From the IMG/VR virus record IMGVR_UViG_3300042894_007411: a stretch of DNA of 64,000 nucleotides; one strand, written 5' to 3'. Source of the DNA: a virus. Lineage: Duplodnaviria; Heunggongvirae; Uroviricota; Caudoviricetes. Below, piece after piece: positions 1 to 64,000 of this stretch. Position numbers and translations under genes: made by a program. Positions within the stretch are counted from its first letter, which is position 1. The number at the start of each line of letters is the position of its first letter. The notes beneath the pieces are model-generated. The model made no database searches, was not told the DNA's origin, and saw only the letters and a program-made list of their open reading frames with translations.

Positions 1-73
1 TCGACCTTCTTGGCAAAATTTTGCAGGTTGGCTTCCAGAGTCACCACAGGCCGCTTTAGAATTTTATAATCCG

Positions 74-1414
74 ATGATGTTTGCCAAAATGTTCATGGTT
101 AACGACTCTGCTATTTTAAATCCATTTAACACAGATTATTTCTTTTGGGTAGATGGGGGTTTAACCAACACGGTTCCTAAAGGATATTTTACAAAAGATG
201 ATGTTTTAAAAAATCTACCTAGATTTGTGATAAAACACAACGATAAATTTATTCAAATTTCTTATCCTTATACAGCAAACGAAGAAATACATGGATTTGA
301 AAGGAAAGCCATGGCATCTTATTGTGGGGTTGACTATGTGAATTATGTTTGTCGTGGTGGGTTTTTTGGAGGTTCTAAGGAAAGAATACACGAGATCAAT
401 TCTCTGTATTATTCGATCATGTCTAAAACTTTACACGCCGGTTACATGGGAGCTGATGAGTGTTTGTTTACCATCCTATCACACCAATATCCAGAGTTGA
501 CCCATCGTTTTGAGATAGAGGGAAACGGATTGGTGTGGCCTTTTTTTGAAGAACTTAAACATTACTCAGAGGAAAAGATAAAACTTGATTCGTCTTTTTT
601 GAATCCTGAAAACTGTGGCTTATATGTAATTGGATTCAATAGTCCAAGTCAGTTTCAAACCTTAATTCAATCAATGATGGATTATGATCCAGATTTCATC
701 CGAAAGCCCATCAAAATTCTTTTGAATAATTCCACTGATTCCAGCACTACTCCAGAGTATGAAAAATTGTGTTTAGATTATGGATTCTCCCACGTGAAGA
801 TGGATAATCTAGGAATTTGTGGGGGTAGACAGTGGATAGCAGAAGATGCGGCAGAAAGAGAATTTGATTTTTATTTTTTCTTTGAGGATGACATGTTTTT
901 CTATCCAAAAGAGGGGGAAAGGTGTAGAAATGGGTTTAACCGTTTTGTGTCTGGATTGTATCAAAAATCTTTAGAAATTATCAAAGAAAACAATTTTGAT
1001 TTTCTGAAGTTGAATTATTCCGAATTCTTTGGCGATAACGGTACCCAGTGGTCGTGGTATAATGTACCCCAGAACATCAGAGAGAAATTTTTCCCAGAAA
1101 AACCTAATTTACCTAAAATAGGACAAGATCCCAATGCTCCTAAGACCGAATACAAAAATATTAGATCTCATAAAGGAATTCCTTATGTAAACGGTGATAT
1201 CTATTATTGCAATTGGCCTCAAATTGTAAGTAAGACAGGAAACCAAAAGATGTTTTTAAACACAAAGTGGGCGAGGCCATACGAGCAAACTTGGATGTCC
1301 TATATGTTCCAAGAAATGAAAGATGGAAATCTGTACGCCGGTCTTTTACTTCTAACCCCCACTGAACACAACAGGTTCGAACACTACGACGGCAAGTTAA
1401 GGAAAGAAAGTTAG
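74..1414 (+). CDS. hypothetical protein (reading frame is open back to window start; may be 5'-partial)
   Basis: 446-aa ORF; no recognisable motif; frame has no stop between nt 2 and 74. Confidence 0.45.
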   Translation: MMFAKMFMVNDSAILNPFNTDYFFWVDGGLTNTVPKGYFTKDDVLKNLPRFVIKHNDKFIQISYPYTANEEIHGFERKAMASYCGVDYVNYVCRGGFFGGSKERIHEINSLYYSIMSKTLHAGYMGADECLFTILSHQYPELTHRFEIEGNGLVWPFFEELKHYSEEKIKLDSSFLNPENCGLYVIGFNSPSQFQTLIQSMMDYDPDFIRKPIKILLNNSTDSSTTPEYEKLCLDYGFSHVKMDNLGICGGRQWIAEDAAEREFDFYFFFEDDMFFYPKEGERCRNGFNRFVSGLYQKSLEIIKENNFDFLKLNYSEFFGDNGTQWSWYNVPQNIREKFFPEKPNLPKIGQDPNAPKTEYKNIRSHKGIPYVNGDIYYCNWPQIVSKTGNQKMFLNTKWARPYEQTWMSYMFQEMKDGNLYAGLLLLTPTEHNRFEHYDGKLRKES

Positions 1415-1476
1415 ATTTTCATAATTCTTAATTTTAATTTAACATAATTTAACAATTCCGAAAATACATACACGGA

Positions 1477-2190
1477 ATGAAAACTCTTGTTATTTCCGAC
1501 GTCCATATTGGATCCAAAGGTTGCTCCTCTGAGGAACTTCTTTATTTGTTGAAAGATCAGTCATTCCACCGTTATATTTTGGTTGGTGATATTATCGATG
1601 GTTGGCTCTTCAAAAAATACAAAAGATTTACCTACGATCACGCTCGTTTAATTCGAAGATTTTTAAAACTCTCAAAAACAAAAGAAATCATTTGGATCGC
1701 CGGAAATCACGATGAATTTCTCAGAAAATATTTGCCTATGGAGTTGGGGAATATTAGAATTGTAGACGAATGGATTGAATCTGGAATTTGGTTCTGTCAC
1801 GGAGACAAATATGATGGAGTGGTTAAAATGAGGTGGCTTGCCCAATTGGGGGGATTGGGATATGATTTGGCAATTGTCATTGATAGAACATTGAAAAAAA
1901 TGGGATTCAAAAGATCTCTGTCTAAGTATTTAAAGGATAATGTCAAGGCGGCAGTTAAATTTATGACAGACTTTGAGAAAGAGATGGCGAGACAGGCCGA
2001 AAAAAGAGGTTGTCACACCGTGGTGTGTGGACACATACATAATCCAGAATTGAAGGAAATTGGCAAAATCAGATATATTAACACAGGGGATTGGATCGAA
2101 AACAACTCCTATCTGATTTTGAATAAAAATTATTGTTCCCTTTACTCCCATGGAAGAGAAATTGACAATTGTTATTCCCTGCAAAAATGA
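1477..2190 (+). CDS. calcineurin-like metallophosphoesterase
   Basis: Motifs DVHIG, GDIIDGW, GNHDEF, GHIHNP (MPP signature blocks). Confidence 0.7.
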   Translation: MKTLVISDVHIGSKGCSSEELLYLLKDQSFHRYILVGDIIDGWLFKKYKRFTYDHARLIRRFLKLSKTKEIIWIAGNHDEFLRKYLPMELGNIRIVDEWIESGIWFCHGDKYDGVVKMRWLAQLGGLGYDLAIVIDRTLKKMGFKRSLSKYLKDNVKAAVKFMTDFEKEMARQAEKRGCHTVVCGHIHNPELKEIGKIRYINTGDWIENNSYLILNKNYCSLYSHGREIDNCYSLQK

Positions 2191-2857
2191 GGAAAAGTAC
2201 ATTTTTGCCACCCTGGAAAGTTTGGCCAGACAAAATATAGGATCCACCCAAATTTATCTGGCGGATGCTAATTCTACAGATTTAACTGTTTCTCGGGCCA
2301 AGATGGCTTCATTTCTTTTCAATTTGAATTTGAAAATCATTCCTGGTGGTAAGGTTGCAGAGGGTAGAAACACCGGAGCTTCAATGGCAAAAACCCCGTA
2401 CGTTTTATTCCTTGATGCCGACGTTACTTTCACTCCACAAATGAATTTGAATTCTTGTGTTCAAAAAATGGACGGAAAAATCAAATTGATGTCTACAACT
2501 CCAGTTTCAAGAACAGAGGGAGATTGGAAGGCTGAAATTTTGTTTTGTCTCAACCGGTGGTGTACGATCTTGATAAGTCAAAAAGAACCGTTCTCTGTGG
2601 GTTCTTTTACCCTAGTAGAATTAGAATCTTTTTGGTCAAAGGGTGGTTTTGATATAGAGGTAAAACACACAGAAGATTGGCTTTTTTCCCGTCAATTCGA
2701 ACCCGGAGAGTTTTGCCTTATTCCAAATTTAATTACCCAGGATTCAAGACGTTTTAAAAGATTTGGTTACCTTAGAATGGCCAATCTCGTGATTCGAAAT
2801 TGGAAGAATCGAAAGAACAGAGAACATTTTTTAAAGGAAGCAGGGTACTGGATTTGA
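2150..2857 (+). CDS. GT2-like glycosyltransferase
   Basis: N-terminal 'LTIVIPCKNEEKYI...' and 'YVLFLDADVTF' resemble GT-A/GT2 signature; 41-nt overlap with upstream gene. Confidence 0.5.
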   Translation: MEEKLTIVIPCKNEEKYIFATLESLARQNIGSTQIYLADANSTDLTVSRAKMASFLFNLNLKIIPGGKVAEGRNTGASMAKTPYVLFLDADVTFTPQMNLNSCVQKMDGKIKLMSTTPVSRTEGDWKAEILFCLNRWCTILISQKEPFSVGSFTLVELESFWSKGGFDIEVKHTEDWLFSRQFEPGEFCLIPNLITQDSRRFKRFGYLRMANLVIRNWKNRKNREHFLKEAGYWI

Positions 2858-2869
2858 GATATATAAAAA
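2858..2869 (+). promoter_or_regulatory. GATATATAAAAA box abutting start codon
   Basis: Identical motif -12..-1 of ATG at 2870; same motif precedes 3511, 4278, 5021. Confidence 0.4.
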
Positions 2870-3496
2870 ATGAAACATCTGATTCCATTTAGGATCTACG
2901 AATCCCAGAAGGCTTCAGGACTTACTCGAAGTCAAGAGGAATTCTTGAACAAATACACCGAAGAAACATGGTCTGTTAATCCATCGACCGGTCTGGTGGA
3001 TGTTCAAGGGGATTTTTTTTGTTACGATCGAGGCCTGAAATCCCTGTCAGGCATATCGTTCGGACATGTGAGTGGGGATTTCTACTGTGGTAAAAACAAA
3101 TTGGCCTCCCTAGAAGGATCACCCCAGACGGTGGGTGGGGGTTTCTATTGTCAGGGAAACGACCTGACCTCCCTGGAAGGAGCACCACAAGAAATAAATG
3201 GTCGATTTCTTTGTGATGAATTTGAATTAATCAAGGGTAAATGGAACATGCGAGGATGGCTGGAGGTTCTGAACACAGGAACTCCAGAAGACAAAAAATT
3301 GATTTCCACCCTTCCGTGGCTCCAACTGGACTGGTGGAACTTGGAACTCCAACGGGATCCAGGGAAAACAGTTCATCTGTTGTCCACCATGTGGAATGAC
3401 ATGCCAAAGGACATGCAATCTGCAATCAAGATTCCTAAAGGATATGAAGGTGATTTTGAATTGTTTTCTGGATTTGACGAGCTGGGGTTGTTTTAA
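2870..3496 (+). CDS. LRR-like repeat protein, 'MKHLIPFRIYE' family member 1
   Basis: ~22-aa repeats 'NxLxSLEGAPQxVGGxFxC'; conserved N- and C-termini shared with 3511 and 4278 genes. Confidence 0.6.
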   Translation: MKHLIPFRIYESQKASGLTRSQEEFLNKYTEETWSVNPSTGLVDVQGDFFCYDRGLKSLSGISFGHVSGDFYCGKNKLASLEGSPQTVGGGFYCQGNDLTSLEGAPQEINGRFLCDEFELIKGKWNMRGWLEVLNTGTPEDKKLISTLPWLQLDWWNLELQRDPGKTVHLLSTMWNDMPKDMQSAIKIPKGYEGDFELFSGFDELGLF

Positions 3497-3498
3497 AG

Positions 3499-3510
3499 GA
3501 TATATAAAAA
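3499..3510 (+). promoter_or_regulatory. GATATATAAAAA box abutting start codon
   Basis: Motif immediately upstream of ATG 3511. Confidence 0.4.
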
Positions 3511-4263
3511 ATGAAACATCTGATTCCATTTAGGATCTACGAAGCACAGACTACTTCAGGTCTTACGAAGAGACAGGTTAAATTCTTAAACAAATACACA
3601 ACTGGAGCCTGGTCTGTTAATCCAACGACAGGTTTGGTGGATGTTCAAGGGAATTTTTTTTGTTATTATCAATATCTGAAATCCCTGTCAGGCATATCTT
3701 TCGGTCATGTAAATGGGAATTTCAACTGTAACACCAACCAACTGACTTCTCTGGAAGGAGCACCAAATACGGTGAGTGAAAATTTCGTTTGTTTCAACAA
3801 CCGGCTGACCTCCCTGGAAGGAGCACCTCAGACGGTGGGTAATTATTTCGATTGTTCCCTCAACCAACTCCAGACCCTGGAAGGAGCACCTCAAAGAGTG
3901 GGTGATAGTTTCGATTGTTCCAGAAACGAACTCCGATCCCTGGTAGGAGCACCTCATACGATAAACGGGGATTTTCTTTGTGACGAATTCAAATTAGATC
4001 CAGGCAAATGGAACATGGAAGGATGGCTGGAGGTTCTGAACACAGGAACTCCACAAGCCAAAAAATTGATTCTCACCCTCCCATGGCTCCAACCGGACTG
4101 GTGGAACTTGGAACTCCAAAGGGATCCAGGTAAAACAGTTCATCTTTTGGGGTCTGCATGGAACCATATGCCAAAGGAAATGCAATCTGCAATCAAGATT
4201 CCTAAAGGATATGAAGGTGATTTCGAATTGTTTTCTGGATTCGATGAGTTGGGCTTGTTTTAG
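3511..4263 (+). CDS. LRR-like repeat protein, family member 2 (more repeats)
   Basis: Same termini as member 1; five 'SLEGAPxTV' repeats. Confidence 0.6.
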   Translation: MKHLIPFRIYEAQTTSGLTKRQVKFLNKYTTGAWSVNPTTGLVDVQGNFFCYYQYLKSLSGISFGHVNGNFNCNTNQLTSLEGAPNTVSENFVCFNNRLTSLEGAPQTVGNYFDCSLNQLQTLEGAPQRVGDSFDCSRNELRSLVGAPHTINGDFLCDEFKLDPGKWNMEGWLEVLNTGTPQAKKLILTLPWLQPDWWNLELQRDPGKTVHLLGSAWNHMPKEMQSAIKIPKGYEGDFELFSGFDELGLF

Positions 4264-4265
4264 AG

Positions 4266-4277
4266 GATATATAAACC
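4266..4277 (+). promoter_or_regulatory. GATATATAAACC box abutting start codon
   Basis: Motif immediately upstream of ATG 4278. Confidence 0.4.
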
Positions 4278-5009
4278 ATGAAACACATACTACCCTTTAA
4301 GATCTACGAATCACAATCAATGTCTTCTAGTTTAACACCACAGCAGGAAACTCTCTTGAATTTTTGTACAAAAAAAGGAAAATGGAGCGTGAATCCAACA
4401 ACAGGTTTGGTGGACATTAATGGTGATTTCAAGTTGGCCTCAGATATGTTTATCCAAAATGATCAACTTCACATTAAACCAACAAAAAGTTTTTTAGGAA
4501 TCAGATTTGGAAATGTCGATGGGAAATTTGATTGTGTCGGCAATGAACTCCGATCCTTGGAAGGATCACCGCAGAAGGTTGGTGGAGAATTTTGGTGTTA
4601 CAGAAACAATCTACAATCCTTGAAAGGAGGACCACGAACGGTTGGTGGAGGTTATGCATGTCAATTCAACGAACTCCAATCCTTGGAAGGAGCACCACTG
4701 GAGGTTGGTGGTTTGGGATTTCAGTGTGATGAATTCAAATTAGATAAGGACAGTTGGAACTTACGGGGTTGGATAGAGGTTTTAGAAACAGGAACCAAAA
4801 AGGCAAAGGATCTGATCAAGACCCTGCCCTATCTCCAACCGGACTGGTGGAACTTGGAACTCCAACGGGAACCTGGAAAGATCGTTCACCTGCTGGCACA
4901 GGCGTGGAAACACATGTCTGAGGACTTCAAATCTAAAATTGAGATTCCCGAGGGATATGAGAATGACTTTGGTTTCTTTTCTGAATTTGATGAGCTGGGG
5001 TTGTTTTGA
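4278..5009 (+). CDS. LRR-like repeat protein, family member 3 (divergent)
   Basis: Shares 'SLEGxPxxVGG' repeats and C-terminal 'LPYLQPDWWNLELQRxPGK...FDELGLF'. Confidence 0.55.
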   Translation: MKHILPFKIYESQSMSSSLTPQQETLLNFCTKKGKWSVNPTTGLVDINGDFKLASDMFIQNDQLHIKPTKSFLGIRFGNVDGKFDCVGNELRSLEGSPQKVGGEFWCYRNNLQSLKGGPRTVGGGYACQFNELQSLEGAPLEVGGLGFQCDEFKLDKDSWNLRGWIEVLETGTKKAKDLIKTLPYLQPDWWNLELQREPGKIVHLLAQAWKHMSEDFKSKIEIPEGYENDFGFFSEFDELGLF

Positions 5010-5020
5010 GATATATATAA
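5010..5020 (+). promoter_or_regulatory. GATATATATAA box abutting start codon
   Basis: Motif immediately upstream of ATG 5021. Confidence 0.35.
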
Positions 5021-5419
5021 ATGTTAAAATATAATTTAATATTCATGAAATCTTCCAACCTTTATACAGCTTACTTGGATTTTATCAACGAAGCTGCCAA
5101 ACCAGAAGAAAGTTTTGAGCAATTTTGCAAAAATAGACTGGCAGGAGCCACTAAAATTACAGAAATGGCAAAGAAAAAAGGAGGTGATGCTCTATTGACT
5201 TTCCATCATTTCGAAGTTAAACTTCCAATTTATTCTAAAGCTTCAACAGGTAAATTTAAATTGAGCGAGGCCACCACCAAATTAGATTCATTAGTTTCCA
5301 AACTAAATCAATCTCTCTCCACCACTGGCGAAATTAAAATGACTCAGGTCCAGTTTCAAAAATTGGTGGGTTTGATTGAGGTTTGGGGAGAATTGATAAT
5401 CAGATTCAAACAAAAATAA
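5021..5419 (+). CDS. hypothetical protein
   Basis: 132-aa ORF following TATA-like box; no motif. Confidence 0.4.
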   Translation: MLKYNLIFMKSSNLYTAYLDFINEAAKPEESFEQFCKNRLAGATKITEMAKKKGGDALLTFHHFEVKLPIYSKASTGKFKLSEATTKLDSLVSKLNQSLSTTGEIKMTQVQFQKLVGLIEVWGELIIRFKQK

Positions 5420-5423
5420 AATC

Positions 5424-5924
5424 ATGGGAAAACACATTCGAGGATTAAATGAATTCGATGATTTTTCGGATCTAGATTCACTTATAGGGGGATTCGAGGA
5501 GCTAGGAATTACCAGCGTTTATGGGTGGGCTTTTCAGTGGGACAGCACGACCGAAGTTCCATTGGTTGAAATTGTAATTTCTTCTACTGCTAAGGAAGCT
5601 CTAGATATTTACTCCAAATATGGTTGGTTTTCGGAAGATGTTAGTTATATGATGGAATCCAGCAAACAAATAAAAACCATCTCGGACGTTTTCGACAATT
5701 TGGTTAAACAAAAAGTTATTTTTAACTCCAAAATCATATATGATCTTCGTCCTAAACAGGATTTGCAAATTAAAACTGCTTATATAAAAACTCAAAGGAA
5801 TAATCCATTTGAAATCACGGAAGTATTAAACACATATTTTACCAACGCGGAGGAAGTTTACAGAAAAACTTTCATGCACCGAGGTTCTGCAGGTTTTGCA
5901 GGTGGACCTTTGATTAATATTTAA
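5424..5924 (+). CDS. hypothetical protein
   Basis: 166-aa ORF, 4 nt after previous stop. Confidence 0.4.
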   Translation: MGKHIRGLNEFDDFSDLDSLIGGFEELGITSVYGWAFQWDSTTEVPLVEIVISSTAKEALDIYSKYGWFSEDVSYMMESSKQIKTISDVFDNLVKQKVIFNSKIIYDLRPKQDLQIKTAYIKTQRNNPFEITEVLNTYFTNAEEVYRKTFMHRGSAGFAGGPLINI

Positions 5925-5929
5925 AAGAT

Positions 5930-6535
5930 TTAGTTCTTTTTTGCTTTTGCCTTCTTTGCCTGCTGATAAAGACTCTTATCGTGCATTTTTGTTGTTTTTC
6001 CACCGGTGATAAAAGAATTCACTCTTGCGTGTGCCCACTGGTCAGGTGTTGTTCCTGGACGATGTCCAACTTTCCAGGCCGCCTTTCCGCGTTTAAAAAC
6101 TTGCTTCAAGATTCCAAGAGGAAATCCACTTTTTTCTGCTTTCTTTTTTAAAGCTTTATGAGCGGGGGAACCAGGAGAGCTAACTGAACCGGCTGCAGAT
6201 CCCTCGTCCAGCGAATCCCAATCTTCACCAGATTCTTCTAGTTCAAGAAAAACTTCATATGCAGCTTCTTCAATTTCTGATCCGAATTCTTCATATACAA
6301 TTAAATTAGATTCGTATGAAACCTCTTCGCTTTCACCAAACATTTCCTTGTATTTTTTCGTGTATTTGCTTTTCTTAGTCTCAACTTTTTTACCTTTACC
6401 TGCCTTCCTACTTTTATAATCGGCATCCCAAGGACCATATGCGGAGGAATCTGAGTCCGGCTTGTCCTTATGTTTTTGGATTTCTCTCTTCATCACTTTT
6501 GGATTTTTACTCAGATACTGTTTCGGAATTTTCAT
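5930..6535 (-). CDS. conserved phage-type protein, Lys-rich N-terminus, acidic middle, basic 'AAWKVGHRPGTTPDQWAHARVNSF' C-terminus
   Basis: 201-aa ORF; biased composition; no assignable domain. Confidence 0.45.
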   Translation of the reverse strand: MKIPKQYLSKNPKVMKREIQKHKDKPDSDSSAYGPWDADYKSRKAGKGKKVETKKSKYTKKYKEMFGESEEVSYESNLIVYEEFGSEIEEAAYEVFLELEESGEDWDSLDEGSAAGSVSSPGSPAHKALKKKAEKSGFPLGILKQVFKRGKAAWKVGHRPGTTPDQWAHARVNSFITGGKTTKMHDKSLYQQAKKAKAKKN

Positions 6536-6977
6536 GAATATTATTATTTTGATTTAATTCTTCAACACAAAAAATCTCTTCTGTGTTAAAATTTTGGGGA
6601 ATACTGGGTTCTTTTTCTTTCATCTTTCTGGCCACAGTTAATTTCTCATAGATTGTTTGAATTTCTTCGTAGGTAAGGTTGCTTTTCTTCGAGTTGATAT
6701 CAACTGTACAGGATACGACGTTTCCTTCTATATATCCTTGGTCAGAATCAATCCGATCAAAAGATCTTGAAAATTGTCCTTCCTCTTCGAATCTACGCCC
6801 TGTGTAATAGCAGGTTGGATGGGAAAGTAATTCTTTAACTGTTTGAAAGCTGAGATCGAAATGCAGACCTCGGTCCTGTGCGCTCTGAAAGATTTTTAAC
6901 ATCTTTCGGGCAACTTCTAAATCGGTAATGTGGGAGGATCTGTGATGTTTGTGGGTTGGTTTTCTTTTTCCTTTCAT
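6507..6977 (-). CDS. HNH endonuclease-like protein
   Basis: 'CYYTGRRF...SFDRIDSDQGYIEGNVVSC...N..K' resembles HNH_3-type motif. Confidence 0.5.
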   Translation of the reverse strand: MKGKRKPTHKHHRSSHITDLEVARKMLKIFQSAQDRGLHFDLSFQTVKELLSHPTCYYTGRRFEEEGQFSRSFDRIDSDQGYIEGNVVSCTVDINSKKSNLTYEEIQTIYEKLTVARKMKEKEPSIPQNFNTEEIFCVEELNQNNNIHENSETVSE

Positions 6978-6994
6978 GGTTGAAGTTTGTTCTC

Positions 6995-8212
6995 CTATAT
7001 ATCAGGAAAGAGAACACTTCTGATTCGCGGGATTGATCCCCAGCAAGTTGTATAGGGCGGGGTTAGAAAATCACGTCTCATCTGCCAATCTTGGGATGTC
7101 GGTTCATTAACCTTCCTAGACTGGATGGTATCACGCCACATTTCGATTTGCTCCTGCCCAGATGTTGTCAAATCGCCCAAATAAACTCCTCCCTTTCGGT
7201 ATTTAATTTTGGAATCAAACCCACCAATAAGCAACTGCTGAACAGAAGCCCAAATTTGATCATCATTGTTGGTTCTGGATAGAAATTTGTGGGAAAAACT
7301 TTTGGAATAGTAAAAATTATCTTTGTGTGGGTCGTTTGCAAGAAAAAGAACAACATATCCGGCGGACAAACCTTCAGATTTCAATTTTGTCACCACACTT
7401 TTCGTGTACAGTTCAATGGCCTTTTGCACCTCGTCAAAATTGCGGGTTCCTCTTCCAAATGTACGTGAAGTGGAAATATTTTTTCTTCGTTTGAATTTTG
7501 TCTCTACATCGTGGCATCTCATCCCAAGAAGTTCCTTGTGAGTTCGAAGTCCCACCACGGTCATATTTTTTTTCACCCACTCCGGTGACAAAGACATAAA
7601 ATCATGAACACTAGAGCATCCAACCTGATTCAATTTGATTTCGCTTTGCCTACCTATTCCCCATATATCAGAGAGAGCAATTTGGCGACCCTGTTTTTGA
7701 AAAAATTCACCGGAATCTTTCATGAAATAAATTCCGGAGGAGTCTTTGGCCATTTTGTTGGCCACCTTGGCCAAAGTCTTGGTGGAAGCTACACCAATAG
7801 AAATGGGAATTCCCGTCCAACGTAAAACCTGGGATCTGACGTGGGTTAAAAAATTTTCCATCTCAGAAGGATCCACGTGATCTAAATTCATGAATACCTC
7901 ATCGATAGAATAAATCTCAATGTGTGGTATAAAAGTTCGGATTGCTTCAACCACTCTCTCTGACATGTCTGCATACAAAGTGTAGTTGGAGGACAGAAGA
8001 ACAACTCCTTCTTTTTGAATAAGATCTCTAATTTTAAAAACCTTCTGTCCCATCTTGATGCCTAATTTTTTGGCCTCCGGTGATCTAGCAATAGCGCTTC
8101 CATCATTGTTGCTGAGAACCAATACAGGTTTTCCTCTCAAAGAAGGATTAAAGACTCTTTCACAGGAAACGTAAAAGTTATTACAGTCCGCAAGTCCAAT
8201 CCAACGGGTCAT
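6995..8212 (-). CDS. umuC: Y-family (translesion) DNA polymerase UmuC
   Basis: N-terminus 'ADCNNFYVSCERVFNPSLRGKPVLVLSNNDG' is the canonical UmuC/DinB signature; ATGA overlap with umuD-like gene. Confidence 0.85.
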   Translation of the reverse strand: MTRWIGLADCNNFYVSCERVFNPSLRGKPVLVLSNNDGSAIARSPEAKKLGIKMGQKVFKIRDLIQKEGVVLLSSNYTLYADMSERVVEAIRTFIPHIEIYSIDEVFMNLDHVDPSEMENFLTHVRSQVLRWTGIPISIGVASTKTLAKVANKMAKDSSGIYFMKDSGEFFQKQGRQIALSDIWGIGRQSEIKLNQVGCSSVHDFMSLSPEWVKKNMTVVGLRTHKELLGMRCHDVETKFKRRKNISTSRTFGRGTRNFDEVQKAIELYTKSVVTKLKSEGLSAGYVVLFLANDPHKDNFYYSKSFSHKFLSRTNNDDQIWASVQQLLIGGFDSKIKYRKGGVYLGDLTTSGQEQIEMWRDTIQSRKVNEPTSQDWQMRRDFLTPPYTTCWGSIPRIRSVLFPDI

Positions 8213-8523
8213 GTTCTTTTAGTTCTTGTGATTACACCCCAATGTTCTTCTGGATTTCCCTCTCCAAATCGGTATAAAACAAAGTGTCCCAATTCTGTTA
8301 CCCCCACGCACATCTGACCTTCTTTTGGTTCTACCTTTCTATTCACCTCTATAATGTCTCCAGTTGTGAACTGGCCATAGCTAATTCCTCCGCCAACCCT
8401 AAAGAAGAAGGTGAAGTAAGGGTCTGGACCTAGAGGATAGAAATAGAGCCTATCTTGAACGTAATCTGTTGCGGGAGAAGAAAATCCAGTAGTTTTGGTT
8501 TTAACTTGGGCGAAAGATTCCAT
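8209..8523 (-). CDS. umuD: UmuD'-like S24 peptidase-fold protein (short N-arm, degenerate Ser-Lys dyad)
   Basis: 'GFSSPATDYVQDRL...' aligns to UmuD 'GFPSPAADYVEQRI'; starts near UmuD Gly25; GDSM position reads GGIS by eye. Confidence 0.6.
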   Translation of the reverse strand: MESFAQVKTKTTGFSSPATDYVQDRLYFYPLGPDPYFTFFFRVGGGISYGQFTTGDIIEVNRKVEPKEGQMCVGVTELGHFVLYRFGEGNPEEHWGVITRTKRT

Positions 8524-8646
8524 CTGGTACAGAACAGCCTCAAATATAATATATACTCCTTGTTATCCATAATATTTTTCACTTTTAGCTTTGATATATA
8601 AAAAAATAACTCAAAACCTCCTATTGACTTCCAAAAAATTAAATCT
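8524..8646. promoter_or_regulatory. divergent AT-rich promoter region with TATATA boxes
   Basis: 'aatataatatatact' and 'gatatataaaaaaa' between divergent umuD and LysM genes. Confidence 0.4.
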
Positions 8647-9873
8647 ATGCAGAATTTAATCTCCTATTCTTCTTTTGTTACTCAAAATGGATTGCTAGAA
8701 TCTGAACAAATCAACGAGGAAATTATCGACCCAAATAAAATTCTGGCCGGACAAATTATAAAATTACCAAACGGAGAAACACACACGGTTCAGAAGGGAG
8801 AAACTCTTTCATCAATAGCTAAAAAATATGGAACTTCAGTTTCAGAGTTAGTGAAATCCAATTCACAATCTAAATCAAATAAGCCAGAAAAATCCGATTC
8901 TAAAAGTGGTTCGAAGGGTAATTTAGATCCAGATAAAATCTTGGTTGGACAAATTATAAAATTACCGAATGGAAAAACACACACGGTTCAGAAGGGAGAG
9001 ACTCTTTCGGGCATAGCTAAAAAATATGGAACCACCGTCCAGGAATTAATGGGCTCAGAATCAAATAAAAAAAGCGGTGAAAAAATTTCACCCAAATCTT
9101 CACCAGGTAATACCTCGTCAATCAAGACTTTTATAAGTTCAAAAGTTGCTCCTGAATTTAAATCTAAAATTGATTCTGGAAAAATAGATTCTTCTGCTTC
9201 TAAAAAACTTATGCAAGTTAAAACCACAAAATGTGCCGATTTTGTTAACAAATTCACAGACACGGTAAGTTATGTAGGAGATGCCTGGATGGCTAAGGCT
9301 AATGAAGATATTGGTCCGTTTGTTTATAATGTTTTTGACAAATTGACCAAGACAGAACAAGATGATGCCATTAAAATGTGGCAAGAAATTCACGATCGCT
9401 CTCCTCGCTATTCTATAACTGATATTTTTAAAAAAGAAAAAATAAAATGGGAAGATTCTGGACCTCTTGCTGATGAAATAAAATCATTTATTCAAAAATT
9501 AATTGCCAAAGATCCTTTGAACTCTGGAACTTTGAAATTAGATGATATTGTTGGAATTTATTTTCCTCCTTCCAGTCATCATGAAGAGGCTTTTTATGAA
9601 GGAGGGAAAAATTGGTTTACTGATAAGAATGGAAAGAAAGGGGAAGGAAATATTCCAGGTAAAACAATTAGGACTGGTGAAGGATGGGGTATGAACACAC
9701 ACCTTGGCATAGTTGGAGCTATCAAAAACGGTAAACCGATTATTTTCCACAATATTCCTGCAAGCAAAACAGAAGGGCAAGTTTGGGCAGATCCAGTCGA
9801 TAAAATTCAGGGTGGAGGCAAGATAGTGTGGGCTAGGAGACCTAAAACAGCAGGCAATCCTTTAGAAATTTAA
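8647..9873 (+). CDS. tandem LysM-domain protein with C-terminal uncharacterised (possibly peptidase) domain
   Basis: Two copies of 'ILxGQIIKLPNGxTHTVQKGETLSxIAKKYGT' (LysM consensus). Confidence 0.7.
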   Translation: MQNLISYSSFVTQNGLLESEQINEEIIDPNKILAGQIIKLPNGETHTVQKGETLSSIAKKYGTSVSELVKSNSQSKSNKPEKSDSKSGSKGNLDPDKILVGQIIKLPNGKTHTVQKGETLSGIAKKYGTTVQELMGSESNKKSGEKISPKSSPGNTSSIKTFISSKVAPEFKSKIDSGKIDSSASKKLMQVKTTKCADFVNKFTDTVSYVGDAWMAKANEDIGPFVYNVFDKLTKTEQDDAIKMWQEIHDRSPRYSITDIFKKEKIKWEDSGPLADEIKSFIQKLIAKDPLNSGTLKLDDIVGIYFPPSSHHEEAFYEGGKNWFTDKNGKKGEGNIPGKTIRTGEGWGMNTHLGIVGAIKNGKPIIFHNIPASKTEGQVWADPVDKIQGGGKIVWARRPKTAGNPLEI

Positions 9874-9881
9874 AAATATTT

Positions 9882-10829
9882 ATGCAACACTTGACAAATT
9901 TTTCCAGGTTTACTTTTTTACTGGAAAATTCATCTGGAAAAGAAAAAGAAAATTCAGTAAACTCCTCTTACGAGAAAAGATTCTCTTGTATTCCAAAAAA
10001 AGTTTTACCTTTTGTGGTAAGTGTGGCAAAAGATGTGGAAGGTTTCAAACAAAAATTGGGCGTAGATCTTCCAAACTTAATTTTATTAACTAAAGCCACG
10101 GTTGGAATTATGGGAAGAGAAACACAATTTGGGAATTATTCAGAGATTACTGATATAGCTTCAGAATTTGCCCGTGAGGAGTTGGATTTAGGGCCTGTTA
10201 TGGATTGGGGATTAAAAACTTTCTCTACAAAAACAGGTAAAAAAGTAACTCAAAGTTTGGGGATGGGACAAATAACTCCAGAATTTTGGTCACGGTACAA
10301 TTTAGAAAAAAAAATCGGTTTGTATGACGAATCTTTCGATGCTGAAAGTCAAGGACTAGCTGTTTTATATGGTTTAGCAGACAGATATAAATTGGGTTTA
10401 CAAAAAGGTCTTAAGAAACAACCTTCCGTTAATCCTGTGTTACAAAAATATGGTTTAATTACTGGAATTAAAGGCACCGGAAATAATGCTTTAGACTTAG
10501 CCATCCTCGGACACAACATGGGAGAAAAAATTATGACTTTGTGGTGCAAAACCGATCATCCTTTGTATGCAGCACCCAAAGAAGCAGGCCCAAAGTATAG
10601 TCCATTCCAAAACAAGGAAAGTTTTAATCCGAAAGGTAAATTACTTGCTAAGATTCAGGACCCTAGCCTGAAAAAATTTCCAGGAGAATTAACAGTCAAA
10701 TTGAATGAGGTTATCCCGAATTTTTTCCCTAATTTGAAGGGCCCAGGTCATACCGCAATAGGTTACGTGGAGAAAGTTGCCAAGTATATGAAAAAGTTTT
10801 CTTGTTTAGACAGTTTAGGCACTAAATAA
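9882..10829 (+). CDS. lysozyme-like / lytic transglycosylase-like protein (weak)
   Basis: 'GRETQFGN...SLGMGQITPEF' loosely resembles the SLT E...GLMQ motif; spacing atypical. Confidence 0.35.
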   Translation: MQHLTNFSRFTFLLENSSGKEKENSVNSSYEKRFSCIPKKVLPFVVSVAKDVEGFKQKLGVDLPNLILLTKATVGIMGRETQFGNYSEITDIASEFAREELDLGPVMDWGLKTFSTKTGKKVTQSLGMGQITPEFWSRYNLEKKIGLYDESFDAESQGLAVLYGLADRYKLGLQKGLKKQPSVNPVLQKYGLITGIKGTGNNALDLAILGHNMGEKIMTLWCKTDHPLYAAPKEAGPKYSPFQNKESFNPKGKLLAKIQDPSLKKFPGELTVKLNEVIPNFFPNLKGPGHTAIGYVEKVAKYMKKFSCLDSLGTK

Positions 10830-11667
10830 AATCTCCAACAATAAAAACTGTAGGAGTAGGAACATTGCCAATTTTCCTTTGTATATCTCCGATAATTTGA
10901 TATTCGTAAGTATTTAATCCATCCCTAACTCCAACTTCGATAGAAGCACCGCCGTCAAACATCATAGCGTTAACAAGACCTAAATCACGGGCTACATGAT
11001 AAAATTCTTTTACTGTGCAAGCCGTGAGTCCGATGGTGTGAACCACACAAAAATTACCTTTGGAATCTTTACCCACAATTAATCGTGGAAGTTTTTTTCT
11101 GGCCCATCTCTGATTGAAAATTCTAGAACAAGGGTTTCCATTAACAATAATCGGAGTATGTGTCTGGGCGGAGTATAAAACTTTGTTTGGTCTTCTGCCA
11201 AAGTAAAGCCTTGGGTTCTTTCCGTTAGAAGTAAAATAAGCACCACCAGGTCTTTTTTTGGTGTAATTTTTGCCGTCTATTTTGACCTCCCCGATTGGAG
11301 TTCCATTTTTGGTAAAATAGTTTGCATTGATCCAGATATCGTGAGATTCGTGGTTTTTATTGACAACCCCAAATTTGGCCGAGTTTTTATTGATCCGGAT
11401 AAAATTAACATGGCTTCGGGTCAAACCATGATTTCCAATTTTGATTTTTTTAATTTCAACTTTTTGGGTTGTGAAATCTCGCCCCCAGATGTATTGATAA
11501 CAGGAAAAAAAAGCTATCAATATCAGAACAAGAAAAAATATTCTGCGTTTCATAAATTTAATTTTAACAAATATACGACAGAAACTCCACAAAAAACCCT
11601 CCGAAAAATTGGAGGGTTTTAAAATTAACCAAAAAGTAATTTGTGAAATTTGTTGAACTCTGACCAT
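10822..11667 (-). CDS. secreted/lipoprotein-like protein with phosphodiester-glycosidase-like C-terminus
   Basis: N-terminal hydrophobic 'IFFLVLILIAFFSC'; 'NAMMFDGGASIEVGV' resembles DGGGS motif of the NAGPA-type family. Confidence 0.4.
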   Translation of the reverse strand: MVRVQQISQITFWLILKPSNFSEGFLWSFCRIFVKIKFMKRRIFFLVLILIAFFSCYQYIWGRDFTTQKVEIKKIKIGNHGLTRSHVNFIRINKNSAKFGVVNKNHESHDIWINANYFTKNGTPIGEVKIDGKNYTKKRPGGAYFTSNGKNPRLYFGRRPNKVLYSAQTHTPIIVNGNPCSRIFNQRWARKKLPRLIVGKDSKGNFCVVHTIGLTACTVKEFYHVARDLGLVNAMMFDGGASIEVGVRDGLNTYEYQIIGDIQRKIGNVPTPTVFIVGDFI

Positions 11668-12509
11668 CTATGGTCAAGCCCGATCCTACCTCCATTGATC
11701 TTCTCAGTAACCACAGTTAAGACCTCTTTTGTGGCACCTTTGTCGCAGAATCCCCAAATTTTATTTTTGTGAAAGAAAAAAGCGGCAGAGGTCAGTGGAT
11801 ATTTGGTGGCGACCAACTCTGGATTGGCCAAAATATCATCTTCAACCATTTTGTCGAACTCCGAATAGTTTGATTTTCCAGTAAGCTGGATATAACCACG
11901 ACCAGCATATTTCCATCCATCTCCAGATGCTTCATCGCCATTTCCCATTCTGGAAGAATAAACTTTATTAGCAATTTTCTGTGGATTTTTGGCGTAAGAT
12001 TCGTTCAAATTACCAGGAAAATATTTTGGAAAAATTTGTTTTAATCTTTCGGCAGAATAATTTAAATTTTCTTTGACCGATTTGAACCCTCCGGATTCAT
12101 GAGAAGTTTGAGAAAGAAAGTGTGCCAATCTCAAATTGGATGTAATTCCGAATTTAGCTCCAAATTCCGATATTTCGGACAAAATTTTATCCGGAACATG
12201 CCCTTTGAGTTTTTCTAAAGATAGATCCAGTGTTTCCGCGGGCTTTGAGACAGGTTCGGATGTTTTTTCTGAGGCTGAACTAACTGGGGTTGGTGAGGGT
12301 CCAAACAATTTTGACCAGGTTCCATTACCAACTATTCCATCAGCAGTCAAACCGTTGGCTGCTTGCCACGCTTTTACTTTTGCTTCAGTACCTGGGCCGA
12401 AGTGACCATCTGCTGCCAGGCCTAATTTTGTTTGGAGTTTTTTTACATCTTCTCCTTTAGATCCGACTTTAAGTAACATAAGATAAATTTTTTTCTGTAT
12501 ATATTCCAA
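11625..12509 (-). CDS. endolysin: PG_binding_1 domain + GH19/lysozyme-like catalytic domain
   Basis: 'LKVGSKGEDVKKLQTKLGLAADGHFGPGTEAKVKAWQAANGLTADGIVG' (PG-binding); 'GDGWKYAGRGYIQLTGKSNY' (GH19/COG3179 signature). Confidence 0.75.
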   Translation of the reverse strand: MEYIQKKIYLMLLKVGSKGEDVKKLQTKLGLAADGHFGPGTEAKVKAWQAANGLTADGIVGNGTWSKLFGPSPTPVSSASEKTSEPVSKPAETLDLSLEKLKGHVPDKILSEISEFGAKFGITSNLRLAHFLSQTSHESGGFKSVKENLNYSAERLKQIFPKYFPGNLNESYAKNPQKIANKVYSSRMGNGDEASGDGWKYAGRGYIQLTGKSNYSEFDKMVEDDILANPELVATKYPLTSAAFFFHKNKIWGFCDKGATKEVLTVVTEKINGGRIGLDHRWSEFNKFHKLLFG

Positions 12510-12548
12510 GTCACTTCTTAAGATATATACTTAAAAGCAACACACGGT
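12510..12548. promoter_or_regulatory. divergent promoter region with two ATATATAC boxes
   Basis: 'tgtatatattcc' and 'agatatatactt' about 22-25 nt from the two divergent starts. Confidence 0.4.
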
Positions 12549-13058
12549 ATGGCCTACAGAATCGTTCTTAGACAAGACACTGCCTCTAATTGGCAACAAA
12601 ACAATCCAACCCTCCTGAGCGGAGAATTGGGTTTCGAAACAAACACCAATCAGCTCAAGATTGGTAATGGAACTTCTTCCTGGAACGATCTAGGTTATTT
12701 TCCCTATTCTGGCTTAGATGGAAATTTCAATCTCACTTCAGGCCAGTTTTGGACATCGACTTTTGGTGGAGCAACTGCGGGAATAGATTGGAACAATTCC
12801 AACGTTCAAAAATTAACTTTAACTTCTAATACCACCTTTTCCTTTTCAAATGGAGAAGATGGGGGCCAGTACGTGCTGATGTTAAAACAGGGAGCGAGTG
12901 GAGGATATGAAGTGACTTGGCCAGGATCGGTCAGCTGGCCGGGTGGATCTGGCCCGACTGGTCCGGTAATGACCTCTATTGCAGATCGATATGACGTATA
13001 CAGATTTATTCACACCGACGGAAAATATTTCGGTACCGCCGATCAGAATTATTTGTAA
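12549..13058 (+). CDS. tail-fibre N-terminal-domain protein
   Basis: 'RIVLRQDTASNWQQNNPTLLSGELGFETNTNQLKIGNGTSSWNDL' matches the conserved N-terminal module of many phage tail fibres/HylP. Confidence 0.45.
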   Translation: MAYRIVLRQDTASNWQQNNPTLLSGELGFETNTNQLKIGNGTSSWNDLGYFPYSGLDGNFNLTSGQFWTSTFGGATAGIDWNNSNVQKLTLTSNTTFSFSNGEDGGQYVLMLKQGASGGYEVTWPGSVSWPGGSGPTGPVMTSIADRYDVYRFIHTDGKYFGTADQNYL

Positions 13059-13068
13059 AAAGAAAGGT

Positions 13069-13254
13069 TTACTTTTTTGCCTTTTCCGGGGAAACTCTCT
13101 TTGAGAAGAACGCAATCTGAGAACATGATGTCATTTGTAAAATCCCAAGAAAAAGGGTAATCCCTGCCCATAGACGAGGAAAAAATACGAGACAAAAGAT
13201 CCAAATTACTAAACCAAAAATAAAGAGATGTAAATTTTCCTTAAAATTTTTCAT
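13069..13254 (-). CDS. small membrane protein (2 predicted TM)
   Basis: 61-aa ORF, hydrophobic 'LHLFIFGLVIWIFCLVFF' and 'AGITLFLGIL'. Confidence 0.3.
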   Translation of the reverse strand: MKNFKENLHLFIFGLVIWIFCLVFFPRLWAGITLFLGILQMTSCSQIAFFSKRVSPEKAKK

Positions 13255-13438
13255 GTTTGCTTTCCATATATTTTTGGGCTGCTCTACCCATCCATTGGAG
13301 GGGATCCTCTAATTTAGGTTCATACATGGAATAGCCGGAGTTTCTTGGAGTTCTAGGATCTTTGCTGCCCGTCTCGGCCAAATTCAGTCTCTCCAATTTG
13401 GAGGCAATCTGTTTTAAATATTCTGGATTTGAATACAT
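13241..13438 (-). CDS. hypothetical small protein
   Basis: 65-aa ORF preceded by GATATATAAG box. Confidence 0.4.
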   Translation of the reverse strand: MYSNPEYLKQIASKLERLNLAETGSKDPRTPRNSGYSMYEPKLEDPLQWMGRAAQKYMESKHEKF

Positions 13439-13482
13439 AGGCCTTGAGTTGGCTTATATATCTTTTCCGAAATTTATTTTTT

Positions 13483-13788
13483 CTACCCCAGACCTTGGGT
13501 TTTGACCAACGAGATCATCTGATCCAGGGTTCTGAAGACCATCATCTCCGGATCCTCTTCGTCTCGAATTCCAAAAAGCATATCTCCTGATTCTGATTTT
13601 CCAACTCCCAAAGTTCCGAGACCTTCGCAGATCAAAGGATAAAATTCATTCGGCTGAAGTTTTGACCAAATTTCTTCGTAGTCAAAATCATGCCATCCAA
13701 AATCGAAAGCTTCCTGGTACTGTTTGCTAAATTCTGCCATTTGGTTAATTTTGTGTTTGTGATATGGATTGACTGGAAATTTGGTCAA
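13483..13788 (-). CDS. hypothetical protein
   Basis: 101-aa ORF in minus-strand block. Confidence 0.4.
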   Translation of the reverse strand: MTKFPVNPYHKHKINQMAEFSKQYQEAFDFGWHDFDYEEIWSKLQPNEFYPLICEGLGTLGVGKSESGDMLFGIRDEEDPEMMVFRTLDQMISLVKTQGLG

Positions 13789-13799
13789 TCCCCTGAATG

Positions 13800-14084
13800 T
13801 TAATTAAATTTCTGTCGTTTTTCACGATTGGAATCAATCAAGAATTTGATTATTGTTGCTAAATCTGTGGCAGACTCAGTTCTTTTTACCCATTCTGTAT
13901 AACTCCAGGAATTGTCTTGTGAATCTAAAATAGTGCCCTTCCCTTGAAGCCACTGAACGAATTCTCCTAAAGTGGGTCTCCATACTATCAATCCCCATTG
14001 GTCAAAAATCTCAAGTTCATTGTTTTTGTTTCTTTGAATCCCCAGATTGCAGCCCTCATTATTAATAAGACATTCTTTTTTCAT
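13800..14084 (-). CDS. hypothetical protein
   Basis: 94-aa ORF. Confidence 0.4.
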   Translation of the reverse strand: MKKECLINNEGCNLGIQRNKNNELEIFDQWGLIVWRPTLGEFVQWLQGKGTILDSQDNSWSYTEWVKRTESATDLATIIKFLIDSNREKRQKFN

Positions 14085-14172
14085 ATGAAATAAATTTTCT
14101 TCAAATATACGGGAAAAAATTCATTTGTTTCCCATGTTTTTGAAATTTCATGAAATGAGATTGGGAAAAAAT

Positions 14173-14409
14173 TTAGGATATAATTTTTATCTCATGGTCT
14201 GTCTCAATTACAACTCTTGCACCACAAGAAATCAAGGGTTTGATTTCAGTTCCAGAACCGCAATAGGTAATCTTACTCGGTCCTAAAATCTCAACCTCAT
14301 TACAGTAGGTATTTTTTCTACCTTGTTTAACTGTAATGACTGGTAAATCCGTTCCTTTTGTTTTGTTGGAACGAATGTGATGTTGGTTGACGTGGATTTT
14401 AGTTTTCAA
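14173..14409 (-). CDS. hypothetical protein
   Basis: 78-aa ORF. Confidence 0.35.
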   Translation of the reverse strand: MKTKIHVNQHHIRSNKTKGTDLPVITVKQGRKNTYCNEVEILGPSKITYCGSGTEIKPLISCGARVVIETDHEIKIIS

Positions 14410-14421
14410 AATTCAAGAGAT

Positions 14422-14655
14422 TTAATTGTTGGTTGTTATTGATAGTTTATATTTTAGTGTTCTGTCAGTCATATTCATAATACCGAATACCACTGATTCA
14501 CCCTCAGGATTAACCATGGCAGGTGTTATCATATAACCTTCTATATTATTTAATGTTTGTTTAATTTCTCTAACTAAACCATCAGGAATTGTCGTTTCAA
14601 TTTCTGATTTTTCAAATGTTTCTGGGTTGTGGTATTCTGATTTGTAATTTTCCAT
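14422..14655 (-). CDS. hypothetical protein
   Basis: 77-aa ORF. Confidence 0.35.
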   Translation of the reverse strand: MENYKSEYHNPETFEKSEIETTIPDGLVREIKQTLNNIEGYMITPAMVNPEGESVVFGIMNMTDRTLKYKLSITTNN

Positions 14656-14669
14656 AATTTTATATTTTC

Positions 14670-15800
14670 TTAATTAGATAACGGCATTTTTATGCTTGGG
14701 TGGGATTGATAATTCTCCAATTTCCAGAAATCTGGTTTAAATTGTTCGATCTTTTGAGAAAATGGTATATCCAGATCCATCAAATAATGGTACTCGTCTT
14801 TCCCTAACATTTGTGGTAAAGAATAAGGCTTTCTTGTTAGCTGATCTTTAACCCCATCTATTTGATTCAAGTAAATGTGACAGTCTCCCATATTTGAAAT
14901 GAGTTCATATGGTACCATACCAACCTCTTTAGCTATAATTGTTAATAATAGCCCATAAGATGCCAAATTAAAAGGGGTCCCTAGTGGAACATCTTGACTT
15001 CTGGCATTGCACATTAAAGAGATTGCTCTGGTTGGGATATTAGATTTAGAAAGTTCAATGTGTATTTCATGCTCGTTCATGTTTTCTGAATTTGAAGTGC
15101 AGTCAAAAAACTCTTCAAAGTAACTTAATCGTTCTTTAACGCTCAACTCTCTTGTATAAACTTGAAATCCATAATGACAAGGTGGAAGAGTCATCGAATC
15201 CAATTCACCTACATTCCAAGCTGAAACCATCAATCGTCTTGAGTCTGGGTTTGTTTTGAGTTCGTTGATTAGGTTTTGGATTTGGTCTATTTTATTGTTT
15301 GGCCAAAATAAAGGTAGTTTATTTGGTCCAAAGTCATCTTGCCAACTTCTCCACTGCTTACCATAGATTGGACCTAAATCACCCCACTTCTTAGCAAACT
15401 CATCATCTGTTTTAATTTTGTTGATAAATTCTTCTTTTGGATAAATTAGTTGTTTTTCTAATATCTGTATTGATATCTCACTTCTGTCACCCTCAGTCCT
15501 GATAGCATGTTTATGTTTCTTTACATATGCTTTGTAACAATCACCATCCCAAATATGACAATCATTATCAACAAGGTATTTAATATTTGTTTCTCCTCTT
15601 AAAAACCAAAGTAACTCAGTTACAATTGACTTCCAATGCATTTTTTTGGTTGTGAGTAATGGAAACCCCTCACTCATTTTATGACGGATTTGTCTACCAA
15701 ATACTGAAATAGTACCAGTACCCGTTCTATCTTTCTTTTCCACTCCATTATCTAATATATCTTGGAGTAGTGATTGATATTGTTTGTCTAAATTATTCAT
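14670..15800 (-). CDS. thyA: thymidylate synthase (ThyA) with two insertions
   Basis: 'DRTGTGT', 'FPLLTTKK', 'DSRRLMVSAWN', 'LPPCH', 'PFNLASYGLL', 'GDCHIY' all present; 376 aa vs ~265-290 typical. Confidence 0.85.
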   Translation of the reverse strand: MNNLDKQYQSLLQDILDNGVEKKDRTGTGTISVFGRQIRHKMSEGFPLLTTKKMHWKSIVTELLWFLRGETNIKYLVDNDCHIWDGDCYKAYVKKHKHAIRTEGDRSEISIQILEKQLIYPKEEFINKIKTDDEFAKKWGDLGPIYGKQWRSWQDDFGPNKLPLFWPNNKIDQIQNLINELKTNPDSRRLMVSAWNVGELDSMTLPPCHYGFQVYTRELSVKERLSYFEEFFDCTSNSENMNEHEIHIELSKSNIPTRAISLMCNARSQDVPLGTPFNLASYGLLLTIIAKEVGMVPYELISNMGDCHIYLNQIDGVKDQLTRKPYSLPQMLGKDEYHYLMDLDIPFSQKIEQFKPDFWKLENYQSHPSIKMPLSN

Positions 15801-16092
15801 CTGTCAATTCTTTAACGTATTCTTTTACAATGTAATCAGGTGCTGGTAAAATATCAAGTCGGTGTGCTATTTCTGTCAAACCAAATTCTTCATCTACCAT
15901 CAATTCTTCTCTTAATGAATCTGCATCTTTCTTTGTTGGTTTATCCCAATACCCAACAAAGTGAAGTATGTTTATCATATCACCTTCTTGGGTTGGATCA
16001 ATAACTATCAATCCGTATTTAATGTCTTTTAGGTCTGGATCTTTATTCATAATCTTTGTTAAAGGAGGTATTGGTTTATCTAAATTATTCAT
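15793..16092 (-). CDS. hypothetical protein (shares 'MNNLDK' N-terminus with thyA)
   Basis: 99-aa ORF; ATGA-type overlap. Confidence 0.4.
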   Translation of the reverse strand: MNNLDKPIPPLTKIMNKDPDLKDIKYGLIVIDPTQEGDMINILHFVGYWDKPTKKDADSLREELMVDEEFGLTEIAHRLDILPAPDYIVKEYVKELTDE

Positions 16093-16094
16093 CT

Positions 16095-16313
16095 TTACCT
16101 AAATTTTTTTAATCTCTCTACAATATTATTATTGATCCCAGTACAAAAATCACGTTCAAATATATTCATTAGTGCTTGTTCAGCATCAACACCGCATTCA
16201 TTTGTTGCCAATGCTATACATTCATCATCTGTCTTATTGTGCCAGAATGATAAATGTTTCAAAAACCAAGCACCGTCTTCTATTATTATTTTTCTTGGTC
16301 CTTCGTTATTCAT
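16095..16313 (-). CDS. hypothetical protein
   Basis: 72-aa ORF starting MNNE. Confidence 0.4.
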   Translation of the reverse strand: MNNEGPRKIIIEDGAWFLKHLSFWHNKTDDECIALATNECGVDAEQALMNIFERDFCTGINNNIVERLKKFR

Positions 16314-16491
16314 AATGTTCTAATTGTTGTTCGTTAAAAATGTGTAATAATCCATATTCATCCATTTCGGCTACTAATCTAATTTCACCTTTTATTGTTG
16401 TGAATACGGATACAATTGTGCAAGGAAATTTATATCCTTTCGGTTTCCACGCTTTGTCTCCTACTTTAAATTTTGTGTTATTCATTTTCAT
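16306..16491 (-). CDS. DUF1653-like small protein
   Basis: 'KFKVGDKAWKPKGYKF...IRLVAEMDEYGLL...F' resembles the DUF1653 pattern. Confidence 0.4.
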   Translation of the reverse strand: MKMNNTKFKVGDKAWKPKGYKFPCTIVSVFTTIKGEIRLVAEMDEYGLLHIFNEQQLEHYE

Positions 16492-16765
16492 ATTTGTTAA
16501 TTGTATCTTCCATCTGGTGGAACATTTGTTTAATTCTCATCCCAAGTTCATATGGGTCGGCGTACTTAACCCCTTCTAGTGTTATTGTTTGGTTGGCTTT
16601 GAACCATTGTGGTATTTTAGACCATTTCTCTTGACCCCAAAGTCCTTTATATTTTTTATACCCCACATCATGCATTGTAACCAAACAATCAAATTTGATT
16701 TCACATACTCGTTGTGTATTTGCAACAACTTCGGGTACAGGTGTTATTTCAATTTCTTTATTCAT
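16478..16765 (-). CDS. hypothetical protein
   Basis: 95-aa ORF. Confidence 0.4.
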   Translation of the reverse strand: MNKEIEITPVPEVVANTQRVCEIKFDCLVTMHDVGYKKYKGLWGQEKWSKIPQWFKANQTITLEGVKYADPYELGMRIKQMFHQMEDTINKYENE

Positions 16766-16883
16766 AAACTTCTATGTTCTAAATGTTTTTTCCAAATGGT
16801 TACTACCGCTTCTGTTATTGGGCCTTTTAGTTTTGACCAACGATTAATCCAGTGTTGAATTTCTTCTTTGTCAATAAGTTTGT

Positions 16884-17117
16884 TCATCTTGGTAATTTGT
16901 TGTATTTATTTACGAACCAATCAATTCGAGTTATTCGCCACAAATAATAAAGAATAATCTTTTTCTTATTATTTGTCCATATTTTACTAGTCCCATTTTT
17001 ATCCGAGAGGATTATATAAGGTGTCTCCACAACAATCCAAGGAGTATGAATAACTTTTCCTTTTACCTCTATGGTTTCTAACTTTAAGTCTATTGTTGGT
17101 ATTTCTTCTTTACTCAT
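16884..17117 (-). CDS. hypothetical protein
   Basis: 77-aa ORF. Confidence 0.35.
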   Translation of the reverse strand: MSKEEIPTIDLKLETIEVKGKVIHTPWIVVETPYIILSDKNGTSKIWTNNKKKIILYYLWRITRIDWFVNKYNKLPR

Positions 17118-17123
17118 AACTTT

Positions 17124-17441
17124 CTATTGTTTAGTTGGTAATATCGTTATTCTACATTCTATAAAATCTACCGATTTATTTAGTCGATGATAAATGTTAA
17201 TCTCTTTTATTGGAGTCCCATCATCCAAACTCAACTCTCTTTCCTCAATCCGTAATCCCCATGTTTCGGGGAACTCAGAATCGGTTTTACATTTGTTGAT
17301 AAACTCTTGTTTTTTTAATTGTCTGTAATTTTTTTTGCCATCTCCATCATCTAACCAATTTTCTTCGGGATGATATACCATTTTTTCTAAATAATTTTCA
17401 TACGCCTCATCAATCATCTGATTCATTTTTTCGTTATTCAT
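17124..17441 (-). CDS. 'MNNE...FINKCKTDSEF' family protein, member 1
   Basis: Conserved 'MNNEKMNQMIDEAYENYL' and 'FINKCKTDSEFPETWGLRIEERELS'. Confidence 0.5.
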   Translation of the reverse strand: MNNEKMNQMIDEAYENYLEKMVYHPEENWLDDGDGKKNYRQLKKQEFINKCKTDSEFPETWGLRIEERELSLDDGTPIKEINIYHRLNKSVDFIECRITILPTKQ

Positions 17442-17525
17442 AACTTTCTAATTGTTGTTCGTTAAAAATGTGTAACAATCCATATTCATCCATTTCGGCT
17501 ACTAATCTAATTTCACCTTTTTTTC
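17441..17525. repeat. ~85-bp near-identical duplicate of 16306-16400
   Basis: Direct comparison: both contain 'ttctaattgttgttcgttaaaaatgtgtaa(t/c)aatccatattcatccatttcggctactaatctaatttcacc'. Confidence 0.8.
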
Positions 17526-17749
17526 TTTTGAACGATATCAATATATTCTTTTAATATATTCGCAGCCCTCTGACTCGGTTTTCCATTCTCAACCGTGAAC
17601 AAATACTTCTCAAAGAAATACCTCAGCGCTTCCACGTCCGATAGTTTTGCACCTGGCAATGTTTCCTTGTTCGATTCCATACATTCTCCTGTGCAAGATT
17701 CTCCACAACTGTAAAGACATCCTTGCGTTCCTGAATAACCTATTCCCAT
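17513..17749 (-). CDS. hypothetical Cys-rich small protein; 3' end abuts a duplicated gene fragment in another frame
   Basis: 78-aa ORF ending in an A7 run, 'AAAAAAAGGTGA'. Confidence 0.35.
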   Translation of the reverse strand: MGIGYSGTQGCLYSCGESCTGECMESNKETLPGAKLSDVEALRYFFEKYLFTVENGKPSQRAANILKEYIDIVQKKKR

Positions 17750-17787
17750 ACTTTATCCTTTATGTGTTTTTTGTTATACATAATCTT

Positions 17788-18030
17788 CTATTGTTTCGTT
17801 GTATTTCCAAAGTGTGATATGTCATAGGACATTTTCTCTGTTTCTTCAACAGTATTATCATCTTTTATTTTACCAATACTTCTAGATGACACCCAAACAG
17901 TTTGATTTTGAGTAAGTAGTTTATTCACTTTTTTTGATGACTCACCATCATTAAATTGAATGGTCTTTCCTTCGTCTGTCGTGTATCCGACAATTTCACC
18001 ATTATATTTTACAGGGATTTCTTTACTCAT
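17788..18030 (-). CDS. hypothetical protein
   Basis: 80-aa ORF. Confidence 0.35.
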   Translation of the reverse strand: MSKEIPVKYNGEIVGYTTDEGKTIQFNDGESSKKVNKLLTQNQTVWVSSRSIGKIKDDNTVEETEKMSYDISHFGNTTKQ

Positions 18031-18385
18031 AACTTTCTATTTTAGTTCCGTTGTATGTTATTGTGATTAGTTTGGTTGGGATGTTATCATTATTTAATTC
18101 TTCTTCAAGTTGTTTTCGTTTTATGTTTAAATAATATAAACCTCTAACATTGTGAGAATACTCAAATCGTTCTTCAAAACTCAACTCTCTTTCCTCAATC
18201 TTCAATCCCCATTTTTTTGAGAACTCAGAATCGGTTTTACATTTGTTTATGAACTCTTCTTTTGTTAATCTAAATCCCAACTCTAACATTTTTTCTTTTG
18301 ACATATTAGGTAAGATTCTGGCATCTTCAATTAAGTAATTCTCATACACCTCATCAATAATCTGATTGTATTTTTCGTTATTCAT
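18023..18385 (-). CDS. 'MNNE...FINKCKTDSEF' family protein, member 2
   Basis: Conserved N-terminus and 'FINKCKTDSEFSKKWGLKIEERELS'; C-terminus 'NIPTKLITITYNGTKIESYE'. Confidence 0.5.
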   Translation of the reverse strand: MNNEKYNQIIDEVYENYLIEDARILPNMSKEKMLELGFRLTKEEFINKCKTDSEFSKKWGLKIEERELSFEERFEYSHNVRGLYYLNIKRKQLEEELNNDNIPTKLITITYNGTKIESYE

Positions 18386-18830
18386 ACCTTTCTATTTTAG
18401 TTCCGTTGTATGTTATTGTGATTAGTTTGGTTGGGATATTATGTTCATCACATAATTTGTTACAATAATCAAACTCGGTCATATTAGGAGTTAAACCCGC
18501 CATCAACCATCTTTCCATCATGTCCAATTCTCTTTCCTCAATCTTTAATCCACCACCCACTTTAAAAAATGAACGATTTGTAAGTTGAGTAAATCTTTGT
18601 TTACCATCTTTATCTGAAAATTTCACCATATACACTTTGTTTTCATCACGTTCATTTTCAGTTGATGGTACAACATATCTTATTTCACCAATTTCACCTT
18701 TGTCAATAGAATATCCATATTCACCATCATCTTCATTCTTTTCAATATCATATTTTAGTTCTACCAAATCACCTTTTAAGTAGTTCTCATACGCCTCATC
18801 AATAATTTGATTCATTTTTTCGTTATTCAT
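18378..18830 (-). CDS. 'MNNE...' family protein, member 3 (divergent middle)
   Basis: Conserved N-terminus and C-terminus 'NIPTKLITITYNGTKIERYE'. Confidence 0.5.
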   Translation of the reverse strand: MNNEKMNQIIDEAYENYLKGDLVELKYDIEKNEDDGEYGYSIDKGEIGEIRYVVPSTENERDENKVYMVKFSDKDGKQRFTQLTNRSFFKVGGGLKIEERELDMMERWLMAGLTPNMTEFDYCNKLCDEHNIPTKLITITYNGTKIERYE

Positions 18831-19158
18831 GTATCCTTTTTAGTTTTTCATATTCAGGTCGAATACATTCAAAAATTATTTCATCTGCCACCATCTGTGC
18901 TAACTGAGGAGAGCCTCCCATAGCATTCCAACCCATATCTTCGGCTATGGAATTTCTGAGAAAAAGTTTGACTGGCTTCATGTCTACACTAGGTATTTTA
19001 ATTTCAACATCACATCCCAATGCACCTGCTGGTGCATCCTCGGAAGGAGCTAATCGATAGGCTTCACTGACAATTTGAACATCGGTTCCTCCAAATGATC
19101 TTTTCATAAATTCAACTGCTATTGGAATTGCAGGAGGAACTTCTTTAATGTTTTCCAT
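18823..19158 (-). CDS. hypothetical protein
   Basis: 111-aa ORF, somewhat higher GC. Confidence 0.4.
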   Translation of the reverse strand: MENIKEVPPAIPIAVEFMKRSFGGTDVQIVSEAYRLAPSEDAPAGALGCDVEIKIPSVDMKPVKLFLRNSIAEDMGWNAMGGSPQLAQMVADEIIFECIRPEYEKLKRIHE

Positions 19159-19399
19159 TTTCTTTTATTAGTTTGTATAGAATAGATCTATCAATATGTT
19201 TAGATAGACAAGCTGCATTTATGTCTGGGTATTTTTCCTGAACGCCTTCATTTAGACAAAATTGGTAGCTCTCTTTATCGAATTGCGCCAATTCTTCATC
19301 TGTCATTTTATTCATCCATTCTTCATTGAATTCGTTTCTGATGATTGGTCTTTGCAGCAATTCTTGTATTGTTATTGAATAATTGTTATTCTGTTCCAT
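19145..19399 (-). CDS. hypothetical protein
   Basis: 84-aa ORF. Confidence 0.4.
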   Translation of the reverse strand: MEQNNNYSITIQELLQRPIIRNEFNEEWMNKMTDEELAQFDKESYQFCLNEGVQEKYPDINAACLSKHIDRSILYKLIKENGKH

Positions 19400-19949
19400 A
19401 TTCTCCTTTTACGATTCTACCTCGATCGATGTCGAGTTGAATCTCATTAGTGATAAAGTCGATCTCTTTTTGGATCTCAGCTTCAACGTCCATTCCTTCT
19501 CGAAGTCGAAGCATTCCCGGATAGAAGAGAAATCCCTTCATAATCTTGTCGTTGACTGCTAGACGTTCTCCTCGGCTCATTTCCACTCGGTAACCAGGAA
19601 ATCTTTCCTGTAGGCCTTTGAGGATCCGCCAGAAAGGACGACATTTCTCACCCAGTGCATTGTACTGTTCGGGGTCTTGAGAGGCAAACACCATTCCGCC
19701 GGATTCGTTGACGATGAAGTAACCTTGTCCGAATGAGTGTCCGTAAGATCCGTAGAGGTGAACTGATTCGTAAGAATGCACACTAATTCTTCCGCTTTCG
19801 TACTCGGTAACATGGTCTCCCATGTGGTTTCGATATTTACGTTTGATGGGTTGAGGTTCCATCGAAGGCTGAAAGCCTCGAATTTGATCTGCGATGGTGG
19901 TAGCCGCTACTTGTTTGACTATCGGGAATTTCAAGTTTTCGAATGACAT
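19386..19949 (-). CDS. hypothetical protein in conspicuously higher-GC ORF
   Basis: 187-aa ORF; codon composition visibly GC-richer than flanks. Confidence 0.5.
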   Translation of the reverse strand: MSFENLKFPIVKQVAATTIADQIRGFQPSMEPQPIKRKYRNHMGDHVTEYESGRISVHSYESVHLYGSYGHSFGQGYFIVNESGGMVFASQDPEQYNALGEKCRPFWRILKGLQERFPGYRVEMSRGERLAVNDKIMKGFLFYPGMLRLREGMDVEAEIQKEIDFITNEIQLDIDRGRIVKGEYGTE

Positions 19950-20006
19950 TTTTAGTATGTTTTGAAAGGAGGTTTTGGCATGTTTTTCATTCTAATTAAA
20001 TGGTGC

Positions 20007-20150
20007 TTATAGTTTCAGTTTTTTGATAAATTCTTCGCCAATTTCGGGGTTAAACAAAAGAGAAACCAAAATCACCCCCGTGAAGATTATAAAAAACAGT
20101 GCAAACAAGGACGAGAGGAAGATGAAAATAAAATTAAGCAGGCTACTCAT
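20007..20150 (-). CDS. small hydrophobic protein (47 aa), not in ORF track
   Basis: Translation 'MSSLLNFIFIFLSSLFALFFIIFTGVILVSLLFNPEIGEEFIKKLKL'. Confidence 0.3.
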   Translation of the reverse strand: MSSLLNFIFIFLSSLFALFFIIFTGVILVSLLFNPEIGEEFIKKLKL

Positions 20151-20186
20151 AGATTTCTATTGTTCCGTTTTTATATGTTATTGTGA

Positions 20187-20528
20187 TTAGTTTGGTATTA
20201 ATCCAAATCTAAAATAAGGTTTACCATAAGTTGCATTTGTAACTATAATCCCTTCAGATTCATTTATTTCTCTCACATCAGATTCAGTTAATTCACTTCT
20301 GCATCGTAAGGGGATGAAGATATTGTTATCAACAGTTAATTCTAGATTCCCATTACCATCATCAACTAATTCAAGTGCATCTGGTTGGTATTTGCCACCA
20401 ACAAGACATTTTCGTGTTTTTGACCAAATAACAAGAGATGGTGATTCTGTTGCTATTATTTTGGTTTGGTAAACACCTTTATTGATAAACCTAGTTACCG
20501 TTTCTTGTATTGTTTCTTCTTTATTCAT
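20187..20528 (-). CDS. hypothetical protein
   Basis: 113-aa ORF. Confidence 0.4.
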   Translation of the reverse strand: MNKEETIQETVTRFINKGVYQTKIIATESPSLVIWSKTRKCLVGGKYQPDALELVDDGNGNLELTVDNNIFIPLRCRSELTESDVREINESEGIIVTNATYGKPYFRFGLIPN

Positions 20529-20829
20529 AAACTTCTATTATTTCGTTTTTATAAACAACAATCAATTTATTTTTTCTTTTTGATGTTGTAATTATAACAT
20601 CACCAAAATCTTCTGTATGTGGAATCAAGTCGTAAGTTTCTTTTATTAACAATCCCCACCTTTCAGAGAACTCTGAATCGGTTTTACATTTGTTTATGAA
20701 ATCTTGTTTTGTTAGCGTGGGTAATTTAATTGAAGTTGGGCCAAATCCATCATATTGAGAGGTTTTAATACTATCCCAATATCTCTCATACACCTCATCA
20801 ATCATCTGATTGATTTTTTCGTTATTCAT
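20521..20829 (-). CDS. 'MNNE...FINKCKTDSEF' family protein, member 4
   Basis: 'MNNEKINQMIDEVYERY' and 'FINKCKTDSEFSERWGLLIKE'. Confidence 0.5.
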   Translation of the reverse strand: MNNEKINQMIDEVYERYWDSIKTSQYDGFGPTSIKLPTLTKQDFINKCKTDSEFSERWGLLIKETYDLIPHTEDFGDVIITTSKRKNKLIVVYKNEIIEVYE

Positions 20830-20832
20830 GTC

Positions 20833-21234
20833 TTAATATTTGTAATAATTACCATCGTTCTCCTTATCAGTTAAAAAATAAACTTTAAATCCTTTCAGTA
20901 CTGACATTGCTCTGTTCATACAGGTTTCAATAGAATCAAATTCACCCCAATTTTCAACTCTTAAAGAAAGTTCTTCATACGTCCTTAAAGATATGGGAGA
21001 TGTGGTAGTTAATTTATATTTTTTATTGATAGGTGTAATAGTAAAACTTAATGGAAATTTGGAGTTATTAATCTTTCCAATAATGTATTCCTTATTTTCC
21101 ATATTTAAGTGGGTTAAATCTTGACTTTCAGATTCAAAAGATATTAGACCTACTGTCGAATACCCGTTTGATGTAAATGGATTTGATAAACCTCTACTTT
21201 CAATATAATGTTTTTTCCAATTAATTATCAACAT
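20833..21234 (-). CDS. hypothetical protein
   Basis: 133-aa ORF. Confidence 0.4.
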   Translation of the reverse strand: MLIINWKKHYIESRGLSNPFTSNGYSTVGLISFESESQDLTHLNMENKEYIIGKINNSKFPLSFTITPINKKYKLTTTSPISLRTYEELSLRVENWGEFDSIETCMNRAMSVLKGFKVYFLTDKENDGNYYKY

Positions 21235-21622
21235 AACTTTCTACTATTTCGTTGTTATATGTTATTGTGATTAGTTTGGTTGGTACATTATGTTCATCAC
21301 ATAATTTGTTGCAATAATCAAACTCGGTCATATTAGGAGTTAAATCAGCCATTTTCCATCTTTCTTCCATAAATAACTCTCTTTCTTCAATCTTTAGTCC
21401 CCACATTTCAGAGAACTCTGAATCGGTTTTACATTTGTTGATAAACTCTTCTTTTGTTAAGAGATTTATAAGAGCAACTCTAACTTTTTTTCCTTGTGAA
21501 CGAAGTCTTTCGACTTCTTTCTTTTGAATGTCTCGTTGCGTCTCAATGTGCTTTTTATATTTCTCATACGCCTCATCAATCATCTGATTCATTTTTTCGT
21601 TATTCATTATCTTTTTTTTCAC
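21221..21622 (-). CDS. 'MNNE...FINKCKTDSEF' family protein, member 5
   Basis: 'MNNEKMNQMIDEAYEKY', 'FINKCKTDSEFSEMWGLKIEERELF', 'NVPTKLITITYNN'. Confidence 0.5.
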   Translation of the reverse strand: MKKKIMNNEKMNQMIDEAYEKYKKHIETQRDIQKKEVERLRSQGKKVRVALINLLTKEEFINKCKTDSEFSEMWGLKIEERELFMEERWKMADLTPNMTEFDYCNKLCDEHNVPTKLITITYNNEIVESYVDN

Positions 21623-22361
21623 GTCTAAACCAATTAATCATTCCATCATAAAAAACACTACCATGATTTATTGAACCATAATCTTTGTGTTCTGCAAAAT
21701 GTTCAGCATCCAACAAATCATCTTCGTTTTGTGTTGAGTTTGGTGGTTCTATATTTGATTTTCTTTTTTCTAACTCATCCCACCATTCATCCGATGTCAT
21801 ATAACTCAAATCGGGATTAATCCTAATTTCTCCGGGTTCATACCCTAGTAAGATTGTTGCGGGTAATCCATAATACCATATTTTTCGCCCAATCTCTTCT
21901 TTCGGATTTAGAAAATTAAAAGGATGTTCTGATATTTTGCTTATCACATGCTGTGCTTCTGCTAATGACCCACCTAAATCTCCCCAATGAAATTTATAAA
22001 CTTCCTTACCATTTGCTTTAATGGTGCATATCCCACCATTTCTAATGCTCCATTCATCCCACTTATATTTGGTTGAATTAAATTGTGCATAATTTACTTC
22101 CCAACAAACTCTATGAACCCCTTTATCAATGTATGGGATAAGCTCTCTTATAGTTGGTACTTCATCATCATTATCCGAATGATAAACTGAATAGTCCAAC
22201 CACCAAGTATCAGGACACCCATTCCATTTACCTAAATTGTGTTCATATCCTTCAATTGAATAAACTGGATAAAGTTTTTCTCTTATTAGAATATCAAATA
22301 TTTTACGAGGTTTTCCAAATTTTTCGGTGGCCTGTTGTAATGTGTAATTTTGTTGTTCCAT
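21600..22361 (-). CDS. hypothetical protein
   Basis: 253-aa ORF. Confidence 0.45.
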   Translation of the reverse strand: MEQQNYTLQQATEKFGKPRKIFDILIREKLYPVYSIEGYEHNLGKWNGCPDTWWLDYSVYHSDNDDEVPTIRELIPYIDKGVHRVCWEVNYAQFNSTKYKWDEWSIRNGGICTIKANGKEVYKFHWGDLGGSLAEAQHVISKISEHPFNFLNPKEEIGRKIWYYGLPATILLGYEPGEIRINPDLSYMTSDEWWDELEKRKSNIEPPNSTQNEDDLLDAEHFAEHKDYGSINHGSVFYDGMINWFRREKKDNE

Positions 22362-22364
22362 AAC

Positions 22365-22667
22365 TTATTTTTCAAATTTTTTTAATTCATCGTATAAATC
22401 TTGATTTAACTCTTTGAGTTTATTTCCCAGTTCTAAAAGAGTGTGTTCGCTCCAATATCCTTTTCCATCTTCGGGTTCAAAATAGTAAAATCCATCAACG
22501 TCAGGAACAAAATAACCTATCAATTTTCCACCATGTTTCTTGGTGGTGATTTTAAAACTATTGTTTGATAGTTCGTAGTTTAACATTGAGTTTGTAGCTT
22601 TGTAAAGTACATGTCCATTAGGATAACTGGAGTAAAATTCTATCTTCTTTTTTAAAACATTCCCCAT
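22365..22667 (-). CDS. hypothetical protein (true start may be the internal Met)
   Basis: 100-aa ORF overlapping upstream gene by 50 nt. Confidence 0.35.
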   Translation of the reverse strand: MGNVLKKKIEFYSSYPNGHVLYKATNSMLNYELSNNSFKITTKKHGGKLIGYFVPDVDGFYYFEPEDGKGYWSEHTLLELGNKLKELNQDLYDELKKFEK

Positions 22668-23073
22668 TTATTATCATATCCCCACTTTCATTTCTTTCAG
22701 TTTCAACGGTACAATAAATCCATCTGAGTTGTTGAAGGTGAGATACAACGCTAGATATTTTACACCATTTAGGTTTAAACATATCACTTGCCGTGTCTAT
22801 ATCATCTAACAACTTAAACATAAATTCAAGTTTATGTGTTAATGTTGCAATATTAATACCTCTACGTTGTGATAAATCAATAGCATAAGTATCTTCAATC
22901 ATTTTAACTAATTCATCATCAACAGAGTGAGCCTCTTTTGCTTTGTTATAGCAATACTTCACATAATTTTTATTACCTTCTATCCCTTCATACCCTTCGA
23001 GAATATCTTCAATTGATGATAACACATCTCTTAATTTGTTTGCTGAATATAGCATTTTGTCTTTGTCATTCAT
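22618..23073 (-). CDS. hypothetical protein
   Basis: 151-aa ORF. Confidence 0.4.
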   Translation of the reverse strand: MNDKDKMLYSANKLRDVLSSIEDILEGYEGIEGNKNYVKYCYNKAKEAHSVDDELVKMIEDTYAIDLSQRRGINIATLTHKLEFMFKLLDDIDTASDMFKPKWCKISSVVSHLQQLRWIYCTVETERNESGDMIINGECFKKEDRILLQLS

Positions 23074-23093
23074 AACTTTCTATTGTTTACAGT

Positions 23094-23675
23094 TCAATTA
23101 GGATTAACAAGAAAATCAGGTTTTTTGTAATACTCCCATACTTCATCTAATTGTTTTGGGTCTTTCACCCACATAATCCAATCATCTTTTTTAATTTCTT
23201 CCTCCAACACATCAATGTAAAATGTTTTCGGTGTAAATGGAAATCCTTTAATTTCCAAAATACTGCGAAATGGGTTTGTATTGTTGATAGCATCTTCTCG
23301 GGTCATATAAATAGTTCCCGACCAAGTTGTTCCATTAGGACATCTTTTGATAATAGCGTCATTATATGTAACCTTACCATCGTTATCCTTAAACAATCCA
23401 CTTTCTCTTTTATTTTGATACCAGGGTTCACCTGCTATATCACTAATATCTCCCCACTCTTCATCTTTACCTGTAATAGGCCCCAGTGGTTTGTAGTTAG
23501 CTAATTTGTGAAATAACGATGCTACAATCGGGGCTGAACCACCTGAGTGTCCTTGCTTTGCGAAGACTTCCATTAGTTCCATAACCGCCTCTCCGATTGC
23601 TCCTCCATAGTCAGAATCTTCATCAAAGAAGCCTGCTAATTCTAATTCAAATTTTGCGTGTGATGTTGTGCTCAT
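23094..23675 (-). CDS. hypothetical protein
   Basis: 193-aa ORF. Confidence 0.45.
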   Translation of the reverse strand: MSTTSHAKFELELAGFFDEDSDYGGAIGEAVMELMEVFAKQGHSGGSAPIVASLFHKLANYKPLGPITGKDEEWGDISDIAGEPWYQNKRESGLFKDNDGKVTYNDAIIKRCPNGTTWSGTIYMTREDAINNTNPFRSILEIKGFPFTPKTFYIDVLEEEIKKDDWIMWVKDPKQLDEVWEYYKKPDFLVNPN

Positions 23676-23679
23676 AGTT

Positions 23680-24300
23680 TTATTTTAAATTTGTAAAGTT
23701 TACTTCTCCGTTGGGCATACCAATGTTGATGTCAGTAGTAGTATTAGTCCACCTTATTCCAGTTCCATATTTTTTTGGATTAGGGACCATCTTATTACCC
23801 ATAATACAACCACATATACCACTTCCACCATTTGTTGGATTACAAGAGCAAATACTTCCATAAGGGACTTCATCGGGTTCTGAACTTAGACTGAATCCAC
23901 CTGGATGACTTTTGTCCCAAGTTGGAATATTTGGGATAGTTTCATCGTGTGGAATAGATCTATCATCTTGAATTTTTTCAAGAGTATCCAATTGTTTTTT
24001 GAATGCCTCTCTTTCAGTTTCTAAAACTAAAATATCCCTATCAAGTGATTTTCTTTCAGTTTCTAAAACTAAAATATCCATATCAAGTGATTTGATATGT
24101 GATTTGATATCACTAATTGCTCTTTCAATTTTGTTCATAGTATTTGTTTTTTCAGTTTTGTAAAAACCAAGACCTACAACTTCTTCCCAAAGTTGCTTCA
24201 TAGTTGTTCTAATGGAGTCTTTTTGATTTTGGTCTAATAAACCAAAATCGTGCCTATATCTCATCGCCATAGAGTCAATCAGTTTTGGGTCTGGTTTCAT
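23680..24300 (-). CDS. hypothetical coiled-coil-type protein with internal 14-aa tandem duplication
   Basis: 'DILVLETERKSLDR/DILVLETEREAFKK'. Confidence 0.45.
   Translation of the reverse strand: MKPDPKLIDSMAMRYRHDFGLLDQNQKDSIRTTMKQLWEEVVGLGFYKTEKTNTMNKIERAISDIKSHIKSLDMDILVLETERKSLDRDILVLETEREAFKKQLDTLEKIQDDRSIPHDETIPNIPTWDKSHPGGFSLSSEPDEVPYGSICSCNPTNGGSGICGCIMGNKMVPNPKKYGTGIRWTNTTTDINIGMPNGEVNFTNLK
24011..24094. repeat. 2 x 42-bp in-frame tandem repeat inside CDS 23680-24300
   Basis: 'ctttcagtttctaaaactaaaatatcc(c/a)tatcaagtgatt' twice, period 42. Confidence 0.8.
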
Positions 24301-24302
24301 AA

Positions 24303-24590
24303 TTAATATAGTTGGGAAATTTTTATTTCTCTTTCTACTTCTATCAAAAAATTACTTTTCGGATGATTAGCCCAATAAGCAGTTTGGGATTCATCATCAT
24401 CTTCCCTCATAAACTGAAATATTTCTTTCACAACAGTCAATGCACATTCTTTGTAGTAAATGTTCGTTGGGATAGGTTTCATTGTGCCATCAGAAAAATC
24501 ATTTGATTGATTTTTACTGAACATAACTGAATCTATCAGTTGTTCGGCTTTTTCTCTTGGTGTAATCGTGATTGGTTTGTATTTAGGCAT
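24303..24590 (-). CDS. small conserved protein, paralogue of 28267-28551
   Basis: ~70% aa identity by eye to the other copy; shared 'AYWANHPKSNF'. Confidence 0.5.
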   Translation of the reverse strand: MPKYKPITITPREKAEQLIDSVMFSKNQSNDFSDGTMKPIPTNIYYKECALTVVKEIFQFMREDDDESQTAYWANHPKSNFLIEVEREIKISQLY

Positions 24591-24601
24591 ACATTTGTTT
24601 T

Positions 24602-24967
24602 TTATCGGTCGAAGGTTTGTATTTTTGCATCAACCTCTCTTAATTCAGACCAGGTTCCCAGATAAGTTACCGCTCTGACTTTTCTATTATCAATCCAAAC
24701 GTACTCTTGGCCATCCTTAATTGTTGGTTTGTCCATAATTAATCCGTGATATTTGAATCCATTTAAACTCAACCATTCTTCTGTGACCATTCTGTCTTTT
24801 GATTCTCGAGCAGTGAAAAAGGTTATTATGTTTCCTTCATCAAACCACTTGTTGATGATCTTTTGTGCATCCATAAAAGGTTTGGCACTCGAATACAAAT
24901 GTGAATCTTCATTCGAAATATCATCACAGATAGTTCCATCAATGTCAATCAAAAAAATTCTGTTCAT
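24602..24967 (-). CDS. small HAD-superfamily phosphatase
   Basis: Motif I 'IDIDGTICDD'. Confidence 0.5.
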   Translation of the reverse strand: MNRIFLIDIDGTICDDISNEDSHLYSSAKPFMDAQKIINKWFDEGNIITFFTARESKDRMVTEEWLSLNGFKYHGLIMDKPTIKDGQEYVWIDNRKVRAVTYLGTWSELREVDAKIQTFDR

Positions 24968-24985
24968 TTTTAATCCATTTAAAGT

Positions 24986-25309
24986 TTAAACCTCCAACCA
25001 ATTGAATATTTGGGCAAAGTCTGAATCTGATTTTACCCTTTCCCAAAATTCATCTTCTGTCATTATCCTGGTACAATTTTGATTTGGATCATCAATTAGG
25101 TACCTGTAATTAACTTCCTCTAATGAAGAAGCAAAATCAAGATATCTGTTGTACATTATCGAAATACCATTGGGATCTATATAGGATTCTTCCATCGAAG
25201 AAAGATCATCCCCTGTGTCTAATGGATGTTCCGATTTCATTCGTTCTTTTCCCCTTACCCATAGGAAGGCTAACACTAAAGAAACAATAAAAATTACAGT
25301 TAGAATCAT
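24986..25309 (-). CDS. membrane-anchored hypothetical protein
   Basis: N-terminal TM 'ILTVIFIVSLVLAFLWV'. Confidence 0.4.
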   Translation of the reverse strand: MILTVIFIVSLVLAFLWVRGKERMKSEHPLDTGDDLSSMEESYIDPNGISIMYNRYLDFASSLEEVNYRYLIDDPNQNCTRIMTEDEFWERVKSDSDFAQIFNWLEV

Positions 25310-25341
25310 AATTTAATTTTGAATAAAAGTAATTGAAAAAA

Positions 25342-25563
25342 TCAATCATCCTCAAGACCGTCTAACAAAGTTACATCCCAATCGGAAAATTCCGTGCCCA
25401 ACCCCGAAAGGTCGGGAGACTCCTTCAAAATTTTGTCTTTAATCCAAGACTCATAACTTGGAATTTCATCTTCACTTTTGAAGCTACCACTATCTTTCGA
25501 CTGCTGGATAAAGTTATGATATTGTGTTTTTAAATTTATCATGTTCTTTAATTTAAACCTCAT
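25342..25563 (-). CDS. hypothetical acidic protein
   Basis: 73-aa ORF. Confidence 0.35.
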   Translation of the reverse strand: MRFKLKNMINLKTQYHNFIQQSKDSGSFKSEDEIPSYESWIKDKILKESPDLSGLGTEFSDWDVTLLDGLEDD

Positions 25564-25792
25564 CTGGATCGTCGTTTTCCCAAGAATCTCTAAATTTAGG
25601 TTTCGGCTTCAAGTCAACCTCATCCTCTGAATAAAATTCTCCAAAATAGAAAGATCCATCTGGACCAATTTGAAAATCATCATTCATTTGGTTGGGAGAA
25701 AATGAAACCTTCTTTTTCCATTCCTCAAAGTTCAAATTAGATCCTGGATTTTTATCCAAAAATTCCTGATATGAATTTTGGGAAAATTTCAT
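25553..25792 (-). CDS. hypothetical acidic protein
   Basis: 79-aa ORF. Confidence 0.35.
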   Translation of the reverse strand: MKFSQNSYQEFLDKNPGSNLNFEEWKKKVSFSPNQMNDDFQIGPDGSFYFGEFYSEDEVDLKPKPKFRDSWENDDPDEV

Positions 25793-26079
25793 TGTTTACT
25801 TGGCAAAAAAGAAAAAGTAAGTAAGAAAAGTAAACATCCCAAATAAATCAAAAGTTCTGCTTTCCAAAAAGACAAATCCCCAGCTCTTCGATTTCTAAAA
25901 TTTAAAAGATTAAAAGATTTTATGTAATTACCTTCTATCCAAAGCTCTTCGGATTTAGAGAAATCTATTGTTACCGAAGATCCCATAGCTCTAAAATAGA
26001 AAAAAAATCCCAATAACCATCCTTCAGCTTGTACGTGAAAGATTCCACAGGGTTTATATTTCCATTTGAACATAATCAA
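25789..26079 (-). CDS. small membrane protein
   Basis: Hydrophobic segments 'GWLLGFFFYF' and 'LLIYLGCLLFLLTFSFL'. Confidence 0.35.
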   Translation of the reverse strand: MIMFKWKYKPCGIFHVQAEGWLLGFFFYFRAMGSSVTIDFSKSEELWIEGNYIKSFNLLNFRNRRAGDLSFWKAELLIYLGCLLFLLTFSFLPSKQ

Positions 26080-26151
26080 TTGATTTTGAATATAAAACCA
26101 ATTTTATACGAATAAAAAATAAAATAATTTCGATTTTTTTGGGTAAAAATC

Positions 26152-26385
26152 TTAAAGATCGGATGAAATCTTTTTCAAGATTCTCCAATCCTGAACGAAA
26201 GAATCTTTCGAATATCTATTGGAGGTTCCTAAATTAGAAGAATCTAATTCCTCCACCAGAATGGTTGTGGGTGTTTTCTCTATAACCTTGATTTTCATGT
26301 AGCTAGAAAAAAATTGAATCTCCTCGTTGGTTTCGGAATTCGGACCCAACAAATAAATTTCTCCCGGGATTAAATCAAACCACAT
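26152..26385 (-). CDS. hypothetical protein
   Basis: 77-aa ORF abutting rpiB. Confidence 0.35.
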   Translation of the reverse strand: MWFDLIPGEIYLLGPNSETNEEIQFFSSYMKIKVIEKTPTTILVEELDSSNLGTSNRYSKDSFVQDWRILKKISSDL

Positions 26386-26874
26386 TTAGCAGTGAATTTT
26401 TTGAATCCTTTTAAGATGTCTACCCCCTTCAAAATCAGTTTTTAAAAAAATTTCTATTGATTTTATTGCCTCGAACGTAGAAATAAATCTGGCAGGCAAA
26501 CAAAGTAGATTTGCGTCGTTGTGTTTTCTTGAAAGAGCAGTAATATCAGAGTTCCAGCACAATGCTGCTCTAACATTTGGCCATTTGTTTGCAGTTATTG
26601 CAACCCCATTACCAGATCCGCAAATTAAAATTCCAATTCTGTCCGTGTCAATCAATCCTGCAACCCGGTGTGCATAGTCTGGATAGTCTGTTGATTCTTG
26701 GTGGTAGGTACCTACGTCAATTACCTCATAATCATTTTCGCAAAACCAATCCAAGATTTTTGTTTTCAATTCAAATCCTGCATGGTCTGAGCCTATTATG
26801 ATGGTTTGGATATGATTTGACATGGAAGAAGAATAGATTTTTTTTCTTAATTTTCCATTCTTATATTTAAACAA
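26386..26874 (-). CDS. rpiB: ribose-5-phosphate isomerase B / LacAB-family sugar-phosphate isomerase
   Basis: 'IIIGSDHAGFELK...', 'GILICGSGNGVAITANK' are RpiB/LacAB signatures. Confidence 0.75.
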   Translation of the reverse strand: MFKYKNGKLRKKIYSSSMSNHIQTIIIGSDHAGFELKTKILDWFCENDYEVIDVGTYHQESTDYPDYAHRVAGLIDTDRIGILICGSGNGVAITANKWPNVRAALCWNSDITALSRKHNDANLLCLPARFISTFEAIKSIEIFLKTDFEGGRHLKRIQKIHC

Positions 26875-26917
26875 TTACGAAATTGTTCCAGAAAAACCAA
26901 TTTTTTTGAAAATAATT

Positions 26918-27685
26918 TTATCCAATATTAGAAAAAAAATTCGTCAGTAAATTTTTTCTTTCCTCTTCTGTCATTTTTCGGGGAAGATCATAGTCTGATT
27001 TAGAATTTTCCTCAAGCCATTCATGTAAATCTTCGATAGTTTCACACAGTACATTTCCAGAAGAATCTGTCATACGCAAATCTTTTCTCGTTCCCCATCC
27101 TTTTTCGTAACACCACCAATTGAAAGTTTCTAAACCTTCTTTTCCGTAGATGCTTCCGATTAACATGGAAACAACACTTTGGAGTTCATCCTCAAAATTT
27201 CCCAAATCAATCCCATAATAACAAACTGCCCGGAATCTTTCTTGAGAGGATTTAAGTTTAAAAATAATTTCTTTAAAAACTTCGAAATTAATTTTATGTG
27301 AAAACATACTTTTTTTCATCTTTTGAATTAAAGGATGAAGATCCAAATGAGAAAATTCCTTATAAGGCAAGAAAATTTTTTCCTTGTACTTCAAACCATG
27401 TTTCACAGCATTAACACCGTGAATAACAGTTGAATGATCCCTTCCAATTAAAGTTCCAATTTTACCGAAAGAAAATATGTGACCAAATTTTTCTCTCAAA
27501 ACGAACATGAGAAGGTGACGTGCTGCAACCAGGTGTTGGGTCTTTTTTTTGTTTTTAAGTTCGTCCAGACTGAATCCAAAAACCCTATTTACCTCATTAA
27601 CGTAGTGGTCAAAAATTAAAAGCTCTAACGTTGAATGGTACATTTTAAAAAAGATATGGATTACTATGGACGAATGGCTAAACAA
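26918..27685 (-). CDS. DnaA domain-IV-like HTH DNA-binding protein
   Basis: 'VFGFSLDELKNKKKTQHLVAARHLLMFVLRE...GRDHSTVIHG' resembles DnaA C-terminal DNA-binding domain. Confidence 0.5.
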   Translation of the reverse strand: MFSHSSIVIHIFFKMYHSTLELLIFDHYVNEVNRVFGFSLDELKNKKKTQHLVAARHLLMFVLREKFGHIFSFGKIGTLIGRDHSTVIHGVNAVKHGLKYKEKIFLPYKEFSHLDLHPLIQKMKKSMFSHKINFEVFKEIIFKLKSSQERFRAVCYYGIDLGNFEDELQSVVSMLIGSIYGKEGLETFNWWCYEKGWGTRKDLRMTDSSGNVLCETIEDLHEWLEENSKSDYDLPRKMTEEERKNLLTNFFSNIG

Positions 27686-28236
27686 TCAAAACCCCAGGGT
27701 CCCAGGCCGTAAGTAACTGAGAAACCTAGGGGTTCAAGAAATGAAATTAATTTTAGATTGTTAATGTGAACTGACTCGTAATAAATTTGTTTGATGTCAA
27801 ATTTTCTCCAGTCCAAACTGTAAAGAATTTGATCGTCGATTCCTTCGGCATCTAACATTAAATAATCTAAATGATACAAATCAAATTCTTCTAAAATAGA
27901 AGAAAGAGTTCTTGCTGGAACGGAGATCTGAACCACTCTTTCTTTTTGGAGTAATCCGTGTCTTGGCTGGAAAAAATGATCTTGTGAAATAGATGATAAA
28001 GGATAATGTGGTCCATCATCCATGTGAAAAAAGAAAGAAGTTTTTCCCGTTGGTGTTGGATCTGGGACCACTGCACAGTCCAAAATAACATGAGGAATTC
28101 CAAAATAAGCCTGTGAAATAATCCCGTGGTGAATTTTCAAAGGCTCTGCTAAAACAACTAATTCGGCATTATTTTCTTTAGCCAATTTAGGTAAATGGTC
28201 TTCAGCAGTAGAAGTTCCAACTTGTAAAATTTTCAT
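27664..28236 (-). CDS. FkbM-like methyltransferase (weak)
   Basis: C-terminal 'LDYLMLDAEGIDDQIL' resembles FkbM 'LKIDVEGAE' block. Confidence 0.35.
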   Translation of the reverse strand: MKILQVGTSTAEDHLPKLAKENNAELVVLAEPLKIHHGIISQAYFGIPHVILDCAVVPDPTPTGKTSFFFHMDDGPHYPLSSISQDHFFQPRHGLLQKERVVQISVPARTLSSILEEFDLYHLDYLMLDAEGIDDQILYSLDWRKFDIKQIYYESVHINNLKLISFLEPLGFSVTYGLGPWGFDCLAIRP

Positions 28237-28266
28237 TTTGTGAAAAGGGTTATTAAATTTGGGATT

Positions 28267-28551
28267 TTATGGATTATAATCTTTAATTTCTCTTTCAACT
28301 TCCACCCAAAAATTACTTTTAGGATGGTTAGCCCAATAAGCAGTTTCGGATTCATCGTCATCTTCTCTCATGAATTGAAGTATTTCTTTCACGATTGCCA
28401 AGGCACATTCTTTGTGGTAAATGTTTGTTGGGAGAGGTTTCATTATACCATCATAGTAATCTATCGATTGGTTTGTGCTAAAAGCCACCGATTCTATCAG
28501 TTGTTTTGCTTTTTCTTTAGGAGTTATTTCAATGGGTTTGTACTTAGACAT
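28267..28551 (-). CDS. small conserved protein, paralogue of 24303-24590
   Basis: Protein and flanking nucleotide similarity to 24303-24590. Confidence 0.5.
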   Translation of the reverse strand: MSKYKPIEITPKEKAKQLIESVAFSTNQSIDYYDGIMKPLPTNIYHKECALAIVKEILQFMREDDDESETAYWANHPKSNFWVEVEREIKDYNP

Positions 28552-29064
28552 TTATTTCCAGTCAATTTTAGGACAATACTTGTAATAGGTTGCTTTAACC
28601 ATTTCAACAGTAATATTAGAACTTTTTTCTTCTTTCGGTAGATTTTTCCTCCCCCATTTTCTTTCTTTTCTTTCTTTTATTTTATCTTGGATGTATTCAA
28701 TAAACCAAGCACAACCCCAAGTCAAACCTACCGCCCATACAAAAAAACCGTAAATAATTAAATTTTCTAAAATAGATCCTTTATGTGGTGTGTGCCAAAA
28801 TAACATAATGGGACTGAGAGCTGCAATTAAAAGCAAAAGTATAAACCAAGAAATGAAACTTATCCAAATTCTATTACCAAGTGATTCGTTATACGTATCT
28901 TTATCTATAATAACATAAGGAAGGGAAAAAATAAATAGTGGGATTGCGAATACATAAGCTATTACCAATTTCCAAAAGTATGGACATAAGTTGGTTGGAA
29001 GTTCACTTGTTCTGTAAAACCAACGGAAGAGTTTTGCTGAGATTGAGTTTTTGTTGAGTTTCAT
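28552..29064 (-). CDS. polytopic membrane protein
   Basis: Four hydrophobic segments. Confidence 0.45.
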   Translation of the reverse strand: MKLNKNSISAKLFRWFYRTSELPTNLCPYFWKLVIAYVFAIPLFIFSLPYVIIDKDTYNESLGNRIWISFISWFILLLLIAALSPIMLFWHTPHKGSILENLIIYGFFVWAVGLTWGCAWFIEYIQDKIKERKERKWGRKNLPKEEKSSNITVEMVKATYYKYCPKIDWK

Positions 29065-29435
29065 ACTTTTACAAGTTTAAATTTTTCACCACCAATTACA
29101 ATTTCTTTACCTTCGCAAGATTTGGGTCGGTTGTCTTTGATTATACCTTTTGAATTCTCAAAGTAGATTAGATTACCTTGAGAATCCCATTCCTGCTTTA
29201 ACCAATACCCAGTTGAATCCTCAAAGTAGATTCTATTACCTTGAGAATCCCATTCCTTCTTTGCCCAATATTTCTTTGAATTCTCATAGTAGATTTCATT
29301 ACCTTGAGAATCGTATTCACTCTTTACCCAACGTTTATTTGAATTCTCAAAGTAGATTTTTTTGCCATTCGTGTCTAGGATTACCAATGTACCATTGGTC
29401 TTGAAATCCCATTTAATTTGTTGTGCGATTGTCAT
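29061..29435 (-). CDS. MORN-variant-like repeat protein, array A member
   Basis: 'MTIAQQIKWDFKTNG' start; repeats 'EYDSQGNxIYYENSxGYWxK'; end 'KFKLVKV'; ATGA overlap. Confidence 0.6.
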   Translation of the reverse strand: MTIAQQIKWDFKTNGTLVILDTNGKKIYFENSNKRWVKSEYDSQGNEIYYENSKKYWAKKEWDSQGNRIYFEDSTGYWLKQEWDSQGNLIYFENSKGIIKDNRPKSCEGKEIVIGGEKFKLVKV

Positions 29436-29743
29436 ACTTTTACAAGTTTAAATTTTTCACCATCGATTTCTACTACTTTATTTTCGCAAGATTTAGGTCG
29501 GTTGTCTATGATTTTACCATTTGAATTCTCATAGTAGATTCTATTACCTTGAGAATCCCATTCTCGTTTTGACCAATATCCATCTGAATCATGATAGTAG
29601 GTTTGGTTACCTTGAGAATCGTATTCACACTTTCCCCAATATCCATCTGAATTCTCATAGTAGATTCTATTACCATTCTTGTCTTTAATTTCCAAGTAAC
29701 CGTTGGTCTCAAAGTCCCAGTTGATTTGTTGTCCTATTGTCAT
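29432..29743 (-). CDS. MORN-variant-like repeat protein, array A member
   Basis: Same family. Confidence 0.6.
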   Translation of the reverse strand: MTIGQQINWDFETNGYLEIKDKNGNRIYYENSDGYWGKCEYDSQGNQTYYHDSDGYWSKREWDSQGNRIYYENSNGKIIDNRPKSCENKVVEIDGEKFKLVKV

Positions 29744-29988
29744 ACTTTTACAAGTTTAAATTTTTCACCATCGATTTCTACTACTTTGTTTTCACAAGAC
29801 TTGGGTCGGTTGTCTCTGATTACGCCATATGAATTCTCATAGTAGATTTCTTTTCCTTGGGAATCCCACTCCTTCTTTGACCAATGTCCATTTGAATTCT
29901 CCCAGTAGATTTCTTTACCATTCTTGTCTTTAATTTCCAAGTTACCGTTGGCCTTGAAATCCCATTTGATTTGTTGTGCGATTGTCAT
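29740..29988 (-). CDS. MORN-variant-like repeat protein, array A member (short)
   Basis: Same family. Confidence 0.6.
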   Translation of the reverse strand: MTIAQQIKWDFKANGNLEIKDKNGKEIYWENSNGHWSKKEWDSQGKEIYYENSYGVIRDNRPKSCENKVVEIDGEKFKLVKV

Positions 29989-30296
29989 ACTTTTACAAGT
30001 TTAAATTTTTCACCATCAATTACGATTTCTTTATTTTCACAAGGCTTGGGTCGGTTGTCTTTGATTACACCACGTGAATTCTCAAGGTAGATTTCATTCC
30101 CTTCAGAATCCCATTCCTCCTTTACCCAATCTCCCTTTGAATCCCCAGAGTAGATACAATAGCCATTAGAATCGTATTCTTGTTTTGTCCAATACCCATA
30201 TGAAGCCTCTCGGTAGATTTCTTTACCATTCTTGTCTTTGATTACCAAGGAACCATTGGTTTCAAAGTCCCATTTGATTTGTTGTGCTATTGTCAT
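29985..30296 (-). CDS. MORN-variant-like repeat protein, array A member
   Basis: Same family. Confidence 0.6.
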   Translation of the reverse strand: MTIAQQIKWDFETNGSLVIKDKNGKEIYREASYGYWTKQEYDSNGYCIYSGDSKGDWVKEEWDSEGNEIYLENSRGVIKDNRPKPCENKEIVIDGEKFKLVKV

Positions 30297-30688
30297 ACTT
30301 TTACAAGTTTAAATTTTTCACCACCAATTACAATTTCTTTGTTTTCACAGGATTTGGGTCGGTAGTCTACGATTGCACCATCTGAATCCTCGTGGTAGAT
30401 TATATTACCTTTAGAATCGTATTCCCACTTTCTCCAATCTCCCTTTGAATTCTCCCAGTAGATTAATTTACCTTGAGAATCGTATTCACACTTTACCCAA
30501 AATCCATCTGAATTCTCATAGTAGATTAGATTGCCTTGAGAATCCATTTCATACTTTCTCCAAGTCCCATGTGAATCCTCAAAGTAGATTAGGTTGTCAT
30601 TCTTGTCTCGGATTATCAAGTCACCATTGGTCTTGAAATCCCATTTGATTTGTCGTGCTATTGTTTCCATAATTTTTTTAATCTTCAA
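30293..30688 (-). CDS. MORN-variant-like repeat protein, array A member (long)
   Basis: Same family; N-terminal 8-aa extension. Confidence 0.6.
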   Translation of the reverse strand: MKIKKIMETIARQIKWDFKTNGDLIIRDKNDNLIYFEDSHGTWRKYEMDSQGNLIYYENSDGFWVKCEYDSQGKLIYWENSKGDWRKWEYDSKGNIIYHEDSDGAIVDYRPKSCENKEIVIGGEKFKLVKV

Positions 30689-31214
30689 ACAGATTTTCTA
30701 AATATCGACACATTTCCCCGAGTTGATGAGCTTGTCCTTCAACAAATCCAAGACTAGTTAAGAAATGGTCATTTTCTTTTTTATACATGTCAAACATACG
30801 GCTACCAGTCATTTTAGAGTATTGAACATTAGCTATTCTATCACAAAGTTTAACAAACACAGCTTCTTTGAAGTTACGAATTCCCTCGTAGTATTTGTCA
30901 TTTGCACGTTCCTTACGGTTCTTACCCTTTTCATTGGTACATGCATATATGATATCCGCTGTAAATAGTCCAAGATTTTCCTTTACATCATTATAAGAAA
31001 CTCTTGTGTCTTCGATTAAATCGTGACCGTATGCGGCTAGTAGAACCATATCTCTCCATGCTGTTTCTCCATCATTTAAATTGGGGATTAATTCTATGAA
31101 CTTCTCTGCCACCTTAGCAACCATTCGCAGATGGAACTCATAAGGCAAATATGCGTCGTACATATGGTTTGTAGATTCGTGTTGCTTAAGAATCCATTTG
31201 ATTTTTTCATTCAT
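30678..31214 (-). CDS. HD-domain phosphohydrolase
   Basis: H...'AAYGHDLIEDT'...'CDRIAN' = H/HD/D metal-binding pattern. Confidence 0.6.
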   Translation of the reverse strand: MNEKIKWILKQHESTNHMYDAYLPYEFHLRMVAKVAEKFIELIPNLNDGETAWRDMVLLAAYGHDLIEDTRVSYNDVKENLGLFTADIIYACTNEKGKNRKERANDKYYEGIRNFKEAVFVKLCDRIANVQYSKMTGSRMFDMYKKENDHFLTSLGFVEGQAHQLGEMCRYLENLFED

Positions 31215-31267
31215 ATATTCGATTTCTTTTGTGAAATTAAAATTAAGGTAGGACGTTATTATTATTG

Positions 31268-32710
31268 TTAACCCTCTGATTTTTTGCTACTAGCCAAACC
31301 GTTCAACATTGATAAAATGTTTTTACCCTCCTCAGTTTGTTTTAGTCCTTCGAGTAAACCGTTAATTTGTGAAGCTCCTTTGGACGTGAAAAGGTCTGAA
31401 AGCTTTCCAATGCCGGATTGTACGTCTCCACTGTTAATGAGAAGCTTGAGATCAGCTGCGGATAAGGCTTTTGCCATAGATTCGTACTGTGCAACCCCGA
31501 CCACTTGGCTCACCTCCACCTCTTTTACCCGAATCAAGTACTCTTGATAAGGTTTGTTTTCCCCGATCTCTTTGGCCAAAGTGGTCTGTGCAGAAACGCT
31601 GGCCAATTCCATCGCCTTTCTTGATTCAGCCTCTGATATACCTTTGGCCTTAATAACATCTGCCTCTGCAGAACCAACAGTTTTGGTAGCCTCTGCCTCT
31701 TTACGTTTTGCTTCCAGTGCAGCTGATGCTTCTGTTTCAATACGGTATTTTTCGGCCATAGCACGAATTTCTGTCTTCTGTTTTTCTTGTTCTGCAGTGA
31801 TGATCTCACGTTCTCTGTCGATCTCGGCTTGCTTGACTTGATTTACCTTTATAACTTCCATCTCTTGCTCGGCAGTCATTCTTTGTGATTTTGCGATCTC
31901 CGAGATAGATTCTTGTTCTGCAATTCCTGTGCGTTTCTTTGACTCTGCTTTGGCTATTCCGATGGCCTGTTGAGATTGAGCCTGTGCCTCCCCTGCGATC
32001 TTTTCTGTTTCTGCAGTGGTGACGTCAATTTCTTTTCTGGCCTCTAGCTCTGCTTGTTTTGCCATCTTGTTGTTTTTCGCAACTTCAGTTCTTGATTCCA
32101 TGTCTATGGCTGACATTCTTTTTGCCATGATTTGGTGGATGACCTGGGATCCGTCTGCGTCTCTTACGTCCATCAATTCAATGCTTTTGATAGCTTCTAC
32201 CCCCCAGTTTTGCAAATCATTGTTGACCGCCTCTGTGAACTGCTTACCGAAAATGGATCTTTCCTCCATGATTTCTTCCAATTTTGATTTGGCCAAAATC
32301 GAACGGACTGCTCCTTGAACTACATTTTCTAACTGTCCTTTAAGTTCTTCAAATGATTCAACCTTTTGTGCTGCAACGTTTGTGTCAGATATATGAAAGA
32401 AAGCCTTTACGTCAACCACGAAAGGAACACGATCTTTATCATAGGCCTCATATCGTTTTAAATCGATGTCGAAGTTGCTAACTGGCAAAACACGTTTTGA
32501 TACACCGAAGAAAGGAAGCCAACTTGGCCATTCATAGTATACGTTGGATTGTTTATTGGTTCCATATGAGACCGTCTGTTTTCCACGTTGAACAATGTGT
32601 ACCACGTTGGTCGGCACGATTCGGCGAAGTGAAACAACGTAAATCAGAATGGAAATCCCGATGATGGTTGGTAACGATAGAGCTACCATGGAGAGAATTG
32701 ATAGAAACAT
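31268..32710 (-). CDS. flotillin-like SPFH/band-7 protein
   Basis: N-terminal TM, SPFH core, long Glu/Ala-rich heptad region typical of flotillin. Confidence 0.75.
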   Translation of the reverse strand: MFLSILSMVALSLPTIIGISILIYVVSLRRIVPTNVVHIVQRGKQTVSYGTNKQSNVYYEWPSWLPFFGVSKRVLPVSNFDIDLKRYEAYDKDRVPFVVDVKAFFHISDTNVAAQKVESFEELKGQLENVVQGAVRSILAKSKLEEIMEERSIFGKQFTEAVNNDLQNWGVEAIKSIELMDVRDADGSQVIHQIMAKRMSAIDMESRTEVAKNNKMAKQAELEARKEIDVTTAETEKIAGEAQAQSQQAIGIAKAESKKRTGIAEQESISEIAKSQRMTAEQEMEVIKVNQVKQAEIDREREIITAEQEKQKTEIRAMAEKYRIETEASAALEAKRKEAEATKTVGSAEADVIKAKGISEAESRKAMELASVSAQTTLAKEIGENKPYQEYLIRVKEVEVSQVVGVAQYESMAKALSAADLKLLINSGDVQSGIGKLSDLFTSKGASQINGLLEGLKQTEEGKNILSMLNGLASSKKSEG

Positions 32711-32765
32711 TTTTTTTGGGTTTAAATTGGTTTATGAAATTGGTTTTTGGATTTTAAAATTTAAA

Positions 32766-33413
32766 TTAAGAAAGAGAATTTGGAAGGTATAACAGAGTTG
32801 GATTCTTCTTTTGAATGTCGATATCTGGATACTTTTTTTTAAATTCCATCACATCAAACTTTTTTGTTATTAAATGATGGCCGTTTTTCGTTGGAATAAT
32901 TGCTTCTATCTTCGGACCCACTTTATGACCGATAGGAAATCCAGCTTCATCAAAGTCAACTTTGGTAATGGGTTGACAGGAATACTCCAGATGTGCCATC
33001 ATAAGGGGGGATGGTGTTTGTGATCCATCTACATCCACAATCCATCTTTTCTCATGAGTTTGCATTTGACCAACAACAGAATCAAAAAGATTTTTTTGGT
33101 TTGGTTGACCATTTCGAATTCTTTCAGCCAAGGAAACCATCATGTTTAAAGAAACATCTTTGTGATTTTGTTTCTGAACATGAATATAAGCTCTTGCTTT
33201 GAACATCTCGCACAATTGTTTTATCTCTTCATATCTTTGGTCGAGATGGTCAACACTTTCTATACAGTAGGTCTTGATTGTTCTGACCGACTGGTGGTTG
33301 TCTTTTTCACCCTCTGGTTGGTCTTTCTTCCTTTTGAAAACATACAACATGTAGAAATCTCCAGATTTCTCAAAATTAAGAAGAGGTTTGATTAGAGGAA
33401 GATTGTCTATCAT
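32766..33413 (-). CDS. hypothetical protein (start revised to 'MIDNLPL'; track ORF start at 33554 rejected)
   Basis: Track ORF N-terminal 47 aa overlie a terminator hairpin and a tRNA-like fragment. Confidence 0.45.
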   Translation of the reverse strand: MIDNLPLIKPLLNFEKSGDFYMLYVFKRKKDQPEGEKDNHQSVRTIKTYCIESVDHLDQRYEEIKQLCEMFKARAYIHVQKQNHKDVSLNMMVSLAERIRNGQPNQKNLFDSVVGQMQTHEKRWIVDVDGSQTPSPLMMAHLEYSCQPITKVDFDEAGFPIGHKVGPKIEAIIPTKNGHHLITKKFDVMEFKKKYPDIDIQKKNPTLLYLPNSLS

Positions 33414-33450
33414 TTGCTGTAAGTTGTAGCAAATATACGAAAAAGGATTC

Positions 33451-33490
33451 GATAAAAAACAAAAACCCAAATTTTTTTTGGGTTTTTTGT
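33451..33490 (-). terminator. rho-independent terminator (minus strand)
   Basis: Perfect stem 'aaaaacccaaa/tttgggttttt' followed by T-run on minus strand. Confidence 0.6.
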
Positions 33491-33498
33491 TATCTTTG

Positions 33499-33531
33499 CC
33501 AGAAGGGCGGGGTTCGAACCCGCGGCTCGCC
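33499..33531. other. tRNA-like 3' fragment (T-arm + acceptor 3' strand); not a complete tRNA
   Basis: 'gcggg-ttcgaac-cccgc' T stem-loop (minus-strand reading) followed by 7 nt + discriminator; no matching 5' acceptor strand, D-arm or anticodon arm. Confidence 0.5.
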
Positions 33532-33624
33532 ATTACCTCGACCTTAGCGTGCATTCGATCTCGACTTTGCTTGCGCTTTCAGTGGGTTTCCTTGTAGCAC
33601 GTTGTTACCCACACCTCCTGTTTT

Positions 33625-33852
33625 TTAGTCGTCGTTTCTTTCTCTGATTGAACCTGATGTTGAATCCGGAGGGATTGCACCCCAAATTTTTGCAAAATTT
33701 TTGTCTTCTATTACACGGGCAATGAAGTCAGATTTTGAAAGCGGATCATTGGTTGTCATCATCCAGGCGTTGTAATATTTCTGGTAAACAAGATCAATGT
33801 TAGATTTTTCTTCTCCGAAAGAAATTTGTTGTTTTTGTGAATTTGAAATCAT
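33625..33852 (-). CDS. hypothetical protein
   Basis: 75-aa ORF immediately upstream of terminator. Confidence 0.4.
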   Translation of the reverse strand: MISNSQKQQISFGEEKSNIDLVYQKYYNAWMMTTNDPLSKSDFIARVIEDKNFAKIWGAIPPDSTSGSIRERNDD

Positions 33853-33865
33853 AAGAATTTTTTAT

Positions 33866-34603
33866 TTAAGAAATTTCTCCTACAGATAGTTTTCCTTTAA
33901 CATCAATAAGAAATTTACCAATTTCTAAAGCATCTGCCAAATAATATTTTCCACCCATATACTTTCTCATGTGACCAAGATTTAAATCCTTAACTTGGGT
34001 GTGACCCACAATTTGAATAAAATTCTTTTTGATCCAATAATTTGAATCTGACCTCCTCTTTTTATTCGAAGCTAGTAGAGCGGGTATACGAATCCAAACA
34101 GGAGATTGTGTTACATCATTACCGTAAGAATTCCAACCAGAGAAACAAAAAGCTTTAGGTCGGAATACGAACATTTCGTTTATCTTTTCAACCAGATTCC
34201 AACAATCCCAGCCATTTATTCCAAATGTATTTTCCATCCAAATGTGGCTGACCCCTGCGTGTGTACAAAGATATCTATCGAAAGAGAATGACATTTGGAA
34301 TTGAGGTAAGTTTTCGGACAGAACTGTGGAAATATCGAATTGTAAACCCGGTTGAAACCCTGAGTATGTTTCACCAACGTGCATATAGTGAAGGTCGTGA
34401 TTACCTACGAGTAAAACTACTTCCTTGTCACTTGACTTTTTAAATTCAACTATTTCCTTGAAGTTGTGTAATTGGTCTATGCCAGGAATATCAAAAGAAT
34501 CAAAGTAATCCCCTAAGAATACAATTCTATCTGGATCCTCCTGCTGAATAATTTTTTTCCAGATGGATCTTCCGTGAATATCACCTATAAAAACTGTTTT
34601 CAT
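33866..34603 (-). CDS. calcineurin-like metallophosphoesterase (lambda-phosphatase/ApaH-like)
   Basis: 'GDIHG', 'GDYFD', 'GNHD', 'GHT' blocks. Confidence 0.7.
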   Translation of the reverse strand: MKTVFIGDIHGRSIWKKIIQQEDPDRIVFLGDYFDSFDIPGIDQLHNFKEIVEFKKSSDKEVVLLVGNHDLHYMHVGETYSGFQPGLQFDISTVLSENLPQFQMSFSFDRYLCTHAGVSHIWMENTFGINGWDCWNLVEKINEMFVFRPKAFCFSGWNSYGNDVTQSPVWIRIPALLASNKKRRSDSNYWIKKNFIQIVGHTQVKDLNLGHMRKYMGGKYYLADALEIGKFLIDVKGKLSVGEIS

Positions 34604-34644
34604 TTAATTGTAAATGTGAATAATTATGGTTCTGTTATTTCTCA

Positions 34645-35103
34645 TTATGATTCTATTAGTTGTGCAACGATGTTCTTAACAGTTCCAATATCTGCTCTTC
34701 CTTGGAATCTTTTATTGAACTCACCGATAGTTTTTCCTTGAAGAGCTTGCGGATTTTTGATTGTATCGCTGAATCCTTTCATGATCTCGATAAGAGAATC
34801 TGCGATTTCTTGGTCTGACATTTGAGCAGGCATGTACCTTCTTAAGACACACGCTTCATCACATTCTTTGCGGGCAAGTTCATCTCGTCCAGCATCCTCA
34901 AAGATCTTTTGAGATTCTTCTCTCTGCTTGATGGCTTTCACCAAAACTTTAACGACTTCTTCATCTTTTAAGTTTTGCGAAAACCCCGCTTTCTCGGCCT
35001 CGGTGATTTTTGCTTTTAAGCTGCTTAAAGCAGACTTCGCATTTTCATCTTTGGCTTTCATAGCCACCACGAAATCTTTTTGAATTTGTTCTTTGAGTGT
35101 CAT
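34645..35103 (-). CDS. GatB/YqeY-domain protein
   Basis: Full-length similarity to the YqeY pattern ('LKEQIQKDFVVAMKAKDE...'). Confidence 0.7.
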   Translation of the reverse strand: MTLKEQIQKDFVVAMKAKDENAKSALSSLKAKITEAEKAGFSQNLKDEEVVKVLVKAIKQREESQKIFEDAGRDELARKECDEACVLRRYMPAQMSDQEIADSLIEIMKGFSDTIKNPQALQGKTIGEFNKRFQGRADIGTVKNIVAQLIES

Positions 35104-35104
35104 A

Positions 35105-36205
35105 CTATTTTTCGTTTTTAAGAAGGAACTTGTTGCTAATTGCCTTGAAAGAAATGGTAGTGTCCATACTACGAATGACCACTCCTTCCCGTTCAGTATT
35201 GGGATTTAGAACTGATTTTCCTTCTGCTTGTTGTAGAAGTTCTTCGATGGTGTCTGGTAGAAGAAACTCAATCCCGAGAATTGGCACGGTTTCGAATCCC
35301 AATAACTTCATTATGTTGATAAAATCTCGAAGGTTTAGTCTTTCCTGCTTATCAATGTCAAAAGCATTGTAGAAACGAACGGTATGACCTTTGAGCTTGT
35401 AAGGATTCTTTTGAATTCCTTCTCCGATCAATTCTCCTTGGATGCAAATGTTAAGACCGGTTGCTAGTAACTTTTTCTTAATGTCCATTTCACGAGCTAC
35501 TTTCCAGAAAGTGTTTTCCTGCTTCGGTCTTTCCAAGCCATCTTCACACATTACAGTGCCAGGTACAAAATCTCCGGGGTCAGCAAGTTCCAGGTTGCGA
35601 GAGCAGACCCCAAATTCACCGTCCTTGATGTAGAATGTAGCAGAACTCCCATCCAACTTTTCAGTTGCATAGAACTGGTGTTTGCTGGAGAACTTCCATT
35701 CCTCGTATTCCTTGGTTAGATTCTGCACCCTCTCTTCATCGGTCTTACGGATAAAAGATGGGAAGTAGCCTTTGACCTTGCCGGCCAGCTCGGCAGGAAC
35801 TGGCGGCTCGTACTTGACAATGTTCAACATTTCTGTAACATCTAGTCCTTCGAACCAGCCCATATCCAGGTTAGGAGTGCTACGTTTGTAGATCGCATAG
35901 GAATCTGCCAATGGTAGGATGAGACCTTGTGATACTTGCCCGCGAAGTTTGATCGTCTTCAATCGAAATCCTTCAGATCCGTCAGACATTTTTTTATACG
36001 AGCTCTTCCGAAGAAACTCAAACTCTGGCTCAATTGGCAAGTAAGAGTCGATCTCGCAATAGACTACAAGATCTCCCTCTTTGTGGCCTACGTTTTTGCC
36101 AACCACCACTTGCCAGGAATTGATGATTGCCAGTTCAATGGAGTCTGCTCCTTCGATTGGTCGAATCTCACGGATTCTTTGTATGCTTGCTAATTTTCTT
36201 TCCAT
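35105..36205 (-). CDS. ATP-dependent RNA ligase, Rnl5 (DraRnl/NgrRnl)-like: N-terminal OB-like domain + C-terminal nucleotidyltransferase
   Basis: Motif I 'EKLDGSS' (no Arg after DG), motif IV 'EGVVIR', motif V 'KAISNKFLLK'. Confidence 0.6.
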   Translation of the reverse strand: MERKLASIQRIREIRPIEGADSIELAIINSWQVVVGKNVGHKEGDLVVYCEIDSYLPIEPEFEFLRKSSYKKMSDGSEGFRLKTIKLRGQVSQGLILPLADSYAIYKRSTPNLDMGWFEGLDVTEMLNIVKYEPPVPAELAGKVKGYFPSFIRKTDEERVQNLTKEYEEWKFSSKHQFYATEKLDGSSATFYIKDGEFGVCSRNLELADPGDFVPGTVMCEDGLERPKQENTFWKVAREMDIKKKLLATGLNICIQGELIGEGIQKNPYKLKGHTVRFYNAFDIDKQERLNLRDFINIMKLLGFETVPILGIEFLLPDTIEELLQQAEGKSVLNPNTEREGVVIRSMDTTISFKAISNKFLLKNEK

Positions 36206-36207
36206 GG

Positions 36208-36465
36208 TTAAATTGGATTTGTTAGTTGTCTTGTTACAATTCGGCTATCTTCATCAGGACGGGACTCGATTCCCAAAGAAACGGACTTCCCGTAACATTT
36301 GGCAACAACAATTGGGTCTCCGTATATGGGGTCAAAATCTGATCTAAAGGAGACGAACCCGGCACCATCACATTTTCGATTATATCCTACCATATCCTTG
36401 TGTTGAATTGCCGCAGAAAAAACTATTGCGCTTCCGTCCACAATTACGTATTTTGCTTCGTACAT
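36208..36465 (-). CDS. hypothetical protein
   Basis: 85-aa ORF. Confidence 0.4.
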   Translation of the reverse strand: MYEAKYVIVDGSAIVFSAAIQHKDMVGYNRKCDGAGFVSFRSDFDPIYGDPIVVAKCYGKSVSLGIESRPDEDSRIVTRQLTNPI

Positions 36466-36541
36466 AAATATTTAAATTTTATTAGAACAACAATAATTTC
36501 ATATTCTTATTGAACGCTAAATTAATAATTTATTTCCAATT

Positions 36542-36955
36542 TCATTCGAATTTTTCCCGAAAATTGTGAATTTTTTCAAAGTAAAATTGTACAGGTGTAC
36601 CAGTTTCAATAACCAATCCATAACGTTTGGCAAACTTGTATTGGGTGCTATATTCATTGAGAGAATTCACGAATTGCTTGATATTTGACCTGAACTCTTC
36701 CACAGTAAATGAGTTCTTTTGGATATTACAACTGGGGCAGGCTGGATTAAAATTTTCTAAAATTTCATTTTCTGGATTCCTACATGTTCCCTTGTTTACA
36801 AACTTACCTTTTTTTCTGTCCCATTTACTATCTCTGACAATTGGTTGAACATGGTCTGCATGCCAACTTTTTGTTAAATTACATCCACAATATGCACATT
36901 TCCCGCCATACTTCTCAAAAATTTTGATCCTATCAGATTTTTTCATCCATTTCAA
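36542..36955 (-). CDS. HNH endonuclease
   Basis: 'CAYCGC...HADHVQP...CPSCNIQKN'. Confidence 0.65.
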   Translation of the reverse strand: MKWMKKSDRIKIFEKYGGKCAYCGCNLTKSWHADHVQPIVRDSKWDRKKGKFVNKGTCRNPENEILENFNPACPSCNIQKNSFTVEEFRSNIKQFVNSLNEYSTQYKFAKRYGLVIETGTPVQFYFEKIHNFREKFE

Positions 36956-37307
36956 TCTGTCTGATTTTGTGAATGGCCTCCATAGGCATTGTCTTCACAC
37001 AATATTCAACGATATGTTTGAATTCTTCCATAGGAAAAACTAGAAGTTCTAAGGAGAAGACTTTTGAATCTCGATGTTCTTCTACCTGTAGGTGTTTACT
37101 AACCTTACCTACGATCTGTTCGGACAATCGTTGGGTTATTTCTTTGTATACAATTTTCTCAAAATCCACAGACGAATGTTCCAAGATATCTTTGGACAAA
37201 GTATGTTGACATTTGTGATGTGCATTTTCTAACATTAACGCTTGTTTGGCGGTTTGTAGAGATCTGACGAGTTCTCTAGAAACATGATCGAAATCTTGTG
37301 TGTTCAT
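36933..37307 (-). CDS. hypothetical protein
   Basis: 124-aa ORF. Confidence 0.4.
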   Translation of the reverse strand: MNTQDFDHVSRELVRSLQTAKQALMLENAHHKCQHTLSKDILEHSSVDFEKIVYKEITQRLSEQIVGKVSKHLQVEEHRDSKVFSLELLVFPMEEFKHIVEYCVKTMPMEAIHKIRQIEMDEKI

Positions 37308-37311
37308 TTTT

Positions 37312-38013
37312 TTAGGAATTTATTTGAACGTCAAATATGGTATTTTTGTGGTAATCTGATACATAACAACCCATAACGAGCAAAAATGTTTTTTCTCCGG
37401 GTATTCCAAAAAAACACCTCGAATCATTGGCGGAAAAGATTTCCAATTCAGATATTCCAACGAACAAAAGATTATCAATCAATTCCCTTGTAGTCTTCAT
37501 AGATAAGTAAACTCCATCCACATTAAAGTAATGATTTTCTGGTAAGTGGTAATGTCCAGTTTCCTCCGTGCCTGAGGGTATTTCACCTTCACCATCACAT
37601 TTTTCACAATCAGATTCCGAACCACAACAGTCACACTCAATAGTTCCAAATCCATCACACTCAGAGCATTCTATGTATTTTTCCGAAAATTCTGGAATTA
37701 ATTTGATTTTTTCAAAAACTTCTTCAAAATCCTTGATTTTAATTCTACCGATAGGTCGGGGAACACCCTCGTAAAATTCGGAGAATTTCTCAACAACTGG
37801 AAGTGCCTTGATCCCTTCTGTATCCGAATAAATGTATCTGTTTTCAAAATTTTTATAATCAGGATCGTAGGTCCAAATTAATTTGTAAGAATCCGTAGCA
37901 CAGACCCATCCATCGTCAAAACAGGTTGGTTTCAACATTTGTGTTCTAAGGATGCTATCCTTAGAACACCAGGATTCAATGAACGTTTGATATTTTGGAT
38001 GTTCTCTAAGCAT
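37312..38013 (-). CDS. protein with DnaJ-type CxxCxGxG zinc-finger cluster
   Basis: 'CSECDGFGTIECDCCGSESDCEKCDGEGE'. Confidence 0.5.
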   Translation of the reverse strand: MLREHPKYQTFIESWCSKDSILRTQMLKPTCFDDGWVCATDSYKLIWTYDPDYKNFENRYIYSDTEGIKALPVVEKFSEFYEGVPRPIGRIKIKDFEEVFEKIKLIPEFSEKYIECSECDGFGTIECDCCGSESDCEKCDGEGEIPSGTEETGHYHLPENHYFNVDGVYLSMKTTRELIDNLLFVGISELEIFSANDSRCFFGIPGEKTFLLVMGCYVSDYHKNTIFDVQINS

Positions 38014-38179
38014 TATTTTTTTTATTTAGAAAAGAAACTAAGAAAAAAATACCGAAGAAAATGGTAAAACCCCATCGGTGAGGTTCAATAGGACTATTGA
38101 ACTTAAACTGACTAGTTGCGTAGGCGCCTAGCATTAAACTACAAATAAAGAATAGGAACAAGAAGAAGTATTTTTTCAT
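38006..38179 (-). CDS. small signal-peptide/membrane protein (57 aa), not in ORF track
   Basis: Translation 'MKKYFFLFLFFICSLMLGAYATSQFKFNSPIEPHRWGFTIFFGIFFLVSFLNKKNNA'. Confidence 0.3.
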   Translation of the reverse strand: MKKYFFLFLFFICSLMLGAYATSQFKFNSPIEPHRWGFTIFFGIFFLVSFLNKKNNA

Positions 38180-38209
38180 TGGTTTTTTTTACAAATATAC
38201 AGATAAATC

Positions 38210-38665
38210 TCAAACAAAGTGTGGAATATTCACTCGAACACAAGATTGTGGTTGACCCTCGTTCATCCAAAAATTGTTAATGTAGCCCATAATGTTGGCG
38301 GATCCAATTGGGTTGGCCGAATGGGTGTAAACTAAGGGAAAAACGATACCAGATGATTTTTTTTCTGACCTACTTTCTTGAGTAATGTAATTGTCAAGAT
38401 AGTGATTGACCAACCACTTAGCACAATCCATTCCCGTCTTTTCAAGGATGTTATTGTAATCCAATTTGTAGTTTGGACTCACGTTATTGAAATATTCATT
38501 CATCGCTGTATCATCCAAATCGTGATCCAAAGAAATAAGTTCAATATTTTCCAAACCCGTATTCGTGACAGTTTCCACGAATTGTTCGTAGTTCCTAACA
38601 ACCACCCAATTTTCATCTTTGGGTGTCCTAACGTCATCTAAGTAAATTTGTTTTTTCATTTTCAA
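38210..38665 (-). CDS. hypothetical protein
   Basis: 151-aa ORF. Confidence 0.4.
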   Translation of the reverse strand: MKMKKQIYLDDVRTPKDENWVVVRNYEQFVETVTNTGLENIELISLDHDLDDTAMNEYFNNVSPNYKLDYNNILEKTGMDCAKWLVNHYLDNYITQESRSEKKSSGIVFPLVYTHSANPIGSANIMGYINNFWMNEGQPQSCVRVNIPHFV

Positions 38666-38671
38666 TTTTTT

Positions 38672-38914
38672 TTAAAGCCACTTCACGACGGATCCCCAAA
38701 CGGAATCTATAGAGTTAAAGAAAACTCGGTGATTTCCATTTCCTAGGGTTTGGGGTATGAACTCGAATTTAAAAAACCCCCTTATATAGAGGAATCCGAT
38801 TTGTTTGTGCATATAGAAACCTCCCTGAGTGAATTGTGGGGTTTCAATTTCAACATATGATCGACCTAGGATAAAATCGTACAATTTAGAAAAAAACAGC
38901 AAGAATAATTTCAT
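38672..38914 (-). CDS. hypothetical protein
   Basis: 80-aa ORF. Confidence 0.35.
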   Translation of the reverse strand: MKLFLLFFSKLYDFILGRSYVEIETPQFTQGGFYMHKQIGFLYIRGFFKFEFIPQTLGNGNHRVFFNSIDSVWGSVVKWL

Positions 38915-39159
38915 AGATTGATGTAAGTTGTTTTTTTGATGCTCTCTCCTATTTTTTCTTTTTGATTTTCTTTAAAAAGTTCAATTACATCTTCGGCTTG
39001 TTTTTGGGTGGGGTATATGTGTCTAGACTTATCACTTGTTGATGTTGTGTGAGAATCCGAAATTATATTTTCCCATGATTCCCATTCCCAAAATTTAACT
39101 TGTGGAGTATATCCCATCTCGCCAGAGTTTTTTTCCTCTACCATAATTCTGTATTTCAT
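38911..39159 (-). CDS. hypothetical protein
   Basis: 82-aa ORF. Confidence 0.35.
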   Translation of the reverse strand: MKYRIMVEEKNSGEMGYTPQVKFWEWESWENIISDSHTTSTSDKSRHIYPTQKQAEDVIELFKENQKEKIGESIKKTTYINL

Positions 39160-39791
39160 TGTTTAGTTTGTTTGATTAAAGTTCTATTCAATTTTCCATA
39201 GTTTGATTCACCGTCAAAAGCTCTACCAATACGGTACAAATGTTTAGGTGATAATCCAAAGTAACCATCACAATGATAAAATTTATCCATTTGTTCTGGA
39301 AGCATATCAGAGTCATCATCTAAAATTGCATAATCCTCAACTTCAGGATTTTTATCTAACCATTGCTGTATTTCTTCTCCCCTCATACCAAACCCCCTTC
39401 CAGTAATCCCAACAAAAGTTCCCTCATTAAATCCAAAATGTACCAAAGCATCTTCCCACCACTCTGGAATTAATTCTTTTTTCTTACCAAAATGATGTCT
39501 CCAAACAGATGAAACACAAATTTTAGTTCCAGTTTCATTACAAAAATTAGAAAGCCATTTCCATTTTTGTGGACAAGTTTCTCCAATCAACCTTTTAAGC
39601 TGAAATTCGTAGGTGTAGTAAATATCGGGTGTTTTGTGATTTGCATAACTCACAGGTTTTGATTTGATACCTAAAAACTTTCTGATTAAGTAGTAGTAAG
39701 TCCTGGGTTTCAACCACCTTTTTTTGTGTCGGTTCTCGTAAAAAACTTCAGAGTTCATAACCCCATCAATATCTAAAAATATAACTTTCAT
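39156..39791 (-). CDS. HAD-superfamily phosphatase
   Basis: Motif I 'FLDIDGVMN'. Confidence 0.55.
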   Translation of the reverse strand: MKVIFLDIDGVMNSEVFYENRHKKRWLKPRTYYYLIRKFLGIKSKPVSYANHKTPDIYYTYEFQLKRLIGETCPQKWKWLSNFCNETGTKICVSSVWRHHFGKKKELIPEWWEDALVHFGFNEGTFVGITGRGFGMRGEEIQQWLDKNPEVEDYAILDDDSDMLPEQMDKFYHCDGYFGLSPKHLYRIGRAFDGESNYGKLNRTLIKQTKQ

Positions 39792-40099
39792 ACTTTTACA
39801 AGTTTAAAATTTTCGCCATCGATTAGGATTTCTTTGTTTTCGCAAGACTTAGGTCGGTTGTCTATGATTAGACCACCTGAATCCTCAAAGTAGATTTTAT
39901 TACCTTGAGAATCGTATTCTCGTTTAGCCCAAACTCCATCTGAATCCTCAACGTAGATTAGATTGCCTTGAGAATCATATTCACACTTTTCCCAATATCC
40001 ATTTAAATGCTCATAATAGATTTCATTACCATTCTTGTCTCGGATTACCAAGAGACCATTGGTCTTGAAGTTCCATTTAATTTTTTGTGCGATTGTCAT
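39788..40099 (-). CDS. MORN-variant-like repeat protein, array B member
   Basis: Same family as array A. Confidence 0.6.
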   Translation of the reverse strand: MTIAQKIKWNFKTNGLLVIRDKNGNEIYYEHLNGYWEKCEYDSQGNLIYVEDSDGVWAKREYDSQGNKIYFEDSGGLIIDNRPKSCENKEILIDGENFKLVKV

Positions 40100-40548
40100 A
40101 CTTTCACGAGTTTAAATTTTTCACCACCAATTAGGATTTCTTTGTTTTCACAAGGCTTGGGTCGGTAGTCTATGATTTCACCATATGAATTCTCATAGTA
40201 GATTACATTACCATTCTTGTCTTTGATTTCCTTTAAGTTACCGTTGGCCTTGAAGTTCCATTTGACACTGGCCTTGAAGTTCCATTTGGCACAGGGTTTA
40301 GGTCGATCGTCTCTGATTTGGCCAACTGAATTTTCAAAGTAGATTACATTGCCTTGAGAATCCCATTCTCGTTTTGACCAATACCCATTTGAATCCTCCA
40401 AGTAGATTTGATTACCTTGAGAATCCCGTTCATACTTTTCCCAAAACCTATTTGAATCCTCAAAGTAGATTAGATTATCATTCTTGTCTTGGATGTTCAA
40501 GCATCCATTGGTCTCAAAATCCCATTTGATTTGTTGTGCTATTGTCAT
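40096..40548 (-). CDS. MORN-variant-like repeat protein, array B member (150 aa, internal KWNFKA duplication)
   Basis: Same family; 'AKWNFKASVKWNFKANG'. Confidence 0.6.
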   Translation of the reverse strand: MTIAQQIKWDFETNGCLNIQDKNDNLIYFEDSNRFWEKYERDSQGNQIYLEDSNGYWSKREWDSQGNVIYFENSVGQIRDDRPKPCAKWNFKASVKWNFKANGNLKEIKDKNGNVIYYENSYGEIIDYRPKPCENKEILIGGEKFKLVKV

Positions 40549-40859
40549 ACTTTCACGAGTTTAAATTTTTCACCATCGATTTCTACTACTTTGTTTTCAC
40601 AGGGTTTGGGTCGTTTGTCTTTGATTACACCTTTTGAATTCTCATAGTAGATTTCTTTACCTTGAGAATCCCATTCTTGTTTTTCCCAATATCCATCTGA
40701 ATTCTCATAGTAGATTAATTTTTCTTCAGAATTGTATTCATGCCTGTCCCAACCTCCCGTATTTTCAAAGTAGATTAGATTACCATTCTTGTCTCGGATT
40801 TCCAAGACACCGTTGGTCTTGAAATCCCATTTGATTTGTTGTGCTATTGTCTGTATCAT
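40545..40859 (-). CDS. MORN-variant-like repeat protein, array B member
   Basis: Same family. Confidence 0.6.
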   Translation of the reverse strand: MIQTIAQQIKWDFKTNGVLEIRDKNGNLIYFENTGGWDRHEYNSEEKLIYYENSDGYWEKQEWDSQGKEIYYENSKGVIKDKRPKPCENKVVEIDGEKFKLVKV

Positions 40860-41197
40860 ACTTTTACAAGTTTATATTTTCCACCAGGTGCAAACATAGA
40901 AAAAAGACCTAAGCCTTTAAATTCTACTACTTTACCTTCACAGGGCTTGGGTCGGCTGTCTATGATTTCACCATATGAATTCTCATAGTAGATTACTTTT
41001 CCTTCAGAATCCAGTTCCCACTTTCTCCAAGTCCCATGTGAATACTCCAAGTAGATCAATTTACCTTGAGAATCCCATTCATACTTTTCCCAAACTCCAT
41101 CTGAATTCTCCAGGTAGATTGGTTTACCATTCTTGTCTCGGATTACCAAGAGACCATTGGTCTTGAAATCCCATTTGATTTGCTGTGCTATCGTCAT
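40856..41197 (-). CDS. MORN-variant-like repeat protein, array B member (altered C-terminus)
   Basis: Same family; 'FKGLGLFSMFAPGGKYKLVKV' replaces the usual end. Confidence 0.55.
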   Translation of the reverse strand: MTIAQQIKWDFKTNGLLVIRDKNGKPIYLENSDGVWEKYEWDSQGKLIYLEYSHGTWRKWELDSEGKVIYYENSYGEIIDSRPKPCEGKVVEFKGLGLFSMFAPGGKYKLVKV

Positions 41198-41502
41198 ACT
41201 TTCACGAGTTTAAATTTTTCACCACCAAATTCTACTATCTTACCTTCACAAGACTTAGGTCGTTTGTCTTTAATTAGACCATCTGAATTCTCATAATAGA
41301 TTTCATTGCCTTCAGAATCGTATTCATGCTTTCTCCAATATCCCATTGAATTCTCACAGTAGATTTCTTTGCCTTTAGAATTCCGTTCCCACTTTGCCCA
41401 ATATCCATCTAAATCCTCAAAGTAGATTATTTTACCATTCTTGTCTAGGATATCCAAGTCACCATTAGTGAAGTCCCATTTGATTTGTTGTGCTATTGTC
41501 AT
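41194..41502 (-). CDS. MORN-variant-like repeat protein, array B member
   Basis: Same family. Confidence 0.6.
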   Translation of the reverse strand: MTIAQQIKWDFTNGDLDILDKNGKIIYFEDLDGYWAKWERNSKGKEIYCENSMGYWRKHEYDSEGNEIYYENSDGLIKDKRPKSCEGKIVEFGGEKFKLVKV

Positions 41503-41750
41503 ACTTTCACTAGTTTATATTTTTCACCTTCAAATTCTACTATCTTACCTTCACAGGGCTTGGGTCGTTTGTCTATGATTCTACCAAATGAATTCTCCCT
41601 GTAGATTAGATTGCCTTGAGAATCGTATTCGCTCTTTTCCCAAACCCTATTTGAATCCTCCCAGTAGATTAGTTTACCATTATTGTCTTTGATTCTCAAT
41701 TCATCATTGGTCCTGAAATCCCATTTGATTTGTTGTGCTACTGTTTTCAT
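41499..41750 (-). CDS. MORN-variant-like repeat protein, array B member (short)
   Basis: Same family. Confidence 0.6.
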   Translation of the reverse strand: MKTVAQQIKWDFRTNDELRIKDNNGKLIYWEDSNRVWEKSEYDSQGNLIYRENSFGRIIDKRPKPCEGKIVEFEGEKYKLVKV

Positions 41751-42058
41751 ACTTTTACAAGTTTAAATTTTTCACCACCGATTAGGATTTCTTTGTTTTC
41801 ACAAGATTTGGGTCGTTTGTCTGCGATTACACCATTTGAATCCTCACAGTAGATTACATTACCTTGAGAATCGAATTCATACTTTGCCCAAAGTCCTTTT
41901 GAATCCTCCATGTAGATTAGATTGTCTTGAGAATCGTATTCACGCTTTGCCCAAAATCCACTTGAAGTCTCAAAGTAGATTAGGGAATCATTCTTGTCTC
42001 GGATTTGCAAGACGCCATTGGTCTTGAAATCCCACTTGATTTGTTGTGCTATTGTCAT
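41747..42058 (-). CDS. MORN-variant-like repeat protein, array B member
   Basis: Same family. Confidence 0.6.
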   Translation of the reverse strand: MTIAQQIKWDFKTNGVLQIRDKNDSLIYFETSSGFWAKREYDSQDNLIYMEDSKGLWAKYEFDSQGNVIYCEDSNGVIADKRPKSCENKEILIGGEKFKLVKV

Positions 42059-42062
42059 ACTT

Positions 42063-42674
42063 TCATTTTTTATTTTGTAATTCTTCTAAATAATCCTGAA
42101 GATCTGATGAGGTCATATATGTTTTACTAAAATCAGGTTCAATTTTCTTAATTTGTTTAATTGTGTCTTCTTTTTTACCAAGTCTGTAATAATGAGCCTC
42201 AATAGCATCTGCTAAGTCTTGAATATATTTTGGTGCAGCAACCGAGATTCTTAAATCATACCAAGACCATTTTGTTTTATAGTCTGTGAATGTTATTCCT
42301 TTGGTTAGTTTTCTATGCAAATTATGTAGTGTTCTATTACGAACTCTTACAATTGATTTATCATTACCAAATACCTGAAGAAATCTAAGAAACCAACGAG
42401 GACACCACCAAGGTTTTGCTTCATAATCCATGGCCAAAACTAATGGGACCATAGCTTTATTATAGTATTTGTCATCAGGTACAGAACCTAAATAACCATA
42501 CTTTTGGGAAAAGTTTTTGGGAAAGAATATGAAACAAATATCACTCCACTTTAAATCACGAGTATAAATTATTCCTTTCTTTCTTCCTTTCCAAAATAGT
42601 AGAGATTGTCCAAAGTCTTTGACTTTATCAATAAGCGGACGATTGTCCTTAATGTAAAATTTACTTTTTTTCAT
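42063..42674 (-). CDS. hypothetical protein
   Basis: 203-aa ORF downstream of array B. Confidence 0.45.
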   Translation of the reverse strand: MKKSKFYIKDNRPLIDKVKDFGQSLLFWKGRKKGIIYTRDLKWSDICFIFFPKNFSQKYGYLGSVPDDKYYNKAMVPLVLAMDYEAKPWWCPRWFLRFLQVFGNDKSIVRVRNRTLHNLHRKLTKGITFTDYKTKWSWYDLRISVAAPKYIQDLADAIEAHYYRLGKKEDTIKQIKKIEPDFSKTYMTSSDLQDYLEELQNKK

Positions 42675-42685
42675 TTTTTGTAATT

Positions 42686-42802
42686 TTATGAAAGCATATC
42701 TTCAATTAACATGTACATTCCATAAAGGAAAAAAACCAAGATGGCAAATAAAATTAAATTAGAGATGAATGAGAAAATTGGGTTTATTTTTTGGGTTGAC
42801 AT
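42686..42802 (-). CDS. small single-TM protein (38 aa), not in ORF track; holin/antiholin/spanin candidate
   Basis: Translation 'MSTQKINPIFSFISNLILFAILVFFLYGMYMLIEDMLS'. Confidence 0.3.
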   Translation of the reverse strand: MSTQKINPIFSFISNLILFAILVFFLYGMYMLIEDMLS

Positions 42803-42808
42803 ATAAAA

Positions 42809-43135
42809 TTAATTTGAATCCGGGGAAGAATTAGAAATGGGTAAAGAATCAGGTTCACAGTGATTTCTGGTACAAATCTGTTGAATTTTTTCTATTACAA
42901 TAATTGTGTCTTTTGTAGGAAGTTCTTCTACAATTTCCACTGGGGAATCCATAACTTTTGGTGAGGAAATCTCCGTTTTCACTGATTTAATTTGTAAGTG
43001 GATTAACCTTTGAAGCGGTTCTAAAATTTGAAAAACCAATCCTAGAATTAAAACACAAGTGACTAAAGTCATAAGCAACCCGGCCCAAAAGGCAATTTGG
43101 AATCCATAATTTCTAGGCTTTTTGTTCGAGCTCAT
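42809..43135 (-). CDS. N-in single-TM membrane protein (lysis-cassette candidate)
   Basis: 'FQIAFWAGLLMTLVTCVLILGLVFQIL'. Confidence 0.45.
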   Translation of the reverse strand: MSSNKKPRNYGFQIAFWAGLLMTLVTCVLILGLVFQILEPLQRLIHLQIKSVKTEISSPKVMDSPVEIVEELPTKDTIIVIEKIQQICTRNHCEPDSLPISNSSPDSN

Positions 43136-43571
43136 CTAAAATTGTTTTGAGTGAGTGTTTTATGTTAGAGGTTATTTCCATTTCAAATCCAAGTCTCCGT
43201 TCTTCCATTTCAACATTGTAAAAGTCAATGAGTCTTTTCCAACTTCGATGACTGAGAGAAACTGAGTAAGAATGGACGTTGTTGATAATTTGAACGTGTT
43301 GGTTCTGCATGATGACATAGATCTCAAGTCTTTGATTTTTAATGTACCTCTTGTCTGTTAGAGGGGTCATTAAAATGACAGAGTCTTTCATTTTGACTAG
43401 TTTTTTGCACAAAACTACACAGTCTCCCTCATGGGGAAGAAGCTCTGACCTATTGGAATAATCTATGTCGAATTTTCGTACAATCCAAATGTAAATTTTT
43501 TGGATCTTTCTTCGCAAGGAGTGTGAATTGAAGGGTTTATTAGTTATCATTTGAATTGATTTACTACCCAA
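43113..43571 (-). CDS. hypothetical protein
   Basis: 152-aa ORF. Confidence 0.4.
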   Translation of the reverse strand: MGSKSIQMITNKPFNSHSLRRKIQKIYIWIVRKFDIDYSNRSELLPHEGDCVVLCKKLVKMKDSVILMTPLTDKRYIKNQRLEIYVIMQNQHVQIINNVHSYSVSLSHRSWKRLIDFYNVEMEERRLGFEMEITSNIKHSLKTILDELEQKA

Positions 43572-43626
43572 AATTACAAAAAGATTTCCACAAATAAAAA
43601 TAAAAAGGGTAAAATATTTTGTGCTT

Positions 43627-44511
43627 TTATGCCTTTTTTAAATTGTCCAGGTCAAGGTTTCGGGCAAAAGCAAGTGCTTTTTGTGTTCCCTCCCTGGGAA
43701 TACCCTTGTCAATATTTGTAGCTGGTCCAGCATTGGCATTAGATACCGCCTTTGTTGCATTTTCTAGGTTGCTAAAATCGTTGTGGTCTTTATTGCCGTA
43801 TTTGCGTTTAATTGTGGGATTATTGAGCATATCTCTAAAATAAAGGGCAACCACATCTGCTGCAACCTTAGAATCACGATCTAATATTTCTGGATCAGAA
43901 ACCAAATTTACATTAGATCCAATTGACTTTAAAAGGTCCGTATATCTTTGATAGTTGGATTTGAATGTTAGCCCATTGTATCCCCTACCTCTATACTTCC
44001 ATCCATCTCCTGGTGAAGTGTTCCCGTACCCTTGTGATGTACCACTTGGATCATCTTTTCCATAAACACGATCCCAAAATTTAGAATCATCTTTTTTTAG
44101 AGCATCTAATTCCGAATCTGAAAGTTCTTTGACCCTGGATCCAAAGATTTCTCTAATTCTAGAATTCGGAGTGGTTTTATAGGACATCTCCGCTCTCTTG
44201 TGATTGAAAGAGCTTTCTTTTGAAATTACACCAAGAACTCCCGCTTGAACATATGGATTTGTAATGCCTGCCTTTTTCAGAGAATCGATAATTTCCCCCA
44301 TCGCCTCCTTAACATTGACCGGGGAAGAATCCAATTTTATTTCTCCTGAAACGGGTGAAGTTGAATTTTTTCCATCCAAACCTTTTTCTATTTCTGATGC
44401 TAAACTGCTTACACTTTGTGTAGAATACACCCCCATCGCTTCTTTTCTTTGATTAACAAGCCATTTTTTGAAATCATCTACACCAGATGAATTTTCTTTA
44501 TCTTCGTTCAT
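43627..44511 (-). CDS. GH19/lysozyme-like peptidoglycan hydrolase (second lysin)
   Basis: 'GDGWKYRGRGYNGLTFKSNY' shared with endolysin 11625-12509. Confidence 0.65.
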   Translation of the reverse strand: MNEDKENSSGVDDFKKWLVNQRKEAMGVYSTQSVSSLASEIEKGLDGKNSTSPVSGEIKLDSSPVNVKEAMGEIIDSLKKAGITNPYVQAGVLGVISKESSFNHKRAEMSYKTTPNSRIREIFGSRVKELSDSELDALKKDDSKFWDRVYGKDDPSGTSQGYGNTSPGDGWKYRGRGYNGLTFKSNYQRYTDLLKSIGSNVNLVSDPEILDRDSKVAADVVALYFRDMLNNPTIKRKYGNKDHNDFSNLENATKAVSNANAGPATNIDKGIPREGTQKALAFARNLDLDNLKKA

Positions 44512-44535
44512 AATTTGGTTTTATTTATATATCCC

Positions 44536-45363
44536 TCACCAATTTGGAATAGATTGGTAATAAGAATCTGAATCTATAAATTGAAAGAGGTTTGAATTTT
44601 CGGCAACTCTAATTTCCATGTTTCTTACTTTTTGTTTGTGGTCAGAGAAAGACAAAAATTCTCGAGAAATCATGGGCCAAATGGTGTAATTCTGGATAGG
44701 AACTTTTTCTGACGTTATGAAGTGGTCAAAGTCTGGGAATTCTTTAGATTTTTGAATATTTTGTTCCACTTTTGAAATGATCGTGTTTCTATAAACCACA
44801 AAGTTAATTGTTGAGGCGTACCCTATCGGTTTGGAAAGATTCTCTGTTAGAATTTGCATTTCTCCAAAAAAATAATGGTTTCCAATTAGACAATCCCAAT
44901 CATAAGGCAAATCGTTGAATGCCAATTTCAACTTAGATAAGGCACCAGGTACCAAATAAGCGTCGTCCTCCATAACAACTATACATTCTTCTTCTGATAG
45001 TCCTTGTTTGAGACAAGAAAAATGTGATTCAAAAATTGCAGACTGTCTGTCTTCTTTCTCAATTGCAGAAAATCTTGAAACTTCAAAGTTATCGAATAAA
45101 TCGAAATTTCTGGATTTAAATTCATCCCATCGATCTGATCTTCTATCTAAATTTATAACATAAGCTTTGGAAGGGAATTTACATGGATTCAATTTCCGTA
45201 ATTCACCAGAATCTATGGATTTCTTAATTCTTGATAAATTTTCTTCCTTGTTACTTTTGGAGACAGCTCTAAAATAACCATGGCCCCCAGATGAACGTAA
45301 AGGATCATTCATCGTCCCAAAGATCAAAGTCTTCTTGTTCTTCGTAGGGATTTGTTTCTTCAA
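44536..45363 (-). CDS. GT25-family glycosyltransferase-like protein
   Basis: 'KAYVINLDRRSDRWDEF', 'IVVMEDDAYL', 'LPYDWDCLIGNHYF'. Confidence 0.6.
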   Translation of the reverse strand: MKKQIPTKNKKTLIFGTMNDPLRSSGGHGYFRAVSKSNKEENLSRIKKSIDSGELRKLNPCKFPSKAYVINLDRRSDRWDEFKSRNFDLFDNFEVSRFSAIEKEDRQSAIFESHFSCLKQGLSEEECIVVMEDDAYLVPGALSKLKLAFNDLPYDWDCLIGNHYFFGEMQILTENLSKPIGYASTINFVVYRNTIISKVEQNIQKSKEFPDFDHFITSEKVPIQNYTIWPMISREFLSFSDHKQKVRNMEIRVAENSNLFQFIDSDSYYQSIPNW

Positions 45364-45706
45364 AAATCAACTCCCATCCATCAGATTCTTTCTTCCAAAC
45401 TTTTGAAGAATAGGGGAGATCTACAGTCCAGGAATAATTTGATCCTTGATCAAATTCAACAAAGATTGATTCTAGAGATGCAATTAAATTCGAGAATTCT
45501 TCGTCCCCTAAAATTTCAACTCCATCCTCCTCCAAGAAAATCTCCCAAACCCCAATTTTTCCCACCTCGACACTTGATGAGATTTTTTCCAAAAGAACTT
45601 TATTGTAATTTAATTTTAGAATTTCGGATTGAATGAATTCTAATTTAGTTTTGTCTGCTTTTTCAGATGAGATCAAGTCGATCTGAAAAGATCCATAGTC
45701 GGACAT
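45305..45706 (-). CDS. hypothetical acidic protein
   Basis: 133-aa ORF. Confidence 0.4.
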   Translation of the reverse strand: MSDYGSFQIDLISSEKADKTKLEFIQSEILKLNYNKVLLEKISSSVEVGKIGVWEIFLEEDGVEILGDEEFSNLIASLESIFVEFDQGSNYSWTVDLPYSSKVWKKESDGWELIFEETNPYEEQEDFDLWDDE

Positions 45707-45725
45707 GTTTTTTATTTTTTTTATA

Positions 45726-46322
45726 TTATTTTCTCAGACACCAAACAAATTGGTTTTCATATAAGTTTACCTGGTTTGGTGTAAAAATGGGTAAACTCAG
45801 AAATTCATCTACAGCTTGAACAACGCTAGGCCATTTAGGATTATAGTCATGACCTGCTATAAATCCTCCAATTTTGATTTTTGGGAACCAAGAAGTTATG
45901 TCTTCTTTAACATTTTCATATGAATGTCCGGCATCTATGAACACAAAATCTAAAGATCGATCATCATAATCAAAAGAGGCCAGATTGGATTTTTTGCGGA
46001 CCGGATTGATAATTTCTTGAACAGGACTTACGTTTTTTAAAAACTCTTCATAAAGCCAATTTGGATCTTCAAGAATTTTAGGGTTGAACGCGTATGAATT
46101 TGGATCGATGTGTTCATCAGATCCATCCCATGTATCAACACAATCAAATCTTATTTTTTTCTTTGAATTTATAATTTCAACTGCCATATAGGATGAACTT
46201 CTTCCCTTCCATGACCCAACTTCGACAAAATGAGATCCATCTACAAAATGTGAAACCATTTGAGAATAAAAATCCGGATATGTAAACCAGTTTTCTCCTA
46301 GATTTTGATAAAAATGATCCAT
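45726..46322 (-). CDS. class I SAM-dependent methyltransferase (Methyltransf_24-like)
   Basis: 'VEVGSWKGRSS', 'DFVFIDAGHSYENVKEDI', 'GGFIAGHDY'. Confidence 0.6.
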   Translation of the reverse strand: MDHFYQNLGENWFTYPDFYSQMVSHFVDGSHFVEVGSWKGRSSSYMAVEIINSKKKIRFDCVDTWDGSDEHIDPNSYAFNPKILEDPNWLYEEFLKNVSPVQEIINPVRKKSNLASFDYDDRSLDFVFIDAGHSYENVKEDITSWFPKIKIGGFIAGHDYNPKWPSVVQAVDEFLSLPIFTPNQVNLYENQFVWCLRK

Positions 46323-46324
46323 TG

Positions 46325-47860
46325 TTATACGTTGGCCATTAAGGTGACTTTCAAACCTTTTGAAGGATGAATAAGATAACCGTGTAATGCCCGTGTAGAT
46401 CCTTCATATCCATGGTTGTGGTGCCATCGATCTGATCCAGAAAGACTAGGCATTTGAAATACCTTTACTCCCTTATAATCTTTTACCATTTCGTGGTGGA
46501 GGTGTCCAGTAAAAAAGCTTCTGTGTTTAGTTCTGGCCCAAGCTTCTTGCGCTTCGTTGGCCATAAGATAAGGAAGTTCTTGGAGTTTGGTTCCGTCTCC
46601 GTGTGTGAAGCCCAGCAGATTCTCCCCGTACTCAAAATACTGTCTGAATTTGTGGCACCGAATAACATTCACGTCCGAGCAGTTCCGATAATATGCACCC
46701 AGATATTGTAAGAGCACGTGTGAAAGTTTGAAATCGTGATTACCTGCGGTCAGAAGAATTTCAACAGGAGCTATCTGTCTTAGTGTGTCAATAAATTCAA
46801 CCATGAGCTGCTGACCTTCCACCATAATTTGGATGAATGTTCCGTCACAATCTTGAGGAGTACCTTTGGTGGTAGTACCACCTAAAGTATCAACATGGAA
46901 AAAATCAGATCCTACTGGAACTACAATTTTTTCCACATTGTAATGAACCACATCAGCTAAAATTTCTGCAGTCTTTGTCATTAACAGATCTTTCGCCATT
47001 TGCCTGCTATATGCTTCTCTGACTTCCCCAGACCAAGAATATTTTCCGTAGTGAAGATCGAAGGGAGAAATTACCAAAGAATGAGGATCTCCATCGGGCA
47101 ATTTCAATTTGGGTACCTCATACTGGGCAAAAACCTGGGAAAGTTTTTCAACTAAAGGGTTAATGATCAGTCCTCTAAATGCCCACCAATTGCTGGCCGC
47201 TTCTTTAATCATTTTTTCCTCTTCCCTAGTATATTTTTGAAAGAAAGAAAATTTTCTTTTTTGTAAAGCATCCGCCACCATTTCCTCCTCTTCTCTCATG
47301 AACATTTCCTCGTCGGTGAAAGGCTCAGAATCGTGGGTCCATCCCAGAATTGTCTTCAAAGCGACAAAGATGTTTCGAGGGATTTCAAAATTGCGGCAAA
47401 TTTCGTTGATTGTCTCGGGTGATCCTGTTAAAGCAGAATATCTGCTTTTCATATCACGGATGATTGTACCTGTAAATTTGTAAGCTTTATTTTTGATGTA
47501 GACTATGTATAGATCTTTGGTCTCGTCATAGTAATAATCCGTGCTGTGTTTGTACTTTTTAAAAGCAGATCTAGCAGCAGATTCTTCCTCCTGGATCATT
47601 TGGTCCAAATCTTCATCGGTCACCTCCTCAGTTTTAAATTTTTCCTGGATGTGTTCCGTCACTTCCGATTCAGAATCAGGTTCGGCCAAACGGGAAGAAA
47701 TTGCTCGACGAAACGAATCCAATTGGGAAGAGCCTAAAGTTATGTTCTTGTCCTCGACAATTTTTTTTGCAATCTCCGTTTTGCTGAGACCAGATTGGTG
47801 CAACTGTCTAATTTCTTCTTCATACTTTAAAACTAAATCTCTAAGGGAAAATGAACTCAT
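46325..47860 (-). CDS. HTH + metallophosphoesterase-domain protein
   Basis: N-terminal 'SGLSKTEIAKKI'; C-terminal 'GSDFFHVD', 'GNHDF', 'GHLHHE'. Confidence 0.55.
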   Translation of the reverse strand: MSSFSLRDLVLKYEEEIRQLHQSGLSKTEIAKKIVEDKNITLGSSQLDSFRRAISSRLAEPDSESEVTEHIQEKFKTEEVTDEDLDQMIQEEESAARSAFKKYKHSTDYYYDETKDLYIVYIKNKAYKFTGTIIRDMKSRYSALTGSPETINEICRNFEIPRNIFVALKTILGWTHDSEPFTDEEMFMREEEEMVADALQKRKFSFFQKYTREEEKMIKEAASNWWAFRGLIINPLVEKLSQVFAQYEVPKLKLPDGDPHSLVISPFDLHYGKYSWSGEVREAYSRQMAKDLLMTKTAEILADVVHYNVEKIVVPVGSDFFHVDTLGGTTTKGTPQDCDGTFIQIMVEGQQLMVEFIDTLRQIAPVEILLTAGNHDFKLSHVLLQYLGAYYRNCSDVNVIRCHKFRQYFEYGENLLGFTHGDGTKLQELPYLMANEAQEAWARTKHRSFFTGHLHHEMVKDYKGVKVFQMPSLSGSDRWHHNHGYEGSTRALHGYLIHPSKGLKVTLMANV

Positions 47861-47943
47861 ATTGGGTTTGAATTTTATACCGAAACGGATTTTGCTATAT
47901 ACTTTAGAAGTGTTGAAAAATTTCGAATTCTAAAAAATTAATT

Positions 47944-48204
47944 TTAAGATTCTAAATTTTTTTGTTCTACGGATTTTACAATCGATTCGATAAGGAGGTC
48001 TTTTTCTAATTTCGAAAAGAAATCAGTTACGTATTTACATTTCTCATATTCTTCCGTCGATTCGTAATAAATCAACAAGGAAGTTTTAATGACATCTCTT
48101 CTTTGTATAAGATGAGGATGCATTAATGCACGAGATCCCATTTTCTCCATTCTTTGGAGAGCGCTCTCATAAATATTCCGATCCAGTTTTGGTTCGTTTT
48201 GCAA
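47944..48204 (-). CDS. hypothetical protein
   Basis: 86-aa ORF. Confidence 0.35.
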   Translation of the reverse strand: MQNEPKLDRNIYESALQRMEKMGSRALMHPHLIQRRDVIKTSLLIYYESTEEYEKCKYVTDFFSKLEKDLLIESIVKSVEQKNLES

Positions 48205-48213
48205 TTTATTTTT

Positions 48214-48417
48214 TTATTTTGAGTTGTTTCTCGGATCTTTTTTTTTGGTTAAAATCCTGTATAATTCTTCACACTTTTCATATTCTTCAAAAGATTCCAA
48301 AATTTTTAAACAAGATTCACTTTGTGTCCAAAGAGAACTTCTTTCTCCATATTTTACCAGCTCCGAGTAAATTTGAAGTGCCCAATTAAGATCTTCGATT
48401 GATTTGGGGTTAGACAT
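48214..48417 (-). CDS. hypothetical protein
   Basis: 67-aa ORF. Confidence 0.35.
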   Translation of the reverse strand: MSNPKSIEDLNWALQIYSELVKYGERSSLWTQSESCLKILESFEEYEKCEELYRILTKKKDPRNNSK

Positions 48418-48462
48418 AAGTGAATCTGTAAATTCACTTATATATTCATAACAACAGATAAA

Positions 48463-48726
48463 TCAGTTTAAAAATTGAAAAGAATCAGCAGGTTTTTGGA
48501 ATGGTAAACCAAATTCCCCAGGTGCGTTATATTCAACCTGTAGAAGAGATTCATTTTGTTTGTTTTTATATACGTTCAAAACCTTGACAGTTTTTTTTGT
48601 AGAAGATTCTCTCAGTATATCTCCTTTTTCTACTCTCATTCCATGTACGTATGTAGAGCTGGCTAATTTGTAGTCTTTAAGTTCCATTTTTTTAATTTTT
48701 GTATTTGTTTTTTTACTTCTGCACAA
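48463..48726 (-). CDS. hypothetical protein
   Basis: 87-aa ORF; overlaps next by 64 nt. Confidence 0.3.
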   Translation of the reverse strand: MCRSKKTNTKIKKMELKDYKLASSTYVHGMRVEKGDILRESSTKKTVKVLNVYKNKQNESLLQVEYNAPGEFGLPFQKPADSFQFLN

Positions 48727-48971
48727 ATTTCATACCGTTCCAATTCTTCACACCAAAGAAGAAAATTTTTGAGAAAAAGATCAAAATTTTGTCTTTCGAT
48801 GATAATGGAATACCCTTCTCCACCGACCTCTTGATCGTCTATTTGAAAAATGATTGTGTAATCCTGTTTTTTTGTGATGGCTTTTGAAACCTGTGCATAG
48901 ATGATGGACCAGAATTTATCCTTCTCCTCGAAAGAAAGATCGTCACTGAACGAAAAATTTGAGTTTTTCAC
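48663..48971 (-). CDS. hypothetical protein
   Basis: 102-aa ORF. Confidence 0.35.
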   Translation of the reverse strand: MKNSNFSFSDDLSFEEKDKFWSIIYAQVSKAITKKQDYTIIFQIDDQEVGGEGYSIIIERQNFDLFLKNFLLWCEELERYEICAEVKKQIQKLKKWNLKTTN

Positions 48972-48981
48972 TATTCAAATT

Positions 48982-50043
48982 TTATTTCGGGAGAATTGAA
49001 TTTATAACACCAGAAAGATAATTGGTGATTTTATAAGGATCTGCATTTGAACCTGGCCTCCTGTCTTCTAGATATCCTTTCCATGTTTGAGAGGTAGACA
49101 ATGGAATTCTAATAGAAGCACCTCTGTCGCTAACTCCCCAGCTGAATTTATCAATGCTTTGGGTCTCATGCTTGCCTGTCAATCTCATTCGATTGTCAGA
49201 GCCGTAAAGAGAAATGGCGGTTTCGTGAGTTTTACCCAATTCCTCACAAATTTGTTCGAAGTATTCTTTGCCTCCAGATTCTCTCATTTCGAAGGTTGAG
49301 AAATTGGTGTGCATGCCAGAGCCATTCCAGTCCTCATGCTCGCCCATGGGCTTTGGATGAAAATCAACTTTTATTTTATATGACTCTGCAATTCGAACCA
49401 GAAGAAATCTTGAAATCCATAGGTCGTCTGCCGCTGCCTTTTCTCCTTGACCAAAAATTTGGTATTCCCATTGGCCTAACATTACTTCTGCATTAGTTCC
49501 AGTGATGTTGATTCCACAAGACAAACAAGCTTCTAGATGTTGTTCCGAAATTTCTCTTCCTGCAGAATATGGGTGTCCAATTGAACAATAATATTTACCT
49601 TGTTCTTCCGGTACACGGAAATTTTCGAATCCTACAGGAAGAGTTTTGTCTTTATTAAACCATCGAAGAACATATTCTTGTTCGAAGCCGAACCAAGTGT
49701 TGAAATCCTCATCGTTTATTTTAGCTCTAAAATTCGAGGTGTGTGGGGAATAATCTGAATTTAAAACTTCACATAACACAATGAATGAAAATCCACCTTT
49801 GAGAGGGTCCGCATACATTTTCACGGGTTTTAAAATACAATCTGAAAGTTTTCCATCCGCTTGTCTAGTAGAACTACCGTCAAAATTCCATTCTGGTATT
49901 TTCGAAAAGTGATTTCTTGCCCAGTGCATCGGAGAAAATGAACTTTCCCCTTCAAAGGGAACATCCAACACTTTAATTTTCGATCTTAGATTCGGCTCTG
50001 GTTCATATCCATCCAACCAGACATATTCCAATTTTATTTTCAT
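48982..50043 (-). CDS. glutamine synthetase, type II (eukaryote-like GSII)
   Basis: 'EYVWLDG...NLRSK' N-terminus and ~350-aa length match GSII. Confidence 0.7.
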   Translation of the reverse strand: MKIKLEYVWLDGYEPEPNLRSKIKVLDVPFEGESSFSPMHWARNHFSKIPEWNFDGSSTRQADGKLSDCILKPVKMYADPLKGGFSFIVLCEVLNSDYSPHTSNFRAKINDEDFNTWFGFEQEYVLRWFNKDKTLPVGFENFRVPEEQGKYYCSIGHPYSAGREISEQHLEACLSCGINITGTNAEVMLGQWEYQIFGQGEKAAADDLWISRFLLVRIAESYKIKVDFHPKPMGEHEDWNGSGMHTNFSTFEMRESGGKEYFEQICEELGKTHETAISLYGSDNRMRLTGKHETQSIDKFSWGVSDRGASIRIPLSTSQTWKGYLEDRRPGSNADPYKITNYLSGVINSILPK

Positions 50044-50111
50044 ATGGGAATTTTAATTTTGATGTTGTTTATACATCAAATTTTAAAAAAATTTCCAATA
50101 CAGAAATGAAA

Positions 50112-50288
50112 TTATTTAGATTGAAATCCAGTAAATGTTTTCTTGAAATCTTCGAATCCCATCAACTTTCCTACAGTTGAATGTTTCAAACCTAAGGAAC
50201 CTTGCTTTGTTCCAAAAATCTTTTGGTCGTACCACTTAATGAAATTATCTGGCGTGGTGTATTTTGCTTGTGGGGTAACTGTTTTCAT
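50112..50288 (-). CDS. small hypothetical protein (58 aa), not in ORF track
   Basis: Translation 'MKTVTPQAKYTTPDNFIKWYDQKIFGTKQGSLGLKHSTVGKLMGFEDFKKTFTGFQSK'. Confidence 0.25.
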   Translation of the reverse strand: MKTVTPQAKYTTPDNFIKWYDQKIFGTKQGSLGLKHSTVGKLMGFEDFKKTFTGFQSK

Positions 50289-50291
50289 AAT

Positions 50292-50687
50292 TTAGGGGGT
50301 TTCCGATAGGAAAAATATTTTTGCCAGAATTCCAACCAGGGATGTAAAGAAAATCCAAAGAGCCTTGTTGACTCCAGATTTCCACTTTACTAAATCAGAG
50401 TGTTCTAAAACCATCTTTTGGTAGGCAGCATCCTCTCTTTCTTGCTTTCTTTCGAATTCTGCACGAAATCTGGTATTTTCGTTTACTTTTACGATAACAC
50501 CATCGTCTGGATCTAACAATTTGCGTTTAATGTCTGATAACTCTCTTTTCATTTCGGCTTGAGAGTTTTTAAGATCCTCCATAGCCATCTGAATAATTCT
50601 AAGATCGCTAGAAGGAATTCCTCTCATGTTAGAAAGTTCTTCGTGAAGAATTGCACGGATAGTTTCGGCGAGTGGGGTAGGTTCCAT
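50292..50687 (-). CDS. coiled-coil protein with C-terminal TM
   Basis: 'ALWIFFTSLVGILAKIFFL' C-terminal. Confidence 0.4.
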   Translation of the reverse strand: MEPTPLAETIRAILHEELSNMRGIPSSDLRIIQMAMEDLKNSQAEMKRELSDIKRKLLDPDDGVIVKVNENTRFRAEFERKQEREDAAYQKMVLEHSDLVKWKSGVNKALWIFFTSLVGILAKIFFLSETP

Positions 50688-50722
50688 GGTTGGATTATAT
50701 ATCCAACATAAACCTGAAATTT

Positions 50723-50926
50723 TTAGGAATTAGATTCCCAGCATACACTTGTTTCGGAGGCAATAATGAAAGAATCCACAGTTTCTGGATCGGTATCTAT
50801 CACGAACATCCCATAATATTCACCGTTTAAAATTTTCGATTCAATTATAAGAGATTCGTGCATATTAATTAGGGTGCAAACTTCCAAATGTGATTTTGCA
50901 CTTTTTGTTTTAATTGTTGTTATCAT
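50723..50926 (-). CDS. hypothetical protein
   Basis: 67-aa ORF. Confidence 0.3.
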   Translation of the reverse strand: MITTIKTKSAKSHLEVCTLINMHESLIIESKILNGEYYGMFVIDTDPETVDSFIIASETSVCWESNS

Positions 50927-51393
50927 GATTCATCAATCTTTAAAATTATATTGTTGACTCTTGGAGAATCTACTATGAAAAATTTGCTTTTATCAACTTC
51001 TTCAATTATAAATTCTGTGGGATTTATACTTCCTCTCAACCAATATTTGGTTTTTCCAATTTTGAATTCGGTATCCAAATGATCTGGGGTTAACTTTGAA
51101 AGTCTTATCCATTTGCTTTGATTTCTGATAAACTGGGTTCGATAGTATTCCAACAAAGAATCCGTTGGTTTTTTTATTTCTCTAAAAATTTGGGCCATTA
51201 ATTTGTTTTTTCCTTGAGTTATACAACCAATTGGAAAAATAATTTCCCCGGTTGAATTTGAATTTTTACTTACGATTGTTGTGGTGTTTGCATTTGTAAT
51301 CTCAAACTTGTTAGATCGTCCATAATAGGACCAAGAATGAAAAATTCCTTTGACTCTTTTCCCATCTCGCAAACTCCAGGTTGGCAGTACCAA
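50923..51393 (-). CDS. hypothetical protein (overlaps upstream ORF by 124 nt; possible frameshifted single gene)
   Basis: Both frames open 51270-51393. Confidence 0.35.
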   Translation of the reverse strand: MVLPTWSLRDGKRVKGIFHSWSYYGRSNKFEITNANTTTIVSKNSNSTGEIIFPIGCITQGKNKLMAQIFREIKKPTDSLLEYYRTQFIRNQSKWIRLSKLTPDHLDTEFKIGKTKYWLRGSINPTEFIIEEVDKSKFFIVDSPRVNNIILKIDES

Positions 51394-52013
51394 TAAATGT
51401 TATAGTGAAAATGATTGTGATCCCCCGAAGACATTCTCTTCGATCCATTGACCTCGTTGGTCCAAGGATCCTCTCCATCGACCAGATGTTTTAAAAGATA
51501 ATTTCTATCCCAAATGGTGGCATTGTGGGAGTGTAAATAATTTTCTCCATCCGAGTACTTTAGAATTTGTTTTTTGTTTATTTCAAATGGGGTTGGCTCC
51601 AATTTATAGGATTCATAGTAGTGCAATTTGGTGTGGATTTTGATTGAGTTTGCATTGTGTAACTCAACAAAAGAAACCAATTCTTCTAAAACTTCATCCC
51701 CGGGATATGAAAAAGGCCACATATCTTCTTGGATGTAAATTACCCACTTAGAAGGAATACGTTCTAATGCCAATCTCATCCTGGTAGAAAAACCATTTTT
51801 GTCTGTCAACCCTGTTAAAATTGGTGTAATACCGGGATTCACGGTATATGGAAGATTACGACAAGACAAATTGATGTCATGTACATTTTTTTCCTCTGAA
51901 GCCCAATAGACCGGTACCTTTTCAAAATTCCAATTGAAGTCAAGACCATAAAGCATACCAAACCAATATTGTTGGTATGAATCACAGGTGTGAACGAGCA
52001 AAGAAAGATCCAT
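51270..52013 (-). CDS. hypothetical protein, cluster member
   Basis: 247-aa ORF. Confidence 0.4.
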   Translation of the reverse strand: MDLSLLVHTCDSYQQYWFGMLYGLDFNWNFEKVPVYWASEEKNVHDINLSCRNLPYTVNPGITPILTGLTDKNGFSTRMRLALERIPSKWVIYIQEDMWPFSYPGDEVLEELVSFVELHNANSIKIHTKLHYYESYKLEPTPFEINKKQILKYSDGENYLHSHNATIWDRNYLLKHLVDGEDPWTNEVNGSKRMSSGDHNHFHYNIYWYCQPGVCEMGKESKEFFILGPIMDDLTSLRLQMQTPQQS

Positions 52014-52014
52014 T

Positions 52015-53010
52015 TTAAAAATTTTGGAAATAATTCGATTTTTGAAGCTTTTCTAGATAATCTGTAATTTTAGAACACTCTGATTCTCTCTTTTCCCCGT
52101 GTAAAACTTTGATCGATCTTTTTTCTTCCGGAATTTTATAAAAGCATAAAGAAGGATCTGGATTTTCCTCGGTCATCCACGATGAAAATCCAGGTTGACC
52201 CTGTTCATAAAAATGTACGGTTGTCTCTAAACCATCTCTTAAATTAATGTAACACAAAGGCAAACCCTCGTTCGTTTTTTTCCAGGACAAAACATTGTAA
52301 ATGGTTTCCTCGTGATAGGCAGCATAATAATTCAAATCTAAATTGAGTTTTGGTAACATAAAACAAAGCTCACGCCACATTTTCACAAAAGATAAACAAT
52401 CTGGTGTGGCTAATATCACGTTAGTTGTTCTGTAGGTACCCCTCGAATCTGGAAACATCTGTAGAAATTGCATTAAAGGCCATTCTAAAGTTTTTGTGTG
52501 ATCTGCCATGGGCCAACATCCTTCAAATGGATTACCTCTTTCTTTTCCAGATTCAATCATAATCATGTACTGATGTATGCCTTCTGAACAGAGAGGATAG
52601 TTCTTAACAAGCGGAATCCAATCGAACAACTCGTCAACAATAGGAGTTCCTAAACAATCTGAATCTAGATAGCAAACCTCTTCGACACCAGACTCCAAAG
52701 CTTTTTCGATGGCAACAGTTTTGGCACAAAGGATTTGATAAATTCTTGGGCTTTTTCTTTCGATATAAAAATTTCCATCTGATTGTGTTCCAAAATCTTC
52801 AGGTCTCAAAGAATCGATAGGTAAATCAATATGAATTAGATGAACTTCCGTAATATCTTCGAAAGGATTGACGTTTTCCCGACAATTTATTCCATAAATT
52901 AGAATAGGAATGTCGGAAAATTTACGAATAGATAAAGCCAGATTTCTAGCGACCTGAAAATAATTTTCAGTCACATGGGTAATGTATGCTCTTTTCATAA
53001 GAACTCCCAT
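52015..53010 (-). CDS. nucleotide-diphospho-sugar (GT-A-like) transferase
   Basis: 'CYLDSDC' DxD-like motif in GT-A-like context. Confidence 0.4.
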   Translation of the reverse strand: MGVLMKRAYITHVTENYFQVARNLALSIRKFSDIPILIYGINCRENVNPFEDITEVHLIHIDLPIDSLRPEDFGTQSDGNFYIERKSPRIYQILCAKTVAIEKALESGVEEVCYLDSDCLGTPIVDELFDWIPLVKNYPLCSEGIHQYMIMIESGKERGNPFEGCWPMADHTKTLEWPLMQFLQMFPDSRGTYRTTNVILATPDCLSFVKMWRELCFMLPKLNLDLNYYAAYHEETIYNVLSWKKTNEGLPLCYINLRDGLETTVHFYEQGQPGFSSWMTEENPDPSLCFYKIPEEKRSIKVLHGEKRESECSKITDYLEKLQKSNYFQNF

Positions 53011-53117
53011 CCTCCACCTGGAAATTTTTCTTCTTGGACTAAAACATTAAAATTTTTTAGTTGTTCATTAAAATAACAAATGTAATTAATGTACAGGTCT
53101 TGTAGTTTCATGGGTTA

Positions 53118-53945
53118 TTAATTAATTGATTTTATTTGATCAATGTTTCTTTTAGTATATCCTTCTTCTGGGACATTTACCAAAATCTTATTGATAAAAA
53201 CCGACCTAAGGCTATTGCTTACCATATACTCACGAACACGCTCCCATAAATCACAATCACTTGGTGATACATTTCCAGTTTCCTCGTAAACATCCCGAAA
53301 TAAAAGGGGTATTTTCACAAAATTCATGCAAACTGTTTGTGTTAATAAACGTGTGCAATGAGGGTAAATTTCGTGATAATCCTTGTCGCTCGGCAAACTA
53401 TATAAAGGAAATTCCTGTCCATTTGTGAAATATCCTTTGGCAAAAACAAAGTCAGCCCCCGTTATCTTGATGCACCGATTAACTTCCTCTAAATAAGTTG
53501 GATAGTAAAAATCATCATGGTTCTGCAAACATATAAAACTATGACCATCTCTCTTTGCCAACTCAATACCAGTATTTATTGCATTTGCTCCGCCCGAACT
53601 CCAAAGCTTATCTCCATCTTCATATTTATCCCTCTCCTTGGCGTGAGGTAAATTTACAGCTTTGATTCTATGGTCGTAACTCTTGGCGATCTGGCCGAAT
53701 TGTTCTTGGTCTGAGTATTTGTCACCAATCATGTAAACTTCAAAATCTTGGTGAGATTGAGCATAAATACTATCCAAAAGCCTGCGAATGTAAAATTCGC
53801 TTAGGCCATCGGGGCGTTGGTAAGTCGGAAATACTATTGGGAATGTCATATCTTTATTTTTTAATAATCCGGAATCTAATGTTTGTTTCACATTAATCTT
53901 GATTTTTTTTATAAAAACGTTTATTTTCTGGTTGATACCATTCAT
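53118..53945 (-). CDS. GT2 glycosyltransferase (likely true start at 'MTFPIVFPTYQRP', ~53849)
   Basis: 'FPTYQRPDGL...SIYAQSHQDFEVYMIGD', 'DDFY'. Confidence 0.6.
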   Translation of the reverse strand: MNGINQKINVFIKKIKINVKQTLDSGLLKNKDMTFPIVFPTYQRPDGLSEFYIRRLLDSIYAQSHQDFEVYMIGDKYSDQEQFGQIAKSYDHRIKAVNLPHAKERDKYEDGDKLWSSGGANAINTGIELAKRDGHSFICLQNHDDFYYPTYLEEVNRCIKITGADFVFAKGYFTNGQEFPLYSLPSDKDYHEIYPHCTRLLTQTVCMNFVKIPLLFRDVYEETGNVSPSDCDLWERVREYMVSNSLRSVFINKILVNVPEEGYTKRNIDQIKSIN

Positions 53946-54678
53946 CTAATGAAGCTGGGACTCTTGAATGGTAACCTAAAAATTGTTGCATTTCATAAGT
54001 AAACGAATTCATTCTTTCATATCCTAAAGCTCTAGGATAATCTAATAATTGTTTCATAAATGATTTACTTATAGTAAAAGGAATAGCTCTTCTATTATTC
54101 TGGGTTTTATTAGGAGCTGAAGAATGCCACACATTAGAATTGAATATTAATATATCTCCTCTTTTTCCTGTTGCTTGGTGGGCATTGTTAAAAAACTCTT
54201 CATCGGTTGGTTTTCTTTCTTCTAAATGGGAACCGGTAAGAAGATAAGTCCCGCCATTCTCAATAGTAAAATCATCTATCATAATTAAACAATTAAGCAT
54301 TATAGGAAATTCTCCAGAATAAAATCTTAGATCACGATGTACTATGGATGAAAAATTAGGTTGGTTAGGTAAATTATTTAAAGCACTAAATGAATTTAAA
54401 ATACATTTACTATGGAAAAAATTATCTTGTAATGATTGAATAAACCCATTTTTAAGTAAAGTTTGTAAAAATTCTATAAATACCGGACTACTTAATAAAA
54501 CATGAAGGGCAACCCCCATTGAATTAATATCATTATTATTATATAATTGAATATTTCTATGTTCTAAAAATGCTTTATCTATTTCACTAGATAGTATATC
54601 TAACCATTTTTTAGTTATTTGATTACGAACAATTACATAACCTTTTTCTTTTAATTCTTGGGATTGCTGTATTATCAT
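53893..54678 (-). CDS. PhyH-like Fe(II)/2-oxoglutarate dioxygenase
   Basis: 'VHRDLRF' (HxD), 'NVWHSS' distal His, 'NNRRAIP'. Confidence 0.5.
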   Translation of the reverse strand: MIIQQSQELKEKGYVIVRNQITKKWLDILSSEIDKAFLEHRNIQLYNNNDINSMGVALHVLLSSPVFIEFLQTLLKNGFIQSLQDNFFHSKCILNSFSALNNLPNQPNFSSIVHRDLRFYSGEFPIMLNCLIMIDDFTIENGGTYLLTGSHLEERKPTDEEFFNNAHQATGKRGDILIFNSNVWHSSAPNKTQNNRRAIPFTISKSFMKQLLDYPRALGYERMNSFTYEMQQFLGYHSRVPASLDEWYQPENKRFYKKNQD

Positions 54679-55340
54679 TTTAAAAATTTTTCTCCTTCAA
54701 CTCTATTTTTAATTATTTTAGCAGGGTTGCCGTATGCTAGTACATTTGATGGGATAGATTTAGTAACTAAACTACCTGAGCCTATTACTGTGTTTTCTCC
54801 TATTTCTAATCTATCCATTATAGTTACCCCTAATGTAATAGCCGAAAATTTTCCAATTTTAACATATCCCCCTGTTAAGGATCCCGCAGATATACTAGCA
54901 AAATCTTCTATTTCATTATCATGTTCTACTTGTGCCCCTGTAGCAAAAAAAGTAAAATTACCTATTTTAGCTTTAGGATTAAAAATACATCCAGCCATTG
55001 CTACAATCCCTATTCCTAATTCAGTAGTATTTCCTATAATAACTGAGGGGTGAATAGCATTCACAAATTTAAAATTAGGTATTAATTCATGTATTTGATT
55101 ATAAACATAATACCTACTCCAATTATCTCCTATAGAAATTACTCCCCCATATATGTCATTTTGATTAATAATTTCTTTCAAATTTTCTTGACGACCTAAA
55201 ATAGAATAACCAAATCTTTTACTTCCTATCTCATGGATTGAGTCAACAATACCAATAATATTATATTTTTTTTCTTTTTCAATAATATCTATAGTATAAT
55301 GAGCTTGGTTACCTCCTCCTATTAAAATTATATTTTTCAC
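54675..55340 (-). CDS. NeuD/PglD-family sugar N-acyltransferase (hexapeptide)
   Basis: 'NIILIGGGNQAHYTIDII' N-domain + left-handed beta-helix repeats. Confidence 0.7.
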   Translation of the reverse strand: MKNIILIGGGNQAHYTIDIIEKEKKYNIIGIVDSIHEIGSKRFGYSILGRQENLKEIINQNDIYGGVISIGDNWSRYYVYNQIHELIPNFKFVNAIHPSVIIGNTTELGIGIVAMAGCIFNPKAKIGNFTFFATGAQVEHDNEIEDFASISAGSLTGGYVKIGKFSAITLGVTIMDRLEIGENTVIGSGSLVTKSIPSNVLAYGNPAKIIKNRVEGEKFLK

Positions 55341-55963
55341 TTTGTATAAATTTTAAATTTAGATAAGTTGGGGTATGGAAGCTCCAAATCAGCGTTATGC
55401 TTTTTGCTACCATCGGTGTTGTAAAATTGATTCATTAACAACAAGCCCCTCGTTGCAAGTTCGGGCATCATATAGAAATTCCATCCGAGCATATCAAAAT
55501 GATCATCGTGATAACTGCACTCTCTCCTACCGCTATACCTTGCTCTTTTAAACCACAAATAAGCCTGATGATCATCGGTAAGTATTGCTCCTCCCTTGGA
55601 TAACTTAAAATGCTTGTACGGACCTGTAAACGATATGCACATATGGGTATTGGGAAGATACATATCAGCCGTAAACCTTAAAGCACTATCCCAAACCCGG
55701 CTCGGTTTGAGTTGGTATGCGCCCTTCAATGTCGTTCCTTCAACTTCTTCAAAATCCACCCTTGCCCCTGCGTGGATGATTTCGCAAGGCACGGATGGGT
55801 ATGTTCGTTCCGGGATAGTAATTGTTGTGCCTCCAACTTTCTCGTACATCAATGCTAAAAACAGTCCATTGGATTGGTTGTCTAAGCACACTGCATAAGG
55901 AGCGCCGGTGTAGTCCGCAAGGCGTTTTTCAAATTCGTTGGTAATGTCATAAACAGTTTTCAT
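55337..55963 (-). CDS. short DegT-like PLP-fold protein (truncated paralogue)
   Basis: 'CISFTGPYKHFKLSKGGAILTDD' aligns to DegT 'SFHxTKNxxxGEGGxVVTND' PLP-Lys block; only 208 aa. Confidence 0.45.
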   Translation of the reverse strand: MKTVYDITNEFEKRLADYTGAPYAVCLDNQSNGLFLALMYEKVGGTTITIPERTYPSVPCEIIHAGARVDFEEVEGTTLKGAYQLKPSRVWDSALRFTADMYLPNTHMCISFTGPYKHFKLSKGGAILTDDHQAYLWFKRARYSGRRECSYHDDHFDMLGWNFYMMPELATRGLLLMNQFYNTDGSKKHNADLELPYPNLSKFKIYTK

Positions 55964-55998
55964 CCAGATAATTTTTTTTCTTCTTGGTGAATAAAATT

Positions 55999-56640
55999 TT
56001 AAATTTTGATTTTTTTTAAATAACCATTAGGGTTGAAAGTAACATTGTAACCATAAAAATCACACCATTTTCTATCTATTTCGAATTGTGGATTTTGGGG
56101 CAAAAATTCTCCTATTGCTCTAAGAGGACCTCCGTCATAGTTTTTTTCGATGCCCATCCAATTCACAGTTCCATCTTCAACGATCATATAGGAATCTTCG
56201 CTGATTAAATCTTTGAATTTATTCATCACAGACAAAACATCGTTATATTTGTGTGACCCGTCTTCAATCAACATAATTTTTTCAAATGAGGATGCATAAT
56301 CCAAGTTGTATTCTTGATAACCTCCCAAGAATCTCTGAATTCTTGGATGTCGATTAATCAAACCCCTCTTTTCTTCGGAATTTGATAAAAAAGTTTCATC
56401 CTGAATATCCACAGTATGAACCATACCTTTACCTATATTATTTAAAATATCACCCAAATACAGGCAGGATCCTCCATAATTAGTCCCTATCTCTATTATC
56501 AAATCGGGTTTTATTTCATTAATTATCATTTGATACATTACGTAATCAAATGGGGATTTTTCAGTTATGATTCCTCTATATAAAGTTTTTAGATGTCCAT
56601 CCATGATACCATCTAAATTTAAGTTGTATGAATTGTTCAT
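55999..56640 (-). CDS. CmcI-family (cephalosporin hydroxylase-like) O-methyltransferase
   Basis: 'PDLIIEIGTNYGGSCLYLGD', 'MLIEDGSH', 'MIVEDG'. Confidence 0.65.
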   Translation of the reverse strand: MNNSYNLNLDGIMDGHLKTLYRGIITEKSPFDYVMYQMIINEIKPDLIIEIGTNYGGSCLYLGDILNNIGKGMVHTVDIQDETFLSNSEEKRGLINRHPRIQRFLGGYQEYNLDYASSFEKIMLIEDGSHKYNDVLSVMNKFKDLISEDSYMIVEDGTVNWMGIEKNYDGGPLRAIGEFLPQNPQFEIDRKWCDFYGYNVTFNPNGYLKKIKI

Positions 56641-56649
56641 TTTTTTATT

Positions 56650-57054
56650 TTAAAGATCCACTCTCATAGTATTGCACTCCCTGAAAAATCCACATCTTTC
56701 ATAGAAATTTATTCTCTCATCAAAACAGGATAGAATAACCTTATAACATCCAAGATATCTTGCTTTTTCCAATGCTTTTTGAACTAATAAATAACCAATT
56801 TTATTACCTCTAAATTTTTCTTTTACTGCTACATCCTCAATATACCCAGCTATTCCCCCGTTCCTTATTAATTTTTTTTGAATATGAAGGGTAATTGTTC
56901 CTATAATTTCTTCCCCTTCAACCGCTACAAAGTTATGATTGTTAAGCATCCACTGGTCTAAATTGTGAATTTCAATTTCTGTAATCCACCATGTTTCACT
57001 AAGGACTTTCAATAAACCTAGTTCATCTCCTTTTTGAAATTCTCGAATAATCAT
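56650..57054 (-). CDS. GNAT N-acetyltransferase
   Basis: 'IEDVAVKEKFRGNKIGYLLV' CoA-binding block. Confidence 0.65.
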   Translation of the reverse strand: MIIREFQKGDELGLLKVLSETWWITEIEIHNLDQWMLNNHNFVAVEGEEIIGTITLHIQKKLIRNGGIAGYIEDVAVKEKFRGNKIGYLLVQKALEKARYLGCYKVILSCFDERINFYERCGFFRECNTMRVDL

Positions 57055-57059
57055 GATAT

Positions 57060-58220
57060 TTATTTTTGAGATTCTAAAACTCGATCAATTACAAATTCAA
57101 TTTCTTCGTCTCTTAAATAAAGATGCAAAGGAAGACTGATGATTTTTTCGCTTGAAATTAAAGAATTGGGGTTTAGCCCAAATTGAGATTTATACATCTC
57201 ATAATTAGTATTGTCTCTATAATGAACCCCGGGATAGATTCCGTTCATATTCAAGTATTCCATAGTTTTATTTCTTTCCTCTACAATTATTTGGTACAAA
57301 TGTCTGGAAGAGATTTCCGTATAAGGAGAAACTTTAACTGATTTAATGCCAGATGATTCAAAAGCAGTTTCATAAATTTTGCAGATCTCCCTCCTTCTTT
57401 CATTATCTTCTTCCAAATATTTGAGACCTACCAAAGCCATAGAAGCCATCATAGAATTTCCATGGTATTTAAATCCGACATCTACCAGATCATATTCCCA
57501 TTTATAACTCCCTTTATCATGGGATCTCTGGTAAGTGTCTTTTGAAATTCCAAGCCAAGATAATTTTCTAGCTAAAGCGTCGTAATCCTCGTTTTTAAAA
57601 CAGATCATTCCTGAATCAGCGGTAGGGAGGTTTTTAACAGCCTGAAAACTAAAAATGGAAACATCAGCATCTAAACCAACATGGTCTTTCGAGTATCCAA
57701 CCCCAATCTCTGTTTTGTTTTTGACCCAGGTTCCGGCCATATGTGCGGCGTCTAAAATAATTTTTAGGCCTTTTTTTTTGCAAAGTTTTACTATTTCATC
57801 AAACCTACCGGCATTACCACCAATACCAACAAATAAAACAGCTTTGGTTTTTTTAGTAATTTTTGATTCAACTGACTTAGGATCTAAGCAAAGAAATTCA
57901 TCCACGTCCGCAAAAATTGGTTTCAACCTTTCGTACAAAATCGCATGATTCGAAGAAACGAAAGTTAGAGGAGACGTGATAACCTCATCTCCATCTTTCC
58001 ATTTATTTGCATCTTTCAAAATTTTCAAGGCAAGATGTAAACCTGATGTGTTAGAATTTATAAAATGCGAATGGTTGAATCCAGTGTACTTTTTCCATTC
58101 TTCTTCAATCTGCTGAGTTTTAAAACCTAAACCAGTCCAGCCCATTTCCATACATTCCTCCATTATTTCGAAAATTTCGGAAGTTCTAAATTTAGGTTTA
58201 AATAATTGAATATTTTTCAC
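57060..58220 (-). CDS. DegT/DnrJ/EryC1/StrS sugar aminotransferase
   Basis: 'FKPKF...EEEWKKYTGFNHSHFINSNTSGLHLAL', 'SFQAVKNL' PLP lysine. Confidence 0.8.
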   Translation of the reverse strand: MKNIQLFKPKFRTSEIFEIMEECMEMGWTGLGFKTQQIEEEWKKYTGFNHSHFINSNTSGLHLALKILKDANKWKDGDEVITSPLTFVSSNHAILYERLKPIFADVDEFLCLDPKSVESKITKKTKAVLFVGIGGNAGRFDEIVKLCKKKGLKIILDAAHMAGTWVKNKTEIGVGYSKDHVGLDADVSIFSFQAVKNLPTADSGMICFKNEDYDALARKLSWLGISKDTYQRSHDKGSYKWEYDLVDVGFKYHGNSMMASMALVGLKYLEEDNERRREICKIYETAFESSGIKSVKVSPYTEISSRHLYQIIVEERNKTMEYLNMNGIYPGVHYRDNTNYEMYKSQFGLNPNSLISSEKIISLPLHLYLRDEEIEFVIDRVLESQK

Positions 58221-59323
58221 AACAAATAATAATTTTTTACTAGAGCATACTTAGACAAGTTTTCTCTTTTAATTTTTATAGAATCTGTGAATTGACATGT
58301 TTCATCTCCTATATTCTGTAATTTTTTTGTAAAAACTACAGAATCCCCATCTACAAACAAATCATTCAATTTTTCTTTGTACCAAGTTCCTTTTCTCAAA
58401 ATAATTTCTCGTTTATAAAATAATTCGCCATTTTCATTTTCAATCTGAATTTCGAATTTTATTTCTTCCCCGAAAAAACCGTAGTCTACTTCCAAAAGCA
58501 ATGAACATTCACTAAGATCTTCTTTCCAAAATATCGAAGAAGTTGTTTGGGAATGTAAAGAACTAGGTCCTGGTTGTATAACTGAACTTTTTAAGTTCCA
58601 ATTCCCAATTCCAAAAAAATTATCTAATTCTTCATAATTGCAAATTAAATTGTCGTCTTGAACAAAAAGTTGTAAAATTACATCTTCACCAGAGCAATTA
58701 GGAAAATGTTTTTGATAAACTGAATTATCAGAAAAATCTATATTTGGAATTCTGTTTATTAAAATTTCATCAACGCTGAATCCGAAAAAGAATCCAGAAA
58801 ACCAACTGCTAAAATTTGGGCTATTTCTAATAAAGAAATTCCTTTTTTTTCCTAGGTCATTAAAAACCTGATTAAATTTTTCTAGGATATTATCTGGGCA
58901 TTTAAAATCACCTACAAAATAAAAAGAAAAATCATAACCTTTAGAATGAACAAATTTTATAGAGTTAAAAAATTGGGACATAATAGCAACAGACCAACCA
59001 GTGATTACTACATAATCTCTAAACATCTCGTTTCCAATAGTCATAAATTTCATATAAATTGGATTCGATATACCTTGTAAATTGTAATTTAAAATGTCGG
59101 AATCAAGGAAATGGTAATTGTTTTTCTTTTCAAAAATAAAATAAGTCGAGTTTTCAATTATTTCTGGAGTACACGGGTGATGGCTGGTAAGTAAAACATC
59201 TATGTTATTTAATTTGAATTTTTTTAAGTTCTCTAATAGAATTTTCTGTTCATCTTCTGTTTGAGGATAAGCATCAATAATAACACAAAATTTTTTTTCT
59301 GTGTAATTTTTTTTGGAGTCCAT
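58217..59323 (-). CDS. hypothetical protein, cluster member (possible glycosyltransferase)
   Basis: 368-aa ORF, ATGA overlap. Confidence 0.4.
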   Translation of the reverse strand: MDSKKNYTEKKFCVIIDAYPQTEDEQKILLENLKKFKLNNIDVLLTSHHPCTPEIIENSTYFIFEKKNNYHFLDSDILNYNLQGISNPIYMKFMTIGNEMFRDYVVITGWSVAIMSQFFNSIKFVHSKGYDFSFYFVGDFKCPDNILEKFNQVFNDLGKKRNFFIRNSPNFSSWFSGFFFGFSVDEILINRIPNIDFSDNSVYQKHFPNCSGEDVILQLFVQDDNLICNYEELDNFFGIGNWNLKSSVIQPGPSSLHSQTTSSIFWKEDLSECSLLLEVDYGFFGEEIKFEIQIENENGELFYKREIILRKGTWYKEKLNDLFVDGDSVVFTKKLQNIGDETCQFTDSIKIKRENLSKYALVKNYYLL

Positions 59324-59357
59324 TCTTTAAAAAATATTTAATTTTTCTTCCAAATTA

Positions 59358-60272
59358 TCAATTTTTCCAAGCCCATATCATGTTTCCAGTGTGGTGTGTT
59401 TGGAATCCATTTTCTGAAAAGATAAGCAACAATTGATCCGGAGGATGAATATGATATTCTAAAACTATCTTTGGTATAGACTTTAAAAATTCAGAGCTTA
59501 AGTAAGGCAAAATTTCCCATTCACATCCTTCACAGTCGATTTTCAAAAAATCTATTTTTACTCCAGATTCTCTAGCCCATTCTTCCAGAACAACTCCTTG
59601 GCAAGAAACACTTTCATCAGTATGATCAAACGAAAAAGAAACTGAATTCAAAACACTAAAGTCATGTATGTTTAATCTTAAATCTTTTTTTTCAGACCAC
59701 ACGGCTGAATTGTTAACATGAATTGGTAAATCCCCAAAATTTGTTTGTATAAAGTTTGATAATTTGGGATCTGGTTCAAAAGAGTGAACTTTAGAAGCAC
59801 CTTGTGTAATTGAAAAATAAGTGAATAAACCAATATTAGCCCCAATATCAACAACAACATCTCCAGGTTCTACTTTACAACGATCGTGGTTATATTCACC
59901 GTTAAGAAAAATCTCCCAAAGTACCAATCCGGTTGATAAGTCTTTTTTTGAAAGATTACTCCCTATATTTTTCAACTTGTTTTTTTGGTCTAAATTTCTT
60001 ACATCATGTTGAAAAACATCCGAGTAATCACAAACTTGAAGTAGGATTTCTTCAGTTTTAGAATCTTCCACTACAAAAGTCATTAATTTTGTAATTCTAC
60101 CGTCATAAGATGCCCAGTAGGAACATTTTGGAAGGACTTTCATTGTTTCCCCCCTGAAAATTAAACTAGTATATGAATCAATGAACTTAATTACAATTTC
60201 TTTTTCTTCATCAAAATGACTTGTAAAATCTATTCCGTTTCTATCTGGTAAAATGTGATTCAATGAGATCAT
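59358..60272 (-). CDS. FkbM-family methyltransferase
   Basis: 'VVDIGANIGLFT', 'FLKIDCEGCEWEIL'. Confidence 0.65.
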   Translation of the reverse strand: MISLNHILPDRNGIDFTSHFDEEKEIVIKFIDSYTSLIFRGETMKVLPKCSYWASYDGRITKLMTFVVEDSKTEEILLQVCDYSDVFQHDVRNLDQKNKLKNIGSNLSKKDLSTGLVLWEIFLNGEYNHDRCKVEPGDVVVDIGANIGLFTYFSITQGASKVHSFEPDPKLSNFIQTNFGDLPIHVNNSAVWSEKKDLRLNIHDFSVLNSVSFSFDHTDESVSCQGVVLEEWARESGVKIDFLKIDCEGCEWEILPYLSSEFLKSIPKIVLEYHIHPPDQLLLIFSENGFQTHHTGNMIWAWKN

Positions 60273-60278
60273 AATTTA

Positions 60279-61055
60279 TTATTTGTTGTTTTGTTTAAGA
60301 ACTTCTTTTTCTTTATTGAAGCAATGTAAAGAAGTGATGTGCATGGTAAAAAGTCCAGGTTTTACATTTTCCCAAGATTCGGGACTTCTCTCTTTCAATT
60401 TTTCTAGAACCCAAAAAACTTTGCGGCAAGCCATGTAAATATCGTCCCTGAAATGGCGGAGGTAGTCGCAAGACCTTATGTAATACACGATGTGTAAATA
60501 ATCTGCTCTTCTCATAAAATGATAACCGATTGTACAAGGAACTCGTTCACCGTGAACAGAACCAGTGTCTTCAGGGAACCACAAAGGAAGAAATGCCTGC
60601 CTTGTAAAAGGTTCTCTTTGTAGCAAATCGATCACATCCCCAAAGTCACCATAATGGTACCTGATACCAAACATGGTAGATTTGGGTTCTTCCGATGCAA
60701 ATTTAGGCCAGAGCCTTTCGGGATAAGTGTGAGAAAATTTCTCCTCGATTTTAAACTGGGCGTTCTTCTTTTGGTTGAAAGGCCACCATTCGTTCGAAGG
60801 TGGTGGATTTAAAGGTTGGCCCCCTATTCTTTCTTCAAAATGATCGTCCGCCCAGGGAAGATTAGGTCTGACCTCCTCGCGTAGCTCCTGAAGTGTACCT
60901 GGCACAAACATAGAGAAAGATGTATTTAAAGTTTCCCACATGTCGTCGGGAGAAGTTATACCCTGCCATCTCTCGGTCTGTACAACATATCCATAGTCGA
61001 TCAATTTTTCCTTAGCCCACTTGATGGCTTGTGAGGGCTTTTGAAATGTTTTCAA
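60279..61055 (-). CDS. divergent thymidylate-synthase-fold enzyme (pyrimidine-nucleotide C5 hydroxymethylase/methylase-like)
   Basis: 'VPCTIGYHFM' (catalytic Cys), 'YYIRSCDYLRHFRDDIY' aligns to TS 'LYQRSCDVFLGLPFNIASY'. Confidence 0.55.
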   Translation of the reverse strand: MKTFQKPSQAIKWAKEKLIDYGYVVQTERWQGITSPDDMWETLNTSFSMFVPGTLQELREEVRPNLPWADDHFEERIGGQPLNPPPSNEWWPFNQKKNAQFKIEEKFSHTYPERLWPKFASEEPKSTMFGIRYHYGDFGDVIDLLQREPFTRQAFLPLWFPEDTGSVHGERVPCTIGYHFMRRADYLHIVYYIRSCDYLRHFRDDIYMACRKVFWVLEKLKERSPESWENVKPGLFTMHITSLHCFNKEKEVLKQNNK

Positions 61056-61129
61056 TTGAAATAAATTTTGAAAATTATACAGATCAGAAACTATAAGTTT
61101 CTGTTTGATTTTATTTTATCTCAAAAATT

Positions 61130-61783
61130 TTATTGGTTCAACCAAAAAAATAATTCTTCATTACCAATCAAATTTAAATCCCTAACTCTATTTTTTTGAA
61201 AAACTTTATATTCGAAATATGGGTTGTCAAAGGGAACGAGCTCTTGTCTTCCTCTTTTAATAAGACCAACTCCCTCATCGATATTAAGAGTACAAATATT
61301 TAAGTCAGATCTAGTTGCCTTTAATTTATAAATCGTTTTCCAAACCGTTCCGTTCCATGGCTGTCCCCAATTATCCTCAACTAATCTGGTATAATTTTCT
61401 TCATACATAAATGGGTCACAATCATGCAAAACAATAACACCATTTTCTGATAAGTGATTCAAAGAATTCAATATGTCTTTTTCCACCTGATAAGAAAGAT
61501 GTAATCCATCAATAAAAATTAGGTCCCACTTATAATCAGGAGGTAAATCCAACAAATTATTTTCTAGCCTAATAAAGAATTCATCCGATGTGTATTGGTA
61601 TTTAACTGGATTTTCCTGGTACTCTAAACCTGGATCTACCCCGGATTTTTCTGGACATTGAATTAAATCGAAACAATCCCACGGGAATCTAACTCCTATT
61701 TCTAAATAGGTATTAAAATTTTTTGTTTGAATGATTTGGTTGATTACTTCAGATCTGTGCATGAATATAAACTTGTTTACCAA
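61130..61783 (-). CDS. class I SAM-dependent methyltransferase (Methyltransf_24-like)
   Basis: 'YLEIGVR', 'DLIFIDGLHLSYQVEKDI', 'GVIVLHDC'. Confidence 0.5.
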   Translation of the reverse strand: MVNKFIFMHRSEVINQIIQTKNFNTYLEIGVRFPWDCFDLIQCPEKSGVDPGLEYQENPVKYQYTSDEFFIRLENNLLDLPPDYKWDLIFIDGLHLSYQVEKDILNSLNHLSENGVIVLHDCDPFMYEENYTRLVEDNWGQPWNGTVWKTIYKLKATRSDLNICTLNIDEGVGLIKRGRQELVPFDNPYFEYKVFQKNRVRDLNLIGNEELFFWLNQ

Positions 61784-61846
61784 TTGTACTGAATTGATAA
61801 TTAAAGTTTCTTGGATACAAAAAATAGCAGGATTTAATCCTATAAA

Positions 61847-62257
61847 TTATCTATTCTTACTGCTCATTTTCCGGTACAACTTGTATTCTGGTGTTTCCTC
61901 AATGGAATCTAATTCGAATCTCTGGAAATTTCCGAACCTCATAGGTCCATTTAAATTAAACCTTTTGTGTGGTTCGACTGAATCCTCGTAAAATTGACAA
62001 ATTTGCTCGTGATATTCGGAATCTTTTTCAATAAAATATTCTTCTGGGTTGTGATAGTAGTCAAAAAGATACTCTGCCCATTCGGAGGGATTCTTTCCTC
62101 CTCCAAATTGTTCGACAAATTTTTCCATTTGGATTTCTTCATCCGTCATGCTTATACCCAAATTTTGGAAACCTGAAATCAAATCATCTAGATCTGACCC
62201 AATATCATTATTTTCATTCAAAATTGAGAACACCCAAAAGGATTTTAAATTATTCAT
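61847..62257 (-). CDS. hypothetical acidic protein
   Basis: 136-aa ORF. Confidence 0.4.
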   Translation of the reverse strand: MNNLKSFWVFSILNENNDIGSDLDDLISGFQNLGISMTDEEIQMEKFVEQFGGGKNPSEWAEYLFDYYHNPEEYFIEKDSEYHEQICQFYEDSVEPHKRFNLNGPMRFGNFQRFELDSIEETPEYKLYRKMSSKNR

Positions 62258-62282
62258 GATAAATTATATATCCATTTTTTTG

Positions 62283-62317
62283 CCCACAAAAAACCCGACC
62301 TGAATTGGGTCGGGTTT
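62283..62317 (-). terminator. rho-independent terminator (minus strand)
   Basis: Stem 'aaacccgacc/ggtcgggttt', 7-nt loop, T-run on minus strand. Confidence 0.6.
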
Positions 62318-62332
62318 TAAGCTTGTCCGGAA

Positions 62333-62491
62333 TTACTGAACTGCCGTGGTTGAATCTACAGAGGTAGTGTCCGCAGATTCAACTACTGTAGAATCCACTG
62401 TTGTCTCCTCGGAAGGAGCAGTTTCTTCTGTTGGTGTAGCACATGAGCTCAGAATCAAAGCTGAGACAAGCAAGAAAAACAAATTTTTCAT
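62333..62491 (-). CDS. small lipoprotein (52 aa) with Ser/Thr/Glu-rich tail; not in ORF track
   Basis: Translation 'MKNLFFLLVSALILSSCATPTEETAPSEETTVDSTVVESADTTSVDSTTAVQ'; lipobox 'LSSC'; terminator follows. Confidence 0.5.
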   Translation of the reverse strand: MKNLFFLLVSALILSSCATPTEETAPSEETTVDSTVVESADTTSVDSTTAVQ

Positions 62492-62561
62492 TTTTTTGGT
62501 TTTGAATTTTAAATTATATATTCATTTCGAAGAATGTTTCAATGAATTCAATATTTTTTAT

Positions 62562-62807
62562 TCAAATAGAAGAAGATCCATATTCCATTTCGAGGTAAGA
62601 CATCTCTATTTCTGCTTTTTTCTGGTCATATCCAAATTCATTCTGAATTAAATTTACACCATATTGTCTCCATTCCAAAAGCGTTTCCCCCTTCAAAGGA
62701 AAATTCAAATTCCAATAGGGATCTTTATTTAAAACTTCTTGTTTCAGATCAAGATAAATTCTGTGTCTCTCTTTTAGAGCGGCAAAAATTTTGTTTTTGT
62801 TTTTCAT
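62562..62807 (-). CDS. hypothetical protein
   Basis: 81-aa ORF. Confidence 0.35.
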   Translation of the reverse strand: MKNKNKIFAALKERHRIYLDLKQEVLNKDPYWNLNFPLKGETLLEWRQYGVNLIQNEFGYDQKKAEIEMSYLEMEYGSSSI

Positions 62808-62823
62808 TTAATTTTTGATTTTA

Positions 62824-63612
62824 TTAAAATTTTGAGGATTCGAGATATTGTCTTTTTCTTTCATTCAGTGTTTTTCTTCCTTCCGATAACCAATTTTCCT
62901 GTGCGTTTGAATTTTCATCTTTAGTTTCTGATGGATAAGTTAATGAATTAGGATGAACACGATAAACATAACTGGGATATTGAAGATATTCAATTTTTCC
63001 TCTTAGAGAAAGCTCAAAGTTCATCGGCCAGTCGGAATAAGGAAATTCTTCCATATATTTTTGAAATAAATCAGGATAATTCACAAAAAATCTAGAAGAT
63101 GAAGTAACACAGTTGTGTTGATTAGCAATAAAATCCGAAGAAGTATATTCCTCTTTTTGTAAGTGTTCAGGAGGCCCAAAAAAATAATTTCCTGTTCTTA
63201 GAGGTTCGAATTTTTTTTCATTCTCGTTGTATATTATGTAAGCCGTGAAACACATTGATAAATCTTTATTATTTTCCATAATTTCATACTGATTTTGGAG
63301 TTTGTTCGGATCTATCCAATAGTCATCAGCATCTAAATAAGCTATGTAATCACCGGTTGCCTGTTCAAGTAAAAATTTTGTATTTTGTATTTCTCCGGAA
63401 TTAGATCTAGAAAAATAGCGAAACGAAAATTTATGTCCTGGAAGTATATTTTTAAAGTACTCTAAAACTTCTAAACTTTGATCCGTAGATCCATCATCCG
63501 AAACCAGAATTTCTACGGGGAAAGAAGTTTGTTGACATAAAACGGAAAATAAACAGGTGTCCAAAAATCTACCATAATTATAATTAGGTATAATGACCGT
63601 TACTTTTTTCAT
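62824..63612 (-). CDS. GT2 glycosyltransferase
   Basis: 'VTVIIPNYNYGRFL...ILVSDDGSTDQS', 'YLDADDYW'. Confidence 0.7.
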   Translation of the reverse strand: MKKVTVIIPNYNYGRFLDTCLFSVLCQQTSFPVEILVSDDGSTDQSLEVLEYFKNILPGHKFSFRYFSRSNSGEIQNTKFLLEQATGDYIAYLDADDYWIDPNKLQNQYEIMENNKDLSMCFTAYIIYNENEKKFEPLRTGNYFFGPPEHLQKEEYTSSDFIANQHNCVTSSSRFFVNYPDLFQKYMEEFPYSDWPMNFELSLRGKIEYLQYPSYVYRVHPNSLTYPSETKDENSNAQENWLSEGRKTLNERKRQYLESSKF

Positions 63613-63622
63613 TTTTAAAAAA

Positions 63623-64000
63623 TTATTGATTTACAAAATAAAACATTGTTTGATGTTCCCCGTTATTATTTACATCCCAATAAAAAGAATGTCTAACTTT
63701 TCCTGGAATAAAAAAAGTTTCATTAAGAATAGGATCGTGTGTTTCTACTGCTATTTTATTTATTTTATTTAAAATTGATTCATCCAAGTTTTGGAATAAA
63801 TCATATTCTCCACCTTCAATGTCACACTTCAAAAAGTCAATTTTTTCCAAATTGAAAATTTTGAAAACATCCTCCATTTGCAAATAAAGGGGGTTGTGTT
63901 TTGGTGACCATAAGTGTGTTGGATGTAGGGATTTTCCCAAAACAGAAGCATTCAAATATTTTACATTGTTGTGTTCTTTTGTATTTTCTATAAGACAAGA
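63623..64000 (-). CDS. FkbM-family methyltransferase, 5'-partial (continues beyond window end)
   Basis: 'IDFLKCDIEGGEYDLF'; track start codon is TTG and frame stays open to nt 64000. Confidence 0.55.
   Translation of the reverse strand, partial: SCLIENTKEHNNVKYLNASVLGKSLHPTHLWSPKHNPLYLQMEDVFKIFNLEKIDFLKCDIEGGEYDLFQNLDESILNKINKIAVETHDPILNETFFIPGKVRHSFYWDVNNNGEHQTMFYFVNQ

Follow-up and report, generated by a model that had tools for sequence, protein, structure and literature searches.

A gene in a large AT-rich tailed phage genome encodes a thymidylate synthase (TS)-like protein that is very probably a cytosine deoxynucleotide C5-modifying enzyme. The stretch analysed, hereafter the window, is a 64,000-nucleotide part of this genome (IMG/VR record IMGVR_UViG_3300042894_007411). 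As best explanation we propose a dCMP C5 enzyme, most likely a hydroxymethylase giving 5hmdCMP, for which we see an even chance, and the clade to which the protein belongs probably makes a modified DNA cytosine.

The call of the TS-like gene (Table 1) is sound, because its length and N-terminus are kept across dozens of homologues (66–98% identity). No obvious Shine-Dalgarno sequence is found upstream of it, and a TATAAT-like element lies about 20 nt 5' of the gene. Elsewhere the window codes for a T4 Rnl1-like RNA ligase, a DNA repair exonuclease (SbcD/Mre11-type), a DNA polymerase fragment, endolysins and a Tad3-like anti-Thoeris protein, and no tRNA genes were found in it. Marine metagenome assemblies contain the same contig (SRR27423420, GCA_043535405.1), and no near-identical sequenced phage was found.

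Table 1 Coordinates of the TS-like gene, its active-site codons and other features of the window
Feature	Coordinates	Strand	Remarks
TS-like gene	60279..61055	-	258 aa, TTG start, stop codon 60279-60281
Arg171 codon	60543..60545	-	E. coli Leu143 position; Arg in 122/123 clusters
Cys174 codon	60534..60536	-	predicted catalytic nucleophile, in VPC
Arg194-Ser195-Cys196-Asp197 (RSCD) codons	60465..60476	-	equivalent to E. coli Arg166-Ser167-Cys168-Asp169
His201 codon	60453..60455	-	E. coli Gly173 position; His in 111/120 clusters
Asp205 codon	60441..60443	-	pyrimidine-specificity position; exactly +8 from Asp197
His244-Cys245-Phe246 codons	60318..60326	-	equivalent to E. coli His207-Leu208-Tyr209
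Canonical thyA	14670..15800	-	376 aa, three insertions compared with E. coli ThyA
Sugar-nucleotide, glycosyltransferase and methyltransferase island around the TS-like gene	51400..64000	-	Pfam

Searches with the single sequence give a marginal Pfam match (PF00303, E = 2.7e-4, residues 137–199 only), its 20.6 bits lying below the gathering threshold of 24.3, and a marginal PDB match (L. casei TS, E = 0.014), so that a family profile was needed; a precomputed PF00303 match is present in a few homologues. A profile was built from A2, an alignment of 59 diverse homologues with a mean column identity of 31%. Against the PDB it matches the CMP hydroxymethylase MilA (E = 1.9e-10), the flavin-dependent dCMP hydroxylase AfhB (1.3e-8), the N229D mutant of L. 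casei TS (2e-7), T4 dCMP hydroxymethylase (1.3e-5) and E. coli ThyA (2.5e-4), i.e., the cytosine-specific enzymes MilA and AfhB score best, above wild-type TS. In these alignments the profile segment 'iRScDllrhfrdDiY' lies opposite 'MRANDAFRGAVSDVF' in MilA and 'MRSQNCAVVMQLDFY' in AfhB. Comparison of A2 by HHalign with five aligned TS-family references returns a probability of 99.1%, and the AlphaFold2 model computed on A2 has a mean pLDDT of 95.2 and a pTM of 0.92; it took the place of an earlier model, based on 39 close homologues, whose catalytic loop was of low quality (pLDDT 70). The profile matches, the HHalign result and the model together therefore establish the TS α/β fold and with it membership in the thymidylate synthase/dCMP hydroxymethylase superfamily (PF00303 fold). 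The marks of this superfamily, a catalytic Cys in a P-C motif and an R-S-x-D block, are found in the protein as Cys174 and residues 194–197.

Residue conservation was counted over 125 representatives of 50%-identity clusters, with denominators that vary by column. Cys174, the equivalent of Cys146 in E. coli ThyA, Cys148 in T4 and Cys155 in MilA, is kept in 122/123 clusters, and in the RSCD block Arg is present in 120/120, Ser in 114/120 and Asp in 118/120. By equivalence, Arg194 and Ser195 are predicted to bind the phosphate and to mark deoxyribose specificity, and Asp197 corresponds to Asp169, the pterin-binding residue of TS. Asp205, present in all 120 clusters with that column, takes the place of E. 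coli Asn177, T4 Asp179 and MilA Asp186, the residue being Asp also in Xp12 and AfhB; hmmalign sets it in one column with E. coli Asn177, T4 Asp179 and the Xp12 Asp. Such conservation of Asp205 and Cys174 is therefore far beyond chance. Residue 204, which precedes Asp205, is Asp or Asn, as in the 'R-N-D' of T4. Further equivalents of ThyA residues are His244 (His207; 120/120 clusters), Arg152 (Arg126; 123/124), Trp68 (Trp80) and Tyr111 (Tyr94), the latter two being invariant in A2.

Two other positions are of the cytosine type. The family has Thr or Ser at the E. coli His147 position (Thr175 here), as do gp42, MilA and AfhB, and Ile, Met or Leu at the Gln165 position (Ile193 here), as do the cytosine enzymes; Thr175 and Ile193 thereby fit the residues of gp42, MilA, AfhB and Xp12. 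The N177D exchange leads to dCMP preference (PMC8670742, PMC13326640), and in the MetaGPA study positions 177 and 147 were those that discriminate best between modified- and unmodified-cytosine phage contigs (PMC8670742). Work on MilA assigned Lys and Ala to ribose-specific enzymes and Arg126 and Ser167 to deoxyribose-specific ones (PMC5175136). The TS-like protein has the deoxyribose-type pair, as Arg152 and Ser195, in place of the ribose-type Lys/Ala signature of MilA and BcmA. Asp205, Thr/Ser at position 147, a hydrophobic residue at position 165 and the Arg152/Ser195 pair together argue for a deoxycytidine nucleotide, dCMP or another, as substrate.

The first-pass annotation, which rested on an ungapped alignment made by eye, had reported a second TS-fold gene with the catalytic Cys in VPC, the RSCD block and an Asp eight residues after it. 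All of these are present at verified codons, and the by-eye alignment agrees with the profile, hmmalign and HHalign alignments; the observation survives because neither loss of the Asp nor loss of the catalytic Cys is seen when the alignment is done properly. The folate pocket could be checked indirectly, the Asp169 equivalent being kept and the Gly173 equivalent being His. That the N-terminal DRTGTGT block is missing was likewise borne out, as this Arg21 loop has no counterpart and position 29 is variable. The claim of a cytosine-specific hydroxymethylase signature divides: selectivity for cytosine is backed by Asp205 together with positions 147 and 165, and the hydroxymethylase part is not established, given Arg171 and the low scores of gp42 (28 bits) and MilA (44 bits) against the family profile.

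The gene is also, as had been proposed, not a redundant dUMP-to-dTMP enzyme. The canonical thyA of the window matches PF00303 with E = 1.8e-93, NCBIfam equivalogs and, by BLASTP, E. coli ThyA; it contains DRTGTGT, PPCH and '...RSQDVPLGTPFNLASY', and has Asn at the 177 position within the segment '...PFNLASY'. Judging from this gene content, the TS-like gene is not the thymidylate synthase of the phage.

Around this conserved core, several residues depart from those of characterised enzymes. The Leu143 position is described as hydrophobic, or as Leu/Asn, in methylases and as Asp or Glu in hydroxymethylases and hydroxylases/5hoC synthases, where the acidic residue has been proposed to admit or activate water (PMC13326640). 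Arg171 stands there instead, so the published hydroxymethylase marker is absent. The Gly173 position, taken by His201, lies within 6 Å of C5 in ThyA (PMC13326640). The sugar-contacting Tyr209 is replaced by Phe, which is found in 104/119 clusters, where Tyr never occurs, and among the characterised enzymes in AfhB alone; the Arg127 position is occupied by Gln153, with Gln in 118/124 clusters, so that the Arg126/Arg127 pair is broken. The protein ends 12 residues after His244-x-Phe246, compared with 55 residues beyond Tyr209 in E. coli ThyA, and lacks the C-terminal lid that in ThyA closes over the folate for hydride transfer. No Glu is conserved in the family on the helix equivalent to the one that bears Glu58. 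With His in place of Gly173 and without this Glu, the enzyme may bind folate and relay protons in a different way. Compared with canonical ThyA (EC 2.1.1.45), the fold and the equivalents of Cys146, Arg166, Ser167, Asp169, His207, Trp80 and Tyr94 are shared, whereas the DRTGTGT loop and the lid are absent and seven positions are exchanged (Asn177Asp, Leu143Arg, His147Thr, Gln165Ile, Gly173His, Tyr209Phe and Arg127Gln).

The two best-known hydroxymethylases share the central residues and differ in these surroundings. T4 gp42, the deoxycytidylate 5-hydroxymethyltransferase (PDB 1b5e/6l18), has its Asp179 and Cys148 matched by Asp205 and Cys174, but carries Asp at the Leu143 position, Gly at 173 and Tyr218 where the TS-like protein has Arg, His and Phe, and its Arg123–Arg124 pair, accompanied by a conserved Glu60, is opposed by Arg-Gln. 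MilA, the CMP 5-hydroxymethylase (PDB 5b6d/5jnh), differs by its ribose-type pair Lys133/Ala176, which is Arg/Ser in the TS-like protein, by the Asp that it carries at the Leu143 position, by Tyr218 and by an additional region at the C-terminus; it is an enzyme of bacterial secondary metabolism, not of phages.

On profile scores the TS-like protein is a member of a distinct clade and is not close to T4 gp42 or MilA. The A2 profile gives its members more than 275 bits, whereas no characterised TS relative exceeds 46 bits (Xp12 46, MilA 44, AfhB 38, gp42 28, E. coli ThyA 24, M6 dUMP hydroxymethylase 22). Membership in the Xp12/PaMx74 dCMP methylase clade was ruled out by this gap and by the different scaffold, and identity with the M6/ViI-type dUMP hydroxymethylases by the score of M6 gp58, which belongs to phrog_5131. 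The clade has 4873 matches in a set of 5.8 billion proteins and 301 clusters at E<1e-10 among 1.84 billion representatives. It is essentially virus-restricted: at least 575 IMG/VR loci carry it, whereas a set of 185,579 species genomes yields 8 short MAG contigs, which rules out a cellular origin. It has no PHROG of its own and matches phrog_160 over the C-terminal half only; phrog_160, being a generic TS PHROG, was rejected as specific to the clade. About 130 GenBank phage records label members 'thymidylate synthase', which we regard as a mis-annotation. The carriers include many Gordonia phages, among them GTE2, Mycobacterium phage Muddy, Streptomyces phage Zuko, Serratia phage Serbin, Pseudomonas phage PMBT14, and Brevundimonas and Clostridium phages; the member is gp46 in Muddy, gp76 in Zuko and gp50 in Serbin. 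Literature searches found no biochemical work on any member, and among searchable papers no report of modified cytosine in the isolated carriers searched (Muddy, GTE2, Serbin and PMBT14).

In relatives the gene recurs in two settings. The first is a nucleotide module of siphoviruses, found in phages of four host genera (Muddy, Zuko, Serbin and PMBT14), in which a P-loop dNMP-kinase-like gene, an all-alpha NTP pyrophosphatase (dUTPase_2/MazG) and an uncharacterised ORF of 260–350 aa are followed by the TS-like gene, a dCMP-deaminase-family gene and DNA polymerase I. Such a composition is that of cytosine-replacing phages, e.g., Xp12 and PaMx74 (bioRxiv 10.1101/2024.12.05.627091). The ORF preceding the TS-like gene has no homologue in the window and no Pfam or PDB match; a weak structural hint of TS-likeness from BFVD receives no support from HHalign.

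The second setting is a replication and recombination block of large aquatic phages (contigs of 100–430 kb). Directly upstream of the TS-like gene lies a Metallophos or IMPDH-like gene, and downstream are RNase HII, a UvsX homologue about 5.3 kb away (29/80 loci) and a gp41-like helicase (21/80). A homologue of T4 gp43 occurs in 8 of the 80 loci, in one of them (L080) directly downstream, and the TS-like gene of another locus (L001) is preceded, at a distance of about 7.5 kb, by a gene for a family B DNA polymerase. In T4, gene 42 is located in an equivalent 43-42-bgt-uvsX-41 block; the likeness is one of positional analogy and is not proof of orthology.

For the window itself, partner genes were sought with phmmer and HMMs (siphovirus-module HMMs and T4 proteins) in all ORFs of at least 50 aa, and with Pfam in about 45 ORFs. 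No dCTPase/MazG, dNMP kinase or dCMP deaminase was found in the window, which is only part of the genome.

In the hydroxymethylase mechanism that we favour, the enzyme is presumably dimeric, like other TS-family enzymes. Cys174, positioned by sequence and model alike, would attack C6 of dCMP, and Asp205 would hydrogen-bond N3 and N4 of the cytosine; sequence and model put Arg194, Ser195 and Arg152 at the predicted phosphate and deoxyribose positions. The one-carbon unit of CH2-THF would be passed to C5 with Asp197 as pterin ligand, and with no lid to enforce hydride transfer the exocyclic methylene would be hydrated to yield 5-hydroxymethyl-dCMP, which, once phosphorylated, would enter phage DNA. 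Provision of dTMP would fall to the canonical ThyA that the genome also encodes, a role played in T4 by td, beside gene 42. Support for this reading comes from the active-site mapping and the invariance of the mapped residues, the preference of the profile for cytosine-specific enzymes, the published residue rules, the composition of the siphovirus module, the UvsX/helicase block, the restriction to viruses and the Asn of the window's ThyA; counted against it are Arg171, His201, the missing Glu of the Glu58 helix, the missing Arg21 and Arg127 equivalents, the lack of partner genes in the scanned window ORFs and the negative literature search for modified cytosine in isolated carriers.

The departures at the active site bear most directly on the product. 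The family has invariants of its own (W30-Q31, W68, E75-R76, N83-P84, Y111-x-E113-R114, R171 and H201) and its own motifs ('NLPWAxxHFxER', 'NP' and 'FSHTYxERxW'), and a separate clade with separate invariants leaves hydroxymethyl, methyl, hydroxyl or something else as the group added. No characterised relative has a counterpart of Arg171 and His201, the two invariants that map within 6 Å of C5 in ThyA. Their predicted location is the C5 reaction centre, and the product could therefore differ from 5hmC. An undescribed C5 modification or a different co-substrate, acting through this pair, is unlikely, though the least so of the alternatives to hydroxymethylation, the large score gap to all known subfamilies being in its favour. 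The argument is drawn purely from residue identities, however, and M6 gp58, an equally divergent TS relative, performs ordinary hydroxymethylation. Slightly less probable still is the specific form in which the clade would add a C5 substituent other than methyl, hydroxymethyl or hydroxyl, or would use a co-substrate that is neither folate nor flavin, with the sugar island then decorating the modified cytosine.

Similar doubt attaches to a dCMP methyltransferase of the Xp12 type, whose product would be 5mC DNA, or dTTP by way of a 5mC-selective deaminase, and which we consider improbable. The dCMP methyltransferase of Xanthomonas phage Xp12, a TS homologue with N177D, is the top-scoring characterised enzyme against the family profile, at almost twice the bits of E. 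coli ThyA, and its neighbourhood of NTP pyrophosphatase, deaminase and PolA is common to the siphovirus relatives, where the TS-like gene adjoins the first two and lies upstream of the third, as in Xp12 and PaMx74. Xp12 nevertheless retains scaffold features that the TS-like protein lacks, namely the Arg21 loop ('ERTGT'), Tyr209 and the full TS C-terminal region with the hydride-transfer lid kept in TS. Furthermore, Xp12 and AXL1 have a DHFR, whereas none was seen beside the homologues of this clade; a deaminase adjoins the gene in only 1 of the 80 aquatic loci, and the window phage owns a canonical ThyA.

The surroundings of the gene in the window raise the question of sugars. The island holds three GT2 glycosyltransferases, DegT aminotransferases, PglD-like and GNAT acetyltransferases, FkbM, Methyltransf_24 and CmcI methyltransferases and a PhyH dioxygenase (all by Pfam), with a cupin and an AAA_33 kinase just past the window end on the contig. 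Two of the GT2 genes lie at 53118-53945 and 62824-63612. Five small conserved ORFs come after the TS-like gene in relatives, within 0.7–2.2 kb of it; in the window they are found at 47.9–51.4 kb, and therefore some 9 kb of sugar genes, from about 51.4 to 60.27 kb, appear to have been inserted after the TS-like gene. A different sugar-nucleotide gene set lies directly upstream of the gene in one relative (L014), and most relatives have no sugar genes beside it. The island is thus variable cargo beside a conserved gene. Adjacency of this kind can be functional, as in T4, where b-gt adjoins gene 42, and in RB69 and DLP3, where a cluster of NDP-sugar genes and glycosyltransferases adjoins the 5hoC synthase; by such analogy a link between the island and DNA glycosylation in the window phage may be entertained as speculation.

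A flavin-dependent 5-hydroxy-dCMP synthase of the AfhB/RB69 gp48/DLP3 gp80 type (PDB 9iqc/9iqu), its product open to glycosylation by the island, would suit this RB69- and DLP3-like arrangement, and AfhB shares with the TS-like protein the Phe at the Tyr209 position, the short C-terminus and a 'Y-x-E-x-x-W' motif. D169N is the diagnostic mark of 5hoC synthases (PMC13326640). AfhB has this Asn ('RSQN'), whereas the TS-like protein has Asp197, conserved as given above, and the Glu of AfhB at position 143 is Arg in the TS-like protein, as is its Arg-Arg at 126/127 replaced by Arg-Gln. We accordingly rate 5-hydroxylation as distinctly improbable.

Two further readings, even taken together, carry little probability. 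A MilA/BcmA-like role, in which the enzyme would serve the adjacent glycan pathway by acting on a ribonucleotide or a nucleotide-sugar precursor and not on DNA precursors, is suggested by MilA as top PDB sequence match and by sugar genes next to the gene in the window and in L014, but is very improbable in view of the Arg152/Ser195 pair, of the replication and nucleotide genes that adjoin most relatives and of the inserted nature of the sugar block. A divergent genuine thymidylate synthase converting dUMP to dTMP, as the database label has it and as the sole gene so annotated in the inspected regions of Muddy-type phages might suggest, is just as remote, with Asp invariably replacing Asn177, the Arg21 loop, Arg127, Tyr209 and lid absent, the Pfam score below threshold and a canonical ThyA already in the window phage.

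To our knowledge, every pre-replicative modification of cytosine known in phages starts with a TS-fold dCMP enzyme, giving 5hmC in T4, 5mC in Xp12 and 5hoC in RB69, and these modifications govern whether a phage is sensitive to restriction enzymes, to CRISPR and to type IV systems. The clade described here is found in large aquatic phages, which are abundant, and in siphovirus isolates, one of them the therapy phage Muddy, and if it is cytosine-specific, many phage genomes presumed canonical may carry modified cytosine. The Arg/His pair at the predicted reaction centre could mean a fourth chemistry on the TS scaffold; a novel substituent, if real and decorated by the island, would give abundant ocean phages a new hypermodified cytosine, and through the homologues the same could hold for phages used in therapy, such as Muddy. 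The presence of homologues in culturable phages makes the question directly testable.

The glycan genes around the TS-like gene form a large and varied island in the window, whose products may act on the host surface, the virion or DNA, and in which glycosyltransferases are accompanied by methyltransferases, acetyltransferases, a dioxygenase and DegT aminotransferases, and a 368-aa ORF within the island has no match in Pfam or PHROG. The glutamine-synthetase-like ORF of the window recurs in a related large phage, where it is likewise found downstream of the TS-like gene.

Coordinates of features in the window and, where a locus is named, in loci of other phages carrying the TS-like gene
Feature	Coordinates	Strand	Details
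Canonical thyA	14670-15800	-	376 aa
Tad3-matching ORF	23094-23675	-	
RpiB ribose-5-phosphate isomerase	26386-26874	-	
YqeY-like protein	34645-35103	-	
T4 Rnl1-like RNA ligase	35105-36205	-	
HAD_SAK_2 domain protein	39156-39791	-	
Glycan island	51400-64000 + 44536-46322		
Glycosyltransferases	glycan island		GT2 x3, GT25 x1
Methyltransferases	glycan island		several: FkbM, Methyltransf_24, CmcI
Acetyltransferases	glycan island		PglD-like and GNAT
Dioxygenase	glycan island		PhyH
DegT aminotransferases	glycan island		one at 55337-55963, apparently truncated
368-aa ORF	58217-59323	-	
Glutamine-synthetase-like ORF	48982-50043	-	353 aa; Gln-synt_N + Gln-synt_C domains
Glutamine-synthetase-like ORF, related large phage	L014 10031-11092		
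ORF preceding TS-like gene, Muddy	L010 4045-4938		
Same, Zuko	L004 5886-6947		
Same, Serbin	L005 6192-7001		
Same, PMBT14	L011 4144-4932		

An unannotated ORF of 260-350 aa directly precedes the TS-like gene in all four siphoviruses (Muddy, Zuko, Serbin and PMBT14). It belongs to phrog_13667 in Muddy, that of Serbin matches phrog_34294 only weakly, and searches of Pfam and PDB gave no match. A BFVD search with a predicted model returned a weak structural match (TM 0.43) to an uncharacterised PMBT14 protein, equal in length to gp48 (262 aa); an HHalign probability of 2.5% lends no support to homology behind this match.

Many members of the TS-like clade, P0127, P0145 and P0149 among them, are 360-420 aa long, and in the long members about 130 extra residues are inserted past residue 100 of the window protein. 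The length of another member, P0121 (636 aa), suggests a fusion protein. Compared with E. coli ThyA, the canonical thyA product of the window has three insertions, of about 48 aa past the Trp80 region, of 10 aa, and of 39 aa in the small-domain region.

Elsewhere in the window, the Rnl1-like ligase together with the HAD_SAK_2 protein suggests an RNA-repair set, and a 193-aa ORF matching Pfam Tad3, a type I Thoeris inhibitor (E 1.9e-36), is an anti-defence gene of the phage.
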